Source of the DNA: Candidatus Binataceae bacterium | Lineage (GTDB): Bacteria > Desulfobacterota > Binatia > Binatales > Binataceae | Reading direction: 5' to 3' | DNA length: 64,000 bases | Assembly (NCBI GenBank): GCA_963789715.1 | Contig: CAWBLQ010000003.1 | Span: 523,916 to 587,915, forward strand | Part shown: positions 1 through 64,000 of the stretch, piece by piece | Numbering within the stretch: the first letter of the stretch is position 1 | Layout of the letters: every line of letters begins with the position of its first letter | Program-made: the position numbers and the translations under genes | Notes under the pieces: generated by a model | What the model was told of the DNA's origin: nothing | The model's database searches: none | Seen by the model: only the letters and a program-made list of their open reading frames with translations

Positions 1-1
1 A

Positions 2-172
2 ATGGACGCAATAAGGAAACTGTATGCCAGCGCTGATGTGTTCGCGCGCGGCCAGACGATGGCCGAGTATGCGCTGATTCTCGCGGCGGTCGCGGTCGTC
101 GTTTTTGCCGGCTACGAGACGATGGGTACGACGATTACATCGCTGCTAAGCAGCGTAGACACCAGCCTGTAG
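2..172 (+). CDS. Flp/Fap family type IVb pilin (56 aa), not in the ORF track because it is under 60 aa
   Basis: Translation is MDAIRKLYASADVFARGQTMAEYALILAAVAVVVFAGYETMGTTITSLLSSVDTSL. The prepilin leader ends ..FARG|QTMAEYAL, which matches the Flp G/xxxxEY processing motif and is followed by a hydrophobic helix. The start could lie upstream of the window. Confidence 0.6.
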   Translation: MDAIRKLYASADVFARGQTMAEYALILAAVAVVVFAGYETMGTTITSLLSSVDTSL

Positions 173-209
173 TTACGCGCCGACAGACTATAGCTCCATC
201 GTTAGATAT

Positions 210-249
210 CAGGTCAGGTTGCGGGCCTTAGCGGACGCAACCTGACCTG
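210..249 (+). other. Perfect 14-bp stem hairpin (caggtcaggttgcg / cgcaacctgacctg, 12-nt loop) 38 nt downstream of the flp stop
   Basis: The arms are exact reverse complements, read directly from the sequence. There is no U-tract after the stem. Confidence 0.4.
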
Positions 250-288
250 TGCATTCCCGCAACTATCGCCCCGTTCGCGCGCGCCGCG

Positions 289-2508
289 ATGCCGGCGCTT
301 CCAATTTCTTCTCTGCCTCTGCTATACGCGACAGGCGTGACTGACTCCGTCGTTTCATCGGTAATCTCCTCGGCTCGTTCCAGTGGGCGGTCGGTTCTCA
401 CCGAAATCGAGAGCAAGCGAATCCTGCATTCGCTCGGCCTGCCGGTCGAAGTGCCGGAGGCCGCGCTGACGGCTGACGACGCTGTGCGGGCGGCGACGCG
501 GATGGGATTTCCGGTCGTGCTTAAGGTGCTGTCGCCGCAGGTGAGTCACAAGAGCGACGTCGGCGGTGTCGAGTTGAATCTCGACAACGAGCCTGCCGTG
601 CGCGATGCGTTCGAGCGGATTCGCGCCAACCTCGCCGCACGCGCCCGCGACGCGCGCTTCGAAGGCGTGGCCGTGCAGCCGATGGCGAAGAAGGGTGTCG
701 AGCTGCTGGCCGGGACGTACCGCGACGATCGATTCGGTGCGATGGTGATGGTTGGGCTCGGCGGCATATTCGTCGAAGTGATGAAGGATACCGCGCTGGC
801 GCTGGCGCCGATTGGCGGGCGTGAGGCGTCGGCGATGACCGCGGGGCTGCGCGGCGCTCAGATGCTGCGCGGGGTCCGCGGTCAGCCCGGGGTTGATATC
901 GATGCGATCGTGTCGTTGCTCGAAACTATTTCGGGAATCGCCGCGACGCATCCGGAAATTGCCGAGATGGATCTCAATCCGGTGGCCGCGTACGAGGACG
1001 GCCTGGCAATCCTCGACGCGCGAATCGTGCTCGCCGACACCGGGACCGCGGCGGCGACGCCGGACCCGCATCGTGCGGCGCGGCTGAAAAATCTCGAGCG
1101 CGCGTTCAACCCGCGCGCGGTTGCGGTGATCGGCGACAAGCGAATGGGCGGGTACATGTGGCTGCGCGCGATGGCGCATCTCAAGGGCAAGCTCTACTCG
1201 GTCCAAATCGATCCCAACGAGATACCTGGAATCGAAGCGCTGGGCGTTGAGAACCGCAAGAGCCTGGCCGAAATCACCGAGCCAATCGATTACGCGGTCA
1301 GCGCCGTCCCGCGCCAGATTGCGCCGCGGATTTTGAAGGATTGCGTCGCCAACCACGTGGGCTCGATCGGATTTTTCACGTCGGGATTTTCGGAGACCTC
1401 GGAGGAGTTGGGCATCAGGCTCGAGGCCGAGCTGCGTGAGATTGCGATCAACTCGGAAATCGCGCTGGTCGGACCGAATTGCATGGGGCTGTACAGCGCC
1501 GGCGCCGGGCTGCGTAATTTCCCCGAAGAAAAAGTCGGCGAGGCCGGCGACGTCTGCTTCATCTCGCAAAGCGGCACCCACACGATCAACTTTTGCCTGC
1601 AAGCGCCGACCCACGGGATCAAGGTCAACAAGGCGGCGTCGATCGGCAACGTGCTGGTGCTCGAGGCGGCCGACTACCTCGACTTGATGTCCGCTGATCC
1701 GGCGACCCGCGTCGTCGGGATGTATATCGAAGGCGTGCGCGACGGGCGCCGCTTCTTCGACAGCGTCCGGCACGCGGCCGAGCGTCATCCGGTCGTTATC
1801 TGGAAGGGCGGGGTGACCGAGGCGGGCGCGCGTGCGACGTTCTCGCACACCGGCTCGCTCGCGACGGCCGAGGCGACGTGGCGCACTGTAGTGCGGCAGA
1901 GCGGCGCGGTCGAAGTATCGAGCCTGGACGCGATGCTCGACGCGGTCGAGTTGTTTGCGCGCGCCAAGCGTCTGGCGGGCAGGCGGATGGGCCTGGTTGC
2001 GATGACCGGCGGGCAATCGGTGGTAATCACCGACACGTTCGCGACGGCGGGGCTTGAAATTCCCGCGCTGTCGGAGTCGTCGTACGACGAGCTGAAGAGC
2101 TTCTTCAACATAATCGGCGGCAGCTACCGCAATCCGCTCGACGCTGGCGGAACGATCGGCGCCGGGCATCATCAGGGCAACCTCGATCGCATCCTTGAGA
2201 TTCTCGAGCGCGATCCGGCGATCGACGCAATCGTGCTGGAGGTTGGCACCGGGCTGCGTGCGGCGCGCTGGGCCGCGCACGAGGACGAAATCACAGGCCT
2301 GCTCGACAAGCTGGCGGATTTTGCCGGACGCTCGACGAAGCCATTTGCGGTCGTGATGCATCCTGCCCACGTCGAGGCGATCGTGACGCGCGGCAAGGAG
2401 CTTGCGCGCGCGCGGGGACTCGTCGTGTTCGACAGTTTCGAGTGCGCCGCGGCGGCATTTCGGACCGCGGCGGACTACTGGGGGAATCGCGCGCAGCTGG
2501 GCAGTTAG
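289..2508 (+). CDS. NDP-forming acyl-CoA synthetase / acetyl-CoA synthetase (ADP-forming)-like: ATP-grasp N-terminal half plus CoA-binding/succinyl-CoA-ligase-like C-terminal half
   Basis: LKVLSPQVSHKSDVGGVELNL is ATP-grasp-like. AVIGDKRMGGYMW...VGPNCMG...ISQSGT is the CoA-binding/ligase part. The true start is probably downstream of 289. Confidence 0.7.
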   Translation: MPALPISSLPLLYATGVTDSVVSSVISSARSSGRSVLTEIESKRILHSLGLPVEVPEAALTADDAVRAATRMGFPVVLKVLSPQVSHKSDVGGVELNLDNEPAVRDAFERIRANLAARARDARFEGVAVQPMAKKGVELLAGTYRDDRFGAMVMVGLGGIFVEVMKDTALALAPIGGREASAMTAGLRGAQMLRGVRGQPGVDIDAIVSLLETISGIAATHPEIAEMDLNPVAAYEDGLAILDARIVLADTGTAAATPDPHRAARLKNLERAFNPRAVAVIGDKRMGGYMWLRAMAHLKGKLYSVQIDPNEIPGIEALGVENRKSLAEITEPIDYAVSAVPRQIAPRILKDCVANHVGSIGFFTSGFSETSEELGIRLEAELREIAINSEIALVGPNCMGLYSAGAGLRNFPEEKVGEAGDVCFISQSGTHTINFCLQAPTHGIKVNKAASIGNVLVLEAADYLDLMSADPATRVVGMYIEGVRDGRRFFDSVRHAAERHPVVIWKGGVTEAGARATFSHTGSLATAEATWRTVVRQSGAVEVSSLDAMLDAVELFARAKRLAGRRMGLVAMTGGQSVVITDTFATAGLEIPALSESSYDELKSFFNIIGGSYRNPLDAGGTIGAGHHQGNLDRILEILERDPAIDAIVLEVGTGLRAARWAAHEDEITGLLDKLADFAGRSTKPFAVVMHPAHVEAIVTRGKELARARGLVVFDSFECAAAAFRTAADYWGNRAQLGS

Positions 2509-2513
2509 CGGCC

Positions 2514-3902
2514 CTATCGCGGCGGCGCGAGCACCGTCATCACCGTGCGCGTCGTCGCCTCGCCATCCAGAAACGCCAGCCATCGCCCCCTCAGCGACCA
2601 ACTCATCGTGACGGTGCCGCGCGCCGGACCTTCGGCCAACAGAAAGGCACTATCGTAGCGCAGCGAATAGGTGACGATTTTGCGCCACGGCACCGCCATG
2701 CTCGGCGCATAGATTTGCATCGCGGCTTCGTCCGCACCCTTCGAATAGGCCATCGTGCTCTGCGCGAGCATTTCCGGCCAGGTGTCAAAGCCGAGCGCTT
2801 TCACGTCAGTCCGGTCCTGTTCGGATTGCGCTATTGCGACTTGCGCGGGCACCGTCGCTTCGGGACGATCGATCGCCTGCTTGAATGAGAGCTCCCGATT
2901 GCCGAGCGTGACCGTGTCGCTGCCGGCCGCGAACGAGGCTGCGCCCGTCGATACGCCCATAAGGTGTTCTGCGCCAGTCGCGATGTTGTACTTGAATACG
3001 CCGATCGTGCGGCGCGAGGGGTCGGGCCCCACGTACAGGAATGAGCCTTCGTCGTCCGCGTCCCAATCGAGTACGTGAATCGGCTGGCGCACGTGAAACC
3101 TGGTGCAGGTGGAGTTGCGCCGATCGATAATTACCGGCGGAGCGCCCGCGTCGCCCTGGCCGACTGCGTAGACACCGTGCGCGCTCCAACTGAGCGCCGA
3201 CATCGGGCATGAGAGCTTCAGCGGCGCGACGGAACTGGCGCCGGTGATGACGATCAACTGCAAGCCGTCCGCCGGAGTCGGCGGCGGCTCGACGTCAGCC
3301 TGATCTGGATCGGATTTCGGAGTTTCGTTGACGGTGGAATCCCCGGGTGGTTCGGGATGCTGCCGCAGCGCGAGCGCGATCGTTGCGTTGTTCAGCCAGC
3401 TCATCGAGATGGAATCGTAGCGGCCGTTGAAGCTCTGAATCACGTTGCCGGGGCCGGTGGCGATCAGGTCGCGAACGATCACATCGACGCGATTGCCACC
3501 CGGCGCGATCATTGCGGTCGCGAGCGTCAGTCCGTTGGGGCTCGCGGCGAGATCCGCGATAGTTCCCTCCTCGGCTGCGCCCGGCCCCGCCTCCGCAGCG
3601 AGGATTCGCCCGGTCCGCCACCCGGTACCTCCGAGGCCGTACATAATCGTGTGCCCAGCCTGGGTTCCGACGACGCCAATCTCTTCGCCTTCCTCGAGCC
3701 AGATGGGGGGGCGCGTCGCAATCGGCGCGAAGCCATCGGGCATCTCGACGTTGGTCAGCACCTTGATGCCGTTGGTGACGTCGATGGTAGTCGAATGCGC
3801 GACGAACGGAGGCGGCCCGGGCTTGGGCGCGGTCGCGGTCGAGCATGACGCAACGCTCACGACACTGAACGCAAGAATCAAGATGAAGACAGACCTGGGC
3901 AT
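2514..3902 (-). CDS. Hypothetical lipoprotein (signal peptide followed by Cys)
   Basis: N-terminus MPRSVFILILAFSVVSVASCSTA has lipobox-like features. No recognisable catalytic motif. Confidence 0.5.
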   Translation of the reverse strand: MPRSVFILILAFSVVSVASCSTATAPKPGPPPFVAHSTTIDVTNGIKVLTNVEMPDGFAPIATRPPIWLEEGEEIGVVGTQAGHTIMYGLGGTGWRTGRILAAEAGPGAAEEGTIADLAASPNGLTLATAMIAPGGNRVDVIVRDLIATGPGNVIQSFNGRYDSISMSWLNNATIALALRQHPEPPGDSTVNETPKSDPDQADVEPPPTPADGLQLIVITGASSVAPLKLSCPMSALSWSAHGVYAVGQGDAGAPPVIIDRRNSTCTRFHVRQPIHVLDWDADDEGSFLYVGPDPSRRTIGVFKYNIATGAEHLMGVSTGAASFAAGSDTVTLGNRELSFKQAIDRPEATVPAQVAIAQSEQDRTDVKALGFDTWPEMLAQSTMAYSKGADEAAMQIYAPSMAVPWRKIVTYSLRYDSAFLLAEGPARGTVTMSWSLRGRWLAFLDGEATTRTVMTVLAPPR

Positions 3903-3963
3903 CGAAAAGCGGTAGTGTATGTAGTGTATTTGGAGCGGCCAAAAAAGGCGACCGATTCATCCG

Positions 3964-5781
3964 ATGAAGAACCCGTTTTTTGAACGATGGTGGATAAGCC
4001 GCGAGGCTCGGCTCGCGATCATTGTCGCGGTCTTGAGCGCGATTGGCGCGGTTGCGTGCGCGGCCGGCGACTGGAAGGCGGGAATCACCTGCCTCGGAGC
4101 CGCGGCGGCTATTGTCGCGGCGTTCTGGTTGGCGGTCGTCAGACCCGCGCGAATCCCGCATGGCGCCGTCGTGGTAGTTCGCCTGGCGGGTCCGATCGAA
4201 GAGGAGACGACTCGCTCGCCGCTCGATCAGCTCATGCGCCGCGGCGCGAATAGCCTCGACCATCTACGCTACGCGTTGGAGGCGGCCGCCGTTGACGCCG
4301 ACGTTCGTGCGATCGTGGTCGAGATCGCGAGCTTCGGCGCGGGCCTTGCCACCGCGCACGAAATCCACCGCCTGATGCGCGCCGCGCAGGCCGGCGGCAA
4401 GCGGGTGATCGCGCTGCTGCGAGGCGACGGCGCGGGCCTGCGCGAGTACCTGGTCGCGGCGGGAGCGGGAGAGATCGCCGCCAATCCCGACACGATGCTC
4501 ACGATGCTCGGCGTCGCGACCGGCGGCGTTTTTCTGAAGAACGCGCTCGACAAGCTGAAGATCCAGGCGCAAACGCTGCAATGGAAAGAGTACAAGGGCG
4601 CCGCCGAGACGCTCGGGCGCGACGCGATGTCGCCGGCGGTGCGCGAGAGCATGGAGGCGATCGTCGCGGACTGGGAGAAAATCCTGGTCGAGGCGATCGC
4701 GGCGGCGCGGAAGATGACGGCGGAGCGCGCGCGCGAGCTGATCGCGGCGGGATTCGTCAGTGCGAAGTTTGCCGTCGAAAATAAACTGATCGACCGCGAA
4801 GGCTACATCGAAGACATCCGTGCTGAGCTCGATCCCGAGGGCAGTCGCAAGGTGTTCGTCAGCCTGGCGCGATACCGGCGCCACGCAATCTTTACCCGCG
4901 AGCGCGGACGGCGCGCGCGGATCGCACTCGTGCACGCCAGCGGACCGGTAATTTCGGGCGAGGCGCCGGCCACCGGCGAATTTATCAGCGGCGTCGCGAC
5001 CGCGGCGCAAATCGAGCGCGCGTCGCGCGACGAACGAGTCAGCGCGATAGTGTTTCGCGTAAATTCGCCGGGCGGCTCGCCGGTCGGCTCCGACCTGGTG
5101 TGGCGGGCGGTGCGCGAGGCGCAGGGGCGCGGCAAGCCGGTCGTCGTCTCGATGGGCGATGTGGCGGGCTCGGGCGGCTACTATGTCGCGGCGGGCGCCG
5201 ACGCGATCGTAGCGGAAGCGGCGACGATCACCGGCTCCATCGGAGTCGTCTACGCGAAATTCAATCTCGGCAGTTTGCTCAACGAGCTCGGCGTCCATTT
5301 TGATTTCGTGAAAAGCGCGCCCATCAGCGACGCGATGTCGATTGCGCGGGCGATGACCGACGGCGAGCTCGCGCAGCTCAATGAAACGATCGGTCATCTC
5401 TATTCCGCGTTCACCGCCAAGGTCGCGCAAGGCCGCCGGCTCAGCGCCGAACAGGCGGAGGCGGTCGCCAAGGGGCGCGTCTGGAGCGGTCTGGCGGCGA
5501 AAGAGCGCGGACTGGTCGACGAAGTCGGCGGCCTGTCGACGGCGATCGCGATTGCGCGCAAGCGCGCGCATATCGCCGAGCATCAGCGCCACCAGCTGGT
5601 GACCTACCGCGCTGAGCGCAGATGGCTGGATTTTCGATTCGGCAGCGCGGACGCGTCGACGCCGTGGGCGATTCGCGCTGCCGCTGGCGCGCTCGGCATT
5701 CCAGGCCGCTGGGCGCCCGCGATGCTCGAGCTGCTCGTGCGCGGCGGCGTGATGCTGCTCTGTCCGTTTTTCGAGCTGTGA
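3964..5781 (+). CDS. sppA: Signal peptide peptidase SppA (protease IV, S49 family, 67K two-domain type)
   Basis: N-terminal TM segment and two ClpP/crotonase-like halves: VVVVRLAGPIEE... and VNSPGGSPVGSD...VVVSMGDVAGSGGYYVA. Confidence 0.85.
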   Translation: MKNPFFERWWISREARLAIIVAVLSAIGAVACAAGDWKAGITCLGAAAAIVAAFWLAVVRPARIPHGAVVVVRLAGPIEEETTRSPLDQLMRRGANSLDHLRYALEAAAVDADVRAIVVEIASFGAGLATAHEIHRLMRAAQAGGKRVIALLRGDGAGLREYLVAAGAGEIAANPDTMLTMLGVATGGVFLKNALDKLKIQAQTLQWKEYKGAAETLGRDAMSPAVRESMEAIVADWEKILVEAIAAARKMTAERARELIAAGFVSAKFAVENKLIDREGYIEDIRAELDPEGSRKVFVSLARYRRHAIFTRERGRRARIALVHASGPVISGEAPATGEFISGVATAAQIERASRDERVSAIVFRVNSPGGSPVGSDLVWRAVREAQGRGKPVVVSMGDVAGSGGYYVAAGADAIVAEAATITGSIGVVYAKFNLGSLLNELGVHFDFVKSAPISDAMSIARAMTDGELAQLNETIGHLYSAFTAKVAQGRRLSAEQAEAVAKGRVWSGLAAKERGLVDEVGGLSTAIAIARKRAHIAEHQRHQLVTYRAERRWLDFRFGSADASTPWAIRAAAGALGIPGRWAPAMLELLVRGGVMLLCPFFEL

Positions 5782-5790
5782 GCCGGGCCG

Positions 5791-6714
5791 CTACAGCGGC
5801 GACCGTTCCAGCTCTTCGCGTATCGAGTACATCTTCTGGCGCGCCTCGGTGATATAGCCGTCGAGGTTGCGGCGATGATTCGCGAACAGTCCATCCGGCG
5901 CGCCGTTCATGATGATCAGCGGTTTCATGACGGCGGCCTTGCCGAGCGCGTCGATCGAATCGTCGAACAGCGTCTTCAGGACCGGGTCGTCCTTGATCTG
6001 CCCCGCGTATTCGCGCTCGAGCGCCTGCATCATGTGATACATCACGTGCGCGTAACCCTGCGAGTGATAGAAGTAATGGTCGCAGTCCCAGCTGTGAACC
6101 GGGCTGCCGTCGTCCTTGGTGGAGCGATACAGGTTCGCATGCGCGTCGCCGAGCAGATCGGTCCAGGTCTGGACCAGGCGGACCAGCTCTACGGCGCGGG
6201 TGTTGAGTTCCCGCGACGACGGCGGCGTGCTATGCAGCCCGGCGACGTACATTCGCAGATGGTCGACGCCGTCGTCGTACTTGCTTTCGGCTGATGGCAG
6301 TATCCATTTCTCGGCGTCGTTTCGAAAATCGGTGTCGGCGATCACAAGGTTCGGATCGTACTGATTCGAGGAAACCTTGGTCAGGTGATCCTTGAAGACA
6401 CGCGTGGTTTCGCGCACGGCCTGGATGATCCCGAGCTGGCGATCGGAGTTGTTGTCGGCCGCGACTTTCGGGCCCCACAGAAAGAAATCGTTGGGCCGCC
6501 AGCCGAAGCCCGTGTGCAGCTCATGGTCCATGATCGCGGCCAGCGTTGACGCGTAGATCTCGCCCGGCACCGTCGGTTTGTCGGGTGGAAAAAGCTGGTC
6601 GATATTGTAGTCGAGCCGATCGTGATACTTCTGACCAAAATGCAGCGCTAGGTTGCCGCCGATCCAAACGAGAAGTAGGGCCGCAGCCCCATACAGAAGT
6701 CGGTGCCGGTTCAT
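5791..6714 (-). CDS. Hypothetical membrane-anchored protein (possibly DUF2333-like)
   Basis: N-terminal TM segment (LLYGAAALLLVWIGG) followed by a soluble domain. No motif recognised. Confidence 0.45.
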   Translation of the reverse strand: MNRHRLLYGAAALLLVWIGGNLALHFGQKYHDRLDYNIDQLFPPDKPTVPGEIYASTLAAIMDHELHTGFGWRPNDFFLWGPKVAADNNSDRQLGIIQAVRETTRVFKDHLTKVSSNQYDPNLVIADTDFRNDAEKWILPSAESKYDDGVDHLRMYVAGLHSTPPSSRELNTRAVELVRLVQTWTDLLGDAHANLYRSTKDDGSPVHSWDCDHYFYHSQGYAHVMYHMMQALEREYAGQIKDDPVLKTLFDDSIDALGKAAVMKPLIIMNGAPDGLFANHRRNLDGYITEARQKMYSIREELERSPL

Positions 6715-6770
6715 CGCTACGGAGTTGGCGTCAAGCGGCGATTTCGCCGGGTCGAACTATATCACGATTG

Positions 6771-7649
6771 CTACGATGCCGCGCGCAGTAGAAGTGCTGC
6801 GGCGGTGGCGCTCTTGAGTTCGTCGCGGCTGGTGCCCAACTGCTTGAGCATCGGAAGCACAGCGCGCGTGAGAAACAGGCGGGCGCTGATGCCGCCGCCG
6901 CCGATGCGAAGGTTCGCGTGATAATTCGGAATCAGGCCGTCACCCGGCATCTTGAAATTCGCGATCACGTACGCGAGATCCGCCAGCGTGCCGATTCGGT
7001 CGTCGTCCATCTCGATCGCAATCATCTCGCGGTAGAAGCCGGCGTGGGCCGCCTCGTCGCGGCTGACGAGGAAGAAAATTGCCTCGAGCGTCGGATCGTT
7101 TTCGACTTCCGCGCGATCCTTCTGCGCGCGATAGGCGAGATAGGTCGCTGATTCCTGCAGCGCGCCGTAGCAACTCATCTGTCGCCGCGTCGCGAACGGC
7201 ACCTGCCACGAGCGCGAGAACACGTCGGTCTCGAACCTGTCGAATTGCGCCTGCGTGCGCAGCCCGGAGCGGATCAGATACTCGCGGAACACCAGTCCGT
7301 GGCGCGATTCCTCGTAGCTCCAGGCGTTCTGAAACCAGGCCAGCCCGAACACCCCGCGCAGCAACTCGTTGCCGGCCGCGGTGTAGTCCGGCAGGTACAT
7401 CTCCTCGGCGCAGTAGGTCTCGATGCGAATGGCGCGCTCCTCGGTGTTGGAGTCCGACGAAAGCTTGTCCCACGGCACATCGTCGAAAAGATTCCAGCGG
7501 CGCTTGCGCTCCGCAATCTCGAAAAAATCCATGTAGGCGCGATAGAACTTGTCTTTTGCGGTCATCAAGAGAGGTACGTCGGCAACGCAGGCAAGGTTAC
7601 CATCTACGAACCTCCGAAAACTAGTCAGGATGGTTCCCTGGAGCACCAT
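6771..7649 (-). CDS. Acyl-ACP desaturase-like ferritin-fold di-iron protein
   Basis: WSYEESRHG...ATYLAYRAQKD...SRDEAAHAGFYREM resembles the EENRHG / DExxH di-iron motifs of soluble acyl-ACP desaturases (DesA type). Start probably at MTAKDKF (about 7565). Confidence 0.6.
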   Translation of the reverse strand: MVLQGTILTSFRRFVDGNLACVADVPLLMTAKDKFYRAYMDFFEIAERKRRWNLFDDVPWDKLSSDSNTEERAIRIETYCAEEMYLPDYTAAGNELLRGVFGLAWFQNAWSYEESRHGLVFREYLIRSGLRTQAQFDRFETDVFSRSWQVPFATRRQMSCYGALQESATYLAYRAQKDRAEVENDPTLEAIFFLVSRDEAAHAGFYREMIAIEMDDDRIGTLADLAYVIANFKMPGDGLIPNYHANLRIGGGGISARLFLTRAVLPMLKQLGTSRDELKSATAAALLLRAAS

Positions 7650-7664
7650 TCGCGCGCGGCGGAG

Positions 7665-8939
7665 TCAGAATATCCCCAAAAGCCGTTTAGTTAGCGAGGC
7701 TTTCCTGGCGATGTCGGACGGTGCGAGCAATGCGATCGTGGTGACCGGCTTGCCGCCCGCGGTCACGTTGGCGGTGCCGATCTGCTGGCCCGCCTTGAGC
7801 GGCGCCTCGATCGACGGCGGCAGGTTGTAATCGACCTTGATCGCGTTGCTTGCGTCGCCACATTTGACGAAAACGCCTGCGTCGTCGCCCCAGACCGGCT
7901 TGAGGCTGGTGATTTCGGCGTCGGTCACCGCGACGGATTGCGCGATCGGCGCTCCCTTCTTCGCGACCGGATGCATCTCGTAGTTGAGGAACCCCTGCGA
8001 GAGCATCTCGGACGCATCCTTGAAATTGGTCAGCTTGTGCTGACTGCCGAGCACCACCGCGACGAGTCTCAGGTCGCCGCGTTTTGCGGTCGCGACCACG
8101 TTGAACCCCGCCTTGTCATAGAATCCGGTCTTGAGACCGTCGCATCCGGGAAACGTCCGCACCAGGTGATTGGTGTTGCGCAGGATGAAGGTCCCGGCGC
8201 GAAACGGCGCGGTGTCGATCGACGACCAGCGGGTCACGTCGGGATATTTCAGCAGCTCGCGCGCGAGAATTGCCTGGTCGTAGGCGCTGGCTACATCGGC
8301 CGATTGTCCCTGCGTGGGCGGCAGGCCGTGCACCGAGTAGTAGTGCGAGTCCTTCATCCCGAGCGCGGCGGCTTGCTGGTTCATCATCACCACGAAAGCT
8401 TCCGTCGAGCCCGCGATATACTCCGCTACCGCCACTGACGCGTCGTTGGCCGAGTGCACGACCACCGCCTTCATCATGTCGTCGAGGGAAAAGGTCTCGC
8501 CCTCCTTGAGATAGACTTGCGAACCGCCCATCGCGGCCGCTTTGCGCGAGGTGGTTATACTGTCGCTGAGCTTGAGCGAGCCGTCGTGGATTTTTTCGGC
8601 GACGATCAGCATCAGCATCATCTTGGCCAGCGACGCGGTTGGCCACGGCGTGTGGTCGTTGGCCTCGAAGATGACGGTGCCGCTGACGGGCTCCAGCACG
8701 CAGGCGGCGGTGTAAGGACCTAGGCTGGTGTTTGACGCGCTGGCGGCACTTTCTTCTTCGGCGGGCGCTGCACTCGCGGCGCCATGATGGCGGCGCGCGG
8801 CGAAGGCAGTAGCCGACGACAACATCAGCGCGGCGAGCGCGACCGTCAACGCGATAAATCCAGACTTTCGACTTACAGGAATTCCGGCGAGCGATTCACC
8901 GGATGTAACAGCTTTCATCACGCACCACCTCCGCAACAC
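7665..8939 (-). CDS. dacC: D-alanyl-D-alanine carboxypeptidase (PBP5/6, S11 family)
   Basis: Signal peptide, SxxK (ASLAK), SxN (SAND) and a C-terminal PBP5 domain. Confidence 0.85.
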   Translation of the reverse strand: MLRRWCVMKAVTSGESLAGIPVSRKSGFIALTVALAALMLSSATAFAARRHHGAASAAPAEEESAASASNTSLGPYTAACVLEPVSGTVIFEANDHTPWPTASLAKMMLMLIVAEKIHDGSLKLSDSITTSRKAAAMGGSQVYLKEGETFSLDDMMKAVVVHSANDASVAVAEYIAGSTEAFVVMMNQQAAALGMKDSHYYSVHGLPPTQGQSADVASAYDQAILARELLKYPDVTRWSSIDTAPFRAGTFILRNTNHLVRTFPGCDGLKTGFYDKAGFNVVATAKRGDLRLVAVVLGSQHKLTNFKDASEMLSQGFLNYEMHPVAKKGAPIAQSVAVTDAEITSLKPVWGDDAGVFVKCGDASNAIKVDYNLPPSIEAPLKAGQQIGTANVTAGGKPVTTIALLAPSDIARKASLTKRLLGIF

Positions 8940-9001
8940 ATCGACCCACTTGGAAAATACTAACCAACAACTCGCGTCGCGGCGAGCGTACGAGACAATG
9001 A

Positions 9002-10072
9002 TTAGAAGCGGTCGGCGGTCCAGAACACCGATCGCGAATCGGCGAAGATTTCGAATGCGCGCGCCGAGGCGGCTTCCGGAGCCATCGCGAACCGATGCGC
9101 GAGTTTATCGGGCGCGAGAACTAGCCACATGTAATTGTTGTCGATGTGATGCGCGACGGGGCAGCCTGCGTCGGCCAGCGCTTTTTCGAGTCCGGGATCG
9201 TGCGCGCTGTGCGTGACGAGAACCGGCGGCGCGGCGGGCGTGGCGGCGCTCTGCAGCAGCGCGGTGCGCCGATGGTCTCCGACGCGCCGTACGGCGATCG
9301 GCGCGCCGGCCGCCGCCTGGCCGAGGTACTTGAACGTCGCGAGCATCGCGTCTGTCCCGGCCGCGCCGGCTACGTAGCCGTATTCCATCACCATCGAGAC
9401 GCCGTGGAAGCGCATGACCCGCGCGTACGCCGCGATTCGCGCGCCGTCGCGGCATAGCACGAAATACTCCTCGGAGCCTTCGCCGGGATCGAGCGGCTGA
9501 TTGCCGGCGAACTTGAGGTTCGCGTGCCAGGCGGCGTCGTCGCGGACCGCGGTGACGTTGAAACGGCCGCTGTAGCCGCGATGAATCGCGGCGATCTCGC
9601 CGAGGTCGCGCACGCTGTCGAAACTGTCGATCACGAAACGATCGGGCGCGGTGAGTCCGGCCGCGCCCGCCAGCACGCTGAACTTGCGCTCGACCTCGCG
9701 CCATCCGAACTGGTTGTAGAAGGTAAGGCGCTCCGCGAACAGCAAGGATACCTCGAAGCCCTCGCTCACCATCGTCTCGACCGCGAGACGCATCAGCGCC
9801 GAGGCGACGCCCTTGTGCCGGTAGTCGTCGAGCGTGAAGACGGAGCCGATGCCGCCCATCGGGACTGAAACGCCATCGAGATTGATCGCGCGATCGAAAA
9901 TCTGGACGGTCGAAACGAGCCGTCCACCGTCGCGCGCCACGAGGCAGAGCGCATCGCGAAAGCGCGGGTCGTTATGGTTGTAGCGGGCGAAAAATTCGCG
10001 GTCGTCGTACCATCGCGCGAGCAGGTCGAGCACCTCGTCACGCTCGCGGTAATGCGCAGCCCGGACTTCCAT
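9002..10072 (-). CDS. GNAT family N-acetyltransferase (Eis-like, with an extra C-terminal domain)
   Basis: GNAT motif ..HKGVASALMRLAVETMVSEGFEVSLLF.. in the N-terminal half. Confidence 0.55.
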   Translation of the reverse strand: MEVRAAHYRERDEVLDLLARWYDDREFFARYNHNDPRFRDALCLVARDGGRLVSTVQIFDRAINLDGVSVPMGGIGSVFTLDDYRHKGVASALMRLAVETMVSEGFEVSLLFAERLTFYNQFGWREVERKFSVLAGAAGLTAPDRFVIDSFDSVRDLGEIAAIHRGYSGRFNVTAVRDDAAWHANLKFAGNQPLDPGEGSEEYFVLCRDGARIAAYARVMRFHGVSMVMEYGYVAGAAGTDAMLATFKYLGQAAAGAPIAVRRVGDHRRTALLQSAATPAAPPVLVTHSAHDPGLEKALADAGCPVAHHIDNNYMWLVLAPDKLAHRFAMAPEAASARAFEIFADSRSVFWTADRF

Positions 10073-10169
10073 AGCCTCAGATTTTGTAACTCACATCAGC
10101 GAACGCCGCTACAGAGCCGCTGGCCTTCCAGACAATTCAGTGCTGATGTGCTAATGATAGCCTGAAAGC

Positions 10170-11498
10170 GTGGAGTCCATGGAAGCTCCAACCAAGTACG
10201 CCAAGAGTGGCGATGTTCACATCGCTTACCGCATCTTCGGCGACGGCCCGCGCGACATCTTGCTGGTGCCGGGCACGCTTTCGCATGTCGAACTCTACTG
10301 GGAACTGCCGGCCAACGAGTACATCCTGAAGCGACTCACCTCTTTCGCTCGCGTAATCGTCTTCGACAAGCGCGGCCAGGGGCTCTCCGACCGCGTTGCC
10401 GAGCAGAGCCTCGAAGAGCGAATCGGCGATGTGCGGGCGGTCTTGGATGCGGCCGGCTCGAAGAGCGTGGCCATCTTTGGGTGGTCGGAAGGCGGCCCGA
10501 TGTCTTTGATGTTCGCCGCCACCTACCCCGAGCGAACCTCGGCTCTAGCGCTGTTCGGCTGCTTTGCTTCGATGAAAGCCGAACCCTGGGCCTTGAGCCA
10601 GGAGCGATTCGACCAATTCCTGGCCGTAGTGGACGCGCACTGGGGCGAGGGCGTCCTCGTCCCCATCAATGCGCCGAGCAGGCGTGGGGACAAAGCCTTC
10701 GTCCAGTGGTTTGGACGGCTGGAGCGCGCCGCATCGAGTCCGGGGGGTATCCTCGCACTGTTTCGAGCTGACTACGAAAATGATGCCCGCCACCTCCTGT
10801 CTTCGATCCAGGTGCCGACCCTGATTCTCCATCGCAAAGATGATTCGACGATCCCCGCCGCATGCGGGCACGACATGACTCAGAAGATTCCTGGGGCGAA
10901 GTATGTCGAGCTCCCCGGTGAGGATCATCTGCTCCAGGCCCTGGAACCAGATTTGCTGGATCGTCTTTTCGACGAGGTCGAGGAGTTCATCACCGGCACA
11001 CGCCATCGCCCGGAACCGGACCGGGTGCTCGCCACCGTGATGTTCACCGACATAGTGCGCTCGACCGAGCGCGCTGCCGAGATGGGCGACTCGAGATGGC
11101 GCGCGCTGCTTACTGACTACTATGCGGCGGTACGAAAAGAGCTGAGCGTTTTCCGCGGCCGCGAGGTAAACACCGCCGGCGACGGCCTGCTCGCCACCTT
11201 CGACGGGCCGAATCGGGCAATACGATGCGCCTGCGCGATGCGCGAAAGACTGCGTCCATTGGGATTGCAGGTTCGCAGCGGGCTCCACACCGGCGAGTGC
11301 GAGTTAATCGGCGATGATGTCGGCGGTATCGCCGTGCACATTGCGGCGCGCGTCGCGTCAACTGCCGAACCCGATGAAGTGCTGGTCTCCAGCACCGTGC
11401 GAGACATCGTCGCCGGCTCGGGCCTGCGCTTCGCCGACCGCGGCATGCATGGCCTCAAGGGCGTGCCCGGCCAGTGGCGTCTGTTCCTCGTTCAGTAA
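10170..11498 (+). CDS. Alpha/beta hydrolase fused to a class III adenylate/guanylate cyclase domain (LipJ-like architecture)
   Basis: N-terminus has GWSEGG (GxSxG) plus HRKDD. C-terminus has VLATVMFTDIVRSTE...NTAGDGLLATFDG...GLHTGECE, a cyclase homology domain. Confidence 0.8.
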   Translation: MESMEAPTKYAKSGDVHIAYRIFGDGPRDILLVPGTLSHVELYWELPANEYILKRLTSFARVIVFDKRGQGLSDRVAEQSLEERIGDVRAVLDAAGSKSVAIFGWSEGGPMSLMFAATYPERTSALALFGCFASMKAEPWALSQERFDQFLAVVDAHWGEGVLVPINAPSRRGDKAFVQWFGRLERAASSPGGILALFRADYENDARHLLSSIQVPTLILHRKDDSTIPAACGHDMTQKIPGAKYVELPGEDHLLQALEPDLLDRLFDEVEEFITGTRHRPEPDRVLATVMFTDIVRSTERAAEMGDSRWRALLTDYYAAVRKELSVFRGREVNTAGDGLLATFDGPNRAIRCACAMRERLRPLGLQVRSGLHTGECELIGDDVGGIAVHIAARVASTAEPDEVLVSSTVRDIVAGSGLRFADRGMHGLKGVPGQWRLFLVQ

Positions 11499-12510
11499 GC
11501 ACTTCCGCCCGCAGTTGCGGGAACACTTTCGAGACCTTGTTCAGCAGGTAGTCGCCGTAGGTCCCGCTGACCGCGGCCAGGTCCGCGCCATCCCATCGAC
11601 GCGCGCCTCTGCGCCGACCGGCGGCCGACGGGTCTGGCGTGAGCGCTGTGATTGGCGACAGCACTGCGTCGAAGCTTGGGTCAAGAAAGAGCGGCATCGA
11701 GATGCGCTCCTGAGTCGAGAAGTTTCGCACGCGATGCAATGCCGACACGTACCGCCCTGCGGTCAACCGCTCGAGCATGTCGCCGACATTGCAGACGAAA
11801 GAGTCGTGCACCGGCGGCGCCGCCACCCATCGGTCCCGGTGCCAAACCTCGAGGCCTCCGATTTTGTCCTGGCGCAGGAGGGTCAGCAGTCCGTAGTCGG
11901 TGTGCTCACCCACGCCCAGCGCTGTTTCGCTTTCATCGGCGCCTGCCGTCGCGGGCGGATAGTTGAAGATGCGGAAGAGCACGGTCGGGTCGCGTGTGTA
12001 GCGATCGAGAAAGTAGTCCGGCCCAAGCCCGAGACCGGCGGCAATTCCGCCCAGCACCAGCTGGCCTACTGCCGTGACTTCATCCATGTACGTCAGCAGC
12101 GCGTCGCGGAATCCGGGCAGCGCGGGATAGAGGTTCATGCCACGCAGCGGCACGCCGGTCCGAACCCGCGCATCGTCCGGCCCCAACTCGGTACCGAAGT
12201 AAATCCCTTCCTTGCGATCGGGCCGGCCCGAGGTCAACTCGCCCTCCACTGGGAAGTAGCCGCGCCACGCCCGCCCGCCGTGCGCCATTGCGATCGCGAG
12301 CTTCTCTTCCAGCGGGAGGGCGAAGAACTCGACCGCGAGCGTCATCAGCCGCGCCGGCAGCGCCGGGTCGATTCCATGACCCGTCACATAGAAGAACCCG
12401 AACTCGCAGCACGCGCGGTCGAGAGCCGCGCCCACGCGGGGCATGTCGCCAGAGCCGCCGCGAAGCGACGCGATGTCCACGACCGGGAGGCTTTCGTTCG
12501 AGCTAGTCAC
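11455..12510 (-). CDS. 2-oxoglutarate/Fe(II)-dependent oxygenase (isopenicillin-N-synthase-like)
   Basis: LPVVDIASL..., HTDYGLLTLL (HxD), HRV (distal His) and the typical DIOX_N plus 2OG-FeII_Oxy layout. Confidence 0.8.
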   Translation of the reverse strand: MTSSNESLPVVDIASLRGGSGDMPRVGAALDRACCEFGFFYVTGHGIDPALPARLMTLAVEFFALPLEEKLAIAMAHGGRAWRGYFPVEGELTSGRPDRKEGIYFGTELGPDDARVRTGVPLRGMNLYPALPGFRDALLTYMDEVTAVGQLVLGGIAAGLGLGPDYFLDRYTRDPTVLFRIFNYPPATAGADESETALGVGEHTDYGLLTLLRQDKIGGLEVWHRDRWVAAPPVHDSFVCNVGDMLERLTAGRYVSALHRVRNFSTQERISMPLFLDPSFDAVLSPITALTPDPSAAGRRRGARRWDGADLAAVSGTYGDYLLNKVSKVFPQLRAEVLTERGTDATGRARP

Positions 12511-13132
12511 AGGACTCGACGCGTTTTGGCTGGCGGCGGAAAGTCCAGAAGCGGACGCCGCTGGCGCCGGCCTCTTCGCCGTTCACGATCATCTCGAAGC
12601 CCTGTTTCAGATAGAACGCGACGTTGCGCTGGTTCTCGGTCTCGAGGTAGCACGCGACCTGCTCGACGCGGGCGCGCTCGAGCACCGGACGCATCATCGC
12701 GCCGCCGAGGCCGCGACGCTGACTGCTCGGCTCGACGCCCAGCAGAAACAGATACCAGCAGGCGCCGGTCATGTCGCGCTCGCGCGCCTGCCACTCGCGC
12801 CCGACGACTTCGCGATAGCGCTGGTACGCGTCGTCGCCGATGAGGCTCGACATCTGATGCATCCCCGACGCTTCGATATTCTCGCGCGTCCATTTCGCGT
12901 TCGGCGGGAGCCACAGCGCGACGCCGTCTAGCGCGCCCGCCGTCACATAGACTTCGCCCGCGAGAGTGCCGAAGCGGACCATCCGCGCGTACACCTCGGG
13001 CAGCAGCCGCGCGCGCTCGGCCGGGTCGGGAATGGCGTAGAGCATCAGCGGATCGTCGTGAAACGCGCGCGCGAGCGTGGCCGCCGCCGCGGGTATCTGC
13101 GCGTCGTTGAGCCTTACAAGATTCGCACTCAC
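12503..13132 (-). CDS. GNAT family N-acetyltransferase
   Basis: RRGLGGAMMRPVLERA...AFYLKQGFE acetyl-CoA-binding motif. GTG start at 13132. Confidence 0.75.
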   Translation of the reverse strand: MSANLVRLNDAQIPAAAATLARAFHDDPLMLYAIPDPAERARLLPEVYARMVRFGTLAGEVYVTAGALDGVALWLPPNAKWTRENIEASGMHQMSSLIGDDAYQRYREVVGREWQARERDMTGACWYLFLLGVEPSSQRRGLGGAMMRPVLERARVEQVACYLETENQRNVAFYLKQGFEMIVNGEEAGASGVRFWTFRRQPKRVESCD

Positions 13133-13147
13133 GCGTGCATCCTCGTC
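13121..13147. promoter_or_regulatory. Copy 1 of the duplicated motif ..ttcgcactCACGCGTGcatcctcg.. (8-bp perfect palindrome), overlapping the GNAT start
   Basis: About 25 nt identical to 13774-13800, read directly from the sequence. Confidence 0.35.
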
Positions 13148-13167
13148 CGCTCACTCACCGGCGCTGT

Positions 13168-13692
13168 TCACTCCCGATTGCCGCGCTGACGGATGTAGCC
13201 GCCCACGTGGCTCATATAGTCGCGCTTGCCGATCTCGACGCCGCTGTGGCGTAGGATGTCGTATGCAGTGACGACGTGGAAGTAGAAATGAGGCATTGCC
13301 CAATCCCTCAGAAACTGAACGCCGTTCATCTCGAACTCCATGTCGTTGGCGGGGATCGGAATCGTGATGACGCGATCGTCCGCGCCCTCGAACGCGGTCG
13401 CGCGCACCTTCTGCAGATAGTCGATCGTCCGCGCGATTCGAGCCTTCAGCTCGTCGAGGGTCTGCTCGTTGTTCTCGAAGCGTGGCGCTTCCTGGCCGAT
13501 CAGGCGCGCGGTTGAGTCCTTGGCGTGATCGCATGCCAGCTGCACCTGCTGCGCGAGCGTGTACATGTCGGGCGCCAGCCGTGCCTTCACCAGAGCGGCG
13601 GAATCGAGCGACTTGGCCTTCGCGTGCTCGGCGCCTTTGTCGAGAATATTGGACAGCGAGCGCAGCATGGGCGCGAACGTTTCGATCGCCAT
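13168..13692 (-). CDS. DUF1993 family protein
   Basis: MAIETFAPMLRSLSNILDKG...LRDWAMPHFYFHVVTAYDILRHSG is characteristic of DUF1993. Start taken at MAIETF; the track ORF extends to the GTG at 13800. Confidence 0.6.
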   Translation of the reverse strand: MAIETFAPMLRSLSNILDKGAEHAKAKSLDSAALVKARLAPDMYTLAQQVQLACDHAKDSTARLIGQEAPRFENNEQTLDELKARIARTIDYLQKVRATAFEGADDRVITIPIPANDMEFEMNGVQFLRDWAMPHFYFHVVTAYDILRHSGVEIGKRDYMSHVGGYIRQRGNRE

Positions 13693-13773
13693 GGCGTAAA
13701 GCGAAATCTTCACGATGACTTTCTCCTGTTGTTTACAGAGACGGGTATTTGCCGGTCGGTGAGCAAGGCAATT

Positions 13774-13800
13774 TTCGCACTCACGCGTGCATCCTCGCAC
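13774..13800. promoter_or_regulatory. Copy 2 of the CACGCGTG-containing motif, in the divergent DUF1993/ArsR intergenic region
   Basis: Same 23-25 nt as at 13121-13147. It sits about 85 nt upstream of the DUF1993 start and about 95 nt upstream of the ArsR start. Confidence 0.35.
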
Positions 13801-13892
13801 ACCGCGCGCGCGGGAGCCACCGCTCGCGCGGCCCTCGGCGCTTGACCGGCGTCATTGATAACCGTATAGTTCTAGAACTGACAGGTTATGCA

Positions 13893-14264
13893 ATGAAAGC
13901 GTCCGATCGCCTCGATGCAACCTTCGCCGCCCTCGCCGATCCCACCCGGCGCGCGATCCTCGCGCGCCTCACCAATGGCCAGCTGTCGGTGAGCGGGCTG
14001 TGCAAGCCGTTCGCGATGAGTCAGCCGGCTGTCTCCAAGCACCTGCGCGTGCTGGAGCGGGCCGGCTTGATTTCGCGCGGCCGCGACGCGCAGCGGCGGC
14101 CGCGCCGGCTGGTGGGCCAGCCGCTGGCCGAGGCCACCGGCTGGCTCGAGGGTTACCGTCGGTTCTGGGAGGGCGGCTTCCGGCGCCTCGACGCCCTGCT
14201 CGATGAAATGAAGACTCAGCACAAAAAAGGCGGTGCGCCACGCGCCAGGAGAAAACCCCGATGA
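13893..14264 (+). CDS. ArsR/SmtB family transcriptional regulator
   Basis: LADPTRRAILARLTNGQLSVSGLCKPFAMSQPAVSKHLRVLERAGLI is the winged-HTH signature. Confidence 0.8.
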   Translation: MKASDRLDATFAALADPTRRAILARLTNGQLSVSGLCKPFAMSQPAVSKHLRVLERAGLISRGRDAQRRPRRLVGQPLAEATGWLEGYRRFWEGGFRRLDALLDEMKTQHKKGGAPRARRKPR

Positions 14265-14749
14265 AGAACACGCTGCGGCTGTCAACCCCCACCGACCGGG
14301 AGGTCGTGATCGCGCGCGTCTTCGACGCGCCGCGCCGGCTTGTCTGGGATGCCATGTGCATGCCCGAGTTGCTCAAGCGCTGGCTGCCAGGACCGCCCGG
14401 CTGGTCGATGGTGCTCTGTGAGCAGGATTGGCGCGTGGGCGGCGCGTTTCGCTACGCGTGGCGCGGCCCCGACGGAACTGAAATGGCGATGCACGGAGTC
14501 TATCGCGAGGTCGTCCCGCCCGAGCGGGTAGTCCGCGTGGAGTCGTTCGTGTTCGGAGGCCAGGCCCGAGGCGAGCAATTGGCGACAATGGTCCTCGCCG
14601 AGCAGGGCGGCCGGACGACGCTCACGCTTACCGTGCTGTTCCCGTCAAAGGAGGCCCGCGACGCGAGCCTTGCCGCCGGCATGGAGCATGGCTTGGCCGA
14701 GGGCTACGACCGGCTTGACCAGGTATTCGCGTCGTCAGCGCGGGCTTGA
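14261..14749 (+). CDS. SRPBCC / AHSA1 (activator of Hsp90 ATPase-like) domain protein
   Basis: REVVIARVFDAPRRLVWDAMCMPELLKRW is the typical N-terminus. Overlaps the arsR stop by 4 nt (operon). Confidence 0.8.
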   Translation: MKNTLRLSTPTDREVVIARVFDAPRRLVWDAMCMPELLKRWLPGPPGWSMVLCEQDWRVGGAFRYAWRGPDGTEMAMHGVYREVVPPERVVRVESFVFGGQARGEQLATMVLAEQGGRTTLTLTVLFPSKEARDASLAAGMEHGLAEGYDRLDQVFASSARA

Positions 14750-14819
14750 GAGATTCATAGACGATGAAACTATACGACGGCTCAACAGCGAAAGCGTCCT
14801 TTTCCAGGGGGAGCGGCTG

Positions 14820-15830
14820 TCAGCGGAGGTCGAGATGAACGGTGGTTGGCTGGCCGCCGCGACTGACTATGAGATCGATTGCGGAGGCGGTTTTCATCGC
14901 TTGCATCAGGCCCATCGCCTGCATCGGATTGGTCACGGGCTGTCCGTCGATCGAGGTCAGCAAGTCGCCGTTCTGCAGGCCGATTTGGTCGAAGACGGAG
15001 CCCGGCACGACCTGGGAGATCGAGAAGCCGTCGGTCTTGCCGTCGACGAAATGGGGCATGGCGCGCATCTGCGAGAAAAACTGGCTCGGATTTTCCATCG
15101 TCTGCTGAACTTCGGCGCGGCTCACCGCGAACTTTCCGGGGCCAAGTTTCTCGAGCTCGAGCTTGCTGTTGTTGTTGTCGTCGCTGCTGCCGTTGTCGTT
15201 GTTGTCGCCGTTGCTGTTGTCGGTGTCATCGCTGGCCGCCGGCACAGGGCGACCATGACGACCACGATCACGAAGCAGGCGCAGTTGTCTCTCGCGTAGA
15301 ATGGCAGGGCTAAGGCCTCTGAACCTGCCCAAAGCCAGAGACGGTGCCGCCGCCGCTTCGGGCATGTCGGAAGACGGAATCTCTATCGCGACGCGATGGC
15401 CGCCGCGGTCGATGATCGCTCGGTTGGTTTCGACGCTTACCAGCCGGCCCGCATCCGGGATGTTTTCTCCCACCTGGTACAGCGATTCGTTGCCGGATGG
15501 ATCTTCGATTATCGCGTATGGCTTCGACCTGCTCAGCAGAGAAGTGCCGATCAGCTTGATGTTCAGATTCTCTTCCACCACCGGCGCGGGCGCAGTCACC
15601 TGCGGGGCCTCGTTAAAGATGTCACGCTTGACGATCGCGTTGTAGAAGGCGCGCGACCGTAACCCACTGCTGGCCTTGCGCAAGGCCGGCGACTCGGCCG
15701 GAGCGTCGGGTTCATTTGAAACGGATCGGGTAATGATGTCGCGCACGCACATCGCCGAAACGATCGCCAGGGCCGCAACCAGCACGAAGTTTAAAATCGT
15801 GACGTGAATCTGTGAGAACCTGAGCTGCAT
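14820..15830 (-). CDS. GspC-like protein: N-terminal TM, HR/PilP-like domain, poly-Asn/Asp linker, C-terminal PDZ
   Basis: RDIFNE...LNIKLIGT...YAIIED..GNESLYQVGENIPDAGRLVSVETNRAIIDRGGHRVAIE is the GspC HR domain pattern. The C-terminal ..GLQNGDLLTSIDGQPV.. region is a PDZ domain. Confidence 0.5.
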   Translation of the reverse strand: MQLRFSQIHVTILNFVLVAALAIVSAMCVRDIITRSVSNEPDAPAESPALRKASSGLRSRAFYNAIVKRDIFNEAPQVTAPAPVVEENLNIKLIGTSLLSRSKPYAIIEDPSGNESLYQVGENIPDAGRLVSVETNRAIIDRGGHRVAIEIPSSDMPEAAAAPSLALGRFRGLSPAILRERQLRLLRDRGRHGRPVPAASDDTDNSNGDNNDNGSSDDNNNSKLELEKLGPGKFAVSRAEVQQTMENPSQFFSQMRAMPHFVDGKTDGFSISQVVPGSVFDQIGLQNGDLLTSIDGQPVTNPMQAMGLMQAMKTASAIDLIVSRGGQPTTVHLDLR

Positions 15831-17195
15831 TTACAGGATCGATTCAGCCTCGTAAGCGCATCCTCTGACTAGACGGCCAACGTCGTAGTTCCATTCACCC
15901 TTCCAGCGGCTGATCGCGAGGCTCGCCTGGCTGTGCCCGCCGCGGACTAGGTCCATCAGCCGCAACAGGTAGATGCTCTCATCCTGACCGAGATTGTTCA
16001 ACGCCCGCTGGCGCTCGAGTCCCTTGGCCGCTATCCGCATCAATTCGTAGCCCAGCTCCTGCAGCTTGATTTTTCCCGCGCGCGCGTCGAGCCCGTTTTT
16101 GTGCGCGGCGTCGGCGATCTTAAGCCGCTCGCGATAGCTCCAGCCCTTGACCAGGTCCCACGCCGCCGCGATGCAATCGTCGGTGTAAAGGATGCCCTTC
16201 AGCAGCGCGGGCAACGCGAGCATCAAGTGCGGCGGCTGGCTGTCTGCCGTGCGCACCTCGACGTATCGCTTGAGCCGGACCTCGGTAAAAATCGTGGTCA
16301 GGTGATTGGTCCAGTCGTCAACCGTGGCGCGCTCGCGGCCGTAACCGCGCGCGAGATACTGGCGAAACGTCAGACCCGGCGGCTGGGTCAGATCGATATA
16401 CTCGTGGTTGCGAATCAGGAAGTACATCGGCACGTCGAGCGCGAACTCGGCGTAATCCTCGAACGAACAATCGTCGCGAAACACGAACTCCGGAACGCCG
16501 CTGCGCTGGTTGTCGGTGTCGGTCCAGATGTGTCCGCGGAAGCTGTTATAGCCGTTGAGGCCGCCGTCGCTCAGCGGCGAGTTGGCGAAGATCGCGTACA
16601 ACAGAGGCACGATACCCATGCTGACCCGCAGCTTGCGAATCGCGTCCGCCTCGTCGCTGTAGTCCAGGTTGGCCTGCACGCCCGCGGTCTGCTTCATCAT
16701 GCGCTGGCCGAGCGTACCCATCCGCGCCATGTACGGGTACATGATCCGATAGCGTGCCTTCGGCAGCAGCTCGATCTGCTCGATGCGGCTGACGGGCTGC
16801 ATCCCGAGGCCCAGCACCGTCGCGCCGATCTGGCTGGTGACGTCGATCAGTTGTTGTACGTGGGTGCCGAACTCCGCATGAGCGCAGTGGATCGTCTCGC
16901 ACTGCTCGCCGGACAACTCGATCTGGCCGCCGGGCTCGAGCGTGATCGCGGCGCGCTCGCCTTTGAGCGCGAGGACGTGGCCGTGCTCGTCTTCGGGCTC
17001 GAAGCCGTAGTTGGCCGCCATCCGGCGCAGCAGATCCTCGACGCCGCCGGCGCCGGAGTAGGGGATAGCAGTCGCATCGGCGGATCGGACGACGACCTTC
17101 TCGTACTCGGTGCCGATACGCCAATCCGCGCGCGGCTTGCCACCCTCCTCGAAGTAGCGAATCAGGTCGTCTTTCTTTTCAAGCAACTCACTCAT
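15831..17195 (-). CDS. gshA: Glutamate--cysteine ligase, plant/GCS2 type (GshA/EgtA family)
   Basis: RIGTEYEKVVV matches the GTEHEKFGF motif, and length and layout fit plant-type gamma-glutamylcysteine synthetase. Confidence 0.75.
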   Translation of the reverse strand: MSELLEKKDDLIRYFEEGGKPRADWRIGTEYEKVVVRSADATAIPYSGAGGVEDLLRRMAANYGFEPEDEHGHVLALKGERAAITLEPGGQIELSGEQCETIHCAHAEFGTHVQQLIDVTSQIGATVLGLGMQPVSRIEQIELLPKARYRIMYPYMARMGTLGQRMMKQTAGVQANLDYSDEADAIRKLRVSMGIVPLLYAIFANSPLSDGGLNGYNSFRGHIWTDTDNQRSGVPEFVFRDDCSFEDYAEFALDVPMYFLIRNHEYIDLTQPPGLTFRQYLARGYGRERATVDDWTNHLTTIFTEVRLKRYVEVRTADSQPPHLMLALPALLKGILYTDDCIAAAWDLVKGWSYRERLKIADAAHKNGLDARAGKIKLQELGYELMRIAAKGLERQRALNNLGQDESIYLLRLMDLVRGGHSQASLAISRWKGEWNYDVGRLVRGCAYEAESIL

Positions 17196-17573
17196 GAATC
17201 AAATCCAAAGGCGACTCCCCGAAAAACCCCTACGCGCAAGCGGCCATATAATGGCCCCGCCAAATCCACGAGGCAAGCACGACCAGGACAGGCCAAAGTC
17301 CCCGCCACCCGAGGTCCTTGCGTAATTCTGTTTCCTCGCCCTGTTAGGGCGAGGATGAAGGTGAGGGTCCTTGTGCAGCCCGCTATTCTGCGCGCGATTC
17401 AGGATTCCGCCTCCGCTCCAAACGCCGCGCGCAGAGCCTGCCCAGAGCTATACGCAATCCGGTCCCCCTTCCACCGTAGTTGCCCCGCACCCAAAATCCC
17501 GTGCAGCGCACATTCGATCACGCTAAGATGCTACGTTTCACCAATTGAGAAACACTCAACCAGGAGCAATCCA

Positions 17574-18134
17574 ATGCCTTCGAACTCGCTGACGCTGCGT
17601 GCCATGGCCTACAACAATGCCTGGGCGAATCATCGCCTTCTATCGGCCTGTGCCGCGTTGTCGCAAGCGGAATTCGAAGCACCTCGAACGAGTTTTTTTC
17701 CGTCGATCCAGGCAACTCTCAATCACATTCTCGTCATTGATCGCTTCTGCGTTGATGCGCTCGAAGGTGGGGAACTGGGACCCGCGGCGTGGGCCAACCC
17801 GGTGCCGTGCCCAACGGTGGCGGAATTGCGCCCTGCGCAGACGGCTGTTGACCGGCGGCTGATTGCATGGTGCATCTCGATGGGCGAGAACGGAGCGAAT
17901 CAGACGATCCGCGTAAAGCGTGAGACGCGCGTGCAGACCGAGCGCGCCGACAGACTGCTGCTGCATCTGTTCCAGCACCAGATTCATCATCGTGGCCAGG
18001 CCCACGCGATGCTTTCCGGCACCACGATTCCACCGCCGCAGCTCGACGAGTTCTTCCCTCTCGCCGAGGCTCCGCTCCGCGCAACCGAGTTAAAAGAGCT
18101 AGGCTGGACCGAAGCCGAGATTTGGAGGGATTGA
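17574..18134 (+). CDS. DinB/YfiT-like metal-dependent hydrolase or thiol-transferase family protein
   Basis: AYNNAWANHRLL...LNHILVIDRF...LFQHQIHHRGQ is the DinB_2 four-helix His-triad pattern. Start set by in-frame residue counting back from the stop. Confidence 0.75.
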   Translation: MPSNSLTLRAMAYNNAWANHRLLSACAALSQAEFEAPRTSFFPSIQATLNHILVIDRFCVDALEGGELGPAAWANPVPCPTVAELRPAQTAVDRRLIAWCISMGENGANQTIRVKRETRVQTERADRLLLHLFQHQIHHRGQAHAMLSGTTIPPPQLDEFFPLAEAPLRATELKELGWTEAEIWRD

Positions 18135-18654
18135 CCCGGCGACATAGAGGCGAGCACGAGCTTAGCCAAACCCGCCTCTTGTCGCTCGCAAAAAATCTTT
18201 TCGCTGCGCTCAAGATGAGGCAAAAGCGCGAGCGCCTTCAGGTGTCGTTCTGAGCGAAAGCTGCTGTAGCGAAGAACCTCGACGGACGCTCCGGCGTTCG
18301 GCGTCAATTACGCAAACCTCTCCCTGATATTGATAGAATGGACGACTTCCTGCCTGACAACCGTTGTCATCACGCTCTGCAATAATACAAAGCATGACTT
18401 CCTCAACCGCTCCCTCCGGCCCACTCAGAATACGATCAAACCAATCCAACCCATCTAAGCTCATCTCTGCCGCCAACTTCCCCCATGCGATCTTTCGATC
18501 GCATCGCTCTGCCAGCGCGCTCCCTCAATCGCACGACCCCACCGGACGGAAGAGATCGAGGAAAAAGTGAAAACTCACCGATCGGCCATTTTCTCGATTT
18601 TAGAACAATGTTACTTTGCCTTCGCGCTTCTTCATCGAGCATAAGTTAATCGCG

Positions 18655-20157
18655 ATGCCTCAGCTGATACTTGCCATCGACCAGGGAACCACTGGCACCA
18701 CCGTCTTCGTCGTCGATGCGCGCGGTCGTATCCGCGGCCGCGCCTACGCCGAGATCCGGCAGTTCTATCCGAAGCCCGGATGGGTCGAGCATGATCCGGA
18801 GGAAATCTACCGCTCGGTCGTCGCGCTCTCGAAGAAAGCGATCGCCGCCGCGAAGGTGACGCCGGCCGCGCTCGCGGGAATCGGCATCACCAATCAGCGC
18901 GAGACGTTCGTCGTGTGGGATCGGCGTAGCGGCCGCCCAGTCTATCGCGCAATCGTATGGCAATGCCGGCGCAGCGCCGCTATCTGCGACGCGCTGCGTG
19001 AGCGCGAACCGGAGGTCGTGCAGCGCACCGGATTGCTCGTCGATCCTTACTTCTCCGGCACCAAGCTCAAGTGGCTGCTCGACCACAAGCCCGATCTGCG
19101 CGCGCGCGGCGCGCGCGGCGATCTGTGCTTCGGCACCATCGACACCTGGCTGGTGCATAAGCTGTCGCGCGGCGCGGCGTTCGTCACCGACTACACCAAC
19201 GCCTCGCGCACGATGATGTTCAACCTGGCGCGCCGCGAATGGGACGACGAGATGCTCGCGATGCTGGGAGTTCCGCGCGAGATGTTGCCCACAGCCGTGA
19301 GCTCGCGAGGTCCGCTGGCCGAGACGGCGCCCGGAACGATCGCGCCGCGCGCGATTCCGATAGCCGCCGTGATCGGCGATCAGCAGTCTGCCCTGTACGG
19401 GCAGGGCGCGGTCGAACCCGGCCACTCGAAGGCTACTTACGGGACGGGAGCGTTCCTGCTGATGAACACCGGCGATAAAATCGTGCCGTCGAGGAATCGG
19501 CTGCTCGCGACCGCCGCGCTCGGTCCCGCCGGCCAGCCCGCCTACGCGCTGGAAGGCTCGGTGTTTATCGCGGGCGCGGCCGTGCAATGGCTGCGCGATG
19601 GCCTTAAGCTGGTGCGCACGGCCGCGGATACGGAGCGCGAGGCGCGCGCCAGTCTCGCGAAAAATAAAGATCGGTCGCAGCCCTACGTGGTGCCGGCTTT
19701 CGTCGGACTCGGCGCGCCGCATTGGGACGCGGCCGCCCGCGGCGCTATCATTGGAATCACGCGCGGCACGACCCGCGCCGATATAGTGCGCGCGACGCTC
19801 GACAGTATCGCCTACCAGGTGCGCGACGTCATCCTTGCGATGGAATCCGACACCGGCACTCCGATGAGCGAGCTGCGCGCCGACGGCGGCGCCACCGCGA
19901 ATCGCTACCTCATGCAGTTCCAGGCGGATATCCTAGGCAGGCCGGTGCGGCGCGCGAAGATCGCCGAGACCACGGCGATGGGCGCGGCGATGCTCGCGGG
20001 ACTAGCCACGGGAGTGTGGAAGTCGCCACGGGAATTGGACGCGCTCGTCGGAGAACCGGATGTCTTCAAGCCGAAGATGCAGACTGCTGAGCGCGAACAT
20101 TTGCTCGCCGGATGGCGCGACGCGGTCTCGCGCGTAGTCACCAAGCTGTCGAACTGA
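18655..20157 (+). CDS. glpK: Glycerol kinase
   Basis: LILAIDQGTTGTTVFVVD...FYPKPGWVEHDPEEI..., FGGY N- and C-terminal domains, about 500 aa. Confidence 0.9.
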   Translation: MPQLILAIDQGTTGTTVFVVDARGRIRGRAYAEIRQFYPKPGWVEHDPEEIYRSVVALSKKAIAAAKVTPAALAGIGITNQRETFVVWDRRSGRPVYRAIVWQCRRSAAICDALREREPEVVQRTGLLVDPYFSGTKLKWLLDHKPDLRARGARGDLCFGTIDTWLVHKLSRGAAFVTDYTNASRTMMFNLARREWDDEMLAMLGVPREMLPTAVSSRGPLAETAPGTIAPRAIPIAAVIGDQQSALYGQGAVEPGHSKATYGTGAFLLMNTGDKIVPSRNRLLATAALGPAGQPAYALEGSVFIAGAAVQWLRDGLKLVRTAADTEREARASLAKNKDRSQPYVVPAFVGLGAPHWDAAARGAIIGITRGTTRADIVRATLDSIAYQVRDVILAMESDTGTPMSELRADGGATANRYLMQFQADILGRPVRRAKIAETTAMGAAMLAGLATGVWKSPRELDALVGEPDVFKPKMQTAEREHLLAGWRDAVSRVVTKLSN

Positions 20158-20175
20158 ATCGAGGTTTCATCACCA

Positions 20176-20814
20176 ATGCCTGACAATGGAAAACCGTACG
20201 TTACCGCCCTTTACCCCGAACAGCACGACCAGGCTGCGGACTCGCTCGGCCGCGCGTTCATCAACGACCCGACCTTCAAGGCGATAATTCCGGATATCAC
20301 CGACCCGGGCGAGCGCGCCACGCATCTGGCGGACCTGTTCCGCGGGATGCTGGCGATAGAGCGCCGCACAGGACAGCCGGTGTTCGGCGTGATCGACGAC
20401 AATGGACGCGTCGTCGCCGCCGCGATGACCGAAGGCATCGGACATCCAGGCGCGCTCGGCTTAATCGGCACCGGGCTTGGACAGATGCCACGGCTCATCC
20501 GGGCGATCGGAATGGGCGGCCTCTGGCGCGGGCTGAATCTGGTAAGCGTGCTGGCAGACAACCATCCCAAGGAGCCGCATCTGTACCTGCAAGTGCTAGG
20601 ATGCGATCCGCCGTTTCAGGGGAAGGGCTATGGCAAGGCTTTGGTCGATCGGCTCGCGCTCGAGGCGAAAGCGCGGCCGGAGATAGCCGGCGTTTACCTG
20701 GAGACCATGACCGAGGCCAACGTCGCGTTCTACAGTTCCAGGGGCTACGAAATCCTGGGCGAGTTGTACCCGTTAGGCGTCAGGACGTGGCGGATGTACC
20801 AGCGCAAGCGCTAG
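20176..20814 (+). CDS. GNAT family N-acetyltransferase
   Basis: QGKGYGKALVDRLALEA...AFYSSRGYE motif. Confidence 0.7.
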   Translation: MPDNGKPYVTALYPEQHDQAADSLGRAFINDPTFKAIIPDITDPGERATHLADLFRGMLAIERRTGQPVFGVIDDNGRVVAAAMTEGIGHPGALGLIGTGLGQMPRLIRAIGMGGLWRGLNLVSVLADNHPKEPHLYLQVLGCDPPFQGKGYGKALVDRLALEAKARPEIAGVYLETMTEANVAFYSSRGYEILGELYPLGVRTWRMYQRKR

Positions 20815-21105
20815 TCATGCAGCGGCGGTGCGCGGATGGATAGTTGTGACGCGAAGTCCCTTGGAGGTCCACCCAACGTCGAAGCCGACGATGTCGCCTT
20901 CGCGAATCAGGTCGATACCCGGCATCGTGCCGCCAATTCGCGCGCCGACGACGGTCACGAATGGAAACTCAAAGAAGATCTCCTTGCCGCTATGCGAGCG
21001 CACCACGCCGCGTCCGCGCGCGCGGTCGAGCTTGAGGATCATCCCCTGGTAAAAATTTCCGGGAAAGCGTTCGCTGTCGTATTCGTCTTCGTTATCGTTG
21101 GCCAC
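20815..21105 (-). CDS. Cold-shock-domain-like small protein with an acidic N-terminal extension
   Basis: GMILKLDRARGRGVVRS..GKEIFFEFPFV...LIREGDIVGFDVGWTSKGLRVTTI follows the CspA pattern G.I..f...GFGFI...g.diFfH..a....l.eG..V.F.v..g.kG..A.nV. Confidence 0.45.
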   Translation of the reverse strand: MANDNEDEYDSERFPGNFYQGMILKLDRARGRGVVRSHSGKEIFFEFPFVTVVGARIGGTMPGIDLIREGDIVGFDVGWTSKGLRVTTIHPRTAAA

Positions 21106-21164
21106 TATCCCAGTGAAGTAGCATCCCAGGGCGGCGCGGGAAAGCGATTTGGGTAGGAGAATGA

Positions 21165-21812
21165 TCAGGTGCCCAGCTTGTAATCGATCACCTTGGTCAC
21201 TGATTCGACCAGCAGCTTTCCATTCCAGGTCTTCCTGGTTTCTTCCTTGACCAGGCCGCCGGGGACGTCATCCGACAACCAGTCTTTCGAGGTCGATAGC
21301 TCCGGGCCGGTCTTGACCGAGGTCTCGACCCAATGAGTCTTGATCTTGTTGCCCATCACCGTCACCTCCTCGTCGCCTTCAGTCTGCTTCACGACTTCCT
21401 GCTTCGGAGGCTTTTCCATCAGCGACTCGCTGGCGTTGCTGATTTCGCCGTTGGCAAAGAGCGTCACCTTGTCAGGCGGCATCTCGGTTTCGCTACCCTC
21501 GCCGAGATCGACCCTGGTTTCCTCGAGCACGGCCTTGTCCTGGTTGAAATCGACCAGCTTGGTGTTGATGCGCATGACCGCGGCGCCGGGCGGATGCGCC
21601 ATGGCTTCCACCACGCCGACATTGTTCTCGCGATGTTCAAAAACTTTTCGCTCGAGGGTGACATAGGTGCCGGGTTTGAAGTGAGACCATTGCTGGTATT
21701 CCGGGTTGGCCGGCTGCGGAGGATGCGAATCGTCAGCGGCCATAAGGAAGAGACTTGCGCCCAGCAGACTGGAACCCACGATTGCCGCGTAAAGTGTCGG
21801 GCGCAAGTTCAT
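21165..21812 (-). CDS. Secreted hypothetical protein (signal peptide)
   Basis: MNLRPTLYAAIVGSSLLGASLFLMAADD is an N-terminal signal peptide. No recognised motif. Confidence 0.5.
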   Translation of the reverse strand: MNLRPTLYAAIVGSSLLGASLFLMAADDSHPPQPANPEYQQWSHFKPGTYVTLERKVFEHRENNVGVVEAMAHPPGAAVMRINTKLVDFNQDKAVLEETRVDLGEGSETEMPPDKVTLFANGEISNASESLMEKPPKQEVVKQTEGDEEVTVMGNKIKTHWVETSVKTGPELSTSKDWLSDDVPGGLVKEETRKTWNGKLLVESVTKVIDYKLGT

Positions 21813-22044
21813 GGTGTAGGACCTCCCGAGTGAAGTAGGTGGAAGCAGGAAAGAGCTATACTCAAACTACGCCGAGATCCTACTGAAAGAAAATTGTCGA
21901 TGTCAACCGTAACCTACAGGATTCGGGCGCGTAGTCTAAGGTAGGTGCCGCGCTCGGTTGACAATGGAGTTTAGGAATCGTTAGATCGGAATACTTGACT
22001 GAAGGATTTCGACGACTAACCGATACAACCGGGAGTGAGTTCCC

Positions 22045-22383
22045 TTGCAGGAGGAACCGGTGGAATCCGACAAGCCCGCCATCCGGAACAAGCTTAAGGA
22101 ACGGCTTCGCGCGATCGTCGGCACGAGCGCCGGCACTATCGTGCTCGCGACCACGATACTGAGTGCGATTCCCGCCGACGCCAACGTTGCGGACAGCAAT
22201 CCGGCGGAGACTCTCCGCCAGCGCGTCGAGAAAGTCCGCCCGCAGGCCGAGGACGCGAACGCAAATCTGCAGCAGGGTGATTCGAAAATCCAGTTGGCGT
22301 GGTGGCGCAATTGGCGCAACGGCGGATGGCGCGGATGGGGTTGGCCGAACTGGCACAACTGGCGCAACTGGCGTAATTGGTAA
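22045..22383 (+). CDS. Candidate RiPP precursor or exported peptide. The C-terminal 28 residues, AWWRNWRNGGWRGWGWPNWHNWRNWRNW, carry a Trp at every third position
   Basis: The track start is TTG at 22045. An in-frame GTG at 22060 has AGGAGG 5 nt upstream and is the likelier start. After a KERLR n-region there is a hydrophobic stretch AIVGTSAGTIVLATTILSAIP and then ADA|NVA, which looks like a Sec signal peptidase site. The radical-SAM gene follows 61 bp downstream on the same strand. Confidence 0.55.
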   Translation: MQEEPVESDKPAIRNKLKERLRAIVGTSAGTIVLATTILSAIPADANVADSNPAETLRQRVEKVRPQAEDANANLQQGDSKIQLAWWRNWRNGGWRGWGWPNWHNWRNWRNW

Positions 22384-22444
22384 AATCTCAGGGGCGCGAT
22401 TCGCTGTGAGCCGGCGTGCGGCGCGGCCTCGAGCAATATTCAAG

Positions 22445-23608
22445 ATGGCTGCGGGCTATAGATGGCGAATCGCCGGGCCGCTCGAGCTTCTCGTCCTGCA
22501 GGCTACTCCGTTCTGCAATCTCGACTGCGCGTATTGCTATCTTCCGGACCGCGACTCGAAGCGCAGGATGTCCGACGCGACTCTGAATCGTGTCTTTCAA
22601 TTCGTCTTTTCAAGCGGAATCGTGGAGCGGGGCTTCACCGTGGTATGGCACGCGGGCGAGCCGATGGTCCTGCCGGTGGCCTATTACGAACGCGCGATTG
22701 AAATTGCGGCCGCGCATAACCCGGGGGGCGTGCAGGTTGGTCATTCGTTCCAGACCAACGGCGTGCTCATCGACGACGCCTGGTGCGATTTTTTCAAGCG
22801 CCGTCGCGTCAACGTCGGCGTGAGCGTTGACGGGCCGGCGTTTCTTCACGATCGCAATCGGAAAACGCGCAAGGGCGCCGCGACTCATCATCGAGTCATG
22901 CAAGGGATCCGAAAGCTGCAAAGCCGCAACGTGCCGTTTCACGTGATCTCCGTGCTCACCGCAGAGTCGCTCGACTACGCCGACGAACTGTACGATTTCT
23001 ACGTCGAGAACGAGCTCCGGGAGGTCGCGTTCAATATCGAGGAGATCGAAGGACCGCACGCCGCGTCGACGCTCGACGACGCGAGCATCGAGGATCGCTT
23101 TCGGCGCTTCATCGGCAGATTTTTCGACCTCGTCGCGCGCGACGAGTCGGCTATAAGTGTGCGCGAGTTCGACTCGATGGTGCCGATGATTCCTGGCAGC
23201 GACCGCGACGACATTGCGCTGATCCAGGAAAATGCGCCCGGCGCGATAGTCAGTATCGACTGCGAAGGCAACTTCACTTCATACTCGCCGGAACTGCTCG
23301 GCCTCAAGAGTAGTCATTACGGTGATTTTGCTATAGGCAATGTGAATACCGACACGCTCGCTTCGGCGATCAACGGCGAAAAGTTTCGCCGTATGAGTAG
23401 TGATATCGCGCACGGATTGAGTAAATGTCGCGCGACGTGTGAGTATTATAGTTTGTGCGGAGGCGGCGCGCCGGTGAATAAGTACTTTGAGAATGGCTCT
23501 TTCGATTCGACCGAGACCATGTTCTGCCGATTGAATCGCAAGGCGATCATCGATGTGATTGTCGCGAAGCTGCAACACCCGATGGGCGCGCCGACATCCG
23601 TCGCCTGA
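22445..23608 (+). CDS. Radical SAM / SPASM-domain peptide-modifying enzyme (anSME-like fold)
   Basis: QATPFCNLDCAYCYLP is the CxxxCxxC radical-SAM cluster. GEPMV matches the GGEP motif. The C-terminal CRATCEYYSLCGGGAP...FC is an SPASM auxiliary-cluster motif. Start at the ATG at 22445 (MAAGYRW). Confidence 0.85.
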   Translation: MAAGYRWRIAGPLELLVLQATPFCNLDCAYCYLPDRDSKRRMSDATLNRVFQFVFSSGIVERGFTVVWHAGEPMVLPVAYYERAIEIAAAHNPGGVQVGHSFQTNGVLIDDAWCDFFKRRRVNVGVSVDGPAFLHDRNRKTRKGAATHHRVMQGIRKLQSRNVPFHVISVLTAESLDYADELYDFYVENELREVAFNIEEIEGPHAASTLDDASIEDRFRRFIGRFFDLVARDESAISVREFDSMVPMIPGSDRDDIALIQENAPGAIVSIDCEGNFTSYSPELLGLKSSHYGDFAIGNVNTDTLASAINGEKFRRMSSDIAHGLSKCRATCEYYSLCGGGAPVNKYFENGSFDSTETMFCRLNRKAIIDVIVAKLQHPMGAPTSVA

Positions 23609-23629
23609 CGCCGCGCGCAAACAAATTCA

Positions 23630-24235
23630 GTGAAGACATCGCCGGGTTGCCGAGTTTGCCACGCGGCGCGGTACCGCAGCCAGCTGACGATGGCTGATCG
23701 AGTGCAGGTGCTCGACTCGACCGGATGGCGGCGCGCCAGCGCGGACGAGATGGCGGCGGCATGCATCGACGAGCAAGGGCGGACGGCTGGCGATGTGTCG
23801 GTGATCGCGATACCCAAGCATTTGTTGAGGCGATGGTGGAGTCTGGCTGAGTCGGGCGACGGTGATCCGATCCATATAAAGCCGGGGTTTGAGAGCTACG
23901 CGCGCGAGATTGCCGAATATTTCAATTACAAGAGCTGGCCGTTGCCGACTGATGCCCTGATGGAGGTCGCGGTCTCCGACGATGCAACCGCGGCGCCGCA
24001 ACCTAGTCGCGCGACGCGGTTCAGCCGCGGAATCGGCACGCTGCTCGCGGTTATCAACCTCGGCGATGAGAACCTTAGGATCGTTCTGGGCGCGGAGTCC
24101 GCGCAGGTTCGCGTCATCCTCGAACCAGGCGAGGGCGTGATGCTGCCAGCTTGCGGCGTCCTCTGGAATCTTGCGACTCTTCGCGGATCAGATCTCGCGG
24201 TAACGATGCTGATTGGGCGGCTTTCGACTGACTAG
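23630..24235 (+). CDS. Hypothetical protein co-directional with and 22 nt downstream of the rSAM gene (possible cupin-like beta-barrel C-terminus)
   Basis: The C-terminal ..LGDENLRIVLGAESAQVRVILEPGEGVMLPACGVLWNL.. loosely resembles the cupin G(x)5PxG motif but has no His ligands. Start may be MADRVQ near 23690. Confidence 0.4.
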   Translation: MKTSPGCRVCHAARYRSQLTMADRVQVLDSTGWRRASADEMAAACIDEQGRTAGDVSVIAIPKHLLRRWWSLAESGDGDPIHIKPGFESYAREIAEYFNYKSWPLPTDALMEVAVSDDATAAPQPSRATRFSRGIGTLLAVINLGDENLRIVLGAESAQVRVILEPGEGVMLPACGVLWNLATLRGSDLAVTMLIGRLSTD

Positions 24236-24242
24236 TCAATCG

Positions 24243-24554
24243 CTACGGCATCGACATGCAGATTTGCAATTCGTTGACCGCGTTGTCGATGTATCCGATC
24301 GCGTTGGCCTTGTGCCCGTGATAGTCACTCGCGGCTTCGGCCTTCAGCACGTAGCGTGCGTGCTGTAGCTCGTTCAGCGCTTGTGAGATTGCAGGATGGC
24401 TGCCGGGCGGAGGTCCGGGAGGAGGACCGTAATAGCCAGTGCCTTCGGGCGGACCGTAAGGACCGCTGCTGTACGCCGGCCCCTGCGAGCACGCGGCGCA
24501 GGCTAGGAAAACCCCGAAGATAACGCCGCTGGCGAAACACAGTACTTTGACCAT
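24243..24554 (-). CDS. Small Gly/Pro/Tyr-rich lipoprotein
   Basis: MVKVLCFASGVIFGVFLACAAC is a signal peptide with lipobox. It is followed by GPYGPPEGTGYYGPPPGPPPG. Confidence 0.5.
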   Translation of the reverse strand: MVKVLCFASGVIFGVFLACAACSQGPAYSSGPYGPPEGTGYYGPPPGPPPGSHPAISQALNELQHARYVLKAEAASDYHGHKANAIGYIDNAVNELQICMSMP

Positions 24555-24567
24555 CGCAGTACTCCTG

Positions 24568-24981
24568 TCAGGGGAAATGGCGATCGATGTAAGTAATCGC
24601 GGACTCGAGGTCAGGCAGTATCTTGGTGCAGAAACGGACCATCCACGGCGAGCACTCCGCGAAGCTGAACGGGCTGAAGGCGATCACGAACTTGCCGAGG
24701 TCGTGCCCCGCGTAAAACACTTCCATCGCGGTGCCGAGCGAGGGCTTGCAGTAGTTGACGAGCAGCAGGTCGGCCTCGCGAACGTCCTGCAGATCGAACT
24801 CGACGATTTCATTGGCGGAATCGATCTCGCGGTCGCGAAAATTGCGCCGCATCGGATCGAGCAAAATGAATCTTCCGGCCAGCCGTTCCTTTGCGCGCGT
24901 GCGCCAGTCTTTGGCCGAGCGCTCGGACTCCGCATCCATGATTGGACCGCAGAGATAAATCTTTCGGACCCCGTCAGCCAT
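24568..24981 (-). CDS. Nucleoside 2-deoxyribosyltransferase-like (YtoQ/LOG-like Rossmann) protein
   Basis: KIYLCGPIMDAESE...LLDP... resembles the N-terminal YLAGPxF motif of the family. The opposite-strand ORF 24547-25083 reads as low-complexity junk. Confidence 0.45.
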   Translation of the reverse strand: MADGVRKIYLCGPIMDAESERSAKDWRTRAKERLAGRFILLDPMRRNFRDREIDSANEIVEFDLQDVREADLLLVNYCKPSLGTAMEVFYAGHDLGKFVIAFSPFSFAECSPWMVRFCTKILPDLESAITYIDRHFP

Positions 24982-25097
24982 CGCGCCGCAATTTACCACA
25001 GCCGCCTCTGGAGCGCATCGACAACAAGGGCGGAGCGTTCCAAATCCCGGTCAAAGCCGATAAGTTCTAAGACGGCTGCCTGAGCGGCACTTCGAGC

Positions 25098-25886
25098 ATG
25101 TCCAAAGTTGAAAGCATTAATCCCGGGGAGCTCAACGGTGCGGCCGACAACGCCGAATCACTGGAACTCCGCGGCGAAGGCTTGGTTAAGGTTTACGGCG
25201 GGCGCGCGGTCGTCGACAACGTCAACGTGCTCGTCAAGCCGGGCGAGGTGGTGGGCTTCCTCGGTCCCAACGGCGCGGGCAAGACGACGACCTTCTACAT
25301 GCTGGTGGGACTGCTGAAGCCCGACCAGGGACGAATCATGTTCAGCGGCGAGGACATCACGACGCTGCCGCTGTACCAGCGCGCGCGCCGCGGGATTTCC
25401 TACCTGCCGCAAGAGCCGAGCGTCTTTCGCAAGCTGACGGTCGAGCAGAATCTGCTGGCGGTGCTCGAAACGCTGCCGCTCACCGAAGAGGAGCGCTACG
25501 CGCGCCTGCAATCGCTGCTCGACGAGCTCGGAATCGCGAAGCTGGCGAAGTCCAAGGCAGGGGTGCTGTCAGGCGGCGAGCGCCGGCGCGTGGAAATCAC
25601 GCGGGCGCTGGTGCTCGATCCGGTGTACCTGTGCCTTGACGAGCCGTTTGCGGGAATCGACCCGATCACCGTCGTCGAGATTCAGCGCGTCGTGTCGTAT
25701 CTCAAGGAGCGCGGCATCGGGGTGCTGATGTCGGATCACAACGTGCACGCGACGCTGTCGATCATCGATCGCGCCTATATCATTCACTCGGGCAAGATTT
25801 TGTTCGAAGGCAAACCGCGCGACATCGTCGCCAGCGAGGCAGTGCGCCAGGTGTTCCTGGGCGAGCGCTTCAAGCTGGCGAGATAG
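25098..25886 (+). CDS. lptB: LPS export ABC transporter ATP-binding protein LptB
   Basis: GPNGAGKTTTFYM (Walker A), LSGGERRRVEITRAL (signature), ...CLDEPFAGIDP (Walker B) and an LptB-typical C-terminus, about 240 aa. Confidence 0.85.
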   Translation: MSKVESINPGELNGAADNAESLELRGEGLVKVYGGRAVVDNVNVLVKPGEVVGFLGPNGAGKTTTFYMLVGLLKPDQGRIMFSGEDITTLPLYQRARRGISYLPQEPSVFRKLTVEQNLLAVLETLPLTEEERYARLQSLLDELGIAKLAKSKAGVLSGGERRRVEITRALVLDPVYLCLDEPFAGIDPITVVEIQRVVSYLKERGIGVLMSDHNVHATLSIIDRAYIIHSGKILFEGKPRDIVASEAVRQVFLGERFKLAR

Positions 25887-25898
25887 GGCGCGGTTCGA

Positions 25899-26699
25899 TC
25901 AGTAAGGCAATCCGGGCGACGAGCCATACGGAGCACTGGGCATCGGCGACGGATAGGACGGATAGCCGTAACTGGGATAGGTCGGCGCGTAGCCGGAACT
26001 GAATCCACCCGAACTGAATCCGCCCATGCCTCCGCCGAAGCCGCCGCCACCGCCGCCGACCGTCATGCCGCCGCCGAGCAGCAGTGGAAGGATAGTCGTC
26101 AGCATGCTTGGCGGTGCGCTGTTGTACTGCTGATATTGCTGATACTGCCCCTGCGCCTGGTAAGCCTGCGCCCCGGGCGGCTCGTTGTTCTGGTAGTCCT
26201 GGATCGAACCGGACGACGCGTACGGATCGGAGCCATCGGACGGCATCGCATTGGCGGACGGGACGCCGTTGACGGTCGATCCCGGGATGCCACCGCTGCC
26301 AGCCAGTTCAGGGCTGATCTTGATCCGGTTGTCCACCACCAGCGACGGATCCTTAAGATAGTGGCGAGCCTTCTGCTCGGCGTCGGTCTTGCCAAAATCG
26401 CTCGCCACGAAGCCGAACAGGATCACCTGCTTGCCGCCGCTGGGACTGGTGACGACTTGCGCACCAACCAGCGGCAGAGAGTGATGCTTCAAGTAATCGG
26501 AGAGGCCCTGGCTTTGCGGCGAATCGATCGTGCCGCCGGCGACAGTGCCTGCGCTCGAGGGCGGCGGCAAGCTGGTTCCAAGCGGCGCAGCTTTGGTCGC
26601 ACCCGTTCCAAACGGATTCTGCACGGGCTCGCATGAGGCCAATCCCGCCAGAGCCAGCGCCAGCCCGAAAGCTGCCACGGCATTTACAATGCGACTCAT
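25899..26699 (-). CDS. BON-domain lipoprotein with a Gln/Tyr/Gly/Ser-rich low-complexity C-terminal tail
   Basis: MSRIVNAVAAFGLALALAGLASC is a lipobox. DYLKHH..VGAQVVTSPSGGKQVILFGFV...VVDNRIKISPE is a BON domain. The tail reads QAQGQYQQYQQYN...GGGGGGFGGGMGGFSSGGFSSGYAPTYPSYGYPSYPSP. Confidence 0.6.
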   Translation of the reverse strand: MSRIVNAVAAFGLALALAGLASCEPVQNPFGTGATKAAPLGTSLPPPSSAGTVAGGTIDSPQSQGLSDYLKHHSLPLVGAQVVTSPSGGKQVILFGFVASDFGKTDAEQKARHYLKDPSLVVDNRIKISPELAGSGGIPGSTVNGVPSANAMPSDGSDPYASSGSIQDYQNNEPPGAQAYQAQGQYQQYQQYNSAPPSMLTTILPLLLGGGMTVGGGGGGFGGGMGGFSSGGFSSGYAPTYPSYGYPSYPSPMPSAPYGSSPGLPY

Positions 26700-26883
26700 A
26701 TAGATCGGATTATAGTCCTGCACCAGCCACCTAACAAATCGACGAATTTTGAGCAGTTTCGTTTCATTTTGCGATGACTCTTCGCGTTGCGAGAATGCGT
26801 TACTCATTGTGCGAGAGGGGCTTGCGCCTAATCTGTGCTTTTCGATGGCACGCTCGATGCACAGCTAGCTGGCAGGTTGAGGA

Positions 26884-27405
26884 ATGGCGATGCAAGTCGA
26901 TAAGTCGAATCGCGATCCGGTTGAGAAGCATGTAAGCGCGGCACAGGTCGAAGCCACGCTCGAGCGGTTGAGCCGTGAAGATTCAAAACTGGGCGCGCGA
27001 GTGCTCGACGCGGCGGTTGCGGGTGCGGTGGTGGCGCGGCAACCGGCGGACACCATTCTGCGGGCTGAAGCGGCGGAAGCGTGGAACTCGATCAGGCTGG
27101 TGATCGCGCATCACCTTGCCAGCGAAGAGGATATCGTTCTTCCGTGGCTGAAGTCGCGGGGGAATTTCCCGCCTGACCTGATCTTGCGCGCCTGCGAGCA
27201 GCGTCGGCGGCTGCGTGCGCTGTCACGAACGGTCGACGCCGTATCGTTCATCACGGGGTCGGATGAGGAAGTCGCGCAAGCGGGGACCGCGCTGACGGCG
27301 TTCGCGGTCTGTCTCGACGACGTGATCGACGGCGAAGAGCGCGACTTGTTTCCGATGATCCAGCGGAGCCTGTTCGCGCAATCCAGCAGTTCGGTAGCGG
27401 CCTGA
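26884..27405 (+). CDS. Hypothetical protein, possibly with a hemerythrin-like HHE cation-binding domain
   Basis: IAHHLASEEDIVLPWL and GEERDLFPMI resemble HxxxEE...LFP hemerythrin-like motifs. Confidence 0.4.
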   Translation: MAMQVDKSNRDPVEKHVSAAQVEATLERLSREDSKLGARVLDAAVAGAVVARQPADTILRAEAAEAWNSIRLVIAHHLASEEDIVLPWLKSRGNFPPDLILRACEQRRRLRALSRTVDAVSFITGSDEEVAQAGTALTAFAVCLDDVIDGEERDLFPMIQRSLFAQSSSSVAA

Positions 27406-27423
27406 GGTCAACGCGCCGGCCGG

Positions 27424-28290
27424 CTATTTCGCGTATCCGATCTCGAGCATGAAATCGCGCACCAACTGATTGAAGACGGCGGCGTTCTCGAAATAGATCG
27501 AATGGCCGCAGCCGGGCACCGTGCGCAGCCGTGAATTTGGCAGCGCTGACGCGAGCGCCTTGACGACGTCGGGCGTGATCAGCGTGTCCTGCTCGCCCAC
27601 CATGCACAGGACGGGCATCGTCAAGCGCCGCTTCACGGCGGCGAGATCGTAGCGCAGTCCGATTATCCGTGCGCCCGCGTCGGCGGGAGGCCGCGCGCCG
27701 TGAATCCGGATTTCATCGTACAGAAAAGCCAGCTCGGGCCGCCGCGAAAAATAATCGGCGGCATAGGTCGGCAGCGAGCCGATCGGCGGAGTCGCGTCGA
27801 CCGGCAGCGGCGCCCGACTCGGCGCGAACTTCATCTCGGGCGTGAAGATTCCGCCCGGCGTATCCGCCATCACCATCGCGGCGACGCGTTCGGGATGCTC
27901 GAGTGCACAGCCGACGATCGTCCAGCCGCCCATCGATTGCCCCACCAGCACGGCCTGGTCGATCTTCAGATGGTCGAGCAGGGCGCCGAGATCGCTTGCG
28001 TGCGCGCGATTGAACAGGCCGTCGGGGTCGGGCGAGAGGCCGAAGCCGCGCTGGTCAACCGTGACGCACTCGAACGATCGCATGAAGTAGGGGACCTGCT
28101 GCCACCATGAGAGATGGTTGCCGCCGAGGCCGTGGAGGAAGACTATCGGCGCGCCGCCGCCGACACGTTCGTAGTAGAGCGAGAACTTGCCGATTTCCAA
28201 TCTGCCGGGCGTGATTCGATATTCCATCGCGATTCCCCTGCGGCCGGACGTGCAACTGGTAGTCGTAGCCGGGCGAGAAGGGGAGTGCAA
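27424..28290 (-). CDS. Alpha/beta hydrolase
   Basis: IVFLHGLGGN..., VLVGQSMGGW (GxSxG) and a C-terminal catalytic His region. Confidence 0.8.
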   Translation of the reverse strand: MHSPSRPATTTSCTSGRRGIAMEYRITPGRLEIGKFSLYYERVGGGAPIVFLHGLGGNHLSWWQQVPYFMRSFECVTVDQRGFGLSPDPDGLFNRAHASDLGALLDHLKIDQAVLVGQSMGGWTIVGCALEHPERVAAMVMADTPGGIFTPEMKFAPSRAPLPVDATPPIGSLPTYAADYFSRRPELAFLYDEIRIHGARPPADAGARIIGLRYDLAAVKRRLTMPVLCMVGEQDTLITPDVVKALASALPNSRLRTVPGCGHSIYFENAAVFNQLVRDFMLEIGYAK

Positions 28291-28294
28291 ACCG

Positions 28295-30523
28295 TTATGG
28301 CAGACAGACGGCGTGCGCAGGCTTTTGCTTGAGGCAGGCGACCAGCGGAGTCAGGACCGGGCGCGCCGCGCCGACGATCTCGGCCACGGTGTAGGCATTC
28401 GCCACCCAGACGTTGCCGGCAGCGTCGATTGCTACGCCGTCGGGGAAGTTGAAGGCTCCGATCGGAGCGAAATTGCCGGCCAGGCCGCCGCTGGAAGTCA
28501 GCTCCGTCACGCTGTCTTCGGAGTTCGTCACCCAGGCGTTGCCCTCGGCGTCGATTGCCACGAAGCCCGGACTGTCGAACCCAGCGCCAGCGGGAGCGAA
28601 ATTGCCGGCGAGGTCGCCGCTGGAGGTCACCTCTGTCACCGTGTTGCCGCCTTCGTTCGCCACCCAGGCATTCCCTCCCGCATCGATGGCCACGCCGCCC
28701 GGCCCGTCTAAGTCCGTGGAGAAAGGTTCGCCTACGATGCCGCCGCTGGAGCTCAAAATGGTCAGGCTGTTGGCGAGGATGTCCGTCACCCAGACGTTGC
28801 CGAAGGCGTCGATTGCCACGAACTGCGGCGCCTGGAAGTTGCCGGGAACGAAATTGCCGGCCAGGCTTCCGCTGGAGGTCAACTCGGTTACGCTTCTGCC
28901 GCCCAGGTTCGTCACCCAGGCGTTGTTGGCGGCGTCGATTGCCACCTGGATCGGGGACTCGAAGTTGGCGCCGCTCGGAGCGAAGTTGCCAACCAGACCG
29001 CCGCTGGAGTTCAACTCGGTCACGGTATCGCCGGAGTAGTTGGTCACCCAAACGTTGCCGTCGGCGTCGATCGCCACGCCGTTGGGTCCGCTGAAGTTGG
29101 CGCCGCTGGGAGCGAAGTTGCCGACCAGGCCGCCGCTGGAGTTCAACTCGGTCACGGTATCGCCGTGGTAGTTGGTCACCCAAACGTTGCCGGCGGCGTC
29201 GATTGCCAGGAAGCTCAACCCGTTGAAGTTGGCGCCGCTGGGATCGAAATTGAGCGCTATCTCCCAGCCGTCGGGCGCTTTGCTCAGATTGGGCGTGTAC
29301 GGCGGAGAAACGCCTTGAAGGGCAAACAGCGTAGCGACATTCGCGACGGGCTCGGTCGCCATTGCGTGTGCCGCCCCAAGCGTGGTGGCGCTGCCGCCGG
29401 TGTTGCTCAGCAGCGTGGTGCACGCGCTCGACGACGGTCCCGAACTCTCCACGCAGGCCGCCAGGATGTTGGCAATCGTATCCAGCCGCTCCAGGCCGTC
29501 GCAGTTGACCGGCGGTGAAAGGCCGGTGCAGCTCGCCTCGGTTGCGCCCTGATTGCTCCAGAAGCTCGCTGGCGCGCCGCTCACGGTGTCAACCAGATTC
29601 ACCTCCGCCTGGTTGAACGCATTGGCAAGGCCGGTCGCGTTGCTCGCGGGCGCACCGATGACCTGGCCGGTCGAGTCGGTGAACTGGGCCAGCGCCCACT
29701 CGCCCGCAACTGTCGTCTGCTCGTTGACGATGGTGCTCGTGACAATGGTGAAGATACTGCTGCATTTGCCTACCGTCGCCATCATCATCAGGCTGCTGTT
29801 GCTGCCCTGGCCGGCGTTGCCGCCCTGAGCGGTCAGATAAACCTCGTCCTGGGAGCTCTGTGCAGGACAGACCGCTTGGATAGTGAAGCGGCCGTCATCA
29901 GCGCTGGTCGTCGCGCCCAACTGGATCGCACCCGTTCCATAGCCCGTGCCTGCCAACCACATCGCCACGCTGGAGTTGGATACGGGATTGCCGCCGCTTG
30001 TTACCTGCCCGGAGAGCAACGCTTTGGGCGTTGGTGTTACGGTCGGCGTAGCGGTCGCAGTCGCCGTCGGGGTCGGGTTCTTCTGCGTGGCGCTCCCTTT
30101 TAGACCGACGGTAGCCGAGCTCGCACCGCTGGTCGCGTTACTGGTGATGCCGATGGTCCCGTCTTCGTTCTTGCCGGGTCCCTGAGGGATGAACTCAACG
30201 TTAACCTGCTGGCTCATCGAGCCCGCAATCGTGAGCGTGCCGCCCGCGGGAGAAATCGCGGGCGGGGATAGGATCACGTAGTTTTTGGCGTCGGTGGGTG
30301 CGCCGACGGTTACCTCCAACGGCAGCGTGCCTTTGTTACTGATACTGAAATGCTGGGTCTCGTTGAATTTTCCCTTGTCGATATCGACGCTGTAGCTCAA
30401 CGACTTGGGCGAGACAGAAAGTTTGCTTACTGCTGGCTTGCTGTCGGACGACGCAGCTTGAACCGACGCCGGGCGCACAAACGGGCCCAGGAAAAACAGC
30501 ACGGAGAAACTCAGAGCAGCCAT
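28295..30523 (-). CDS. Secreted NHL-repeat beta-propeller protein, paralog A (short TPTATATATPTVTPTP linker)
   Basis: Signal peptide MAALSFSVLFFLGPFVRPASVQA. Ig-like N-domain (KLSVSPKSLSYSVDIDKG...), Cys-rich middle domain, then about 9 NHL-like repeats (..AIDAAGNVWVTNY.GDTVTELNSSGGLVGNF..). Conserved C-terminal tail ..ACLKQKPAHAVCLP. Confidence 0.8.
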   Translation of the reverse strand: MAALSFSVLFFLGPFVRPASVQAASSDSKPAVSKLSVSPKSLSYSVDIDKGKFNETQHFSISNKGTLPLEVTVGAPTDAKNYVILSPPAISPAGGTLTIAGSMSQQVNVEFIPQGPGKNEDGTIGITSNATSGASSATVGLKGSATQKNPTPTATATATPTVTPTPKALLSGQVTSGGNPVSNSSVAMWLAGTGYGTGAIQLGATTSADDGRFTIQAVCPAQSSQDEVYLTAQGGNAGQGSNSSLMMMATVGKCSSIFTIVTSTIVNEQTTVAGEWALAQFTDSTGQVIGAPASNATGLANAFNQAEVNLVDTVSGAPASFWSNQGATEASCTGLSPPVNCDGLERLDTIANILAACVESSGPSSSACTTLLSNTGGSATTLGAAHAMATEPVANVATLFALQGVSPPYTPNLSKAPDGWEIALNFDPSGANFNGLSFLAIDAAGNVWVTNYHGDTVTELNSSGGLVGNFAPSGANFSGPNGVAIDADGNVWVTNYSGDTVTELNSSGGLVGNFAPSGANFESPIQVAIDAANNAWVTNLGGRSVTELTSSGSLAGNFVPGNFQAPQFVAIDAFGNVWVTDILANSLTILSSSGGIVGEPFSTDLDGPGGVAIDAGGNAWVANEGGNTVTEVTSSGDLAGNFAPAGAGFDSPGFVAIDAEGNAWVTNSEDSVTELTSSGGLAGNFAPIGAFNFPDGVAIDAAGNVWVANAYTVAEIVGAARPVLTPLVACLKQKPAHAVCLP

Positions 30524-30594
30524 TGACCTCCATTTTGAATCCGGGTTCACACTCGCATCCAATCTGCCGACGCGGTTCGATATTCCATCACGAT

Positions 30595-33045
30595 CTAGGG
30601 CAGACAGACCGCGTGCGGCGGCTTTTGTTTGAGGCATGCCATCAGCGGTGTCAGGACCGGGCGCGCCGCGCCGACGATCTCGGCCAAGCTGCTGCCGTTT
30701 CCGTTCGTCACCCAGACGTCGCCGGCGGCGTCGATTGCCACGCCTTGCGGGCCGTCGAAGGTGGCGCTGGTAGAGACGGCGTCGTCGGCAGCGAAGTTGG
30801 CGGCCAGGGCGCCGCTGGAGGTCAACTCGGTCACAGTGCCTGTACTGCCAGGACCGCCTTCGTGATTCGCCACCCAGACGTTGCCGGCGGAATCGATTGC
30901 GAGGCTGTACGGGCCGTCGAAGTTGGCGCCAATGGGAGTGAAGTTGCTGGCCGAGGCGCCGCCGGAGGTCAACTCGGTCACGCCGTCGCTAAGATTCGTC
31001 ACCCAGGCGTTGCCGGTGGCGTCGATTGCCACTCCGTCTGGGCGGTCGAAGTTGGCGCCGCTGATCGAGTTGTTGAAGTTACCCGCAAAGGCGCCGCTGG
31101 AGGTCAACTCGGTCACGCTCTTGCCGCCAAAGTTCGGCACCCAGACGTTCCCGGCAGCGTCGATTGCTACGCCTTGCGGGCCGTCGAAGTTGGCGCTTCC
31201 GGGAGCGAAGTTACCGGCAAGCGTGCCGGCGGAGGTCAACTCGGTCACGCTATTGCTGCCAAAGTTCGGCACCCAGACGTCGCCGGCGGCGTCGATTGCC
31301 ACGCTGGACGGCTCATCGATCGAACTGGTGAAGTTACCGGCCAGGGAGCCGCTGGAGGTCAATTCGGTGACGCTGGTACCGTTAGAGTTCGCCACCCAGG
31401 CGTTGCCGTCGGCGTCGATGGCCACAATTATCGGAGCGTCGAAGTTGCCGCCTCCGATGAAGTTACCCACCAAGGCGCCGCTGGAGGTCAACTCGGTCAC
31501 GCTATTGCCGGCAATGTTCGCCACCCAGGCGTTGCCGGCGGCGTCGATTGCCACGCCGAAGGGTGAGTTGAAGCTGGCGCCCATCTGATTGAAATTGAGC
31601 ACGATCTCAAAACCGTCGGGCTGAAGGCCCAGATCGGGGGTGAAAGGAGAACCGCTGTTAAGCGCAAATAGCGCAGTTACATGCGCGACGGGCTTGGTCG
31701 CCATTGCGTGCGCCGCCGCCAGCGTGGTGCTGCCGCCCGTGTTGCTCAGCAGCGTGCTACACGCGTTCGACGACGGTCCCGAACTCTCCACGCACGCGGC
31801 CAGGATGTCGGCGATCGTGTCGAGCCGGTCCAGGCCGTCGCAGTTCACCGGCCCTAGACTGCCAGTGCAGGTCGCCGCAGTCGCGCCCTCGCTACTCCAG
31901 AAGTTCGCCGGCCCGCCGCTCACGATGTCTGCCAGATTGGCCTGCGCCTGCGCGGCCGCATTGCCAATGCCGGTCGCGTTGCTCACCGGCGCACCGATGA
32001 ACTGGCCCGTCGAGTCGGTGAACTGTGCCAGCGCCCACTCGGCGGCCACTGTGGTCAACTCGTTGATCGTCACCGACGCGGGAATGGCGTTGGACATCCC
32101 GGCGACACCCATCAGACCGATTGCCGTGTTGCTCCCGGACCCGCCGTTCCCGCCAAGCGCGACGAGGTAGAGGACGGTGGGCGTAGCCGGCGGGTCGAAG
32201 CCTATCGTAAAGTTGCCACTGGAATTGGTGGTTGTGCTCGCCAGAGCTCCGGCACCGGCGCCATAAGCTGTTCCTGCTTCATAGATCGTCACCGCTGCGC
32301 CCGAGACTGGGCCGAGCCCTCCTTGCACTGTCCCCGAAAGAAAGTTGGTAGGGCTGCCGGTGGCCGTCGGCGTCGGAGTGATGCTTGGCGTAGGCGTCGC
32401 GGTTGCAGTCGCTGTGGCAGTCGCGGTCGCCGTGGCATTCGTGGTCGCCGTGGCAGTCGCGGTCGCCGTGGCAGTCGTCGTCGGCGTGGCCGTGGCACCC
32501 GTCGTCGGCGTCGCCGTGACAGTCGCTGTCGGCGTGGCAGTCAGGGTGGGGGTCGGCTTCTTCTGCGTGGCGCTGCCATGCAGATTGACGGTTGCCGAGC
32601 TCTTCCCGCTGGTCGCGTCGCTGGTGATGGATATGGTCCCGTCTACGTTCTTGCCGGGTCCGTGGGGGGTGAACACAACGTCCACGATGAGGATGTTGTT
32701 GCTGCCCTTGGCTTTGCCAGAAATCGCGGTCTCGCCGCCGCCCGACGTGATGACGTAGTCGGAGTTTGAGGGCGAATTGACGGTTACGTCCAGCGCTAAC
32801 GTCCCAGCGTTCGTGATGGTGAAATGCTTGCTCTCGGAGAATATGCCCTTGTCGATATCGACGCTGTAGCTCAGCGTCGTGGGTGAAACGGAAAGTTTGC
32901 TTACGGCCGTCTTGATGTCGGGCGACGCGTCGTCACCCGATTGCGCCAACGCCGGAAGCGCAAATGCGGTCAACAGGAACAGGAGCGAGAAACTAAGCGT
33001 GCCGATCGGCCGCGCGAACAACTTAATGCGCATCATAACCCTCAC
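30595..33045 (-). CDS. Secreted NHL-repeat beta-propeller protein, paralog B (about 70-aa Thr/Ala/Pro linker)
   Basis: Same layout as 28295-30523. Linker is TLTATPTATVTATPTTGATATPTTTATATATATATTNATATATATATATATPTPSITPTPTATGSP. Tail is ..EIVGAARPVLTPLMACLKQKPPHAVCLP. Confidence 0.8.
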   Translation of the reverse strand: MRVMMRIKLFARPIGTLSFSLLFLLTAFALPALAQSGDDASPDIKTAVSKLSVSPTTLSYSVDIDKGIFSESKHFTITNAGTLALDVTVNSPSNSDYVITSGGGETAISGKAKGSNNILIVDVVFTPHGPGKNVDGTISITSDATSGKSSATVNLHGSATQKKPTPTLTATPTATVTATPTTGATATPTTTATATATATATTNATATATATATATATPTPSITPTPTATGSPTNFLSGTVQGGLGPVSGAAVTIYEAGTAYGAGAGALASTTTNSSGNFTIGFDPPATPTVLYLVALGGNGGSGSNTAIGLMGVAGMSNAIPASVTINELTTVAAEWALAQFTDSTGQFIGAPVSNATGIGNAAAQAQANLADIVSGGPANFWSSEGATAATCTGSLGPVNCDGLDRLDTIADILAACVESSGPSSNACSTLLSNTGGSTTLAAAHAMATKPVAHVTALFALNSGSPFTPDLGLQPDGFEIVLNFNQMGASFNSPFGVAIDAAGNAWVANIAGNSVTELTSSGALVGNFIGGGNFDAPIIVAIDADGNAWVANSNGTSVTELTSSGSLAGNFTSSIDEPSSVAIDAAGDVWVPNFGSNSVTELTSAGTLAGNFAPGSANFDGPQGVAIDAAGNVWVPNFGGKSVTELTSSGAFAGNFNNSISGANFDRPDGVAIDATGNAWVTNLSDGVTELTSGGASASNFTPIGANFDGPYSLAIDSAGNVWVANHEGGPGSTGTVTELTSSGALAANFAADDAVSTSATFDGPQGVAIDAAGDVWVTNGNGSSLAEIVGAARPVLTPLMACLKQKPPHAVCLP

Positions 33046-33204
33046 TCAGCCGACGACGTTAATTCTCGCAGACCCGAGCCTAATTAGCTCAAATCAGTCT
33101 TTTCGCGCAAGTCCGACCGAGCTGTGCTTCCCCGAGTAGCATCCCAAACTGATGAGAGTACTGCTGCAGGAATTCTGGCGCTGCGTATCCGCGCGAAGTG
33201 GAGC

Positions 33205-33786
33205 CTAGCTGCAGGAGGGGCCGACGAATCGCCAATTCGCGACGTGTGCGCCGTTCACCCCCTTCATCATGCCGGACAATTCGCGGCCGTCGTCGGAGAG
33301 GATCAAGTCGGCTTCGGGGGAAGCCGGATTCGCGGAGTTCATTCGCAGCGCAATGACCCTTCCTTTGGCGGTTCCGGTTCCAACGGCCCTCAGCCGGCCA
33401 GTCGCCGCTGCGTAGGTGGTGACGGTCAGCTCGTGGCCGGTCTGTTTTATCAGATGGCAATTCGACAAGTGGTCGCGCCACGCGCCGGTTAAATTCCTGG
33501 GCCCTGGCACGGCGGCGACGACGATGGCGCGAGCATCCCCGCCGCTCGCCGGCAGGTCCGCGGCGGCACGAGTATCTATCGCCGCCAGTTGGCCGGTCTC
33601 GTCACGCAGACGCATCGGGGCGCGAGCTCTTGCTTCGATGCCCGCTCTCAGGCGCGAGTGGTTTCCGAGATACCCCGTCTCGTGGAGCACGCCGATCAAG
33701 CCTGCGGCGGCGGTGAGCGCGGTCGCCAGCCCGCTGAACAGGGTCGGCATCATGTGCCGGAGTCCGACTTTGTCGTTATCCCCCAT
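33205..33786 (-). CDS. Hypothetical membrane-anchored protein
   Basis: N-terminal TM (PTLFSGLATALTAAAGLIGVL). No motif recognised. Lies downstream of 33901-34548 on the same strand. Confidence 0.4.
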   Translation of the reverse strand: MGDNDKVGLRHMMPTLFSGLATALTAAAGLIGVLHETGYLGNHSRLRAGIEARARAPMRLRDETGQLAAIDTRAAADLPASGGDARAIVVAAVPGPRNLTGAWRDHLSNCHLIKQTGHELTVTTYAAATGRLRAVGTGTAKGRVIALRMNSANPASPEADLILSDDGRELSGMMKGVNGAHVANWRFVGPSCS

Positions 33787-33900
33787 CCGGCCCGTCCTTG
33801 CCTCAAGATAAGTACGACGGACGAATCTTAAGGTAACGGACGGGAGCGCATCAAGCGCGCGGCACGATTGAGTTGAGCAGCCGCAGCGGAGGCGGACGGC

Positions 33901-34548
33901 TTAGCGCACGCGTCGCGCCGGTCTGACTTTGAGGTGGCGGGTGCTTCTGCGGGACTTGACGTACATGACAACTGCTACGAATCCGATGAACAGAATTTCC
34001 CACCAGAGCAGCACATTGGCCTGGTCGAGATGGCTGTACCACGTATTCGCGGGAGGCGCCTGTGCGGCAGGCGAGCCGATGGTGCTCATGAAGTTGTCAC
34101 GCCATCGGGACATCGCGATCACACCATTCCAGATCAGGCCCGCGACCAGCACCATCGACCAGAACAGAATACCGAACTGCTCGGGCATGCGGCGGCGCAC
34201 GATGCCCTCAAGCGAAGCCGGTTCGGTCACAATCGCGGGTGCGATAGGAGCCGCGACGCGGCGGAAATCCGGGGTCGGGGCTTCCGAGTGATCGGCGGGA
34301 GGCGCGGCCGGCCGAGGGACGCGGGGCGCATGACCGGGGTCGCCAGCCTCGCGAATCTGGCGCAGGATGAAAAGCATATCCTGCTTGCAAGTCAGGGTTC
34401 CCAACAGCGCGCATTTCGACAGCGCCTCGAGTTCCTTAGGGGTAATCCTGAGACGCTCGATCAGTTCGCGATCGTTTCGAATCTGATCGAGGATCGCTTG
34501 TTCTTCCCGCGGGGCGGGGATCGAATGGCCCTGGAGTTCGCCTTTCAT
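33901..34548 (-). CDS. Hypothetical membrane protein (cytoplasmic N-domain plus two C-terminal TM helices)
   Basis: Two hydrophobic helices (FGILFWSMVLVAGLIWNGVIAM, LLWWEILFIGFVAVVMYV) and a basic C-terminus. Confidence 0.45.
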   Translation of the reverse strand: MKGELQGHSIPAPREEQAILDQIRNDRELIERLRITPKELEALSKCALLGTLTCKQDMLFILRQIREAGDPGHAPRVPRPAAPPADHSEAPTPDFRRVAAPIAPAIVTEPASLEGIVRRRMPEQFGILFWSMVLVAGLIWNGVIAMSRWRDNFMSTIGSPAAQAPPANTWYSHLDQANVLLWWEILFIGFVAVVMYVKSRRSTRHLKVRPARRVR

Positions 34549-34812
34549 GGGGTCGAATTTTTACGCTGGAGCACCGCATAAAGCAAGACTAAAGGAGACA
34601 TGAGATATATAGGATATTAGAACATCTATAAGAGACGAGAAAAGAAGCAATAGATAAAGCAAACAGTACGACTTATCTACCTACTGTATGTTTCAGCGGG
34701 CGAAACAGTAACGAAACTCTACTTTTCGTATGGCATGGAGTGGGCGCGGCCGGCATCGCGGCTCCATCGGTGAACTCTACCGCAGCGATCGGCGCTTACA
34801 GATGATATGGAC

Positions 34813-35847
34813 TTAAACGGCAGCCAGGCGTTTCAGGCTGTCGGATTCGCCAATCGCGACGAGCAAGTCGTCGGGCTCAATCCGCGTTTCGGGAGCAGGA
34901 ATCATTTCGAGCTTTTCGTCGTTGCGCTTCATCGCCACGATCCGAAGCCGCGGATTCTCGCGTTCCACTGCCGCGATTGTCTTGCCGGCCGCTGGGCTTT
35001 CCGGCGAGATCCTGATTTCCTCCAGATCGACCTCAGACTCACGGCCTGGTACCGACAGTTGCAGAAAATCGACGACCGACGGACGCAGGATGCTCGCCGC
35101 GATTCTCATCCCGGCCCATTGATAGGCCGCGACTACCTGGTCCGCTCCCGCTAACTTCAACCGCCGCAACCCCGCATCTGAGTCGCCACGGGCATAGATT
35201 AGAATCTTCGGATTTTTCTCGCGCGCTGAAAGCGTGATGTACACGTTGTCCGCATCAGATCCGGTGGCGACGATTATCGCGCGGGCGGAATTGGTCCCGG
35301 CGTCCTCGAGCACTGAATCCGCCAGCGCCGATCCAATAATGTGCAACGCGCCGACGCTGTCCAGGTCGGCTTGCTTGGCGGGATCCGCCTCGATCACCAC
35401 CATCGGCACCGTGTTGCGAGCAAGCTCTTCGACAACCGCGCGGCCGAAACGGCCGAAGCCGCACACGATGACATGCCCCTGGAGATTGTGAATTTTGCGA
35501 TTCATTGCGCTCTTCCCGAGAAACTCTCTAAGGCGCCCCTCAACCACCAGTTCCCCGATTACCGAAAACAGGTAAATCGCGCTGCCTACACCTGTGACTA
35601 TCAGCCCGATTGTGAAAAGACGACCGGCCGGGCTGAGCGGTTTTACCTCACCAAAACCGACCGTCGAGATGGTGATGACGGACATGTAGAAGGCGTCGAG
35701 AACTGACCAGTGCTCGATCAGCATGTAGCCGGCGGCGCCTATCACGGTCATCAGGGCGACCAAAAAGACCGCGAGCGCGAATCTGCGAGTTGGGGTCATC
35801 CCGATGGAGGCAGCAGCTTTCCCTTGAAGGTTTCGGCGACTCTGCAC
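34813..35847 (-). CDS. Two-TM K+ channel with cytoplasmic RCK (TrkA-N plus TrkA-C) domains (MthK/Kch-like)
   Basis: Selectivity filter TISTVGFGE between two TM helices. HVIVCGFGRFGRAVVEEL is the Rossmann GxGxxG of RCK_N. The C-terminus is a TrkA-C domain. Confidence 0.8.
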   Translation of the reverse strand: MQSRRNLQGKAAASIGMTPTRRFALAVFLVALMTVIGAAGYMLIEHWSVLDAFYMSVITISTVGFGEVKPLSPAGRLFTIGLIVTGVGSAIYLFSVIGELVVEGRLREFLGKSAMNRKIHNLQGHVIVCGFGRFGRAVVEELARNTVPMVVIEADPAKQADLDSVGALHIIGSALADSVLEDAGTNSARAIIVATGSDADNVYITLSAREKNPKILIYARGDSDAGLRRLKLAGADQVVAAYQWAGMRIAASILRPSVVDFLQLSVPGRESEVDLEEIRISPESPAAGKTIAAVERENPRLRIVAMKRNDEKLEMIPAPETRIEPDDLLVAIGESDSLKRLAAV

Positions 35848-36038
35848 TCTACATCATAATCTGCATAGTCTGCTGCCTTGACGGTTGTCCTTCGGGGCGC
35901 CCTCGCCGTGGCGCCTGCGCTCATTGTGCTTCCGCATATCGAATGGCGCGACCGGATACACAATCACCACTGGATGCTGGATATCGCCTGTAGCCCCGGC
36001 ACGTTTGGCCGGCGGATTCCCTCACCGTCGCGGAGCCC

Positions 36039-36455
36039 TTAGGGGTTCATGATCTGGCTGGCGTCGGCGACGACGATTAAAAATGCTCTGAGCAGATCGG
36101 TTGTAGTGACGATGCCGACCAGCTTTCCGTCGGCGACGATCGGCAGTCCGCCGATCTTGTGTTTCAGCATCAGGCGCGCCGCGTCTTCCGCCGTATCATG
36201 CGGCGTGACGGTGACAAGCGCTGTGCGCATAGCCGCGTTCACGCGCGTCGATTCCAGAAAGCCCGAGTATTTGTGCAGGTCGCGTTCAGTCAGGATGCCG
36301 ACGAGTCGCCCGTCCTCGACCACCGGCACACGCCTGAAGTGACCGGCGTCCATGATGCTTTTTGCCCTCGACAAATTATCGTGCGGATGGATCGTTACCG
36401 GGTCCGAAGTCATAAAATTAACAATCTGCATGGTTTTGTTCTCCGTGGCGGTCAA
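36039..36455 (-). CDS. CBS-domain pair protein
   Basis: Two CBS motifs (MTSDPVTIHPHDNLSRAKSIMDAGHFRRVPVVEDGRLVGILTERDL... and ...LMLKHKIGGLPIVADGKLVGIVTTTDLLRA). Confidence 0.8.
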   Translation of the reverse strand: MTATENKTMQIVNFMTSDPVTIHPHDNLSRAKSIMDAGHFRRVPVVEDGRLVGILTERDLHKYSGFLESTRVNAAMRTALVTVTPHDTAEDAARLMLKHKIGGLPIVADGKLVGIVTTTDLLRAFLIVVADASQIMNP

Positions 36456-36648
36456 CTTGATCAGACTGCAATTCGCTTGCCATCAGGCTGACGCGTTTAT
36501 CGTGCCCGTTAGCCTGCATTCAAAATTTGCTCGCTGGTGCGATCGGATACAGATCCGCCTGGCAGCTCTCGAAAACCTTTACCCGGCCAGTGGCACGGCA
36601 TTCGTCATTCGAATCAAGCTGCGCGTGAGTGGCGCACCTTTAAACAAT

Positions 36649-36688
36649 GCCCCGGCCGGGAGTCGAACCCGGACTTGAAATTCCGGAG
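36649..36688 (-). repeat. Direct repeat of the 3' 40 nt of tRNA-Arg(CCG), the distal att site of the integrated island
   Basis: Reverse complement CTCCGGAATTTCAAGTCCGGGTTCGACTCCCGGCCGGGGCA matches tRNA positions 32-72 (CTCCGGAACCTCAAGTCCGGGTTCGATTCCCGGCCGGGGCA) at 38 of 41. There is no 5' half and no CCA, so it is a fragment and not a tRNA gene. Confidence 0.6.
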
Positions 36689-37024
36689 TGCTGCACGACT
36701 GGATCACCAAAAGCCGTTATCGGCCTTTCATAAAGGCTTTTCCGCCGCCGCAGGTTACGATAGTGGCGATCTTCGGCCCCTGTCCACACCAGTTCGGGCA
36801 CGGTCGGGGCACGGTTTCTTACTCACGGAATATTTTTTCTAACAGATAGTCTCCATCGGGCGTAACGCTAAAGGCTCGGCGACCCGCCCCGTGTCGCGCC
36901 CGACGCACCCCGCATCGAGCCCTGAAAGCGGCGCACGCGGCGCGACGCGCGGGTTGTCGGCGCGTTTGCGGGCGACGGGCCGGCGCCCACCACAGGGGCG
37001 TTTTGCGCTACAGGGCTGGTTGGA

Positions 37025-37291
37025 ATGAAAACCAAGAAGGATGAACGACAGGAGCGGCTCGATTCGCAGGGCCAGCTGACCCGCATCGAGGATATGCCGA
37101 AGCTGTCGCCGCGCGACGCGGCTTTTTTCCGCAAGCTTGGCCAGTATATTGACAGTTGCCGCGTGCTCGGCAAGGACGATGGGTTGCTTGATCCGGATAC
37201 CGCCGATATGCTGCGCGAGTCCGGCGTGCTTGTGCTCGACGAAGAGATCGCGCCGCGGCCGCCGGTAGCAGTCCATCGGAGGAAGAAGTAG
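37025..37291 (+). CDS. Small hypothetical protein (88 aa, charged)
   Basis: Protein-like composition (MKTKKDERQERLDSQGQLTRIEDMPKLSPRDAAFFRKLGQYIDS...). Competes with a minus-strand ORF at 36839-37339. Weak call. Confidence 0.25.
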   Translation: MKTKKDERQERLDSQGQLTRIEDMPKLSPRDAAFFRKLGQYIDSCRVLGKDDGLLDPDTADMLRESGVLVLDEEIAPRPPVAVHRRKK

Positions 37292-37816
37292 GGCAGGCGA
37301 GATGAACTCGTGCCCGGCCAGTTCATCTTTAATCCTCAATGTCGAGCCTAGTTAAAACCCGATCCGCTTGTGTGGGCTAACTGCTACTCGCTCAGCTCGT
37401 CGAGCAGCGCCTTGGCGTCTTTTCAGGTCGGGGTGCCTTCGATGAACCAGTTGTGGATTTACGTGAGCATCGCGCCGCGGTTCGTCGGATTGCCCCTGTT
37501 TCGCCGGCATCCGTGCGAGGTTGGTGCTAGCACGTTGGACTCTGAACTCAAACTGTGTGCTTGCAAACCGCCTGGTGCCGCGTCCGGCGCCACAGTTGCG
37601 CAATAGCATCGCGGGTCAGCTTAGAAGCTTCGCGCATCGCGGGAAAGGCGACCCGCCGCTTGAGGGCGACGACCGGCACCTGTCGCTTTTCTATCAGCTG
37701 GAAAGTGCGAGATGATAGGCGGAGTACCAAGTCGGTCTCGTGGGAACCGGTTTGGACTTGCGGAAGAAAATGGATATACGCTACTTGCTTAGTAATCGCG
37801 GAGTTAAGGTCGGCAA

Positions 37817-40800
37817 TTGCGACGTTGGATGCGTTTCAAGTCGTTCGCGCGGTTCATAGCCATCCTGAGCTTGTTGCTCTCGTTTGTGTTGGCCGCGTCT
37901 ACGCGTCCCGCGCTGTCGCAGTCGAACGACGATTCGTCAGCTCATAACAAGACGGCCGTAAGTAAACTTTCTGTCTCGCCCAAAACGCTGACCTACAACG
38001 TCAATATCGACAAGGGTCAATTCAGCGAGACCCAGCATTTCACTATCAAGAACAACGGGACGCTGCCGTTGCTCGTAACCGTCGGCGCGCCCAGCGACGC
38101 TGAAAATTACGTGATTATATTCCCGTCCGCGATTTCACCCGTGGGCGGAACGCTCACGATTCCGGGTTCGAAAAGCCAGCAGGTGGAGGTTGAGTTCATC
38201 CCCCACGGACCCGGCAAGAACGTAGACGGGACTATCGCCGTCGGCAGTAACGCTACGAGCGGGCCAAACTCGGCGACCGTCAATTTGCACGGGAACGCCA
38301 CGCAGAAGAAGCCGACCCCGACTGCAACGGCGACGGCAACTGCGACCGCGACGACAACCGCAACCGCGACGCCTGCTACAGCGACTTCGACTGCCACAGC
38401 GACGGCCACTGCGACGGCGACAGCCACCGCGACGGTTACTCAGACGGCGACCGCAACGGCGACCGCGACGACAACCGCAACCGCGACGACAACCGCTACA
38501 GCGACTTCGACTGCCACAGCGACGGCCACTGCGACGGCGACAGCCACCGCGACGGCTACTCAGACGGCGACCGCAACCGCCACAGCAACATCGACTGCCA
38601 CGGCGACATCGACAGCCACGGCGACATCGACAGCCACGGCGACCACGACTGCCACGGCGACCGCGACGACAACCGCAACCGCGACGCCGACTGCTACAGC
38701 GACTTCGACTGCCACAGCGACAGCCACCGCGACGGCTACTCAGACGGCGACCGCAACCGCCACAGCAACATCGACTGCCACGGCGACATCGACAGCCACG
38801 GCGACCACGACTGCCACGGCGACCGCGACGACAACCGCAACCGCGACGCCGACTGCCACAGCGACGGCCACTGCGACGGCGACAGCCACCGCGACGGCTA
38901 CTCAGACGGCGACCGCAACCGCCACAGCAACATCGACTGCCACGGCGACATCGACAGCCACGGCGACATCGACAGCCACGGCGACCACGACTGCCACGGC
39001 GACATCGACAGCCACGGCGACCGCGACTGCCACGGCGACCGCGACTGCCACGGCGACCGCGACAGCCACCGCGACCGCAACCGCGACGCCTACTCCAACC
39101 CTCACTCCGACGCCGACGGCCACCGGCAGCCCTACGAACTTTCTTTCGGGGACGGTGCAAAGCGGGCCCGGCACAGGCATCCCGGTCTCGGGCGCAGCGG
39201 TGACGATCTATGAGGCAGGAACAGCTTACGGCGCCGGTGCCGGAGCTCTGGCAAGCACAACCACCAATTCCAGTGGCAACTTTACGATAGGCTTCGATCC
39301 GCCGGCTACACCCACGGTCCTCTACCTCGTCGCGCTCGGCGGGAATGCCGGGTCCGGGAGCAACACGGCGATCGGGCTGATCGGCGTAGCGGGAAAGTCC
39401 AACGCCATTCCCGCGTCGGTCACGATCAACGAGCTGACGACGGTGGCAGCCGAGTGGGGGCTGGCGCAGTTCACCGACTCGACGGGCCAGTTTATCGGTG
39501 CGCCCTCGAGCAACGCCACCGGCATTCGCAATGCGGCCGCGCAGGCGCAGGCAAATCTGGCTGACATCGTGAGCGGCGGGCCGGCGAGCTTCTGGAGTAG
39601 CGAGGGCGCGACTGCGGCAAGCTGCATTGGCAGTACAGGGCCGATCAACTGCGACGGCCTGGACCGGCTCGACACGATCGCCAACATCCTGGCCGCGTGC
39701 GTGGAGAGTTCGGGAGCGTCGTCGAACGCATGCAGCACGCTGCTGAGCAACACGGGCGGCAGCACCACGCTCGCGGCGGCGCACGTAATGGCGACCAAGC
39801 CGGTCGCGCATGTAGCTACGCTGTTCGGCCTTCTAAGCGGTTCTCCGTTCACCCCCGTTCTGGGCCTTCAGCCCGACGGCTGGGAGATCGTGCTCAATTT
39901 CGCACCGAGCGGCGCCAGCTTCAATTCTCCCTTCGGCGTGGCAATCGACGCCGGCGGCAACGCCTGGGTGGCGAACCTTGCCGGCAATAGCGTGACCGAG
40001 TTGACCTCCAGCGGCGCCTTGGTGGGTAACTTCCTCGGAGGCGCCAACTTCAACTCTCCGGTAGTTGTGGCAATCGACGCCTTGGGCGACGCTTGGGTGG
40101 CGAACGAAGGCGGTACCAGCGTCACCGAGTTGACCTCCAGCGGCGCTCTGGCCGGTAACTTCAACAACTCGATCAGCGAGCCGTCCAGCGTGGCAATCGA
40201 TTCCGCCGGCGACGTCTGGGTGCCGAACCTTGGCAGCAATAGCGTGACTGAGTTGACCTCCGGCGGCGGGTTGGCCGGTAACTTCACCAACTCGATCAGC
40301 GGAGCCAACTTCGACGGCCCGCAAGGCGTAGCAATCGACGCTGCCGGCGACGTCTGGGTGCCGAACTTTGACGGCAACAGCGTGACCGAGTTGACCTCCG
40401 GCGGTGCCCTGGCCGGTAACTTCGCTCCCAAAGGCGCCAACTTCGACCGCCCGGACGGCGTGGCAATCGACGCCGCCGGCAATGCCTGGGTGACGAATCT
40501 TAGCAACAGCGTGACCGAGTTGACCTCCAGCGGCGCCTTGGCCGGTAATTTCAACAACTCGATCAAAGGTGCCAACTTCGACGGCCCGTACGGCGTGGCA
40601 ATCGATTCCGCCGGCAACGCCTGGGTGCCGAACTTTCAAGGCAATAGCGTGACCGAGTTGACCTCCAGCGGCGCCCTGGCCGGCAACTTCGCTGCCGACG
40701 ACGCCGTCTCTACCAGCGCCACCTTCGACGGCCCGCAAGGCTTGGCAATCGACGCCGCGGGCGACGTCTGGGTAACGAACGGAGACGGCGCCGGCAGTGT

Positions 40801-40891
40801 GGCCGAGATCGTAGGCGCGGCGCGCCCGGTCCTGACGCCGCTGATGGCCTGCCTCAACCAAAAGCCGCCGCACGCAGTCTGTCTGCCGTAG
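37817..40891 (+). CDS. Secreted NHL-repeat beta-propeller protein, paralog C (island-borne, about 260-aa Thr/Ala/Ser/Pro linker)
   Basis: Signal peptide MRRWMRFKSFARFIAILSLLLSFVLAASTRPALSQS. Ig-like domain, (TA)n linker from about residue 175 to 435, Cys-rich domain, about 11 NHL-like repeats. Tail is ..EIVGAARPVLTPLMACLNQKPPHAVCLP. Confidence 0.8.
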   Translation: MRRWMRFKSFARFIAILSLLLSFVLAASTRPALSQSNDDSSAHNKTAVSKLSVSPKTLTYNVNIDKGQFSETQHFTIKNNGTLPLLVTVGAPSDAENYVIIFPSAISPVGGTLTIPGSKSQQVEVEFIPHGPGKNVDGTIAVGSNATSGPNSATVNLHGNATQKKPTPTATATATATATTTATATPATATSTATATATATATATATVTQTATATATATTTATATTTATATSTATATATATATATATATQTATATATATSTATATSTATATSTATATTTATATATTTATATPTATATSTATATATATATQTATATATATSTATATSTATATTTATATATTTATATPTATATATATATATATATQTATATATATSTATATSTATATSTATATTTATATSTATATATATATATATATATATATATATPTPTLTPTPTATGSPTNFLSGTVQSGPGTGIPVSGAAVTIYEAGTAYGAGAGALASTTTNSSGNFTIGFDPPATPTVLYLVALGGNAGSGSNTAIGLIGVAGKSNAIPASVTINELTTVAAEWGLAQFTDSTGQFIGAPSSNATGIRNAAAQAQANLADIVSGGPASFWSSEGATAASCIGSTGPINCDGLDRLDTIANILAACVESSGASSNACSTLLSNTGGSTTLAAAHVMATKPVAHVATLFGLLSGSPFTPVLGLQPDGWEIVLNFAPSGASFNSPFGVAIDAGGNAWVANLAGNSVTELTSSGALVGNFLGGANFNSPVVVAIDALGDAWVANEGGTSVTELTSSGALAGNFNNSISEPSSVAIDSAGDVWVPNLGSNSVTELTSGGGLAGNFTNSISGANFDGPQGVAIDAAGDVWVPNFDGNSVTELTSGGALAGNFAPKGANFDRPDGVAIDAAGNAWVTNLSNSVTELTSSGALAGNFNNSIKGANFDGPYGVAIDSAGNAWVPNFQGNSVTELTSSGALAGNFAADDAVSTSATFDGPQGLAIDAAGDVWVTNGDGAGSVAEIVGAARPVLTPLMACLNQKPPHAVCLP
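38320..39115 (+). repeat. About 800-bp coding tandem-repeat array (6-nt ACx-GCx units nested inside higher-order ~160-190-nt units) encoding the Thr/Ala linker of paralog C
   Basis: Blocks such as ..gcgacggctactcagacggcgaccgcaaccgccacagcaacatcgactgccacggcgacatcgacagccacggcg.. recur at least three times. The protein shows ..ATATQTATATATATSTATATSTATATSTATATTTATAT.. repeated. Confidence 0.8.
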
Positions 40892-41310
40892 ATCGCCGCC
40901 TCGGGGATCATGCCGCGAAGCCCTGCGTCGCCACCTCAACCGCACCGGATTACACATCCTGTGTACCGCGCAAAGCGCCCGATTTCGTTACGAAACCACC
41001 CCTCTGTGCCTGTTTTGTGTCTCTTCATTTAAAGGGTACAAGGACGGCGCGAGCCTGATGGGGTTTTATGTGCCCACAGGCCGCGCCACCCCGCCCAAGG
41101 CGCTAACACCCCCGCACCCGGCCGAATGCGCGGCGCGGCGCGACGCGCGCGAGTCTCGGCCGGTTTGCGGGCTCGAACTCTGCATTTGCAGAGACTCGCT
41201 GTCGGTGCTAGTCCGATTTAGGATTGAAAAAGGAAATTCCGGTTCAAAGAACTGCGCTAATCTGCCATCGGTGGGCAGGCTAGCCACCTCGCCTCGCCAC
41301 GGGGGACGCT

Positions 41311-42630
41311 ATGGACTACTTTGCTAAGGGCCTGTTCCGTCTCGCGTTGTTCGCATTTTCCATCCTGTTCTGTCTGGGAAGTCACGTCCGAACTGCGGAT
41401 GCTGCGAGTTGTACAGTTCCTCCTGGTACAGTCGTTACTCAAACCGACATTCTCGGAAACTCTTGTTCCGCAACTCAAACAACCGCGAGTACGGCTACGG
41501 CAAGCGCGGGTGGCCTTGACAATACAGCGACGTCAACCGCGACTACCGACAGCACTGCTACCTCCGAAGCGGCTGGCTCGGATAATAACGCTGCGTCAAC
41601 CGCGACTACCGACAGCACTGCTACGGCAAACGCGACTGGCACCGGAAACGCGGCGACGTCGGCCGCGACTACCGACAGCACTGCTACGTCCACCGCGTCT
41701 GGCGGGGGCAATACGGCGACGTCGACCGCGACTACTGATGGCTCGGCCACTTCGTCAGCCACCGGTATTGACAGCACGGCAACCGCCACGGCCACCGACA
41801 GCACCGCTATCGCTACCGCCGCCGACGCAGGCACCGCAACGTCGACCGATAGCACCCCAGGTACGACTGTCTGTACATTTGCCGGCGACGCCTCATCGAC
41901 CGCAACCGGCAGCGACGTGAACGCCCCCAGTTGCGTAGGCGATGACGCTGTAGTCGTTAGTCCCGCGGGCATCTGCGGCCCGGTTGCTACAAGCCCCTGC
42001 GCCTCGTTTTTGCCCCCGGCAAGCGGGGCCGGCATCGAGCTGCAGGATTATTTCAGCAACGCCAACACTACCGGAGGCCAGGGCTTCGTCAATATCACTT
42101 CTCCCTTCGAGGGCAATCAAACGGCCACCAACCCCGTGGTTCAAGAGGGTGAGATGTGCGCGATGATTTACGTGTTGAACACCGACCAGGCTGTGGAGGC
42201 CTGCTGCGGATGTCCGATCACCGCCGACGGTCTGCTGACCCTGAGCATCAGCGGCAATTTGGCGCCGAACCCGGTGGCTTCAGGCAGGATTCTCCATGAC
42301 GGCTCGATCCGTATCCTCTCGACCGCTATCAATTCCGCTATCACCGGGCTGACGCTGCCCAGGGGCGTGAATTGCGACGCGGTCACCGGCGCGTGCTGCG
42401 ATCCTACCGCGGAGGGCGGCGCCAAACCGCTGGTTCCCCAGCTTGAGCTGGCCGCATGGGCAAACCACGTGCAAAATACCCAGATCACCGAAGCGGTGTT
42501 CCAGACCACTCCCACTCCCGAGGCCGCCGGCGACCTCACTAGTTTGCCGTCCGCGTGCGCTTTCGCCGTAGAGACGGGCAGCGGCCAGGGAGTGTGTACC
42601 TGCGGCACCGGCGGATTCGGCATCGAGTAA
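41311..42630 (+). CDS. Secreted protein with a 13-aa periodic Ser/Thr/Ala repeat region and a Cys-rich C-terminal domain (island cargo)
   Basis: Signal peptide MDYFAKGLFRLALFAFSILFCLGSHVRTADA. At least 8 repeats of ~(N/G)xA(A/T)STATTDSTATS. The C-terminal ~200 aa contain CTFAGD, CVGDD, CGP..SPC, EACCGCP, CDAVTGACCDP, CAFA, CTCGTGG (about 16 Cys). Confidence 0.65.
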   Translation: MDYFAKGLFRLALFAFSILFCLGSHVRTADAASCTVPPGTVVTQTDILGNSCSATQTTASTATASAGGLDNTATSTATTDSTATSEAAGSDNNAASTATTDSTATANATGTGNAATSAATTDSTATSTASGGGNTATSTATTDGSATSSATGIDSTATATATDSTAIATAADAGTATSTDSTPGTTVCTFAGDASSTATGSDVNAPSCVGDDAVVVSPAGICGPVATSPCASFLPPASGAGIELQDYFSNANTTGGQGFVNITSPFEGNQTATNPVVQEGEMCAMIYVLNTDQAVEACCGCPITADGLLTLSISGNLAPNPVASGRILHDGSIRILSTAINSAITGLTLPRGVNCDAVTGACCDPTAEGGAKPLVPQLELAAWANHVQNTQITEAVFQTTPTPEAAGDLTSLPSACAFAVETGSGQGVCTCGTGGFGIE

Positions 42631-42788
42631 CCGGCATCAAGTGCGTCATCCAGAGTAGATGGCGCTCTGTCGGCGGCGGCGATTGCCGTATGCTGGTCCA
42701 AAGTAGCAATCGCAATTAGTAGGACCGCAGATAGGGTTCCCCAGCGGGCCGCCTCCTCGCGCTTGCTACCGAGCACCCAAGAGCGCAA

Positions 42789-43607
42789 CTAGTTGCGCTC
42801 TCGGACCTCGTTAAACGCCGCGATCATAGCTTTGCGGTAGCCCATGAGCTTTGCCGCGTCGCTCTTCTCCTGCCGCACCTCGCGGTTGAAGGCCTTGATG
42901 TTGAGCACGCTGTCCATCGCATCGCGCACCAGTTTTTGCAAATTCTCGGGCGCCAGCGCCTCTACCTCATAGACCGTCTGGTCTGGGCCATGGATCTTTT
43001 TGAAGCGCTTGGCCTTTGTGTCATCTTTGCCGGGTTTAGTAAAAGATTTTGGCAGACGCAGGGAGCGAATCTGCTCCTGCGTAATCGCGACCTTGATTGG
43101 CACCAACCTCTCTGACCCGATCTCGAAGTCATCGCGCATCGAGCGCGCAAAACTCTCTGCAATATCCTCGCCGCTAGGATCGAAGTCGCTTACGATCAGC
43201 AGGACCAATTTTTCCTTGCCGCTTTCGATAAAACGCTGATGCATCTTGTACCTGGGTGGCAGCGATGAGTAGCCGCGGCCTGACCTCATCGGCACACAAA
43301 AATCCGCGGCCACCTGCTTGAGGATCTTCCAAACAAACTCCGGACGTGTGTCGTCGGCGATCGCATCCATCGGGATGATCCCTTGAATCCTAGCCGTGGT
43401 GGCGACCTTTGAAAGTTCCCGATAACTTTGGATCTTGTTGGCGTATCGTGTGGCGGGTCTCGATGCATGCCTGAGCGGTGGATCGTTCAGCAGGTTGTAG
43501 TGAATCTGCCGTAGCGAGACCGGCCAGTAATCGTTGAGAACCCCGTCTAGTATCTTGATGATGGCGTCCAACAGGGGCCGCTTGGCGTCGGTGATCCGGG
43601 CGCCCAT
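42789..43607 (-). CDS. Hypothetical island protein with a possible Toprim-like DxDxxG motif
   Basis: ..KLVLLIVSDFDPSGEDIAESF.. is a hydrophobic strand followed by D-x-D-x-x-G, as in Toprim domains. No other catalytic motif recognised. Weak call. Confidence 0.35.
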   Translation of the reverse strand: MGARITDAKRPLLDAIIKILDGVLNDYWPVSLRQIHYNLLNDPPLRHASRPATRYANKIQSYRELSKVATTARIQGIIPMDAIADDTRPEFVWKILKQVAADFCVPMRSGRGYSSLPPRYKMHQRFIESGKEKLVLLIVSDFDPSGEDIAESFARSMRDDFEIGSERLVPIKVAITQEQIRSLRLPKSFTKPGKDDTKAKRFKKIHGPDQTVYEVEALAPENLQKLVRDAMDSVLNIKAFNREVRQEKSDAAKLMGYRKAMIAAFNEVRERN

Positions 43608-44158
43608 GGAAGGTTATTACAGACTAGACTAAGTTTTAGTGCGCCACGTACGCGGATTAGGTGACCGATTTTGGCGTAAGCAGTGGTGAGCCTGGGGACC
43701 AGGCCGTGGGCCCGCTAGGTTGTTGTCGCGACGACCGGGCCCCCCGATCCGCTGACGAATCGTGTTCCCCGCGGCGTTAGTAAAGCGCGCCGATTGCGCG
43801 GCGATTCGAAAGGTTGCCGGCCACGAGTGTTCGATTCCGTTTCAGCGCTTCGGCGCGCGACCTGAAGCGGCGAACCGGCGGCGGCCTGATCGCTTGACGG
43901 TCCGCTGATTCGCGGACAAGCGGTTTGCTCGATGGAGCGGGCCCGAACGTGACTTGAAAAATCAGGTCATGTGCGGGTCCGTTTTTTTATTTTCTGGAAC
44001 GACGGAGGTGGCTTCGATGGCGATGAACGCGATGAAGGAATCCGGGCCGGCCGATTTAGCGACGCTTGTTTAGCGAACGGGCGGCGGCGCGGATTTTGTG
44101 TGACTACTCAGGTAGGCAAATTGTCGTCGAGCATACACAGATTGTCGAGGAGCATTAA

Positions 44159-44926
44159 ATGAAAGATCAAAAGAATCAGCAATCAGCGATCGAAACCCGC
44201 AAACCGGATAACCTGCTCGCCACCACGGCGCACGCGATCGATGCGGCCCGCGATAGCGGCGACGCGAACAGCAACGACGCGCTCCAGCCTTGCGAAGAAA
44301 ACCTCGCCGCCGACCGGCCTCTCGCTGCTGCGACGCGCGAGGCACTTAGTCGCCTGGATCGAATCAGGCTGACCGGCGAGGGACGCGACCGGCTACTCCA
44401 CTTCGTCGCCCGCAATCACCGCGAGGCGCGCGGCTGCGACGCCGCCGAGCAGCGAATCGCCAGCGATCTCTTCGATCAGAACGTCGCGAAGGTTTGCCAG
44501 GCTCTCAAAGTCTTTAGCGTGGCGATCGTGCCCAGTCGCGAAGACGAGGCGATGACCGCGCTGCGGAAGTTCATGACCGACGCCCTCTCGCTGCTGGAGG
44601 CCGCCGACTTCGAAGGGCTTGGGCGAAAACTGACTGCCTTCAGTTATCGTCGGTATGCGCTCTCGCAGCCTGTCCCGCCGCCGTCGCCGGAGGCCGAGGC
44701 GCGCCGGACCCACGCCGCCGGGTGGAATGGACTTGAGCAAGAGGCTCTGGCGGCGCAGCTGAAGGTCGGCGAGACGCTCGCCAGCTTCGATGCCTGGCGG
44801 GCAATCACTAGCACCGGGCGGATCATCGACCGCCAGGAGCTGCGCGAAAAGTACCGGCCCGACTCCTGGACGCGGATCGACGACTGGCCGGCGCAGTTTC
44901 CGCCGATTCCAGACGAGCCGAAATAA
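44159..44926 (+). CDS. Hypothetical protein (island cargo)
   Basis: ORF with protein-like composition and an AT-rich RBS region (gaggagcattaaATG). No motif recognised. Confidence 0.45.
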   Translation: MKDQKNQQSAIETRKPDNLLATTAHAIDAARDSGDANSNDALQPCEENLAADRPLAAATREALSRLDRIRLTGEGRDRLLHFVARNHREARGCDAAEQRIASDLFDQNVAKVCQALKVFSVAIVPSREDEAMTALRKFMTDALSLLEAADFEGLGRKLTAFSYRRYALSQPVPPPSPEAEARRTHAAGWNGLEQEALAAQLKVGETLASFDAWRAITSTGRIIDRQELREKYRPDSWTRIDDWPAQFPPIPDEPK

Positions 44927-45306
44927 TGGACCAACTCGCACTCAACGTGATCTTGATTCAGATTTTCGCAAAAGAAGGAGAGACAAACATGAACCAGTCT
45001 GATGAACAGATCCGCAGAGCGTTCGGCCTCCGCCGCGACGATTTTCGTCGCGCTAGGATCGCACGGATGCAGCAGGAAAGCGGCGGCGATGCTGCCACCT
45101 GCGAGCAGCAGCTGGAGACAATAGTTGGCGATCTGTCTGCTGCGTTGCGCGATCTGAGGCGAGACAACGACCTCAACGTGCTCGCCGGGTCGCTCGAGCA
45201 GGCATCCGACAACCTCGACCGGCTGCTCGCGCAGGCGAGCGCCGACAACGGTAGCGAGGATCACGAGGCGACGATGGTCGCGCGCCACATGCGCATGCCT
45301 CGTTAG
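44926..45306 (+). CDS. Hypothetical protein (island cargo)
   Basis: Start overlaps the previous stop (ATGA), which suggests an operon with the preceding gene. RBS-like aaggagag lies upstream of an internal Met. No motif recognised. Confidence 0.4.
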   Translation: MDQLALNVILIQIFAKEGETNMNQSDEQIRRAFGLRRDDFRRARIARMQQESGGDAATCEQQLETIVGDLSAALRDLRRDNDLNVLAGSLEQASDNLDRLLAQASADNGSEDHEATMVARHMRMPR

Positions 45307-45318
45307 TACGGAGAAGAT

Positions 45319-46384
45319 ATGGCCTTCCACCAGCAGCTCCCTGAGGCGCCCACGCCTGAAAGGATCGGGCAGGCAGGAATCGGCAAGCCGGTGACCGCAG
45401 CGATTCGCCGCATTACGCTCGACGACTTGATCGAGCTGGTGTCTACCGACTACGTAGACAATCAATTCGACACGCTCGCGCGCCAAGAGGACGCCTTCAC
45501 CCATTTGCGGGAATTCTTCGGCGGCGATTGCCTCGCGGACGATATCGCCCCGAGAATTCCGGACTATAAAGTTTGGCGCCGGCAGCAGCCCGACCGCCGA
45601 TCGTTAAAACGCAAAGACGGACACCCGTACAAACTTCCACCGCGAATCGGCTACCGTCGCGACCGTCAACCGGGAACTAGCGTCGCTGCGGCATGCGTTC
45701 GTCTTGGCGACTCACCAAACCCCGCCGATGGCTGTTGCGGTGCCGTATATCAAGTTGAGCAAGGAGCGGAATCGGCGGACTGGATTTTTCGAGTGGGATC
45801 AGTTCGTCAAGGTCCGAAAACATCTACCCGACTACTTAAAGCCCGTCATGACGGTCGCGTTCTATACGGGTTGGCGCGCCCCGTCGGAAATTTGCACACT
45901 GCAGTCGAAGCACATTATCGACGGAATGCTGGTGCTTGAAGCCGGTGAAAGCAAAAACGAGCAGCCCCGAAAGTTTCCGCTCGACATAATTCCCGAATTG
46001 CGCGAGACCATCGAGGCACAACTCGCGGCGACGCGGAAGATCGAGGTTGAGAGCGGGCGCGTGATTCCGTGGCTGTTCCCCGGCCGTTACGGCAATCAGA
46101 TAGTCGATTATCAGCCCGCGTGGCGTGCGGCGTGTAAGGCGGCCGGGTGCGCTGGTCGAATCCCGCACGATTTCCGGAGAACCGCTGCCCGCAACTTGAT
46201 CAACGCCGGAGTCGATCCATTGACCACGATGCAGCTGGTCGGTTGGGAAGATATCGGCATGCTCAAGCGCTACGCGATCATCGATGATGAAACCCTAAAA
46301 CGAGGCGTCGCGAAACTCGCCCCGCATGTGGCTGAACAAAGGGCAGTGCGCGCGGCAAAAAAAGTGGTCGCCATCGGTGGATAA
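45319..46384 (+). pseudogene. Tyrosine-type phage integrase, interrupted by a frameshift near 45550-45700
   Basis: Frame 1 (45319-45939) encodes the N-terminal SAM-like or arm-binding domain (..ITLDDLIELVSTDYVDN..FTHLREFFGGDCLADDI..). Frame 2 (open from about 45600 to 46384) encodes ..NRELASLRHAF.. and the catalytic domain with R...HDFRRT...GWEDIGMLKRY (R-H-R-Y). The frames overlap but do not join. Confidence 0.6.
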
Positions 46385-46479
46385 GCGCCAACCCAAACAA
46401 AAAGGGGCACGGTCGGGGCACGGTTTCGGCCTTTTGCCGGCGTGCCCCGAAAAATTATCCGCATGTTGTCGACAGTTTT

Positions 46480-46554
46480 TGGTGCCCCGGCCGGGAATCG
46501 AACCCGGACTTGAGGTTCCGGAGACCTCCGTGATGTCCTTTTCACTACCGGGGC
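46480..46554 (-). tRNA. tRNA-Arg (anticodon CCG), 72 nt plus encoded CCA
   Basis: Reverse complement GCCCCGG-TA-GTGA-AAAGGACA-TCAC-G-GAGGT-CTCCGGA-ACCTC-AAGT-CCGGG-TTCGATT-CCCGG-CCGGGGC-A-CCA folds into a canonical cloverleaf by eye. The anticodon loop is CT-CCG-GA. Confidence 0.8.
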
Positions 46555-46620
46555 GAAACCATTCGGCAAAGGACAGAATTATATCAGCGATGCGTGGCGG
46601 ACAAGCCGAGCGAGAGTTGA

Positions 46621-47454
46621 TTGCCGCGCCGGGCCGGCGGCAACATAGTCCCGATGGCGACGAACACCGGTATCGATTCCGCGCAGGTCCTGCGCGAGCA
46701 ATACAAGGACGGCTCCAAGCTGTCGTCGCGCATCCGGCTTCATCAGCGCTTCAGCACCAATCGCTACGGGCAGACGCGCTGGATGCTCGATCGGATCCAG
46801 GTTCCTGAAGACGCGCGCGTGCTCGAGCTGGGCTGCGGCACCGGCTTGTTGTGGCGCGGCTCGACGCAGGTTCCACGCGGATGGCGCGTGATTCTAACCG
46901 ACATGTCGGACGGGATGATCCGCGAGACGCGCGCCAGTCTCGTTCGTCTCGGCCGTTCGTTCAGCTACTCGCAGGCCGACGCGCAGGCGATCCCGTTTTG
47001 CGACGCATCGTTCGACGCGGTGATCGCCAATCACATGCTCTATCACGTGCCCGACATTCCGCGCGCGCTCGGCGAGGTTCGGCGCGTGCTCAAGCCCGCG
47101 GGTTCCTGCTACGCGGCCACGATGGGCCTCGCTAACATGCGGGAGCTGGACCAACTTGCGGCGCGCTTTTTTTCGATTCCGCGAATGACGGAGTCGACCG
47201 CCCGCTTTGGCCTCGAGAGCGGCGAGGCTTACATGCGCCGGGCCTTCAGCGACGTGAAGCTCGAACGCTACCCAGACTCGCTGTTGGTGACCGAAGCTGC
47301 GCCGCTGATGGACTATATCTGCTCGATGCGCGTGCGCAGCAGAATCAGCGACGAACAGATCGCGGCGCTAAGGCGGCATCTCGACGACGAAATCGCGGCG
47401 CACGGCGAAATTCGAATCACCAAGGACTCAGGCTTGTTCATCGCGCGGCGCTAG
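46621..47454 (+). CDS. Class I SAM-dependent methyltransferase
   Basis: VLELGCGTG is motif I. ..LKPAGSCYAATMG.. is the post-II region, typical of a Methyltransf_11/12 fold. Confidence 0.8.
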   Translation: MPRRAGGNIVPMATNTGIDSAQVLREQYKDGSKLSSRIRLHQRFSTNRYGQTRWMLDRIQVPEDARVLELGCGTGLLWRGSTQVPRGWRVILTDMSDGMIRETRASLVRLGRSFSYSQADAQAIPFCDASFDAVIANHMLYHVPDIPRALGEVRRVLKPAGSCYAATMGLANMRELDQLAARFFSIPRMTESTARFGLESGEAYMRRAFSDVKLERYPDSLLVTEAAPLMDYICSMRVRSRISDEQIAALRRHLDDEIAAHGEIRITKDSGLFIARR

Positions 47455-48312
47455 TCAGAACAGGATCGACGGAATGAATCGGAATCGCGGTTCGTTGTAG
47501 AGGCCGACGGTCATCAGCGTCATCTGCTGGAACAGGCGCAGTCCCCTGCTGTAGCACCACCTGAGCAGTTCGCCATTGCGCGACGGCACCAGCGGGCCCA
47601 CGCCGAGAAAGGCCGGCGCCGCGGAAATCAGGGCCTTGAGCTCCTCGTTCGATTCACCGACGGCGTGGCCCGCGTATCCGATCGCGGTCGCGTAGCCGGT
47701 GATGCGCCCGAGATGCTCGACGACCGCGGCCGTGCCGCTCTTGATCGCGTCGCGCAGTTCGCCGCCGCGATCGTGTCCATGGACGAGGGCGCACAGCCGG
47801 TTGCAAGCGGCGAGGTCGGCGTCGGTGGCGGCACGAACCGGGTAGCCGGGGACTGACTCTTTGATCGGCGATCCCACCATCGCGGACAGCGGCTCGCGGA
47901 TCTCGAAGCCGAGCTTGGCATACAAGCTGAACGAGCGATTGTGATAGGCGGTCTGCACCAGCCGGACGCCGGGCAATCGATTGGCCGCGACGCGATCGAG
48001 CATGTGTTGCATCATCGCGCGGCCGGCGCCGCTGTTCTGCATGTCGGGATCGACGCTGATAGGACCGATTCCGCCCATCGGCGCGCGCTCGTCCATGAAG
48101 TTGCTGCCGGCGATTCGTCCGTTCAGCTCGGCGACGATTCCGTAAAAGCCGGGATTCGAAATCATGCCGCGGATTGTACCGACGGCGTTGTCGAGCGACG
48201 GAAACTCGTGCGGAAAGTTGTGCTGGTCGGCGATTCCGCAGAACGCGCGGTAACAGATCTCGCCGCAAACCTCGATGTCCTCGCGGGTCGCGCGTCTAAT
48301 CTGCGCGTTCAT
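47455..48312 (-). CDS. GNAT family N-acetyltransferase (two-domain)
   Basis: ..NSGAGRAMMQHMLDRVAAN...FSLYAKLGFE.. is the acetyl-CoA-binding motif. Confidence 0.65.
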   Translation of the reverse strand: MNAQIRRATREDIEVCGEICYRAFCGIADQHNFPHEFPSLDNAVGTIRGMISNPGFYGIVAELNGRIAGSNFMDERAPMGGIGPISVDPDMQNSGAGRAMMQHMLDRVAANRLPGVRLVQTAYHNRSFSLYAKLGFEIREPLSAMVGSPIKESVPGYPVRAATDADLAACNRLCALVHGHDRGGELRDAIKSGTAAVVEHLGRITGYATAIGYAGHAVGESNEELKALISAAPAFLGVGPLVPSRNGELLRWCYSRGLRLFQQMTLMTVGLYNEPRFRFIPSILF

Positions 48313-48342
48313 CTGCGGCGTCCTCCAAAAATCGACAACTGC

Positions 48343-49251
48343 TTATGCCGAAGCCTTGGTCTCGCGCAGCATCTCGGCGTGGCGCCGATCCGCCTCGGGC
48401 CGCGTCTGCGCAATCGTCTCGATCAGCGCATCGTGCAGCCGCCCGTTGGTCGCCACGATGTTCGCGCCGCCAAGGTCGAGCTCGGAGCCGTCCATGTTGG
48501 TCACGCGCCCGCGCGCTTCCTCGACCAGGATCGCGCCTGCCGCCACGTCCCATGGCCGCAGCCCGAATTCCCAGAAGCCGTCGGTACGCCCCGCGGCGAC
48601 GTAGGCGAGATCGAGCGCGGCCGAGCCGGTGCGGCGCACGCCCTGCGTGCGCGTCATGAATTCCTCCCAGAAGCACAGATAGAAGCGCCGGCGCTCGCGC
48701 CGATCGTACGCGAACCCCGTGCAGAGCAGGGCGGCGCCGAGGTTGGGCGTGGTGCTGACGCGAATCGGCTTGCCGTTGAGCCGCGCGCCCTGTCCGCGAT
48801 GCGCGATGAAGCATTCTTTCTTCAGCGCGTCGAAGACCACGCCGAACTGCACGCGCCCGCGCCGCTGGTACGCGATCGACACGCAGAACTGCGGATAGCC
48901 GTGCGCGAAGTTGGTGGTGCCGTCGAGCGGATCGATGATCCATCGATGGTCGCTTTGATGCGCGCTGGCGCCGCTTTCTTCTGCGAGGATCGCATGGGTG
49001 GGAAAGGCGCGATGGATAACTTCGATGATCGCCGCCTCCGACTCGCGATCGGCTTCGGTGACGAGATCGATCGAGTTGGACTTGCGGCTGATTGTTATTC
49101 TGCTGAGCCGTTTGAGGTGGATTCGGCCGGCGGCACGCGCAGCGCGGAGCGCAACCTGTTCGATTTCATTTGTCACGGTAAAGCAAAGTATTACTCGCCG
49201 CGAGAAGCGTCCAGCGCCGCGCGTCAGATCAATCGACAAGTCGCACGACAA
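48343..49251 (-). CDS. suhB: Inositol monophosphatase family protein (SuhB-like)
   Basis: ..IIDPLDGTTNFAHG.. and ..WDVAAGAILVEEARG.. are the signature motifs. The real start is probably a GTG near 49150 (..EIEQVALRAARAAG..). Confidence 0.8.
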   Translation of the reverse strand: MSCDLSIDLTRGAGRFSRRVILCFTVTNEIEQVALRAARAAGRIHLKRLSRITISRKSNSIDLVTEADRESEAAIIEVIHRAFPTHAILAEESGASAHQSDHRWIIDPLDGTTNFAHGYPQFCVSIAYQRRGRVQFGVVFDALKKECFIAHRGQGARLNGKPIRVSTTPNLGAALLCTGFAYDRRERRRFYLCFWEEFMTRTQGVRRTGSAALDLAYVAAGRTDGFWEFGLRPWDVAAGAILVEEARGRVTNMDGSELDLGGANIVATNGRLHDALIETIAQTRPEADRRHAEMLRETKASA

Positions 49252-49276
49252 ATCGACGCGCGATGCGAATCCGCAT

Positions 49277-50455
49277 CTACCAGCGCGGCGTCTCCGCCAG
49301 GCCCACGCCGAGCGCGACCTTGCCGAGCAGCTCGCGGGCGCGCGCGTTGGACAGCGGATGGTTCGTACCGGCGCGAACGTCGCGGTAGTAGCGCTCCATC
49401 GGGAATTTCTTCAGCATCCCGTGCGCGCCGACGACCTCCATGCAGTAGTCGACCGCGCGGATCGCGTTGTTGGTCGCGACATACTTCGGCATCACGACCC
49501 GCGCCAGTCCCGGCTCGCCCTTGAACGACTCGCGCTCGCCGATGTAGTCGCGGGCGACGCCGAGGTAGAGCGCGCGCGACTGCGCGATCAGCGCTTCGGC
49601 CTCGGCGATAGCGAACTGGATGCCGGGCAGGTATTTGATCGTGCGCGGCTGCGTCAGCGGCTTGAGGCGGCCGGCAAACTCCTTGGCGAACTTCAGCGCC
49701 GCAATCGCCACGCCGGTATAAGTCGCGGCGACCGAGATGCCGAACCACGCGAACAGCGAAATCGCCTGGTCGTTGACGGGGCCGATGGGCCGCGATTCCG
49801 CCATCGCGATCGCGGGCACCCGAACGTCCTTGATTACCAGGTCGTGGCTGGCCGTCGCCCGCATCCCCATCGCGTCCCAGGTTTCGACCAGCTCGAAGCC
49901 GGGCGTGCCGCGCGGCACGACGAAAGTGGCCGACGCCGGCGGACTCGAATCCTCGATCGTCGCCATCACCATGAACAGATCGATCACGGGCGAGAGGCTG
50001 GTGAAGGTTTTGCGTCCGTTGAGGACGTAAGTCTCGCCGTCGCGGCGCGCCCGCGTCGCGAAGTAGCCCCAATCGCCGCCGGTCTCGGGCTCGCTGATGC
50101 CGCCGCCGAGGATTTGATGCCCGCGCCCGACAACGTCGAAGAACAATTTCTCCTGCGGGCGCCCGGTGGCGCGCTCGACCATGCTGCCGATGCCGAACAG
50201 ATGCATGTTGATGGCGATGGTCGTCGCGGCGCAGCCTTGCGCGAGCTGCTCCTGGCAGAGCGCAAAATCCTCGAGGTCGGCGCCCAGTCCGCCGAATTTT
50301 TCGGGAATGACCAGCGCGGTGTAACCGGCCGCTTTCATCTTGTCGACGTTTTCGACCGGGAATGAATTGGCGCGATCGTGCTCCGCGGCGCGAGTGGCAA
50401 AGTCGGCCGCCAGCTCGGCGGCGAGCGGCACAAGTTGATTGCGTCGATCAGACAT
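49277..50455 (-). CDS. Acyl-CoA dehydrogenase family protein
   Basis: N-terminal all-alpha domain, middle beta domain and C-terminal alpha domain pattern (..YTGVAIAALKFAKEFAG.., ..RAVDYCMEVVGAHGM..). Confidence 0.8.
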   Translation of the reverse strand: MSDRRNQLVPLAAELAADFATRAAEHDRANSFPVENVDKMKAAGYTALVIPEKFGGLGADLEDFALCQEQLAQGCAATTIAINMHLFGIGSMVERATGRPQEKLFFDVVGRGHQILGGGISEPETGGDWGYFATRARRDGETYVLNGRKTFTSLSPVIDLFMVMATIEDSSPPASATFVVPRGTPGFELVETWDAMGMRATASHDLVIKDVRVPAIAMAESRPIGPVNDQAISLFAWFGISVAATYTGVAIAALKFAKEFAGRLKPLTQPRTIKYLPGIQFAIAEAEALIAQSRALYLGVARDYIGERESFKGEPGLARVVMPKYVATNNAIRAVDYCMEVVGAHGMLKKFPMERYYRDVRAGTNHPLSNARARELLGKVALGVGLAETPRW

Positions 50456-50562
50456 CGGTTGGACTCCGCATCGTCAAAGTGGCGCCGTCAACCGGCGACA
50501 TCCGCGAAACAAAAAATCGCACCGGGAAACACTGCCACGAAAGGGCGCGCGACGAAACCGGC

Positions 50563-51996
50563 CTACTTGCCCGCCGGAGTGTCTGCCGCAGCGATAGCCG
50601 ACGCATCAGGTGACGCGGGCGTCGGCAGCGCTGTCATCAGGCGCTGCGCGTACGGCATGATGGTCGTGAACAGATCGACTTGCGAGTCCAGCGTTTTGCC
50701 GAGTCCGCTCAGCAGACCCATCATGCGGCCGACCAGCAATACGTCGGCGGGGACTTCGACCACCGGATTGGCGCGTATCGCGCGCGGCAGCTCTTCGGAG
50801 AACTGCTCGATCAGGTCCTTGTCCGCGTACGCCTTCTTCGACTTGATGGTGCTGCCGAGAAACAAGTCGGCAAACGCCAGCAGCGTATCGGGATTGCCCG
50901 AGCGGGTGCGAAAGCCGAGCTCCTGGAAGGCCGCGATCACGCCCTCGCGATTCGCGGTCAGGATCGAAAACGTCAGCCGCACGATGCCGTCGCGAAACGC
51001 CGGCGGGAAATCCTTGGCCAGGCCGAAATCGAGCAGCACGATTTTGGGGCCCGGCTGAACCAGGATGTTACCCGGGTGCGGATCGGCGTGGAAAAAGCCG
51101 TCGCGCAGGACCTGGTCGCAGAAAATCTCGATCAGCTTCTGCGCGACCAGGTGCTTGTCGATCCCCGCACGCTCGAGCCCGTCGACATCGGTAACCTTGA
51201 CCCCTTCGAGCAGTTCCATCGTCAGCACGCGCCGCGTGGTGAAATCGCGGTAGACCTCGGGAACGATCACGCTCGAGTCCGCGGCGAAGTTGCGGCGCAT
51301 CGTCGCGGAGTTGTCGGCCTCGTGGATGAAGTCCAGCTCCATCGGGATGTACTTGAGCGCCTCGCGCATCAGGACCCGATAGTCGAAGTCGCGCTCGAGC
51401 TTCGCCAGCCAGCTCAGCACCAGCGTCATGTTGCGAAGGTCGGCGCGGACGATGCCGTCGATGCCGGGATACTGCACCTTGACCGCGCATCGGCGGCCGT
51501 CGTGGAGCCGCGCCCGATGCACCTGCGCGAGCGAGGCGGACGCCAGCGGCGCCGGATCGAACTCGGCGTAAACGGCCGCGAGCGGCCGGCGGAGTTCACG
51601 CTCGATCTGCTCGCGGATCATCGCAAACGGCCGCGGCGGTACGCGGTCGTGCAATCCGGAGAGCGTTGAGACCCATTCGTCGGGCAGCACGTCGGCCCGC
51701 GTCGCGATGAACTGGCATGCCTTGATGAGCAAGCCCTCCAGCCGGAGCGCGGTGCGGTTGAGAGCTTGCGCGGCGCGCAGATCCTGGCGGCGGTAGAGTT
51801 CGCGCTTGTTGCGATCGCTGATAAAGCGGGTCCAGAGCTGGGCGCCTTTGTAGCCCACGTACACGTACGCCGCGAGCCACACCACGTTGGAAAAACGCCA
51901 CGCGCGCGTCGCCAGTCCCGGCTCCGGCACGTCGGCGGGAAAATCGAAGCTGCGGTCGAGGCTCGAGTTGGTCATGCGCGGAGTCTTAACCATCAA
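50563..51996 (-). CDS. ubiB: ABC1/UbiB family atypical kinase
   Basis: ..PLASASLAQVHRARL..CAVKVQYPGI.., ..FFHADPHPGNILV.. and ..LLDFGL.. are the ABC1 kinase motifs. Confidence 0.85.
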   Translation of the reverse strand: MMVKTPRMTNSSLDRSFDFPADVPEPGLATRAWRFSNVVWLAAYVYVGYKGAQLWTRFISDRNKRELYRRQDLRAAQALNRTALRLEGLLIKACQFIATRADVLPDEWVSTLSGLHDRVPPRPFAMIREQIERELRRPLAAVYAEFDPAPLASASLAQVHRARLHDGRRCAVKVQYPGIDGIVRADLRNMTLVLSWLAKLERDFDYRVLMREALKYIPMELDFIHEADNSATMRRNFAADSSVIVPEVYRDFTTRRVLTMELLEGVKVTDVDGLERAGIDKHLVAQKLIEIFCDQVLRDGFFHADPHPGNILVQPGPKIVLLDFGLAKDFPPAFRDGIVRLTFSILTANREGVIAAFQELGFRTRSGNPDTLLAFADLFLGSTIKSKKAYADKDLIEQFSEELPRAIRANPVVEVPADVLLVGRMMGLLSGLGKTLDSQVDLFTTIMPYAQRLMTALPTPASPDASAIAAADTPAGK

Positions 51997-52358
51997 ATGC
52001 TACGTGATGCGTGCGCGTCAGGACAGACGGCAAGAGTGCACGTCATTCTAATGTGAAACCCGCGGTGGGTTTCACACTTCCTTCGGCAGGGGTGACCCCT
52101 GCACCCACCGATAAGAAAAGCTGCGGGCGGAGTTTACCCTGAGCGAAGCCGAAGGGTCCCTGTTAGAAGGGCTGTGGGGGAAATCACCTCGCCCCTCGGG
52201 AGAGGTCGGGCGGCGACACTAGTGCGGGCGGCTTGACTGAATATCATCTATTCGACTACATTATTCCGCCATGAAGCCGAGTGGTGATGTACGTCGAGTC
52301 CCCAATTCAATGAGGGTCCTCCTGAATTGAGACGGACATCGATATTTGGCTCAAAAAA

Positions 52359-52395
52359 GCCCCGGGCGCTTGCGAGCCCCGGGGCTTTTTCTTTT
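52359..52395. terminator. Rho-independent-type hairpin (GCCCCGGG-cgcttgcga-CCCGGGGC) flanked by A6 upstream and TTTTTCTTTT downstream, immediately before the MFS start codon
   Basis: Perfect 8-bp GC stem with U-tract, read directly. It is bidirectional in form. It ends about 30 nt upstream of the ATG at 52425. Confidence 0.5.
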
Positions 52396-52424
52396 GGCGC
52401 GTCAGACCGGGTGGGGAACTTTCC

Positions 52425-53678
52425 GTGGAAATCGCACGACCGCATGCTCCGACAATTCGCGATATCACTCGCCGCTACTACACGGTATGGGGTCTGTACT
52501 CGTTTGCCGGCGGATTTCTGTTCGGCGTTTATCCGATCTTCCTGCACTCGCGCGGACTCAACCAGTTCCAGATAAACAGCGTGCTGGCGACGTACTTCGT
52601 CGTCCTCTTTCTGACCGACGTGCCCACCGGCGCCTTCGCCGACCTGCTCGGCAGGCGCCGCTCCTACGTGCTCGGCGCGTCGCTGCGGGTCTGCGCCTTC
52701 CTCCTGTATTTCGTGGCGCATCATTACTATGTGTTCCTGATCGCCGAGAGTATCGACGGTATCGGCACGACCTTCGGCAACGGCGCGATTGATGCCTGGG
52801 GCGTCGACGCGCTCGACGACGCCGGCTACGACGGCCTCAAGGACCGGCTGTTCTCCCGCATCTCGCAACTGACGACGCTTGGCTTCATGGGTTCGGCGAT
52901 GATCGGCGCGTACGTGGCCGACATCAATATCGCGTGGCCGTGGCTGCTCGGCGCGGGCGGCTACCTTGTCAGCGGAGTGGTGGGCGCATTGCTGATGCAC
53001 GACGAGCGGCCGCGCAGCACGACCGTCAGGATTGCGGCGATCCCGCGGCGAGTCGCCACCGAGGTCGGCGGCGGCATCCGCGCCGGACTCGGCGCGAACA
53101 CCGTCCTCATGCTGAGCGTCGCGAGCGCAATCACAGTGGCCGCGTGGGTGCCGTACTGGATCTCGTGGCCGCTGATGTTCAACGAGCGCTTCGCGGTGGG
53201 CGTGTGGATCATCGGCTGGATCTATTGCGGGCTGTCGGCCGCGCGCCTGCTCGGCGCGGAGGTAAGCGCGCGCGTGGCGGCGGACGAAGCGCAGCGCGCG
53301 GCGCGGGTCAGCATGCTGGTTGTCGGCGCGAGCGCGATGCTGTTCCTGGCTGGCCTGTTCGGCGGGCGGCCGGTGGTTGCGCTCGTGATGCTGTTCATCA
53401 TGAACTTGTTCACGGGCGCGATGATGCCGCTGGTGCAGAGCTGGTTCAACGAGCAGCTCGAATCGGTCAATCGCGCGACGTTGCTGTCGTTCCGCACCAC
53501 GTTCGAGACGATGGGCGGCTCGATAGGCCTGCTGTTTGCCGGGCGAATTGCCGACGCGGAGGGCATTCCGTTCGAATGGCAGATCGCGGCGCTGATCTCG
53601 ATTTGCGCGGCGCCGGTGTATTGGGCGATGCGCCGGCGCGAGGACGCCGAGGTCGCGCTGGCAAGCCCGGCGAAGTGA
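52425..53678 (+). CDS. MFS transporter
   Basis: 12 predicted TM segments, the ..FADLLGRRRSYVLG.. MFS loop 2-3 motif, and a repeat of the 6-TM unit. Confidence 0.8.
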   Translation: MEIARPHAPTIRDITRRYYTVWGLYSFAGGFLFGVYPIFLHSRGLNQFQINSVLATYFVVLFLTDVPTGAFADLLGRRRSYVLGASLRVCAFLLYFVAHHYYVFLIAESIDGIGTTFGNGAIDAWGVDALDDAGYDGLKDRLFSRISQLTTLGFMGSAMIGAYVADINIAWPWLLGAGGYLVSGVVGALLMHDERPRSTTVRIAAIPRRVATEVGGGIRAGLGANTVLMLSVASAITVAAWVPYWISWPLMFNERFAVGVWIIGWIYCGLSAARLLGAEVSARVAADEAQRAARVSMLVVGASAMLFLAGLFGGRPVVALVMLFIMNLFTGAMMPLVQSWFNEQLESVNRATLLSFRTTFETMGGSIGLLFAGRIADAEGIPFEWQIAALISICAAPVYWAMRRREDAEVALASPAK

Positions 53679-53709
53679 TCGAAGGTCGGGGAGAGATGGA
53701 AGAAACCGG

Positions 53710-54477
53710 ATGAAAATTGTCCGATATGGCGCCGACGGCGGCGAGCGATACGGTGCGCTCGAAGGCGACCGGATTGCGCCGCTGGAAGGTGCGCTCGACG
53801 CGCTGAAGAGAACGCCGCGGGCCAAATCGATTCCGCTCGACACGGTCCGCCTGCGCGCGCCCGTTGCACCGAGCAAGATTGTCGCTGCCGGATTGAACTA
53901 CGGCGAATTCGTGCGAGACCTGAAAATCGAGCCGCCCAGAGAACCGCTGCTGTTCATCAAACCGTCAACCGCGGTGATTGGACCCGATGACGCGATCGTC
54001 TATCCGCCGCAGACGCAGGAGCTGTATTACGAAGGCGAACTGGCAATCGTGATCGCGCGCAGAGCGTGGCAGGTTCCGCTGTCCGAAGCACGACGATACG
54101 TGCTCGGTTACACCTGCATGAATGACGTCACCGCGGCCGACCTGCAAAATCGCGATCGCGAATTCACCCGCAGCAAGAGTTTCGACACGTTCGCGCCGCT
54201 GGGTCCGGTCATCGAGACCGCGATCGAGAATCCCGACGACCTTGCGCTCATGACGAGGCACAACGGAAAGCTTCGTCAGAATACCCGCACGTCGGATCTG
54301 ATTTTTAAGTCCGATTTCCTGGTCAGCTTCATTTCGCACATCATGACGCTGCTGCCCGGTGACGTCATTTCGACCGGCACGCCGCCGGGAGTCGGTCAAA
54401 TCAAGCCCGGCGATGTAATCGAAATCGAGATCGAACAAATCGGCGTGCTGACCAACACGGTCGCTGCGATGGAGTAA
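53710..54477 (+). CDS. Fumarylacetoacetate hydrolase (FAH) family protein
   Basis: ..YEGELAIVIAR.. , ..GYTCMNDVTAADLQ.. and ..SKSFDTFAPLGP.. are the FAH-fold metal-binding motifs (E, E, D). Confidence 0.8.
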   Translation: MKIVRYGADGGERYGALEGDRIAPLEGALDALKRTPRAKSIPLDTVRLRAPVAPSKIVAAGLNYGEFVRDLKIEPPREPLLFIKPSTAVIGPDDAIVYPPQTQELYYEGELAIVIARRAWQVPLSEARRYVLGYTCMNDVTAADLQNRDREFTRSKSFDTFAPLGPVIETAIENPDDLALMTRHNGKLRQNTRTSDLIFKSDFLVSFISHIMTLLPGDVISTGTPPGVGQIKPGDVIEIEIEQIGVLTNTVAAME

Positions 54478-54550
54478 GCCGCCGTGGAATACCGATACGC
54501 GCTTTCCGAGTCTGTTCCCTTGCGGGCGGTGTACACCTGCGCGCGGGCAA

Positions 54551-55546
54551 CTAGCGCGCCGCGCCGCTCGGGCGATCTTGCGGTTCGCGCGGGCTTGCAT
54601 CGCGCGAACCTGCTTCGCCGCCCGCGAGGGGGCGCATGGCCATCGCCAGGAGTCCGTCGAAAGCGCGATCTGGAAGCAGCCAGTGAAAGAACGCCATCAG
54701 CTTTGCGTCGGTGCCCACCAGGTACCGTGTGCGCGGCCGCCGCGCCGTAAGCGCGTGTTCAATGACCGCGGCCACGCGCTCGGCAGGTATCGCAGAGCGA
54801 TCCTGCATCGCGATCAGATTGCGAGTCATATCAATCTGCTGCCCGTAGTACCGAATGGCGTCGGCAGGGAGCCCGCGCGAGAGTTCGTCAACGTAGTCCT
54901 GGGCCTTCTCGAACATTTGCGTCTTGATTGAGCCGGGTTCGACAATCGAAACGTCGATACCGAACGGCTTGAGTTCCGCGCGCAGGCTGTCCGAGAGCGC
55001 CTCCAGCGCGAACTTCGAAGCAGCGTAGGGGCCCAGCAGTGGAGAGGCGACCTTGCCGCCGATCGACGAGACATTCACGATCCGCCCGCGGCTTCGGCGG
55101 AGCATCGGCATGAACGCCTGGATCACCGCCAAAGGTCCCACCAGGTTTATTTCCATTTGTCGGCGAAGCTCGGACGGCGCAAGAAACTCGATCGGGCCGC
55201 CGACCCCGACGCCAGCGTTGTTGACGAGCCCGATCAGCGGAAGTTCTCCCAAAGCCCGCTCCACCTGCGCGGCAGCGTCGGAGACGGCCTTTGCGTCAGT
55301 CACGTCCAATATCACGGGGCTCAGGCGCGACGACGCTGCCTTGGTCAGCGCCTCACCGTCGGACACTTTGCGCACGCCGGCGAAGACCCGGTAGCCGCGT
55401 TGGTCTAGATATAGCGCACATGCTTTGCCGATGCCGCTGGAAGCGCCGGTGATTACGACTCCGCCACCCGTGAGCCCGGGCACTTGCGCATCATTGGCCA
55501 GGCTTGTTCTCCTCGCGAGCCGACGCTGGACTAACGCAACCCGCAT
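54551..55546 (-). CDS. SDR family short-chain dehydrogenase/reductase
   Basis: VVITGASSGIGKA is TGxxxGxG. NNAG, S...YAASK is the catalytic triad. The start is probably a downstream alternative codon. Confidence 0.8.
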   Translation of the reverse strand: MRVALVQRRLARRTSLANDAQVPGLTGGGVVITGASSGIGKACALYLDQRGYRVFAGVRKVSDGEALTKAASSRLSPVILDVTDAKAVSDAAAQVERALGELPLIGLVNNAGVGVGGPIEFLAPSELRRQMEINLVGPLAVIQAFMPMLRRSRGRIVNVSSIGGKVASPLLGPYAASKFALEALSDSLRAELKPFGIDVSIVEPGSIKTQMFEKAQDYVDELSRGLPADAIRYYGQQIDMTRNLIAMQDRSAIPAERVAAVIEHALTARRPRTRYLVGTDAKLMAFFHWLLPDRAFDGLLAMAMRPLAGGEAGSRDASPREPQDRPSGAAR

Positions 55547-55717
55547 CTCCCGCTATCAAAATGTCGCGCGAGAGTTTGTCATCCTGACCGTAGCGAGCGA
55601 CGCAAGCGGAGGGAAGGATGACAGAATAACGCCTACTAGCGGCGTCGGCGGGGGTCCGTTAAAACTTATAGCTCGCGATTTTGGCGCACGCATCCAATCG
55701 CCAACCGCCAGAGCAAA

Positions 55718-56926
55718 ATGGATTTTCCACGAATCAAACGGCTGCCGCCCTACGTCTTCAACGCGATCGGAGAATTGTGTCTGAAGGCGCGGCGCGCCGG
55801 CGAGGACATAATCGACTTCGGGATGGGAAATCCCGACGAAGCGACCCCGCCGCACATCGTCGCGAAGCTTATAGAGGCGGCCTCCAAGAACGCCAACCAT
55901 CGCTACTCGGTCTCGCGCGGCGTGTACAAGCTGCGGCTTGCGATCTGCGACTGGTACAAGCGGCGCTACGGCGTCGAGCTGGATCCTGATTCGGAAGCGA
56001 TCGTTACTATTGGATCGAAGGAAGGCATCGCACACCTGGCGCTGGCGATTCTCGACCAGGGCGACGTGGTGCTCGCGCCGACGCCGACCTATCCGATCCA
56101 TCAGTACGGATGCATCATAGCGGGCGCGCAGGTGCAGGGCGTGCCTATTCGCCGCGGCGAGGAATTTTTCGACGAGTTGATGGCGACGGTGAATCGATGC
56201 TGGCCGCGGCCCAAGTTCCTCATCATGAACTTCCCGCATAACCCGACCACCGCGACCGTAGATTTGCACTTCATGAATCGGGTGGTCGAGTTCGCGCGCG
56301 AGAACGACATCATGGTCGCACAGGACTTCGCGTACGCGGACCTGTGCTTCGACGGCTACAAGGCGCCGTCGATGATGCAGGTGGCGGGCGCGAAGGACAT
56401 CGGCGTCGAGTTCTTCACGCTGTCGAAGAGTTACAACATGCCGGGCTGGCGGGTCGGCTTCGCGGTCGGCAACCGCGAGATGATCGCGGCGCTGGCGCGG
56501 CTGAAGTCGTACTTCGACTACGGGATGTTCGCGCCGGTGCAGGTCGCGGCGATCGCGGCGTTGAACGGACCGCAGGAGTGCGTCGCCGAGATCAACGCGA
56601 CGTACAAGCGGCGGCGCGACGTGCTGGTCGAAGGACTCAACCGGGCAGGGTGGCCGGTGGAGAAGCCCAAGGCGACCATGTTTGTATGGGCGCCGATTCC
56701 CGAGCCGTTCCGCCCGATGGGCTCGCTGGAGTTCGCCAAGTTTCTGCTCGCCGAGGCCAAGGTCGCGGTCTCGCCCGGGATCGGTTTCGGCCAGGACGGC
56801 GACGGCTTCGTGCGCTTCGCGCTGATCGAGAACGAGCATCGAACGCGCCAGGCGCTCCGCGGAATTCGTCACGCGCTGCGCGCCGGCCAGCCCCCGATTC
56901 CGATTCGCGCCGCCAGCGCCTCGTAG
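55718..56926 (+). CDS. PLP-dependent aminotransferase, class I (AlaA/AspC-like)
   Basis: ..IDFGMGNPD.., ..[14 protein letters not shown].. (PLP Lys) and about 400 aa. Confidence 0.85.
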
Positions 56927-56952
56927 TAAAACCGCGAAGTATAGGGGATAGG

Positions 56953-57741
56953 TTGAACTCTTTAGCGCGGGGTCATCGAGGGCTCGGCCTGATTTGTGCG
57001 CTGTTGTTGGCGTGTCTCATCGCATTGCCAATTATAACGGGGGCGGCAGGCTCCGATGAGGATTTGACTAAAGCAGACTGGTCGGTGAACGCGCCCCACG
57101 ATCTCGCGCACAACCCGCCATCAGAGGGAGCCGTGAGGAGCTTTATGCGAAACCTGGCGAATTCTGTCGGAAGCATTACGAATCAAGTGTGCGATGTTCA
57201 GTTTGCCGATTTGAAGCATGACGGCACGTTATCACTGGTGTTGGGTGACGACGGTGGTGGTACCGCCGATTGCAATTACACCGAGATCTTTGACAAAAAC
57301 GCTGGGAAAACTGATGAGTACTTCCTTGACGCGTATATCGGTACTCCTGGTGTAGAAGACATCAATGGTGACGGACACTTCGAAGTGGTCGTGGATGAGA
57401 TAGCGGGCGTCGAATACGAAGGATCCGAGAACAGGAGCGGAACGTACTCGACTTGCTCAGCTTGTGTTGCATGCTACGAGTATTGGCCGCGGGTATATGG
57501 TTGGACGGGAAGCGGATATACCGACGTAAGTTCTCAATATCCCAAATATTACGAGCGCGAGCTTGCATCTCTGAAAAAGCAGATGGCAGTGGCGTCGGGT
57601 CCAAGAGATCTGGATTGTTTGAAAGCAGAAGCTGTGAAGATCGAGCACTTTCTGGATATCTCGAAGAACGCCGGGATGAGCGACGCGATAAGATGGGCGA
57701 ACAGCACCAATCCTGGACCGTCCGCTTTTGAACACTTTTGA
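56953..57741 (+). CDS. Secreted hypothetical protein with a Ca-binding-like DxNGDG motif (TTG start inferred)
   Basis: (M)NSLARGHRGLGLICALLLACLIALPIITGAAG is a signal peptide. ..DLKHDGTLSLVLGDDGGGTADC.. and ..EDINGDGHFEVVVDE.. are FG-GAP/EF-hand-like. The start is inferred from the signal peptide in frame with the track ORF 56344-57741. Confidence 0.4.
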   Translation: MNSLARGHRGLGLICALLLACLIALPIITGAAGSDEDLTKADWSVNAPHDLAHNPPSEGAVRSFMRNLANSVGSITNQVCDVQFADLKHDGTLSLVLGDDGGGTADCNYTEIFDKNAGKTDEYFLDAYIGTPGVEDINGDGHFEVVVDEIAGVEYEGSENRSGTYSTCSACVACYEYWPRVYGWTGSGYTDVSSQYPKYYERELASLKKQMAVASGPRDLDCLKAEAVKIEHFLDISKNAGMSDAIRWANSTNPGPSAFEHF

Positions 57742-57820
57742 ACGGTCGCCATAGGTTGATGAGTTGCGCCGACTTCCGCGAGCAAGCAGTGAAGCTGTCT
57801 AAAGCCGGGGGCATTTCTCG

Positions 57821-59128
57821 GTGAAACCGGTACGGATTGCGCTGCTCGGATGCGGTACCGTGGGCGGCGGCGTGGTGAAGCTGCTGCTGCGCAATCCCGG
57901 CAAATACGAGCGCATCCTGGGCGCGCCGCTGGAGCTGGCGGCGGTGGCGGATCGAAGCCTCAAGCCCGACGACGTGCCCGGCTTGCCGGCCATGCTGATC
58001 ACTCGCGACGCCGCGGCGCTTGTCACGCGTCCCGATATCGATATTGTCGTCGAGCTGTTTGGCGGTCACGAGCCGGCGCGCGCGCTGATCATGAAGGCGC
58101 TGGCGGCGGGCAAGGACGTCGTGACCGGCAACAAGGCTCTGCTCGCGGAGCATGGCGGCGAGATTTTTCGCCTGGCGGGCAAGCACGGCCTGGCGGTCGG
58201 CTTCGAGGCGAGCGTCGGCGGCGGCGTCCCGATCATCCGCACGCTGCGCGAGGCGCTGGCAGGCGATCGCCAGCGCGCCGTTTATGGAATCGTCAACGGC
58301 ACCTGCAATTCCATCCTCACTACGATGACGGAGAACGGCGTCGAGTTCGGCTCCGCGCTCGCCGACGCGCAGGCGAAGGGCCTGGCCGAGGCGAATCCCG
58401 CGGTCGATGTCGAGGGGCATGACTCAGCCCACAAACTTTGCCTGCTGGTGACGCTGGCGTTTGGCGTGTTGGTGAAGCCGGCGCAGATTTACACGGAAGG
58501 GATCACGCAAATCACGCAGGCGGATATCGGGTATGCGCGCGAGCTCGGCTACGCGATCAAACTGCTCGCGATAGGCAAGGATGACGACGGCGCAATCGAG
58601 GCGCGGGTGCATCCGACGATGATTCCGGTTCGCCATCTGCTGGCGGGCGTCGGCGGCGCGTTCAACGCGATCTATATCCACGGCGACGCGCTTGGCGCGA
58701 CAATGTATTCGGGACTCGGCGCGGGCGAGATGCCGTCGGCGACGGCGGTGATGGCCGATATACTTGAAATTGCGCGGCACCGGTTGGCCGAGGGTTCGGC
58801 GCGAACTCACGCGTTTGGGTTTCCGATCCAGCTGATGAAAGGCGCCAGTGTCAAGCCGATGGACGACGTGGTATGCGAGTATTACCTGCGGTTCACGGCG
58901 CGGGATATACCCGGGGTGCTCGGCGCAATCGCGTCGGTGCTCGGCAAGCACGGGCTGTCGATCGCGTCGGTAATCCAGAAGGAGCGCGCGGCGGCGCGGA
59001 CGGTGCCGGTCATCATGCGGACGCATGACGCGCCCGAGCGCAGCTTGAAACGCGCGCTGGCAGAGATTCGAAGGAAGAAAATCGTGCAGTCGAACCCCGC
59101 GTTTATCCGAATCGAGGAGAGACTTTAA
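57821..59128 (+). CDS. hom: Homoserine dehydrogenase
   Basis: VRIALLGCGTVGGGV (NAD-binding), the catalytic domain and a C-terminal ACT domain. Confidence 0.9.
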   Translation: MKPVRIALLGCGTVGGGVVKLLLRNPGKYERILGAPLELAAVADRSLKPDDVPGLPAMLITRDAAALVTRPDIDIVVELFGGHEPARALIMKALAAGKDVVTGNKALLAEHGGEIFRLAGKHGLAVGFEASVGGGVPIIRTLREALAGDRQRAVYGIVNGTCNSILTTMTENGVEFGSALADAQAKGLAEANPAVDVEGHDSAHKLCLLVTLAFGVLVKPAQIYTEGITQITQADIGYARELGYAIKLLAIGKDDDGAIEARVHPTMIPVRHLLAGVGGAFNAIYIHGDALGATMYSGLGAGEMPSATAVMADILEIARHRLAEGSARTHAFGFPIQLMKGASVKPMDDVVCEYYLRFTARDIPGVLGAIASVLGKHGLSIASVIQKERAAARTVPVIMRTHDAPERSLKRALAEIRRKKIVQSNPAFIRIEERL

Positions 59129-59131
59129 GCG

Positions 59132-60235
59132 ATGGCGTCGGAGGCGAAGAGCGGATCGAAAAATCGGCGGCTGTTTCACTGGCCAGGCCTTATCGAGCAC
59201 TACCGGCGCTTCCTGCCGGTGACCGATTCGACGCCGATCGTCACCCTGAACGAGGGCAACACGCCGCTTATCGAGGCGCCCGCGATCGCTGAACGGCTCG
59301 GGATAAATATCAAGGTCTACTTTAAGTTCGAGGGCGCCAATCCCACGGGGTCGTTCAAGGACCGGGGCATGACGCTGGCGATTTCCAAAGCGCTGGGCGA
59401 GGGCGCTCGCGCCGTAATCTGCGCCTCGACCGGCAACACGGCGGCGTCCGCGGCGGCCTACGCGGGCCGCGCCGGGCTGAAGGCGTACGTGCTGATTCCC
59501 AAGGGCGCGGTGGCGCTTGGCAAGCTGTCGCAAAGCGTGATGCATGGCGCGCGCGTGCTCGAGGTGATCGGCAACTTCGACATCTGCCTGAAAGTCGTGC
59601 GCGACCTGGCGGAGCGCGATCCGGTCAAGATTCGGCTGGTCAACAGCATCAATCCCGATCGAATTGCTGGGCAGAAGACGGCGGCGTTCGAGATTTGCGA
59701 TCAACTGGGCGACGCGCCGACCCATCATTTTCTGCCGGTCGGGAACGCCGGGAACATTACCGCCTACTGGGCGGGTTACCAGGAATACAAGTCGGTCGGA
59801 CTCAGCCAGCGAGTCCCGAAGATGATGGGCTATCAGGCGGCCGAGTCGGCGCCAATTGTCGTCGGCCATCCGATCGACGATCCGCATACGGTTGCGACGG
59901 CGATCAAAATCGGCAATCCCGCGAGCTGGAAGGGCGCGACCAGCGCGCGTGACGAGTCGGGCGGGATCATCGACATGGTGACCGATTCGGAGATCCTGGC
60001 GGCGTATCGGCTGATCGCGAGCGGCGGCGTATTCGCGGAGCCGGCGTCGGCCGCGTCGGTGGCGGGACTGCTCAAGTACGCGGGCGCGGGACTGCTCAAG
60101 CCGGGCTCAGTCGTCGTGTGCACGCTCACCGGCCACGGCCTGAAGGATCCGGACACGGCGCTGAAAAACTTAAGTAACACGATCGTGGTCGAACCCGACA
60201 TCGCGAAAGTGCTGAAAATCCTGGAGCGCGAGTAG
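59132..60235 (+). CDS. thrC: Threonine synthase
   Basis: ..[15 protein letters not shown].. (PLP Lys) and ..CASTGNT.., about 360 aa. Confidence 0.9.
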
Positions 60236-60243
60236 GCGGCGCT

Positions 60244-61161
60244 ATGAACATGGAACGAACCGAAGAACTCGCGATGTTCCGGACCGCGCTCGAAATCGCC
60301 GATCTTCATCCTGCCGCGGTCAGGTTGCCGGACGACCACCAGTTGATCATCGGCGCGATGCGCTTTCACTACCTCGATTGGGGCGGCTCGGGCACGCCGA
60401 TACTTTTCCTGCACGGCGGCGGCATCAACGCGCACACCTGGGATTGCGTGGCGGTAATGCTCGGCGAACGCCATCGATGTATCGCGCTCGATCAGCGCGG
60501 CCACGGCGACAGCGAATGGTCACCGGTGGTCGATTACCGGATCGCGGCGCATGTTGGGGATATCGAGGGGTTTATTGAGACGACTGGGCTGCAACGCCCG
60601 ATAGTGGTCGGGCAATCGATGGGCGGTCTCAATTCGATCGCGTATGCGACGCGCCACAGCGATCAAATGCGCGCGATGGTGATTGTCGATGTGGCGCCGG
60701 AGATCAGCGCGTCGGGCGCGGAGCGCATTCGCGAATTCTCCTCGATTCCCGAGCTCGATTCGCCACAGGCATTCCTCGAACGCGCGGTCAGATTCAATCC
60801 AATTCGCGATCCCGCTGTGTTGCGCCGCAGCCTTCACTACAACCTCCGCCAAACGCCGGCAGGCAAATGGACTTTCAAGCACGACCAGCGGCGCCGGTCC
60901 GATGATGCAACGCGCTCCTTCGCTGAGGAACGCGCGCGGCTAGTGTCGGACCTTTCCAGGATCAGATGCCCAACGCTGGTAGTGCGCGGAGCGTTGAGCG
61001 ATGTGCTCACCGACGCTGCCGCCGAGAAATTCGCGCGCTCGCTGCCCGATGGCCGATGGGTACGGGTCGAGAAGTCGGGCCACAACGTGCAGGGCGATAA
61101 TCCGCGCGCTCTCCTTGATGCGATGCTCGCGTTTTTCCGCGAAGCGAGAATTTCCGGATGA
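60244..61161 (+). CDS. Alpha/beta hydrolase
   Basis: ILFLHGGGINAHTW and VVGQSMGG (GxSxG). Confidence 0.8.
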   Translation: MNMERTEELAMFRTALEIADLHPAAVRLPDDHQLIIGAMRFHYLDWGGSGTPILFLHGGGINAHTWDCVAVMLGERHRCIALDQRGHGDSEWSPVVDYRIAAHVGDIEGFIETTGLQRPIVVGQSMGGLNSIAYATRHSDQMRAMVIVDVAPEISASGAERIREFSSIPELDSPQAFLERAVRFNPIRDPAVLRRSLHYNLRQTPAGKWTFKHDQRRRSDDATRSFAEERARLVSDLSRIRCPTLVVRGALSDVLTDAAAEKFARSLPDGRWVRVEKSGHNVQGDNPRALLDAMLAFFREARISG

Positions 61162-62384
61162 AGTACATTATCATACACGGCGACGGGATGGCTGATTGGG
61201 CGTGCGAGGAGCTCGGCGGGAAGACGCCGCTTGGGGCCGCGCACAAGCCCAACATGGACCTGCTCGCGACGCGCGGGACGCTTGGCATGGTCGCGACGAT
61301 TCCCAAGGGCATGCCGTCGGGGAGCGACGTCGGCACAATGACGATGCTCGGCTATGACCCGGCGCGGTATCACACCGGGCGCGCGCCGATCGAAGCGGCG
61401 AGCCAGGGAATCGAGATGGGGCCGCGCGACGTGGTGTTTCGAATGAATCTTGTGTCGTTGAAGCCGAGCGACGGCGCGATGATCATGAACGATTTTACGT
61501 CGGGCCATATTACCAGCGAAGAAGCCGCGCAGATCGTCGCCGACCTGCGGGCGGAACTGGCCGGCGGCGGAATCGAGTTCTTCAACGGCGTCAGCTACCG
61601 GCATCTGATGATGTGGCGCGGCGGAGTCGCGACGACGCACCTCACACCCCCGCACGACATCACGGGCAAGCCCGTCGAACCGCATCTGCCCAAGGGCGCG
61701 GGTGCGGACTTGCTGCGCGACCTCACGCGGCGTTCGGCGGAGATTTTACGCGAGCATCCGGTGAACAAGGCGCGCCGCGCCGCCGGCAAGGCCGAGGCAA
61801 CCTCGGTGTGGTTCTGGGGGCAGGGCACGCGGCCCTCAGTGCCGACATTGAAGGAGCGCTTCGGCGTCGAGGGCTCGGTGATATCGGCAGTCGATCTGGT
61901 CAACGGGCTGGGCCGGCTGGCCGGACTGAACTTGATCAAGGTTCCGGGCGCCACGGGATTTCTCGACACCGATTACGCAGCGAAGGCGCGTTACGGCCTC
62001 GAATCGCTCAAGTCGCGCGACTTCCTGCTGCTGCATATCGAGGCGCCCGACGAGGCCGGCCACATGGGCCGCGCCGATCTGAAGAAGGAAGCGATCGAGC
62101 GGATCGACGAGTTGATCATCGGGCCGATGCTGGCGGAGCTGGGCACGTTGGGTGATTTTGCGATCCTGCTGATGCCGGATCATGCGACGCCGAGCCAGCT
62201 CAAGACTCATTCGCCGGAACCCGTGCCGTTCGCGTTGATGACCTCGGCGCAGTTCAAGTCGGGCAGCGGCGTGCCGCGCCGCTATACCGAAGTGGACGGG
62301 ACCGCGACGGGACTGCTCGTCGGCGACGGTTATCACCTGATAGAGTCGTTGTTCGGACGGCCGTTGAATACCGCGTCGAACTGA
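61158..62384 (+). CDS. apgM: Cofactor-independent phosphoglycerate mutase, archaeal-type (ApgM / alkaline-phosphatase superfamily)
   Basis: MKYIIIHGDGMADW...HKPNMD...ATIPKGMPSGSDVGTM matches the ApgM N-terminus. Overlaps the preceding stop. Confidence 0.7.
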   Translation: MKYIIIHGDGMADWACEELGGKTPLGAAHKPNMDLLATRGTLGMVATIPKGMPSGSDVGTMTMLGYDPARYHTGRAPIEAASQGIEMGPRDVVFRMNLVSLKPSDGAMIMNDFTSGHITSEEAAQIVADLRAELAGGGIEFFNGVSYRHLMMWRGGVATTHLTPPHDITGKPVEPHLPKGAGADLLRDLTRRSAEILREHPVNKARRAAGKAEATSVWFWGQGTRPSVPTLKERFGVEGSVISAVDLVNGLGRLAGLNLIKVPGATGFLDTDYAAKARYGLESLKSRDFLLLHIEAPDEAGHMGRADLKKEAIERIDELIIGPMLAELGTLGDFAILLMPDHATPSQLKTHSPEPVPFALMTSAQFKSGSGVPRRYTEVDGTATGLLVGDGYHLIESLFGRPLNTASN

Positions 62385-62396
62385 CCCGGGAGGCCC

Positions 62397-63353
62397 TTGA
62401 TGGAGCGGAATCTTGCCCTCGAAGTGGTGCGCGCGACAGAAGCCGCGGCGCTCGCGGCGGCGCGTTTCATCGGCAAGGGCGACGAGCGGATGGCGGATCG
62501 GGCGGCGTGCGACGCGATGCGCAAGACGCTGAACTCGGTCGCGATGGACGGCAAAATAGTGATCGGCGAGGGCAAAGAGGGCGACGCCGAGTTTCTTTAC
62601 GAGGGCGAAATAGTCGGCACCGGCGCGGGCACTGAAATCGACGTCGCGCTCGACGCGATCGAAGGTTCTCTCATCTGCGCGACCGGCGGCCCCAACGCCC
62701 TGTCGTGCGTCGCGCTGGCCGAGCGCGGGCGAATTCTGCGCTGCCCCGATACCTACATGGACAAGGTCGCGTGCGGCCCGGCGGGGCGCGGCGTGATCGA
62801 CATCGACCGGTCGCCGACCGACAATCTCAAGGCGCTGGCCGAAGCCAAGAAAGTCTACGTCGAGGACTTGCGGGTCGCGATCCTCGATCGCCCGCGGCAC
62901 GAAAAGCTCATCAACGAAGTCCGCCGCGCCGGCGCCGGGATCAAGATGATCTCGGCCGGTGACTTGTCCGCCGCGATCGCCACCACTCGCCCGGAGAGCG
63001 AAATCGACATGCTGATCGGAATCGGCGGAGCGCATCAGGGCGTGCTGGCTGGCGCGGCGATTCGCTCCGCCGGCGGCGAGATGCAATGCCGGTTCGTGCC
63101 GCGCAACGGAGAGGAAGCCGAGGCATGCCTGGCGATGGGGATCATGGATTTGAAGCATCGCTACACGCTGGGGGAGCTGGCGGGAGAGAACGTGATGTTC
63201 GCGGCGACGGGTATAACCACCGGCGACTACCTCCGCGGCGTGCGGTTTTTCTCCGGCGGCGCGAACACCAACAGCGTTGTGATGCGCTCGAAGACGCGCA
63301 CCGTCCGCTTCATCGAGGCGATTCATCATTTCGACTTCAAGCCCGAGTATTGA
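62397..63353 (+). CDS. glpX: Fructose-1,6-bisphosphatase class II
   Basis: ..LALEVVRATEAAALAAARFIGKGD.. and ..IDVALDAIEG.. are the GlpX signature, about 320 aa. Confidence 0.85.
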   Translation: MMERNLALEVVRATEAAALAAARFIGKGDERMADRAACDAMRKTLNSVAMDGKIVIGEGKEGDAEFLYEGEIVGTGAGTEIDVALDAIEGSLICATGGPNALSCVALAERGRILRCPDTYMDKVACGPAGRGVIDIDRSPTDNLKALAEAKKVYVEDLRVAILDRPRHEKLINEVRRAGAGIKMISAGDLSAAIATTRPESEIDMLIGIGGAHQGVLAGAAIRSAGGEMQCRFVPRNGEEAEACLAMGIMDLKHRYTLGELAGENVMFAATGITTGDYLRGVRFFSGGANTNSVVMRSKTRTVRFIEAIHHFDFKPEY

Positions 63354-63356
63354 GCA

Positions 63357-63548
63357 ATGTGGCTGCGCGTGACGATGGATAACAAGCCGGTGATGATCAA
63401 CGGCGACCGGGTGGTGAAAATCGTGGAGATCCCGGACGGCAAGGGGCGCCGCGGATGCCACGTATATCTCTCGCTCACCGAGTACCTGGTCGTCGATCAG
63501 TCGCTGCGCGAGATGATGATTTCGCTCGGCTTCGAAGATCGGCAGTAG
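63357..63548 (+). CDS. Small hypothetical protein (weak FlbD-like pattern)
   Basis: LRVTMDNKPVMINGDRVVKIVE loosely resembles the FlbD N-terminus VTRLNGKPFVLNAELIKYVE. Weak call. Confidence 0.3.
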   Translation: MWLRVTMDNKPVMINGDRVVKIVEIPDGKGRRGCHVYLSLTEYLVVDQSLREMMISLGFEDRQ

Positions 63549-63575
63549 TCCGTGCCAGGCTCGCAATCGGGGCCG

Positions 63576-64000
63576 ATGGAAGGTGACGTAGTCGTTCGCC
63601 GCAGCGGGCGCATCGACGGACTGTTCGGCGCGATGGCGCCGGGCAGTGTGCTCGATATCCCGGCAGGCGGAGCGATCCAGTCGCGCGCGCTGTCGGAGCT
63701 GGGCTACCGCGTCGTGTCGGTCGACCTTTTTGCGCCGGCGCAGCGGCATCCGGCGGGCGCATGGATCTGCGCGGATGCCAACGACGTGCTGCCGTTTCGC
63801 GACGCGGCGTTTGACTACGTGCTGTCGCGCGAAGGGATCGAGCATCTCGAAGATCAGATGGGCTTTCTCCGCGACTGTGCGCGCGTGATCCGGCCGGGCG
63901 GGAAGATCGTGCTGACCACGCCCAACCTGATGCATCTGTCGGCGCGGGCAAGCGGCTTTCTGACCGGGCAGCGCAATCTGCGGCGCGGCTTGATCAACGA
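63576..64000 (+). CDS. Class I SAM-dependent methyltransferase (5' partial; continues past the window end)
   Basis: Open frame from the ATG at 63576 to the window end. It is not in the track because no stop is reached. ..VLDIPAGGA.. and ..IRPGGKIVLTTPN.. are Methyltransf_11-like. Confidence 0.55.
   Translation, partial: MEGDVVVRRSGRIDGLFGAMAPGSVLDIPAGGAIQSRALSELGYRVVSVDLFAPAQRHPAGAWICADANDVLPFRDAAFDYVLSREGIEHLEDQMGFLRDCARVIRPGGKIVLTTPNLMHLSARASGFLTGQRNLRRGLIN

Follow-up and report, generated by a model that had tools for sequence, protein, structure and literature searches.

A short Trp-rich peptide gene and a radical SAM gene lie next to each other on the forward strand of the 64,000-nucleotide stretch of DNA that we analysed (hereafter the window). 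Their arrangement raises the question of whether they form a new biosynthetic system or belong to one that has already been described, and of what would be made from the peptide. The first-pass annotation favored a candidate new RiPP system, with a core from no named family. Neither claim survived, since the enzyme passes the cutoff of the GrrM/OscB model (TIGR04261), W-x-N is a documented substrate motif of GrrM/OscB, and close Binatus homologues of the enzyme carry that name at NCBI. We consider it highly probable that the pair forms a GrrM/OscB-family RiPP locus for a triceptide (three-residue cyclophane peptide), in a genome like that of Candidatus Binatus. The two genes are:

22060..22383, forward strand: GrrA-like triceptide precursor, 107 aa from GTG 22060, supported by its translation and its homologues
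22445..23608, forward strand: GrrM/OscB-family radical SAM peptide maturase, 387 aa, 482.7 bits against TIGR04261

The radical SAM gene begins exactly 61 nt after the stop codon of the peptide and on the same strand, as first described. A longer reading frame from a GTG (22163-23608) was rejected as its start because the homologues are 387-391 aa long and have an invariant Met1. Judged by its profile scores, the enzyme is a clear member of the GrrM/OscB family. The match to TIGR04261 exceeds the cutoff of 310 bits and covers positions 1-362 of the 363 in the profile, and among the best 25 of the 58 NCBIfam families matched this is the only one above its own cutoff. The Pfam model Radical_SAM (PF04055) is matched with 60.7 bits, and the Binatus homologues labelled "GrrM/OscB" at NCBI are 85-88% identical to the enzyme. 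The comparison with named families that the first-pass annotation had proposed, GrrM among them, thus singles out GrrM. The models of XyeB (98.7 bits for a cutoff of 450), FxsB (126.3 for 370), YhhB (159.4 for 445), AmcB (309.6 for 425), DarE (115.3 for 650) and DynA (168.7 for 450) all stayed below their thresholds. Identity to the cyanobacterial relatives among the 80 loci compared below is only 45-48%, so the indole carbon that is used could differ from that of OscB.

Two cysteine motifs bear on the type of enzyme:

22514..22537, forward strand: CX3CX2C radical SAM cluster motif CNLDCAYC, with C24, C28 and C31, invariant in 12 diverse homologues
23426..23467, forward strand: auxiliary-cluster motif CRATCEYYSLCGGG, with C328, C332 and C338, which together with C361 (FCRL) makes a partial SPASM

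All four C-terminal cysteines (C328, C332, C338 and C361) are invariant in the alignment of the 12 diverse homologues. The C-terminal SPASM motif reported earlier is only a partial SPASM, with 17.8 bits against a Pfam threshold of 21.5. The auxiliary cysteines align with anSME CKKCKWFRLCKGGC, which holds ligands of auxiliary cluster II; our enzyme lacks the fourth Cys of this segment as well as the Cys of Aux I further upstream, and so does ChlB. Since ChlB has this pattern too, the reduced SPASM appears to be a common trait of such enzymes and need not speak against GrrM/OscB membership. The nearest solved structures are anSME and ChlB. The maturase has no N-terminal RRE domain, its cluster motif beginning at residue 24.

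Is the peptide a genuine partner of this enzyme? We compared 80 related GrrM loci from more than 10 phyla, and found a same-strand upstream ORF with 4-15 aromatic-x-Asn/Asp motifs in 74 of them. The expectation that W-periodic peptides would accompany the radical SAM orthologues in other genomes was borne out, and 37 of these ORFs are Trp-dense like the window peptide, with as many as 10 WxN directly following one another. Peptide and enzyme are a real gene pair, conserved together. The six loci without such an ORF include L011 and L012, in which only 264 and 68 bases precede the enzyme gene. The 61-nt spacer of the window, folded in search of an attenuator hairpin, is no more stable than its shuffles (z = 0.48), a scan for promoters and terminators gave nothing above chance, and Rfam and tRNA scans returned only a distant tRNA-Arg.

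The conservation of the pair also bears on the possibility that the enzyme is a sulfatase- or quinoprotein-type maturase with its target elsewhere, and that the Trp-rich ORF is an unrelated neighbor. Such a role might be suspected because anSME has, of the solved structures, the sequence closest to that of the enzyme (4k36/4k37, E = 2.5e-26) and gives the third-best NCBIfam match. Yet, all anSME models are below their cutoffs (TIGR03942, 195.7 against 349.45; NF010308, 137.7 against 484; NF010321, 118.2 against 441), as is the quinoprotein maturase QhpD (83.9 against 453), and the genes examined from 18.6 to 28.3 kb did not reveal a sulfatase, in agreement with the early view that sulfatase maturation is unlikely here. 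With the peptide adjacent to the enzyme in 74 of the 80 loci, across many phyla, family scores and locus conservation effectively refute this explanation, to which we give almost no credence.

The precursor itself can be divided into several parts:

22045-22383, forward strand: peptide ORF as first read, 112 aa from TTG 22045
22049..22054, forward strand: AGGAGG resembling a Shine-Dalgarno sequence, 5 nt before GTG 22060, seen in the letters themselves
22060..22182, forward strand: signal-peptide-like N-terminus (residues 1-41), with a K/R-rich n-region, the hydrophobic IVGTSAGTIVLATTILSAIP, and A-D-A before Asn42
22207..22251, forward strand: conserved leader segment ETLRQRVEKVRPQAE, with the family-wide pattern (E/Q)R(V/L)xx(V/I)R
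22297..22380, forward strand: core AWWRNWRNGGWRGWGWPNWHNWRNWRNW, with W-x-N at residues 82, 85, 95, 98, 101 and 104 (107-aa numbering)

The ORF and its translation stand as first given, but the length of 112 aa probably does not. The AGGAGG and the residues V/MESDKP, with which most homologues begin, make GTG 22060 the likely true start, giving 107 aa. A spurious ORF is ruled out by 33 database homologues with a conserved core; their conserved ORF is 107-112 aa long, and the core is preserved even where the identity of the leader is only 35-44%. The leader motif is retained at this level of identity too, with hardly any exception at R60 (112-aa numbering), and precursors from other phyla have comparable RLxxI/L motifs. 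The maturase may recognise its precursor through the segment ETLRQRVEKVRPQAE. A hydrophobic N-terminal segment is found in all 86 candidate precursors, 22 of which have a twin-arginine motif of the RRxFLK type, and there are weak matches to a TAT-signal model. These features suggest that the N-terminus serves as an export signal. The export route that the 107-aa peptide would take is uncertain, because its twin-arginine motif is degenerate (IRNKLKERLR, with RN instead of RR).

The core comprises the last 28 residues and contains 10 Trp and 6 Asn, every Asn standing two residues after a Trp. The six WxN (WRN four times, WPN and WHN) fit within the last 26 residues of the peptide, alongside one WRG and one WGW. 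The description of a Trp at every third residue applies to two in-phase runs and breaks down at the GG and WRGWGW interruptions. This density of WxN is more than chance: shuffling the 28 residues gave at least six WxN in only 77 of 200,000 cases, and a six-frame scan of the 64-kb window revealed no other stretch of 28 aa with even three. Among the 37 Trp-dense precursors, the second position after Trp is Asn in 257 of 341 cases and Asp in 14, together 271, and the first varies freely among R, G, N, H and P. The cores of the Binatus clade vary at x positions only. As read from these alignments, W and N are shown to be under selection in the core. The GG and the G of the core are conserved, and the WRGWGW segment is strictly so although it has no Asn acceptor.

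The first-pass annotation proposed a three-residue cyclophane-forming radical SAM enzyme acting on repeated W-x-N. This agrees with our results, since the enzyme passes the GrrM/OscB model and W-x-N is a motif of OscB, for which Trp-C7 to Asn/Asp-Cβ three-residue cyclophanes in W-x-N motifs were shown experimentally (PMC11002830). We predict that the six W-x-N sites become Trp-to-Asn three-residue cyclophanes. Of the six or seven crosslinks once expected, six have a canonical site; WRG and WGW lack an Asn or Asp acceptor. In the proposed pathway, the enzyme would act on a precursor whose signal-peptide-like N-terminus is followed by the conserved leader segment and, at the C-terminus, by the core with its six W-x-N. 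Reductive cleavage of SAM would yield a 5'-deoxyadenosyl radical, to which each Asn would lose a hydrogen at Cβ, and the Cβ radical so formed would attack the indole ring of the Trp that stands two positions before that Asn (at C7 in OscB). The indole would then re-aromatise, with the electron returning via the auxiliary cluster. The expected product has six adjacent, non-overlapping Trp-x-Asn cyclophanes, at -2 Da each and -12 Da in total. The modified peptide would then probably be exported via Sec, or via Tat as in the relatives bearing RRxFLK, and probably cleaved after Ala-Asp-Ala. Two co-conserved accessory proteins are proposed to assist without adding chemistry of their own. In the literature we found no mass spectrometry or NMR on the window peptide or on any Trp-dense, spacer-free precursor.

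Within the same enzyme family, the enzyme of this Binatus clade might instead perform other chemistry, such as a link at C6 (as XncB) or C5 (as WprB), an ether or C-N bond of the kind made by DarE or DynA, or additional action on WRG/WGW, and the product would then not be a simple six-fold C7-Cβ triceptide. Regiochemistry varies among related radical SAM enzymes, XncB using C6 and OscB C7 (PMC11002830), and WprB joins Trp C5 to Arg-Cγ. DynA and DarE are detectably related by their models, with the scores given above, the enzyme is only 45-48% identical to the cyanobacterial members, and the acceptor-free WRGWGW is strictly conserved. Against this, the GrrM/OscB cutoff is passed widely and DarE, DynA and XyeB are far below theirs, while the Asn selected two residues after Trp fits the OscB motif and not the W-x-W of daropeptides. 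Such a departure from the predicted Trp-to-Asn cyclophanes is in our view unlikely.

Two further genes accompany the pair:

23630..24235, forward strand: MicC-like double-stranded β-helix protein, 201 aa, starting 22 nt after the radical SAM stop codon
21165..21812, reverse strand: secreted LolA/LppX/LprG-like half-barrel protein, 215 aa, with an N-terminal signal peptide, divergent from the precursor gene

The folds of both proteins are established, and it is also shown that the MicC-like one has lost its iron site. The first directly follows the radical SAM gene in 37 of the 80 loci and is homologous to MicC (E about 1e-6), an enzyme that cleaves at the Gly following a cyclophane to leave a C-terminal amide (PMC12912966). 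Together with the conserved GG and G of the core, this homology and this adjacency might suggest an active tailoring enzyme, for example one making an oxidative cut at a core Gly (GG/WRG) to give an amidated, shorter product. We find this very improbable. None of 28 members of the MicC-like family keeps the 2-His-1-Asp triad or the Arg and Lys that bind α-ketoglutarate, the HxD segment is deleted altogether in the Binatus proteins, and Ala at any triad residue of MicC, or at R188 or K266, abolishes its activity. The protein also evolves much faster than the enzyme, with 50-64% identity where the radical SAM enzyme of the same genomes has ~85%. An active oxygenase role was rejected for the product of 23630-24235 because the ligands of Fe(II) and α-ketoglutarate are gone, and the protein is probably a non-catalytic accessory. 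Its structure model, built from database homologues only and with a shallow alignment, is of moderate confidence (pLDDT 64). The LolA/LppX-like gene is found upstream in 20 of the 80 loci, and its product is a candidate periplasmic partner or carrier.

How much of this is new? The GrrM/OscB enzyme family, its motif and its chemistry are already known (described in 2020), annotation pipelines name the enzyme, and the locus adds no RiPP enzyme class. What is new is an unannotated, Trp-dense, spacer-free precursor type, together with two uncharacterised companion genes. Profile scans of the window peptide gave no match to TIGR04260, even at E <= 10, and none to Pfam. TIGR04260 (cutoff 31 bits) was also silent on the Trp-dense precursors L042 and L072, and so misses all three that were scanned, while it gave 131.2 bits for the cyanobacterial precursor L044 and 42.4 for the alphaproteobacterial L024. 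The Trp-dense cores have 7-13% Gly (~8-13% over the last 60 residues in the close Binatus orthologues), against 25-48% in the Gly-rich type. Such precursors are common in soil phyla but labelled "hypothetical protein". The Trp-dense cores contain as many as ten WxN in a row and would show how closely a three-residue cyclophane synthase can space its crosslinks along a peptide. The conserved, iron-less MicC homologue is a concrete candidate for a partner protein, itself without catalytic activity, of an RRE-less maturase.

To our knowledge, GrrM/OscB-type triceptides have so far been given no biological function. The signal or Tat peptides common to all candidate precursors, together with the LolA-like neighbor, suggest exported products of the envelope or periplasm. 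More tentatively, and with considerable doubt on our part, the Trp-dense precursors may represent a distinct and widespread triceptide sub-architecture, spanning Binatota, Acidobacteriota, Planctomycetota, Verrucomicrobiota, Myxococcota, Eremiobacterota, and Alphaproteobacteria, in which an exported ladder is served by a dead MicC-like chaperone and a LolA/LppX-like receiver. If so, 6-10 Trp-Asn cyclophanes, each abutting the next, would form a rigid "ladder" on a peptide of ~65 aa, which would be exported via Sec or Tat and not released by a dedicated protease or transporter. The catalytically dead MicC-like protein would be the substrate chaperone of the RRE-less maturase, the periplasmic LolA/LppX-like protein would take up the hydrophobic product, and this product would be a protein-like component of the envelope instead of a small diffusible antibiotic.

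Comparison with known systems places the locus within a broader set of peptide crosslinking pathways. Darobactin and dynobactin (DarE, DynA) and streptide (StrB) also involve radical SAM/SPASM crosslinking of Trp side chains in ribosomal peptides, but their motifs (W-N-W-S-K-S-F and K-x-x-W) and their chemistry (ether plus C-C, and Lys-Trp) are different, and the locus is not of their family. The minviopeptin (mic) cluster resembles ours in having a triceptide radical SAM gene (MicB) beside a MicC-family protein (PDB 9VKM). However, MicC is an active α-ketoglutarate/Fe oxygenase with an H160/D162/H253 triad whose residues are absent here, and our locus has no ADP-ribosyltransferase. The association with MicC was described mainly in Actinomycetota and Bacteroidota (PMC12912966). 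XyeB/XncB, FxsB, YhhB, and ChlB share with our enzyme an anSME-like radical SAM scaffold with reduced SPASM and the i/i+2 logic, predicted here, of joining an aromatic residue to a Cβ, and ChlB also the pattern CxxC(x5)CGGG(S/A). Their motifs and acceptors (Arg, Lys, Ser, Asp, Ala) differ, and our enzyme is below the cutoffs of the XyeB, FxsB, and YhhB families.

The closest systems are OscA/OscB and GrrA/GrrM (TIGR04260/TIGR04261), the cyanobacterial Gly-rich-repeat triceptides. According to the summary of Nguyen et al. 2020 given in PMC11002830, OscB co-expressed in E. coli forms Phe-C4 to Asn-Cβ links between i and i+2 in addition to those from Trp-C7, and its characterisation is reported on Gly-rich precursors (ACS Chem Biol 2024, 19:1229). 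The host here belongs to Binatota, not Cyanobacteria, and in contrast to GrrA/OscA the Binatota core is Trp-dense, with back-to-back WxN and no Gly spacers, and escapes TIGR04260. The MicC-like and LolA-like genes are additional, neither being detected in the cyanobacterial loci of the 80. In spite of these differences, the systems have the same gene order, in which the precursor gene directly precedes that of the enzyme on one strand, the same repeated aromatic-x-Asn, of which W-x-N is a substrate motif of OscB, and the same three-part precursor, made of a hydrophobic N-terminus, an RLxxI/L leader, and a C-terminal repeat core.

Sequence comparison places the Trp-periodic peptide and the adjoining radical-SAM (rSAM) enzyme in the GrrM/OscB triceptide family, with the crosslinks themselves predicted.

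Features of the locus (window positions)
20815-21105, minus strand: 96-aa ORF, conserved within the genus only
21165-21812, minus strand: LolA-like gene; its product is secreted, has a half-barrel fold like that of LolA/LppX/LprG and is without family assignment
22049-22054: AGGAGG, read from the sequence upstream of GTG 22060
22060-22383, plus strand: precursor peptide (first read as 22045-22383)
22445-23608, plus strand: rSAM gene, starting at ATG 22445, 61 nt past the peptide stop codon
23426-23467, plus strand: C-terminal Cys motif of the rSAM enzyme, to which C361 is added
23630-24235, plus strand: MicC-like ORF, starting 22 nt past the rSAM gene
24243-24554, minus strand: small secreted protein, 103 aa, Pro/Gly/Tyr-rich (GPYGPPEGTGYYGPPPGPPPG)

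The enzyme, a 387-aa protein with the motifs CNLDCAYC and CRATCEYYSLCGGG, scored 482.7 bits against the cutoff of 310 for the NCBIfam model TIGR04261 (GrrM/OscB), aligned in full, and this was the sole cutoff exceeded among the best 25 of 58 matching NCBIfam families. Scores fell below the cutoffs of AmcB (309.6 vs 425 bits), anSME (195.7 vs 349), DynA (168.7 vs 450), YhhB (159.4 vs 445), FxsB (126.3 vs 370), DarE (115.3 vs 650), XyeB (98.7 vs 450) and QhpD (83.9 vs 453); those for anSME and QhpD exclude a sulfatase- or quinoprotein-type maturase, the identity that the first-pass annotation had weighed against its own proposal. A longer GTG ORF from 22163 was rejected as the rSAM gene, because homologues have 387-391 aa and an invariant Met1. 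The proposal of a new RiPP system overrated the novelty and is excluded, since the family of the enzyme already has a name and NCBI records of Candidatus Binatus, a genus in the phylum Binatota, already name homologues of 85-88% identity GrrM/OscB. The accompanying guess of W-x-N crosslinking appears to be correct. Co-expression in E. coli of OscB (IPR026357) and its precursor gives i/i+2 C-C crosslinks that join Trp-C7 to Asn/Asp-Cβ and Phe-C4 to Asn-Cβ (Nguyen et al. 2020, as reviewed in PMC11002830), and W-x-N is thus a documented substrate motif of the family.

The peptide ORF ends in AWWRNWRNGGWRGWGWPNWHNWRNWRNW, and its Trp-periodic end, triplets and spacing to the rSAM gene had been read correctly. 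The final 28 residues hold 10 Trp and 6 Asn, with every Asn (6/6) at W+2 (WRN four times, WPN and WHN), besides one WRG and one WGW. Six WxN were reached in just 77 of 200,000 shuffles of these residues, and elsewhere in the window, across all six frames, no stretch of 28 residues has as many as three. Translation likely starts at GTG 22060, giving 107 aa, as favored by the upstream AGGAGG and by the V/MESDKP beginning of most database homologues. A search of 5.8 billion proteins returned 33 homologues, the named ones all labelled "hypothetical protein" and one of them from Candidatus Binatus sp.; no Pfam or NCBIfam model matched the peptide. The core QLAW..WRNGGW..WRGWGWPNWxNWxNWxNW is kept although leader identity drops to 35-44%, and its close-clade variation is confined to the x positions (R, H or G). 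Judging from these alignments, the peptide ORF is a genuine gene under conservation.

The pairing extends to other genomes. A scan with 12 aligned, diverse rSAM homologues, in which each species was represented by one genome, gave 561 relatives, from which 80 loci (L001-L080) were fetched. In 74 of these, a same-strand ORF with 4-15 aromatic-x-Asn/Asp motifs near its C-terminus ends just upstream of the enzyme gene; the six precursor-less loci include L011 and L012, with 264 and 68 bases available upstream. Precursors show two core styles: Gly-rich GGFRN-type repeats, in Cyanobacteria, many Alphaproteobacteria and Gemmataceae, versus Trp-dense WxNWxN, whose 37 precursors come from Binatia, Isosphaeraceae, Myxococcota, Acidobacteriota, Verrucomicrobiota, Eremiobacterota and Alphaproteobacteria. 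The "GrrA/OscA1" model, TIGR04260, detects the Gly-rich style (two such precursors scored 131 and 42 bits) and matched none of the three Trp-dense precursors scanned (the window peptide and two others). We assign the window precursor to a Trp-dense subclass lacking annotation by current models. Of 341 cases across the 37, 257 have Asn and 14 have Asp at W+2; W+1 varies freely among R, G, N, H and P, and the next Trp mostly stands at W+3. Contiguous WxN units reach 10 in three Acidobacteriota loci and four in the window peptide, a mid-range member of this widespread class.

Some loci have two precursor genes in tandem ahead of a single maturase gene, both at most about 600 bp from it (L044, L047, L050, L053, L063, L067, L069, L071, L072, L074, L078 and L080); cyanobacterial pairs have one mixed W/F and one F-only core, and those of L067, L072 and L078 one W-dense and one GGWRN-type core. 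The verrucomicrobial precursors L019:1530-2015 and L020:3314-3793 combine WxN with WxD units, and the tail at their end, rich in His and Lys and terminated by Asp (HHKHHKHHHNDDD), is unseen in other precursors.

All 86 candidate precursors have a hydrophobic N-terminal segment after basic residues, and 22 of the 86 carry a clear twin-arginine motif (e.g. TRRSLLRTL, RRRFLKG). These motifs suggest that many crosslinked GrrA-like peptides may be exported by Tat. Textbook versions (also HRRQFLKE) occur in precursors of L013, L017, L018, L021-L029, L031-L035, L040 and L046. The window peptide's segment, KERLRAIVGTSAGTIVLATTILSAIPADA, has RN at the sister clade's RR, a degenerate version (IRNKLKERLR). 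Next comes a short stretch of the pattern (E/Q)R(V/L)xx(V/I)R. With its cluster motif starting at residue 24, the enzyme has no space for an RRE domain at the N-terminus. The peptide would be modified in the cytoplasm, exported through Sec or Tat and then cleaved by signal peptidase. Neighboring genes include no protease or dedicated transporter; synteny of the ABC ATPase at 25098 is limited to the genus.

Two uncharacterised conserved genes, MicC-like and LolA-like, accompany the pair in part of the family. LolA-like homologues occur in 20 loci (L001-L010, L013-L018, L022, L027, L034, L035), and in Binatia, Planctomycetota and Myxococcota alike the gene has kept its place beside that of the precursor. 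Conservation of the 24243-24554 protein, which matches no family, is limited to Binatia (L001-L009). The 20815-21105 ORF, with a weak, far sub-threshold hit to a retron Se72 effector model (20.8 bits vs a cutoff of 82), probably has nothing to do with the RiPP locus.

The MicC-like protein has a homologue directly 3' of the rSAM gene in 37 of the 80 loci (L001-L010, L012-L035, L040, L041, L070), alongside either core style. No homologue was detected in the cyanobacterial loci, so the protein is dispensable for cyclophane formation as such. No Pfam or NCBIfam model matched it; its family profile matches one solved structure, MicC (9vkm, E = 6.4e-7), and a Myxococcota member matches the same structure at E = 1.2e-6, spanning the HxD region. 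MicC, from the minviopeptin triceptide cluster, is an α-ketoglutarate/Fe oxygenase that cuts the N-Cα bond of Gly and so produces a C-terminal amide; each of the residues H160, D162, H253, R188 and K266 is essential (PMC12912966). None of the five is kept in any of 28 family members aligned with the MicC fragment; Binatus proteins have the HxD segment deleted and Trp at the H253 position. Members of the family have thus lost MicC's 2-His-1-Asp triad along with the Arg and Lys that bind α-ketoglutarate, which rules out an active canonical oxygenase and leaves a double-stranded β-helix protein unable to be a canonical Fe/α-ketoglutarate enzyme. The protein also diverges far faster than the rSAM enzyme (50-64% vs ~85% identity). 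It resembles a pseudo-oxygenase associated with a triceptide maturase, perhaps with a non-catalytic, substrate-handling role.

The C-terminal SPASM motif proposed for the enzyme held in part. In a profile alignment to anSME (4k36/4k37), GrrM C328, C332 and C338 line up with the anSME motif CKKCKWFRLCKGGC, whose fourth Cys position is Ala in GrrM; Pfam SPASM was sub-threshold (17.8 vs 21.5 bits), and GrrM lacks the upstream Cys that serve as ligands of auxiliary cluster I in anSME. GrrM-type enzymes keep just four C-terminal Cys, including C361, which align with anSME auxiliary cluster II, and without Aux I ligands the SPASM label is only partly apt. We infer a single auxiliary cluster in GrrM; the solved triceptide synthase ChlB (9gm3) has the same reduced Cys pattern, likewise without Aux I ligands.

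Follow-up and report, generated by a model that had tools for sequence, protein, structure and literature searches.

A divergent Trp-type triceptide precursor with a predicted N-terminal export signal, encoded beside a GrrM/OscB-family maturase in a Candidatus Binataceae genome

The window, that is, the whole stretch of 64,000 nucleotides analysed here, contains a single precursor-like ORF and a single SPASM radical SAM (rSAM) gene. The precursor gene (22060..22383, + strand) encodes 107 aa from a GTG codon, plus the stop, and direct reading places a Shine-Dalgarno sequence, AGGAGG (22049..22054, +), before it with a 5-nt spacer (22055-22059). It is followed by the gene of a GrrM/OscB-family cyclophane-forming rSAM/SPASM peptide maturase of 387 aa (22445..23608, +) and by a third operon gene (23630..24235, +), whose 201-aa product is, at the level of the fold, a putative double-stranded beta-helix (DSBH) of the 2OG-oxygenase-like type. 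A co-conserved gene on the other side of the precursor is transcribed divergently (21165..21812, − strand) and encodes a putatively extracytoplasmic protein of 215 aa with its own signal peptide (MNLRPTLYAAIVGSSLLGASLFLMAADD).

The annotated ORF runs from a TTG (22045-22047) to 22383, and this TTG is probably not the start of the precursor gene. In all nine Binatus-clade genomes examined (9/9) the product begins with VESD or VESE from the codon equivalent to the GTG, with a conserved GGAGGA kept 5' of the V/M start, and several database homologues have an ATG in this position (MESDKP...). The in-frame TTG is not conserved in the clade, where the upstream codons of L004, L005 and L007 read P/L-S-G-G-T. 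These comparisons back the GTG start proposed in an earlier sequence-only reading, and the ribosome-binding site, described there as a near-perfect AGGAGG 5 nt upstream, proved to be perfect at that spacing. Within the same clade, each segment of the ORF shows many synonymous codon differences, the core accumulates 0.035 non-synonymous versus 0.128 synonymous differences per codon, and the codon comparison indicates that both the core and the central part of the signal are under purifying selection. Start conservation, purifying selection, hhalign and a family profile all indicate that the precursor ORF is a genuine gene maintained by selection. Searched against 1.84 billion proteins, this profile matched 284 representatives of 50% identity clusters at E ≤ 1e-3, most of them over the full length with the N-terminus included, and the conservation of the family is far beyond chance. 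Two antisense ORFs (21880-22443 and 21981-22436) were discarded as GC-rich noise, because it is the + strand ORF that shows a coding-type substitution pattern.

The maturase scores 482.7 bits against TIGR04261 (cutoff 310), its residues 18-377 aligning with profile positions 1-362 of 363; it also matches Pfam Radical_SAM and SPASM, and its CX3CX2C motif lies at 22514. Its homologues in Candidatus Binatus bear the same NCBI name, and we take IPR026357, the InterPro entry of OscB, to be the equivalent of TIGR04261. By homology, the window gene is the precursor gene of a GrrM/OscB-type triceptide cluster. OscB cross-links C7 of Trp to the Cβ of Asn or Asp, at positions i and i+2, in W-x-N, and the motifs of OscB-type enzymes are W-x-N/D and F-x-N (omega1-X2-X3) (PMC11002830).

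The precursor is composed of a signal, a leader and a core (residues 1-41, 42-80 and 81-107), and from the GTG it reads VESDKPAIRNKLKERLR, AIVGTSAGTIVLATTILSAIPA and DA up to the predicted cleavage site, followed by NVADSNPAETLRQRVEKVRPQAEDANANLQQGDSKIQLA and WWRNWRNGGWRGWGWPNWHNWRNWRNW. The predicted cleavable export signal (residues 1-41; 22060..22182, +) was called from rule-based features together with comparative evidence from related precursors, and a rule-based check found the features of a signal-peptidase I-type signal. Its n-region (residues 1-17, with IRNKLKERLR) has a net charge of +4, counted on the 15 residues that lead up to the uncharged stretch, and its h-region (residues 18-39, AIVGTSAGTIVLATTILSAIPA) is uncharged over 22 aa, has a best 14-mer with a mean Kyte-Doolittle value of 1.96 and is rich in Gly, Thr, Ser and Ala, with only two Leu. 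The hydrophobic stretch was thus correctly noticed in the earlier reading, and the 21 aa given for it are one short. An uncharged stretch of 22 residues could also span the membrane as an anchor. Cleavage is predicted after Ala41 in P-A-D-A|N, with Pro at −4 and A-x-A at −3/−1, and the 66 aa left agree with the earlier estimate of about 66 for the mature product. The centre of the signal, ASTIVLATTIL, does not vary among the eight Binatus-clade genomes related to the window, whose own sequence deviates from it only at AGT.

The leader-like region that follows (residues 42-80; 22183..22299, +) carries the helix motif ETLRQRVEKVRPQ and ends in the junction IQLA directly before the core. Its R55 (R60 in TTG-start numbering) is nearly invariant, and the helix (..LxQRVEKVR..) recurs in the loci of relatives as ERLAAIR, ENRLSRL or ERIAEIR. 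The segment is paired by hhalign with ADIQERADRIA in GrrA-type precursors. The proposal that this was an exported peptide rather than a classical leader-peptide RiPP does not hold, as a conserved leader helix that aligns with the GrrA/OscA1 family lies between signal and core.

The core, WWRNWRNGGWRGWGWPNWHNWRNWRNW (residues 81-107; 22300..22380, +), is the most strongly conserved segment, with 15 of the 16 invariant columns of the alignment A6, and counts 27 aa, not the 28 previously assigned to the C-terminus. Six W-x-N motifs (W82, W85, W95, W98, W101 and W104) lie within residues 82-106, in agreement with the core motif of GrrM/OscB triceptides, and three-residue Trp-Asn cyclophanes are predicted to form there; the cross-link chemistry would follow from homology to OscB. 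With 10 Trp, 6 Arg, 1 His, 5 Gly and no acidic residue among its 27 residues, and with export probable, the core could instead be read, as in the earlier comparison, as an antimicrobial peptide that is secreted, cationic, rich in Trp and Arg and active on membranes, like indolicidin or tritrpticin; it does share with these two and with lactoferricin a short length, a high Trp and Arg content and a net positive charge. These are eukaryotic host-defence peptides that lack rSAM cross-links. The likeness is one of composition only, with no homology, and the analogy is unnecessary because the Trp/Arg/Asn pattern is fully explained by six W-x-N motifs of OscB-type synthases (PMC11002830), which the Trp spacing in the window follows. 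In the relatives, Gly, Pro, His, Asn or Asp fill x and the flanks, and whole cores can be nearly uncharged (GNWNNWGNW, WSDWNDNPW) or Phe/Gly-rich (GGFRNGG), so that what is conserved is not a positive charge. Tails rich in His also occur in some relatives. Moreover, the cluster has no immunity or efflux gene, and a PADLOC run on five cluster proteins returned generic rSAM similarity to viperins and nothing specific. We therefore consider an antimicrobial peptide of this type improbable.

The precursor of the window has no match to TIGR04260 at E ≤ 1 (family cutoff 31 bits), nor a meaningful one in NCBIfam or Pfam, whereas a Binataceae relative (L012) reaches 19.3 bits on TIGR04260 and L025, L030, L054 and L077 pass it. 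The Gly-rich repetitive C-terminal half that characterises TIGR04260 is absent, since the 27-aa core has 5 Gly and its repeats are W-x-N, not GGFxN. When the alignment of GrrA-type precursors (A5) was compared with that of window-type precursors (A1), hhalign returned a probability of 92.9 and an E-value of 3.7e-7 over 57 columns, a score that the repetitive core may inflate. Judged by sequence, the window adds to the known triceptide precursors a new, divergent member that is GrrA/OscA1-like and of the Trp type. It has in common with the GrrA/OscA1 and GrrM/OscB systems (TIGR04260/TIGR04261; Nguyen et al. Nat Chem 2020, in PMC11002830) a full-length rSAM above cutoff, a precursor gene immediately 5' of the maturase gene on the same strand, and a precursor with a hydrophobic signal-like N-terminal segment, an R-containing leader helix and a C-terminal core of aromatic-x-Asn repeats. 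It differs from them in that the core is nearly all Trp-x-Asn with a single GG instead of being Gly-rich, in that TIGR04260 misses it, in its 17-aa n-region and 41-aa signal versus the short signals of cyanobacterial members, in the two co-conserved genes (DSBH-like and secreted 215-aa) that the window clade adds, and in its host phylum, Binatota.

We surveyed 72 distinct precursors adjoining GrrM/OscB homologues in many phyla. A hydrophobic 14-mer with a mean Kyte-Doolittle value of at least 1.5 is present in 70/72, a positive n-region in 64/72 and a small-x-small site in 72/72, with A-x-A in 50 of the 72 and P/G at −3 to −7 of the site in 70/72, mostly as P-A-x-A. The same architecture was observed in 129 of 140 independent profile hits. 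RR-x-phi-phi occurs in 17/72, and L025 and L030 score 17.8 and 18.2 bits on the curated Tat model TIGR01409 (cutoff 16.7) in addition to passing TIGR04260, which indicates that the export signals of the relatives are bona fide. An N-terminal export signal thus appears to be common to the whole precursor family; since it is shared in this way, an extracytoplasmic action of the product is probable, and export of the window precursor is likely. On this point the rule-based features and 70 to 72 of the 72 relatives agree with the earlier claim of an N-terminal export signal with a signal-peptidase I-type site. The earlier reading had also allowed for a hydrophobic segment conserved as a recognition helix in homologues that lack the A-x-A site, which is not what we found, because the homologues keep a small-x-small site.

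Two other readings of the N-terminus were weighed against these data. In the first, the segment would be an uncleaved N-in/C-out signal anchor that holds the cross-linked Trp tail on the periplasmic face through one transmembrane helix. Twenty-two uncharged residues suffice for a bilayer, the +4 n-region fits the positive-inside rule, and the segment centre is unusually conserved across phyla, which a helix with a permanent function would explain. However, the Pro/Gly breaker and the small-x-small site are kept in otherwise diverged sequences (P/G 70/72; site 72/72), the relatives have canonical cleavable Tat or short Sec-type signals, and the Gly/Ser/Thr richness is more typical of signals, which makes an anchor rather unlikely. 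In the second reading there would be no export at all: the rSAM or the third protein would use the basic, hydrophobic N-terminal helix solely as a leader or recognition element, with the product remaining in the cytoplasm or escaping by lysis. The n/h sequence motif conserved across phyla (R-x-x-L-K-x-K/R-L..L-L-K-x-G-A-G-S-L-V-L-A-S/T) goes beyond the physicochemical needs of signals, and 3-CyFE enzymes are reported to be leader-dependent in the title of a paper (ACS Chem Biol 2024;19:774) cited in PMC11851443. Against this reading, Tat signals on homologous precursors clear the threshold of a curated model, a distinct leader helix is conserved downstream of the signal, the secreted partner is co-conserved, and the small-x-small site runs throughout the family; a purely cytoplasmic role is very improbable.

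As to the export pathway, the n-region is both long and conserved in sequence. A plain Sec signal would not usually look like this, which points to an additional role or to export by another route. Signals of the Tat type are long, with a long n-region and a Leu-poor h-region rich in Gly, Thr, Ser and Ala (PMC7317946), and the 41-aa signal of the window resembles those covered by TIGR01409 in its tripartite build, long n-region, overall length, A-x-A and Leu-poor h-region. It is also homologous in register to relatives with canonical RR: compared by hand, R-N aligns gap-free with R-R of L012 (RRKLKD) and L025 (RRRFLK), from which it follows that the window clade lacks the second Arg. The same precursor, with the same chemistry, might therefore be exported by Tat, a degenerate R-N, perhaps together with the conserved amphipathic n-region, targeting TatBC with the cargo already cross-linked. 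The register shared with L012 and with canonical relatives (RRRFLK, SRRSLLR) and the length and composition of the signal favour this possibility, and the Tat pathway suits a cargo matured in the cytoplasm. On the other hand, substitutions in the twin arginine, even conservative ones, are poorly tolerated (PMC7317946). In place of S-R-R-x-F-L-K the window has I-R-N-K-L-K-E, and the clade variants are RK, RD, HN and HQ; because N, K, D and Q are all accepted in the second position, with H possible in the first, no constraint of the Tat type is apparent. Neither TIGR01409 nor PF10518 matches the window precursor, the charged K-E-R-L-R stands where a Tat h-region would begin, and the c-region, PADA|NVAD, has no basic Sec-avoidance residue. 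A regex search found no TatA-like match within the window, a result that says nothing on the rest of the genome. Tat export of the window precursor is accordingly unlikely in our estimation, and Sec is the better guess, being most probable in the window clade because the twin arginine of the relatives is R-N here. Of the Sec export claimed at first, the export signal stands; Sec itself is not established, given relatives with twin-arginine signals and an R-N in the R-R register.

The neighbouring genes provide further context. The precursor, rSAM and third genes are kept together even in a distant contig. The third protein is devoid of the canonical HxD/E...H iron triad; its invariant residues are M1, W33, K101, N143 and G145, its only near-invariant His, H64, falls in a predicted helix outside the barrel, and phmmer gave no PDB match. 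Upstream of the precursor, the 215-aa gene is kept in 23 loci, which belong to Binatia, Planctomycetota, Myxococcota and other groups; a profile search gave its product no Pfam or PDB match, and a single-sequence AF2 model was unusable (pLDDT 39.5). We regard this secreted protein as a candidate periplasmic partner of the peptide. No peptidase or RiPP transporter was found among the cluster neighbours in the window and in L001-L003. Between precursor and rSAM, the intergenic RNA (22378-22450) folds no better than shuffled sequences (z 0.76), and a terminator scan found one site only, which lies within the rSAM gene, and shuffled sequences gave more; folding and scan thus give no support for an attenuator.

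Altogether, the explanation that we favour, and hold to be reasonably probable, is that of a triceptide precursor with signal, leader and core that acquires its cyclophanes from the rSAM and then leaves by a general export pathway, most probably Sec, with cleavage by signal peptidase I. In the sequence of events that we infer for the export of the peptide, its pathway, its cleavage site and its function, the precursor would be made in the cytoplasm, where an h-region of only moderate hydrophobicity, with much Thr, Ser, Gly and Ala, would favour post-translational over co-translational targeting. The GrrM/OscB-type rSAM/SPASM enzyme would bind the leader and join the ring of Trp to the β-carbon of the Asn two residues on by a C-C bond, giving up to six three-residue cyclophanes. 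The idea that modification by a cytoplasmic rSAM must precede export is supported. The modified peptide would next cross the inner membrane by the general export pathway, most probably Sec in this clade, and signal peptidase I would cleave after ADA, leaving a cross-linked, cationic, Trp-rich peptide of 66 residues in the periplasm or cell envelope, where it may meet the co-conserved 215-aa protein. A point against this comes from the authors of the bufferin study, who argue that Sec handles macrocyclic peptides poorly (PMC11626156).

An exported rSAM-modified peptide had been called unusual, which now holds only in a relative sense, since Sec-exported RiPPs, the bufferins, for which export was demonstrated (PMC11626156), and the HXS effector HxsA, which is rSAM-matured, bears a signal peptide and is periplasmic (PMC13128918), precede it. 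The window precursor resembles the MNIO-modified bufferins and oxazolins (PMC11626156, PMC12452194) in having a general-pathway signal in place of a leader or in addition to one, in the lack of a dedicated exporter or protease in the cluster, in modification in the cytoplasm before export and in a periplasmic action, the latter presumed for the window peptide. In contrast to the rSAM/SPASM enzyme and Trp-Asn C-C cyclophanes of the window, bufferins depend on an MNIO with a DUF2063 partner, which form thiooxazoles from Cys; they also fold as small proteins and bind copper, and theirs is the only export demonstrated experimentally. The HXS system (HxsA with His-x-Ser repeats, the rSAMs HxsB and HxsC, and HxsD; PMC13128918) is similar in its signal-bearing repeat precursor, SPASM-type rSAM maturation, accessory cytoplasmic proteins and periplasmic action, again presumed for the window peptide. 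The window rSAM is a distant match to the HxsB model TIGR03978 (E 5e-30; 104.6 bits, far below the cutoff of 370). HXS differs in having H-x-S and not W-x-N repeats, a peptidoglycan-binding domain in HxsA, two rSAMs and a non-canonical cleavage that depends on other Hxs proteins, and the window proteins lack a specific PADLOC defence match.

A broader proposal joins these elements, and we advance it tentatively: GrrA/OscA-type triceptides would rely on Sec or Tat throughout the family, the n/h region would serve in recognition or hold-back, and the peptide would act in the periplasm with the 215-aa protein. In the window clade the n/h region (R-x-x-L-K-x-K-L..L-L-K-x-G-A-G-S-L-V-L-A-T) may double as the recognition or hold-back element, and the rSAM or the DSBH-like third protein may bind it and delay export until the cyclophanes are complete, by analogy with Tat proofreading chaperones. 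A full-text literature search, whose coverage left aside the primary triceptide papers, found no report of a signal peptide on a triceptide or cyclophane precursor or of a twin-arginine RiPP; as far as this search shows, the canonical twin-arginine precursors of the family would be the first native Tat-targeted RiPP precursors found.

OscB/GrrM-type triceptides have been characterised chemically and studied by heterologous co-expression, and we know of no biological role for them. If export by a general pathway is true, native products are expected in the periplasm or supernatant and should begin where signal peptidase cuts rather than at a presumed leader-protease site, and the missing protease and transporter of minimal clusters would be explained. 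Sec/Tat-dependent RiPPs would then extend past the MNIO-modified bufferins to radical SAM enzymes, which raises the question of how a cytoplasmic Fe-S enzyme is given time before export. The secreted partner and the DSBH-like protein offer concrete handles on function. As for annotation, TIGR04260 overlooks the Trp-only precursor of the window, and a close Candidatus Binatus homologue is listed by NCBI as a hypothetical protein, although its maturase is recognised.

The gene that follows the precursor on the same strand (22445-23608) encodes a protein that scores 482.7 bits against TIGR04261, the model for 'cyclophane-forming radical SAM/SPASM peptide maturase GrrM/OscB' (cutoff 310); Candidatus Binatus proteins 85-86% identical to it carry the same GrrM/OscB name at NCBI. 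OscB, which was among the first members of the three-residue cyclophane-forming enzymes, joins Trp C7 to the beta-carbon of an Asn or Asp located two positions further along; it also joins Phe C4 to Asn Cbeta (PMC11002830). Given this chemistry and the six W-x-N motifs in the precursor tail, the Trp/Arg/Asn composition of the tail represents the substrate motif of the adjoining enzyme, and the analogy with antimicrobial peptides such as indolicidin, drawn in the sequence-only reading, is unsupported. By enzyme membership, the locus is an OscB/GrrM triceptide cluster and works like one.

Around the start of the precursor gene (22060-22383, +), the TTG at 22045 is followed by AGGAGG without mismatch (22049-22054), a 5-nt spacer and an in-frame GTG at 22060; with the stop ending at 22383, the GTG-start product has 107 residues. 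These comprise a basic n-region (..IRNKLKERLR), an h-region of 22 uncharged residues (AIVGTSAGTIVLATTILSAIPA), a cleavage-site region with Pro at -4 and A-D-A|N, a middle part of 39 residues between this site and the tail, and a C-terminal tail of 27 residues (WWRNWRNGGWRGWGWPNWHNWRNWRNW). Except for the uncharged stretch and the tail, counted earlier as 21 and 28 residues, the sequence is as first described. The proposal that translation starts at the GTG was borne out by Binatus-clade genomes and database homologues: VESD or VESE begins at this codon in 9 of 9 genomes, preceded by a conserved GGAGGA, the in-frame TTG is absent from the nine, and several homologues have ATG at this position. 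Substitutions among the Binatus-clade genomes follow a coding pattern, with the core as the most constrained segment (0.035 non-synonymous vs 0.128 synonymous differences per codon) and the centre of the hydrophobic segment nearly invariant. A close homologue is deposited as a 'hypothetical protein' of Candidatus Binatus sp.; together with the maturase relatives from Candidatus Binatus, it shows that the window derives from a Binatus-like organism (Binatia). Other homologues from several MAG assemblies (P0022-P0026) have gene calls that stop shortly ahead of the core (74 aa) or enter an alternative Gly/Thr/Ala frame; such calls probably reflect frameshift errors of assembly within the TGG-rich repeat and not a biological difference.

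A search of TIGR04260, the curated GrrA/OscA1 precursor model, with the precursor gave no match. A Binataceae relative (L012) scored 19.3 bits on this model, a profile of the window clade aligned to one of GrrA-type precursors with a probability of 92.9% (E 3.7e-7), and the genomic arrangement is identical; together, these results place the precursor near the TIGR04260 family. It is classed here as a Trp-type precursor related to GrrA/OscA1 but divergent from it, and outside the family as the curated model defines it; the locus is a new, divergent representative of a known kind. The part aligning with GrrA-type precursors lies in residues 42-80, which contain the conserved helix of the family, so the earlier view that this is not a classical leader-peptide RiPP was wrong; the predicted architecture is signal, leader and core.

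The survey covered 80 loci that surround GrrM/OscB homologues in GTDB species genomes (Binatia, Planctomycetota, Verrucomicrobiota, Alphaproteobacteria, Acidobacteriota, Myxococcota, Cyanobacteria and others), and in each the ORF immediately preceding the rSAM gene was read. Almost every locus contains a precursor of 100-150 aa with a shared plan: a basic n-region, a Gly/Ala/Ser/Thr-rich hydrophobic stretch and a Pro/Gly breaker with a small-x-small site, followed by a conserved Arg-containing helix (ERLAAIR, ENRLSRL, QRVEKVR) and, at the C-terminus, an aromatic-x-Asn repeat. A hydrophobic 14-mer (mean Kyte-Doolittle at least 1.5) was present in 70 of the 72 distinct precursors, a small-x-small site in all 72, an A-x-A site in 50 and a net positive n-region in 64. 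When 1.84 billion representatives were searched independently with a profile, 284 clusters matched at E <= 1e-3, and the best 140 included 129 with the same hydrophobic N-terminus. On TIGR04260, classical cyanobacterial GrrA reached 131 bits, with a match that begins at its first residue. The locus counts and the profile search thus show that the signal-like N-terminus is a property of the whole family, classical cyanobacterial GrrA included. Across phyla, the n/h region is more conserved in sequence than ordinary signals (R-x-x-L-K-x-K/R-L..L-L-K-x-G-A-G-S-L-V-L-A-S/T), which could accommodate a further role, for instance in recognition or in holding the peptide back from export, and keeps alive the alternative that the hydrophobic segment is an uncleaved anchor. 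Export of the precursor is likely. Of the original claim of Sec export, the export signal is supported; Sec itself is plausible but unproven, and Tat ancestry can be seen in the signal.

Many relatives show textbook twin-arginine motifs directly after the start codon (MTTPDRRRFLKG, MDKLSRRSLLRA, MSAQERRDFLKT, MSGQHRRQFLKE). GrrA/OscA1-type precursors with GGFRN-type cores from Alphaproteobacteria and Planctomycetota (loci L020, L021, L024-L032, L034-L036, L038 and L043) open with canonical signals of this kind (DRRRFLKG, SRRSLLR, ERRDFLKT, HRRQFLKE), and their ORFs end just upstream of the rSAM match, at about 3500-3990 in locus coordinates in most cases. Two of them, L025 and L030, pass both TIGR04260 and the Tat signal model TIGR01409 (17.8 and 18.2 bits vs 16.7). 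When the register was counted back by hand, in the printed sequences, from the common G-x-(I/L)-V-L-A block, R-N-K-L-K-E of the window aligned gapless with R-R-K-L-K-D of L012 and R-R-R-F-L-K of L025, which places the window signal in the same register as Tat signals. The second Arg is unconserved in the window's clade (RN, RK, RD, HN, HQ); the twin arginines of Tat signals are nearly invariant, even Lys being poorly tolerated, and Tat h-regions have lower hydrophobicity, more Gly and less Leu (PMC7317946). The window h-region has 2 Leu in 22 residues and 59% Gly/Ala/Ser/Thr, and no basic Sec-avoidance residue lies near its cleavage site. For this clade, Sec appears more probable than Tat. Post-translational targeting would give the cytoplasmic rSAM enzyme time to act before export.

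No peptidase or RiPP transporter was found among the neighbouring genes, which encode a glycerol kinase, an acetyltransferase, a nucleoside deoxyribosyltransferase-like protein and an ABC-transporter ATP-binding protein with an LptB-like sequence. Such a gene content fits reliance on the cell's general exporter and signal peptidase, as demonstrated for bufferins (PMC11626156), which the locus resembles in its export logic; the bufferin authors describe Sec signals as 'rare' among RiPP precursors and name only cinnamycin, chryseobasin and oxazolin as further cases. Another similar case is the HXS antiphage system, whose H-x-S repeat protein carries a signal peptide, undergoes rSAM maturation and acts in the periplasm. 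Our literature search, outside the primary triceptide papers, retrieved neither a statement of signal peptides on triceptide precursors nor a report of Tat signals on native RiPP precursors.

The triceptide system is accompanied by two genes that lack annotation. One, divergent from the precursor (21165-21812, -), encodes a 215-aa protein with its own putative signal peptide; 23 loci from several phyla share it, in each case upstream of the precursor. This protein had no Pfam, NCBIfam, PADLOC or PDB match and is predicted to be all-beta (low-confidence model); as a co-conserved secreted partner, it indirectly supports an extracytoplasmic role of the peptide. The point of greater interest is family-wide: triceptide precursors modified by rSAM enzymes bear export signals for the general pathways, some of them of Tat type, together with two co-conserved uncharacterised proteins in the system.

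The 215-aa gene is preceded, within the divergent intergenic region, by a sigma-70-like promoter match (21877-21906, -; TTGACA, 18 nt, TAGGAT, 10/12), which is weak evidence since shuffles also give one match. A 103-aa protein (24243-24554, -) combines a lipoprotein-like N-terminus (..VFLACAACSQG) with a segment rich in Pro, Gly and Tyr; conservation of its gene beside the cluster is limited to the Binatia loci (L001-L012). Some Trp-type precursors, those of the Verrucomicrobiae loci L022 and L023 and protein P0244, end in His-rich tails (..NHHKHHKHHHNDDD) or are made up of W-H-N repeats, a hint that metal binding could be among the functions of the exported peptides. Three large secreted paralogues of 780, 816 and 1024 aa (28295-30637, -; 30595-33045, -; 37817-40891, +) combine an N-terminal signal with long Thr/Ala (TATATA...) linkers and NHL-type repeats (..GVAIDAAGNVWVTN..); the remaining Trp-rich matches of the six-frame scan came from off-frame translation of these three genes.

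Follow-up and report, generated by a model that had tools for sequence, protein, structure and literature searches.

The window analyzed here, a 64,000-nucleotide stretch of DNA from a Candidatus Binataceae bacterium, carries three paralogous genes for predicted exported proteins with a seven-bladed NHL propeller, and the conserved tail at the C-terminal end of each is best read as a structural cap that is integral to this one propeller family and probably stapled by a disulfide, while a strand from the N-terminal side appears to close the propeller. The three open reading frames were found exactly where an earlier note on this DNA had placed them, and no other part of the window matched HMMs of the propeller, the helical domain, the beta-sandwich, the Ig domain, and the tail:

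28295..30523, minus strand: gene 1, 742 amino acids from the ATG at 30523, encoding a seven-bladed NHL propeller plus tail
30595..33045, minus strand: gene 2, 816 amino acids, in tandem with gene 1 and of the same layout
37817..40891, plus strand: gene 3, 1024 amino acids, on a tRNA-Arg island, with the layout of genes 1 and 2

Pairwise alignment gave identities of 63% (genes 1 and 2), 65% (genes 1 and 3), and 81% (genes 2 and 3), as expected of the three-member paralog family that had been proposed. The N-termini of all three products read as Sec-type signal peptides, and export is predicted on that basis. The gene 1 reading frame stays open to 30637. Its ATG at 30523 is preceded by GGAGG 3 bases away, and an alternative GTG at 30550 provides a better charged n-region and agrees with the N-terminus of the homolog P0002; it is possible that gene 1 starts at this GTG rather than at the ATG. 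A related ENA contig that carries the homolog P0001 is 98.2% identical to the window, with 50 gaps over 20.8 kb.

Gene 3 had been described as island-borne, and a partial copy of a tRNA-Arg gene together with an adjoining integrase gene confirmed this:

36648..46554, no strand: integrative island of ~9.8 kb that carries gene 3, its ends being the partial tRNA copy and tRNA-Arg(CCG)
36648-36688: 41-nt partial copy of the tRNA-Arg 3' half, 93% identical to 46483-46523
46480-46554, minus strand: tRNA-Arg(CCG), the other island end
45704-46384, plus strand: tyrosine recombinase (integrase) gene, adjoining tRNA-Arg
38313..39084, plus strand: tandem DNA repeats in gene 3, with 18-, 162-, and 180-nt periods, that code for its (Thr-Ala)n linker

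The layout previously claimed for the family (signal peptide, Ig-like domain, Thr/Ala/Pro linker, Cys-rich domain, propeller, and tail) was recovered in all three proteins from the sequences and from an AlphaFold2 model of the gene 1 product (mean pLDDT of 92.7). Domain boundaries in gene 1 are listed here, and the equivalents in genes 2 and 3 are given alongside:

30074..30442, minus strand: Ig-like beta-sandwich near the N-terminus of gene 1, residues 28-150, with the sandwich modeled at 34-146; equivalents at 32554-32916 (minus) in gene 2 and 37946-38314 (plus) in gene 3
29765..30022, minus strand: gene 1 second beta-sandwich, residues 168-253, without a Pfam match; equivalents at 32095-32364 (minus) in gene 2 and 39119-39397 (plus) in gene 3
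29312..29764, minus strand: gene 1 helical Cys-rich domain, residues 254-404; equivalents at 31654-32094 (minus) in gene 2 and 39398-39838 (plus) in gene 3
28376..29257, minus strand: gene 1 NHL propeller, residues 423-716, 28 strands in seven blades; equivalents at 30676-31602 (minus) in gene 2 and 39890-40810 (plus) in gene 3
28298..28375, minus strand: gene 1 tail GAARPVLTPLVACLKQKPAHAVCLP, residues 717-742, with Cys730 and Cys740, modeled as coil with a single helical turn at 728-731
30598..30675, minus strand: gene 2 tail, residues 791-816
40811..40888, plus strand: gene 3 tail, residues 999-1024

The Ig-like label of the N-terminal domain, which is present in only about 28% of aligned homologs, rests on the AlphaFold2 model and a sub-threshold Pfam HYDIN/VesB match (E = 0.0037), and should be taken as provisional. 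The linker that follows is short and modeled as disordered in gene 1 (residues 154-164), a Thr/Ala/Pro stretch of about 63 residues in gene 2 (165-227), and a (Thr-Ala)n stretch of about 270 residues in gene 3 (167-434). For the middle domains, the best Pfam match was DUF7356 at 0.07, and residues 162-404 searched against PDB sequences gave a best match at E = 0.89, leaving a region of ~240 residues without a Pfam model or a PDB sequence relative. Conservation within the family is highest in this region, which therefore merits a family definition of its own; the two top-conserved motifs, NEQTTVAxEWALAQF and VNCDGLERLDTIANILAACVESSG, both lie in the helical domain. Exactly six cysteines are shared by the three proteins, four in the helical domain, where 332/341 and 357/368 are the likely pairs in gene 1, and two in the tail.

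The propeller itself was modeled with a pLDDT above 90 in gene 1, and Foldseek returned NHL and Vgb propellers (E about 1e-16). All three proteins passed the Pfam NHL cut-off of 20 (PF01436; 59.3, 54.1, and 44.3 bits for genes 1 to 3). The earlier note had counted 9-11 blades and taken their number to diverge; we instead observed seven AIDAxGNxWV motifs in each protein and 28 modeled propeller strands in gene 1, so that the blade number is constant at seven across the three genes. The blades are unusually similar to one another, with conserved D, W, and N residues recurring in every blade. Blade 7 of gene 1 has just three C-terminal strands in the model (697-699, 705-708, and 713-716), and the N-terminal strand 423-426 (EIALNF) agrees with the fourth-strand consensus LAGNF. 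Together these suggest a velcro strand supplied from the N-terminal side, and strand 423-426 appears to close the propeller by completing blade 7 with its fourth strand. The tail was also considered as the velcro strand and rejected, given that blade 7's third strand takes in only the first two tail residues and that closure appears to come from the 423-426 side.

We then turned to how strongly the tail is constrained. Any two paralogs share 88-96% identity over their final 26 residues, in keeping with the near-identical C-terminal end noted before, and among 717 windows of 26 residues across the three paralogs the tail ties with one helical-domain stretch as the best conserved. Such near-identity might have arisen as a by-product, through recent duplication or gene conversion: over their whole length genes 2 and 3 share 81% identity, and the gene 2 copy in the related ENA contig is nearer to window gene 3 (94.6%) than to window gene 2 (93.2%), a hint of paralog exchange or assembly mixing. 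However, tail codons differed in every paralog pair by 5-6 synonymous versus 1-3 non-synonymous changes, which argues for purifying selection and not recent gene conversion, and the tail is kept in distant homologs (40-60% identity) and in another phylum. We consider the by-product account extremely improbable; the synonymous excess bears out the earlier proposal in that selection acts on the tail itself.

In the model of the gene 1 protein, the tail in its context is an ordered coil with a helical turn (pLDDT of 95-97), and there is no beta structure past residue 716. The confidence for the tail was still 95-97 in a construct from which the middle domains had been removed (residues 405-742), whereas the pre-propeller linker 405-415, having lost its partner in the same construct, fell below 50 and served as an internal control. 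That the tail keeps its confidence without the middle domains suggests, from pLDDT and secondary structure, that it probably docks on the propeller, with the proviso that AlphaFold confidence for the tail may be alignment-driven.

To place the tail across the wider family, a 32-column tail profile was searched against 1.84 billion representative proteins (E ≤ 1e-3), and it returned only 96 matches. In every genuine match an NHL blade immediately precedes the tail, and all full-length ones also carry the beta-sandwich and helical domains. Co-occurrence with other domain types, for which an HMM search had been suggested, was thus not seen, and the tail is confined to this propeller family. The earlier note had offered as its own refutation a tail that is simply a velcro closure and occurs with one propeller type; the restriction to this propeller stands, and the velcro strand does not. 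The tail is internal in some subfamilies, where a T/A/P linker plus Ig domain, or a transmembrane helix, follows it. In this way the tail marks a domain boundary.

Family-wide, the tail keeps a G-x-A-x-P-V-x-T-P core and a terminal Pro, the latter being the last residue in 230 of 235 sequences. The Cys-x9-Cys spacing that had been called invariant holds in the three paralogs and not in the family at large, where 7, 8, 9, or 11 residues separate the cysteines and some relatives have no Cys loop, as in the Cys-free version PVKTPLIGPPQLP. Both tail cysteines are present in 93 of 103 homologs and both are absent in the other 10. In one Acidobacteriaceae subgroup, Asn/Asn replaces them in all eight members while the flanking VA_L and AV_xP are kept, a neat case of covariation between residues that are likely in contact. 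The covariation, the even number of cysteines, and the predicted export together point indirectly to a probable disulfide in the tail, which makes the "disulfide-locked" part of the earlier description plausible. Over the 103 homologs, conservation does not peak in the tail (mean column conservation of 0.67 for the tail versus 0.78 for the two helical-domain motifs). The near-invariant last Pro and the tied-top conservation of the tail among the paralogs go beyond what is plainly required of a passive cap.

The idea that the earlier note preferred, namely that a dedicated envelope machine recognizes the tail as a C-terminal signal for sorting, anchoring, or processing, draws on the tail's position nearly always at the extreme C-terminus, its near-universal last Pro, and its conservation across two phyla. 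Known sorting signals are portable, serve many different passengers, and are paired with a dedicated enzyme. Here, however, a single propeller family is the only passenger among the 1.84 billion representatives, and no conserved neighbor gene was seen among the four neighborhoods examined; likewise, no gene was shared between the window and those neighborhoods. The tail has neither a hydrophobic helix nor a basic cluster, is internal in several subfamilies, and is modeled as folded. Where a C-terminal membrane anchor is present, it is an extra transmembrane helix after the core (P0086 and P0120), and at least 28 relatives have an N-terminal lipobox-like motif, which suggests that these are lipoproteins anchored at the N-terminal end. 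An independent sorting or anchoring module is therefore not upheld, and we regard a dedicated-machine signal as highly improbable.

The same note had stated that the tail falls outside the PEP-CTERM, LPXTG, and T9SS CTD patterns, and this was borne out by NCBIfam searches and by the sequence. With the threshold relaxed to E ≤ 10, NCBIfam sorting-signal models gave no match to the C-terminal 60 residues of any of the three products, and a scan of the full-length proteins likewise gave none; the longest hydrophobic run in GAARPVLTPLVACLKQKPAHAVCLP is at most 6 residues, and PEP and LPXTG motifs are absent from it. A T9SS CTD was rejected as a candidate, with just 26 residues of coil and helical turn after the propeller and no model match. 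A portable C-terminal module was rejected as well, all genuine tail matches lying directly behind this NHL propeller.

Taken as a cap, the tail would work as follows. The protein would be exported via its Sec signal peptide, with the beta-sandwich, the helical Cys domain, and the seven-bladed NHL propeller as the core unit, and strand 423-426 would close the propeller by serving as fourth strand in blade 7. The tail starts right after the third strand of that blade, its Pro-rich extended G-x-A-x-P-V-x-T-P segment taking the place where a fourth strand would otherwise lie. A short loop would come next, which in Binataceae would be stapled by a Cys-Cys disulfide formed in the oxidizing envelope, and the chain would terminate in Pro. 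Such a cap may hold the closure region together and shield the end of the domain from proteolysis.

Alternatively, the tail could be a plug or lid that runs from the blade 7 rim over the propeller face and sits at the tunnel entrance or at a ligand or active site. It is well ordered, appears to stay with the propeller, and ties for top conservation among the paralogs, and its about 25 residues could span to the axis of a seven-bladed propeller if standard propeller geometry applies. However, what follows the core varies freely, with 7-11 residues between the cysteines, the Cys-free PVKTPLIGPPQLP, or a linker or transmembrane helix instead, and such freedom would not be expected of an element that fits precisely as a plug or in an active site; we judge the plug unlikely. 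Slightly less probable still is its more ambitious form, an undescribed envelope family in which the tail would be a disulfide-locked plug or lid at the tunnel and would form a ligand or catalytic site with the helical domain. Were the plug reading true, the multi-copy paralogs and the mobile island copy would diversify specificity. With the cap that we favor, the propeller may still bind a ligand, its specificity putatively set by variable loops before strand 1 and between strands 2 and 3 of each blade. Any function of the whole protein is a guess from resemblance, since no ligand, conserved neighborhood, or fold assignment for the helical domain was obtained.

Genes 1 to 3 are paralogs within a family of envelope proteins common to Binataceae (phylum Binatota) and Acidobacteriaceae. 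Three related exported propeller genes are a real, yet fairly ordinary finding, and their value is practical, lying in annotation; no new sorting or secretion mechanism is opened. These proteins are abundant in uncultured Binataceae and in soil Acidobacteriaceae and carry public labels such as "streptogramin lyase," "NHL repeat-containing protein," and "hypothetical protein." The G-x-A-x-P-V-x-T-P core, an optional Cys loop, and the terminal Pro offer a compact family signature and a marker for the end of the propeller. The family occurs in cultured Acidobacteriaceae (strain KBS 89), so that localization and function can be tested in the laboratory, and also in MAGs assigned to Granulicella, Edaphobacter, and Terracidiphilus. 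We found no paper tying NHL proteins of Binatia or Acidobacteria to such a tail, and the main genome paper on Binatota (PMC8262859) is silent on NHL, propeller, and secreted proteins.

Among known systems, the best fold match is the virginiamycin B (streptogramin B) lyase Vgb (PDB 2z2n, 2z2o, and 2qc5; PF24684), which is also seven-bladed (TM-score of 0.85-0.87 on the target). This match raises the reading that genes 1 to 3 encode secreted enzymes of the Vgb or SGL lactonase kind, with the tail as part of a catalytic propeller; gene 1 scores 82.9 bits against the Pfam Vgb lyase model (cut-off of 50), Pfam SGL gives 28-57 bits (cut-off of 26.3), and many relatives are named "streptogramin lyase" by JGI. 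However, gene 2 (47.9 bits) and gene 3 (no match at E ≤ 0.1) remain under the Pfam Vgb cut-off, the NCBIfam VgbA/VgbB models give 26-55 bits against a cut-off of 600, and sequence identity with Vgb amounts to 17-19%. The conserved D, W, and N recur from blade to blade, which is the mark of a structural repeat, not of one asymmetric active site. Vgb is a cytoplasmic enzyme of a single domain without signal peptide, extra domains, or tail, whereas the products of genes 1 to 3 are predicted to be exported. We hold the enzyme reading to be very unlikely, and the "streptogramin lyase" label on relatives would be an unsupported over-annotation.

The best PDB sequence matches are the extracellular sensor domain of the M. 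tuberculosis Ser/Thr kinase PknD (PDB 1rwi/1rwl; E = 7.6e-22) and, for the blade repeat, the "Pizza" designer propellers (E = 3e-29). Like PknD, the proteins here would be extracytoplasmic and have NHL-type blades that are highly alike among themselves, with the signature P-x-G-V-A-[IV]-D-x-x-G-x-V-W-V-T-[DN]. They have seven blades and are soluble or lipid-anchored, whereas PknD has six blades and a transmembrane kinase fusion, and lacks the beta-sandwich, the helical Cys domain, and the Cys-loop tail. No ligand is known for the PknD sensor.

With PEP-CTERM/exosortase, LPXTG/sortase, GlyGly-CTERM/rhombosortase, and T9SS CTD systems, the family shares a short conserved C-terminal signature on exported proteins; those signals, however, comprise a transmembrane helix and basic cluster, or a T9SS beta-sandwich of roughly 80-100 residues, and the tail here has neither. 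ScyF (NCBIfam NF035926), an exported NHL propeller, is the top NCBIfam match for all three genes at 41-63 bits, well under its cut-off of 350. Unlike genes 1 to 3, it ends in a true PEP-CTERM with motif, transmembrane helix, and basic tail, and it illustrates how an NHL propeller is equipped with a genuine sorting tail.

The ORF listing bore out the three paralogous genes for exported NHL propeller proteins that the earlier note had placed in the window:

28295-30523, minus strand: gene 1
30595-33045, minus strand: gene 2
37817-40891, plus strand: gene 3

Genes 1 and 2 are arranged in tandem. Homologue-built HMMs for the propeller, helical domain, beta-sandwich, Ig domain and tail (the conserved 26-residue C-terminal segment behind the propeller, with Cys730 and Cys740 in gene 1) matched all three ORFs, and the five models found no further family members in the window; the family here has three members. 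Pairwise protein alignment gave 63% identity between genes 1 and 2, 65% between genes 1 and 3, and 81% between genes 2 and 3. NHL repeats scored above the Pfam threshold in 3/3 proteins, with matches as well to SGL and Vgb_lyase, two kindred propeller families; Pfam returned only a weak HYDIN/VesB-like Ig match at the N-terminus and none for residues 150-420. On inspection, the N-termini of all three proteins read as Sec-type signal peptides: a charged start leads into a hydrophobic core and then a cleavage site resembling A-x-A. The proteins belong to the exported bacterial NHL propellers, an already known class. We counted seven AIDAxGNxWV motifs in every protein instead of the 9-11 blades first proposed, and six common cysteines, of which the helical domain contains four and the tail the other two. 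The linkers diverge as claimed (~17, ~63 and ~270 residues in genes 1, 2 and 3), the gene 3 linker being encoded by tandem DNA repeats at 38313-39084.

The true start of gene 1 is uncertain: the ATG at 30523 has GGAGG three bases upstream, whereas the GTG at 30550 would extend the protein with a charged n-region, consistent with how the homologue P0002 (88% identical) begins. Long ORFs of 347-558 residues (28143-29423, 30523-31566, 38135-39811 and 39833-40957) lie antisense to the stretches that encode the NHL repeats and Thr-Ala linker. Their translations are rich in Arg and Gly, and these ORFs are almost certainly not genes but a side effect of the GC-rich, repetitive coding sequence. Three genes from gene 1, 25899-26807 (minus strand) encodes a 302-residue protein with a single hydrophobic segment and a Gly/Tyr/Pro/Ser/Gln-rich low-complexity C-terminus, for which a Pfam search gave no match. 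We also observed that locus L001 (ENA ERZ25039496 contig_4448, carrying the homologue P0001) is 98.2% identical to window positions 18295-40259, with 50 gaps. Its gene 1 is 99.9% identical to that of the window; its gene 2 copy is 93.2% identical to window gene 2 and 94.6% to window gene 3, and gene calls on this contig are fragmented. This discrepancy may stem from paralogues being mixed when the long reads were assembled or polished, or from genuine conversion between strains.

An AlphaFold2 model of the gene 1 protein, built with 103 aligned homologues as input, was confident (mean pLDDT 92.7) and gave the following layout:

residues 34-146: Ig-like beta-sandwich
residues 154-164: disordered linker
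residues 168-253: second beta-sandwich
residues 254-404: helical domain
residues 423-716: propeller, 28 strands in seven blades

The C-terminal end contributes just three strands to blade 7 (697-699, 705-708 and 713-716). Strand 423-426 (EIALNF) fits LAGNF, the fourth-strand consensus of the other blades, and in the model is read as closing the propeller from the N-terminal side. The tail (717-742) was modelled as coil with a single helical turn at 728-731 and a pLDDT of 95-97; its RPVLT segment takes the fourth-strand position in the blade alignment, yet no strand was modelled there. Of the case that the earlier note had set against its own proposal, one part, a tail that is simply the velcro strand, is not what the model predicts. 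As an indirect probe of tail contacts, we modelled residues 405-742 alone. The pre-propeller linker, deprived of its partner, fell below a pLDDT of 50; the tail remained at 95-97, which points to predicted docking on the propeller, not on the middle domains.

Between paralogues, the last 26 residues are 88-96% identical, and the other domains 45-94%. Among 717 windows, that of the tail ranked joint first in conservation, level with a stretch of the helical domain; the strong conservation reported earlier therefore stands, but the tail is not alone in it. Each pair of paralogues differs in the tail at 5-6 synonymous and 1-3 non-synonymous codon positions, by which measure the tail peptide is under purifying selection. 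The mostly synonymous differences rule out simple recent copying of the tail between paralogues, and they contradict gene conversion as the explanation of tail identity, to which we give almost no credence.

A full-length search returned 726 relatives, nearly all ending in a tail of the same kind; those named were mostly Candidatus Binataceae. Scanning one genome per GTDB species gave 502 relatives. The best 80 belonged to Binataceae, often under the label 'uncultured delta proteobacterium', and to Acidobacteriaceae (among them MAGs assigned to Granulicella, Edaphobacter and Terracidiphilus, and the cultured strain KBS 89), commonly with multiple copies per genome. When a 32-column tail profile was searched against 1.84 billion representative proteins, just 96 matched at E <= 1e-3. 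Setting aside a number of short fragments and two false positives of low complexity, each match had an NHL blade directly upstream; every full-length match also had the beta-sandwich and helical domains, and none carried the tail on another passenger domain. The other part of the refuting case, a tail confined to this propeller type, is what this search showed.

The earlier note's suggestion that the tail could be a sorting or anchoring signal we regard as most unlikely. The tail has neither a hydrophobic helix nor a basic cluster, matches no NCBIfam sorting-signal model, and occurs with one passenger type. Several subfamilies have the whole Cys-loop tail at an internal position, with a Thr/Ala/Pro linker and then an Ig-like domain behind it, and other relatives add a transmembrane helix after the tail core, so the tail marks the end of a domain, not of the protein. 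Furthermore, at least 28 relatives bear an N-terminal lipobox-like motif (e.g. LAGCGG) and are therefore probably lipoproteins anchored at the end opposite the tail; the family would then comprise soluble and lipid-anchored forms. Four neighbourhoods shared no common partner gene.

Many relatives (P0007, P0021, P0041, P0051, P0072, P0088 and others) are without the N-terminal Ig domain and have a lipobox-like start followed by a Pro/Thr linker. In one Binataceae genome (L081/L082, 3635-7904), P0088 adjoins a ~1400-residue protein containing G8 and CEMIP beta-helix domains, as well as a protein whose glycoside hydrolase domains resemble those of glycogen-debranching enzymes; this possible polysaccharide context was not seen in the other neighbourhoods. 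In giant relatives of 975-1694 residues (L021, L040, L061, L073; P0199-P0201), the unit of beta-sandwich, helical domain and propeller is embedded in larger proteins; at the four L loci, the tail core (PVVTPLQA...) continues directly into long Pro/Thr linkers and more domains.

The tail core, E-[ILF]-[IV]-G-x-A-x-P-V-x-T-P, is general across relatives, and the sequence after it varies by lineage. The final Pro is present in 230 of 235 sequences and may limit exoproteolysis. Cys-x9-Cys, first described as invariant, is one of several spacings: 7 (47 cases), 8 (21), 9 (109) or 11 (17) residues separate the two cysteines, and Cys-free versions exist, among them the short PVKTPLIGPPQLP. In the Acidobacteriaceae tail VA-N-L...AV-N-[KLR]-P, both Cys positions are Asn in 8/8 cases with the flanks retained (TPIVANLLSPYGSHAVNKP; loci L057, L058, L065, L068, L070, L075, L077 and L079), and this paired replacement suggests contact between them. 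In the 103-sequence alignment, both tail cysteines were present in 93 sequences and both absent in 10, and the remaining Cys pairs were likewise present or absent together. For the tail pair, this supports a putative disulfide or, at a minimum, some contact. We consider it likely that the tail caps this propeller domain as an integral part of it and is probably stapled by the disulfide; a functional plug or lid of the propeller is the less likely alternative, with an outside chance.

Gene 3 is island-borne, as the earlier note held, within a ~9.8 kb element bounded by:

46480-46554: tRNA-Arg(CCG)
36648-36688: 41-nt partial tRNA copy

A tyrosine recombinase gene adjoins the tRNA and appears to be split between two ORFs that overlap in different frames (45319-45939 and 45704-46384), with Pfam Phage_integrase matching the second only (E = 1e-17). 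The split probably reflects a frameshift or decay of the integrase, or else an error in sequencing. Close to the two island ends are copies of a perfect 23-nt direct repeat, GGGCACGGTCGGGGCACGGTTTC (36796-36818 and 46405-46427). These copies break colinearity with the tRNA-derived repeat: the left one lies on the right-hand side of the tRNA copy, and the right one on the left-hand side of the tRNA. The repeat could be a recombinase arm site or the trace of a second integration event. Adjoining gene 3 on the island, 41311-42630 (plus strand) encodes a 439-residue protein that looks secreted; behind its signal peptide it has a region rich in Thr, Ala and Ser, which 63-nt tandem repeats at 41479-41793 encode, and its C-terminal half is Cys-rich; its sole Pfam match was a sub-threshold DUF6764.

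The middle domains and tail are not covered by Pfam or NCBIfam models, and we found no literature on this propeller family, its middle domains or its tail. The proteins form a new and clearly delimited member family whose proposed end cap is specific to it, and the value of defining it is chiefly in annotation. Variation in the propeller clusters in two loops of each blade, the one that precedes the first strand and the one that joins the second strand to the third; together with the likeness to the PknD sensor domain, this leads us to hypothesise that the propeller binds a ligand. An enzyme of the Vgb kind is improbable: NCBIfam Vgb models scored 26-55 bits against a cut-off of 600, and every blade of the propeller conserves the same residues, D, W and N. 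By Foldseek, the fold nearest to the gene 1 propeller is the 7-bladed virginiamycin B lyase (TM-score 0.85-0.87), with which it shares just 17-19% identity, followed by TRIM NHL domains; among proteins of solved structure, its nearest sequence matches are the Pizza designer propellers and the sensor domain of PknD.
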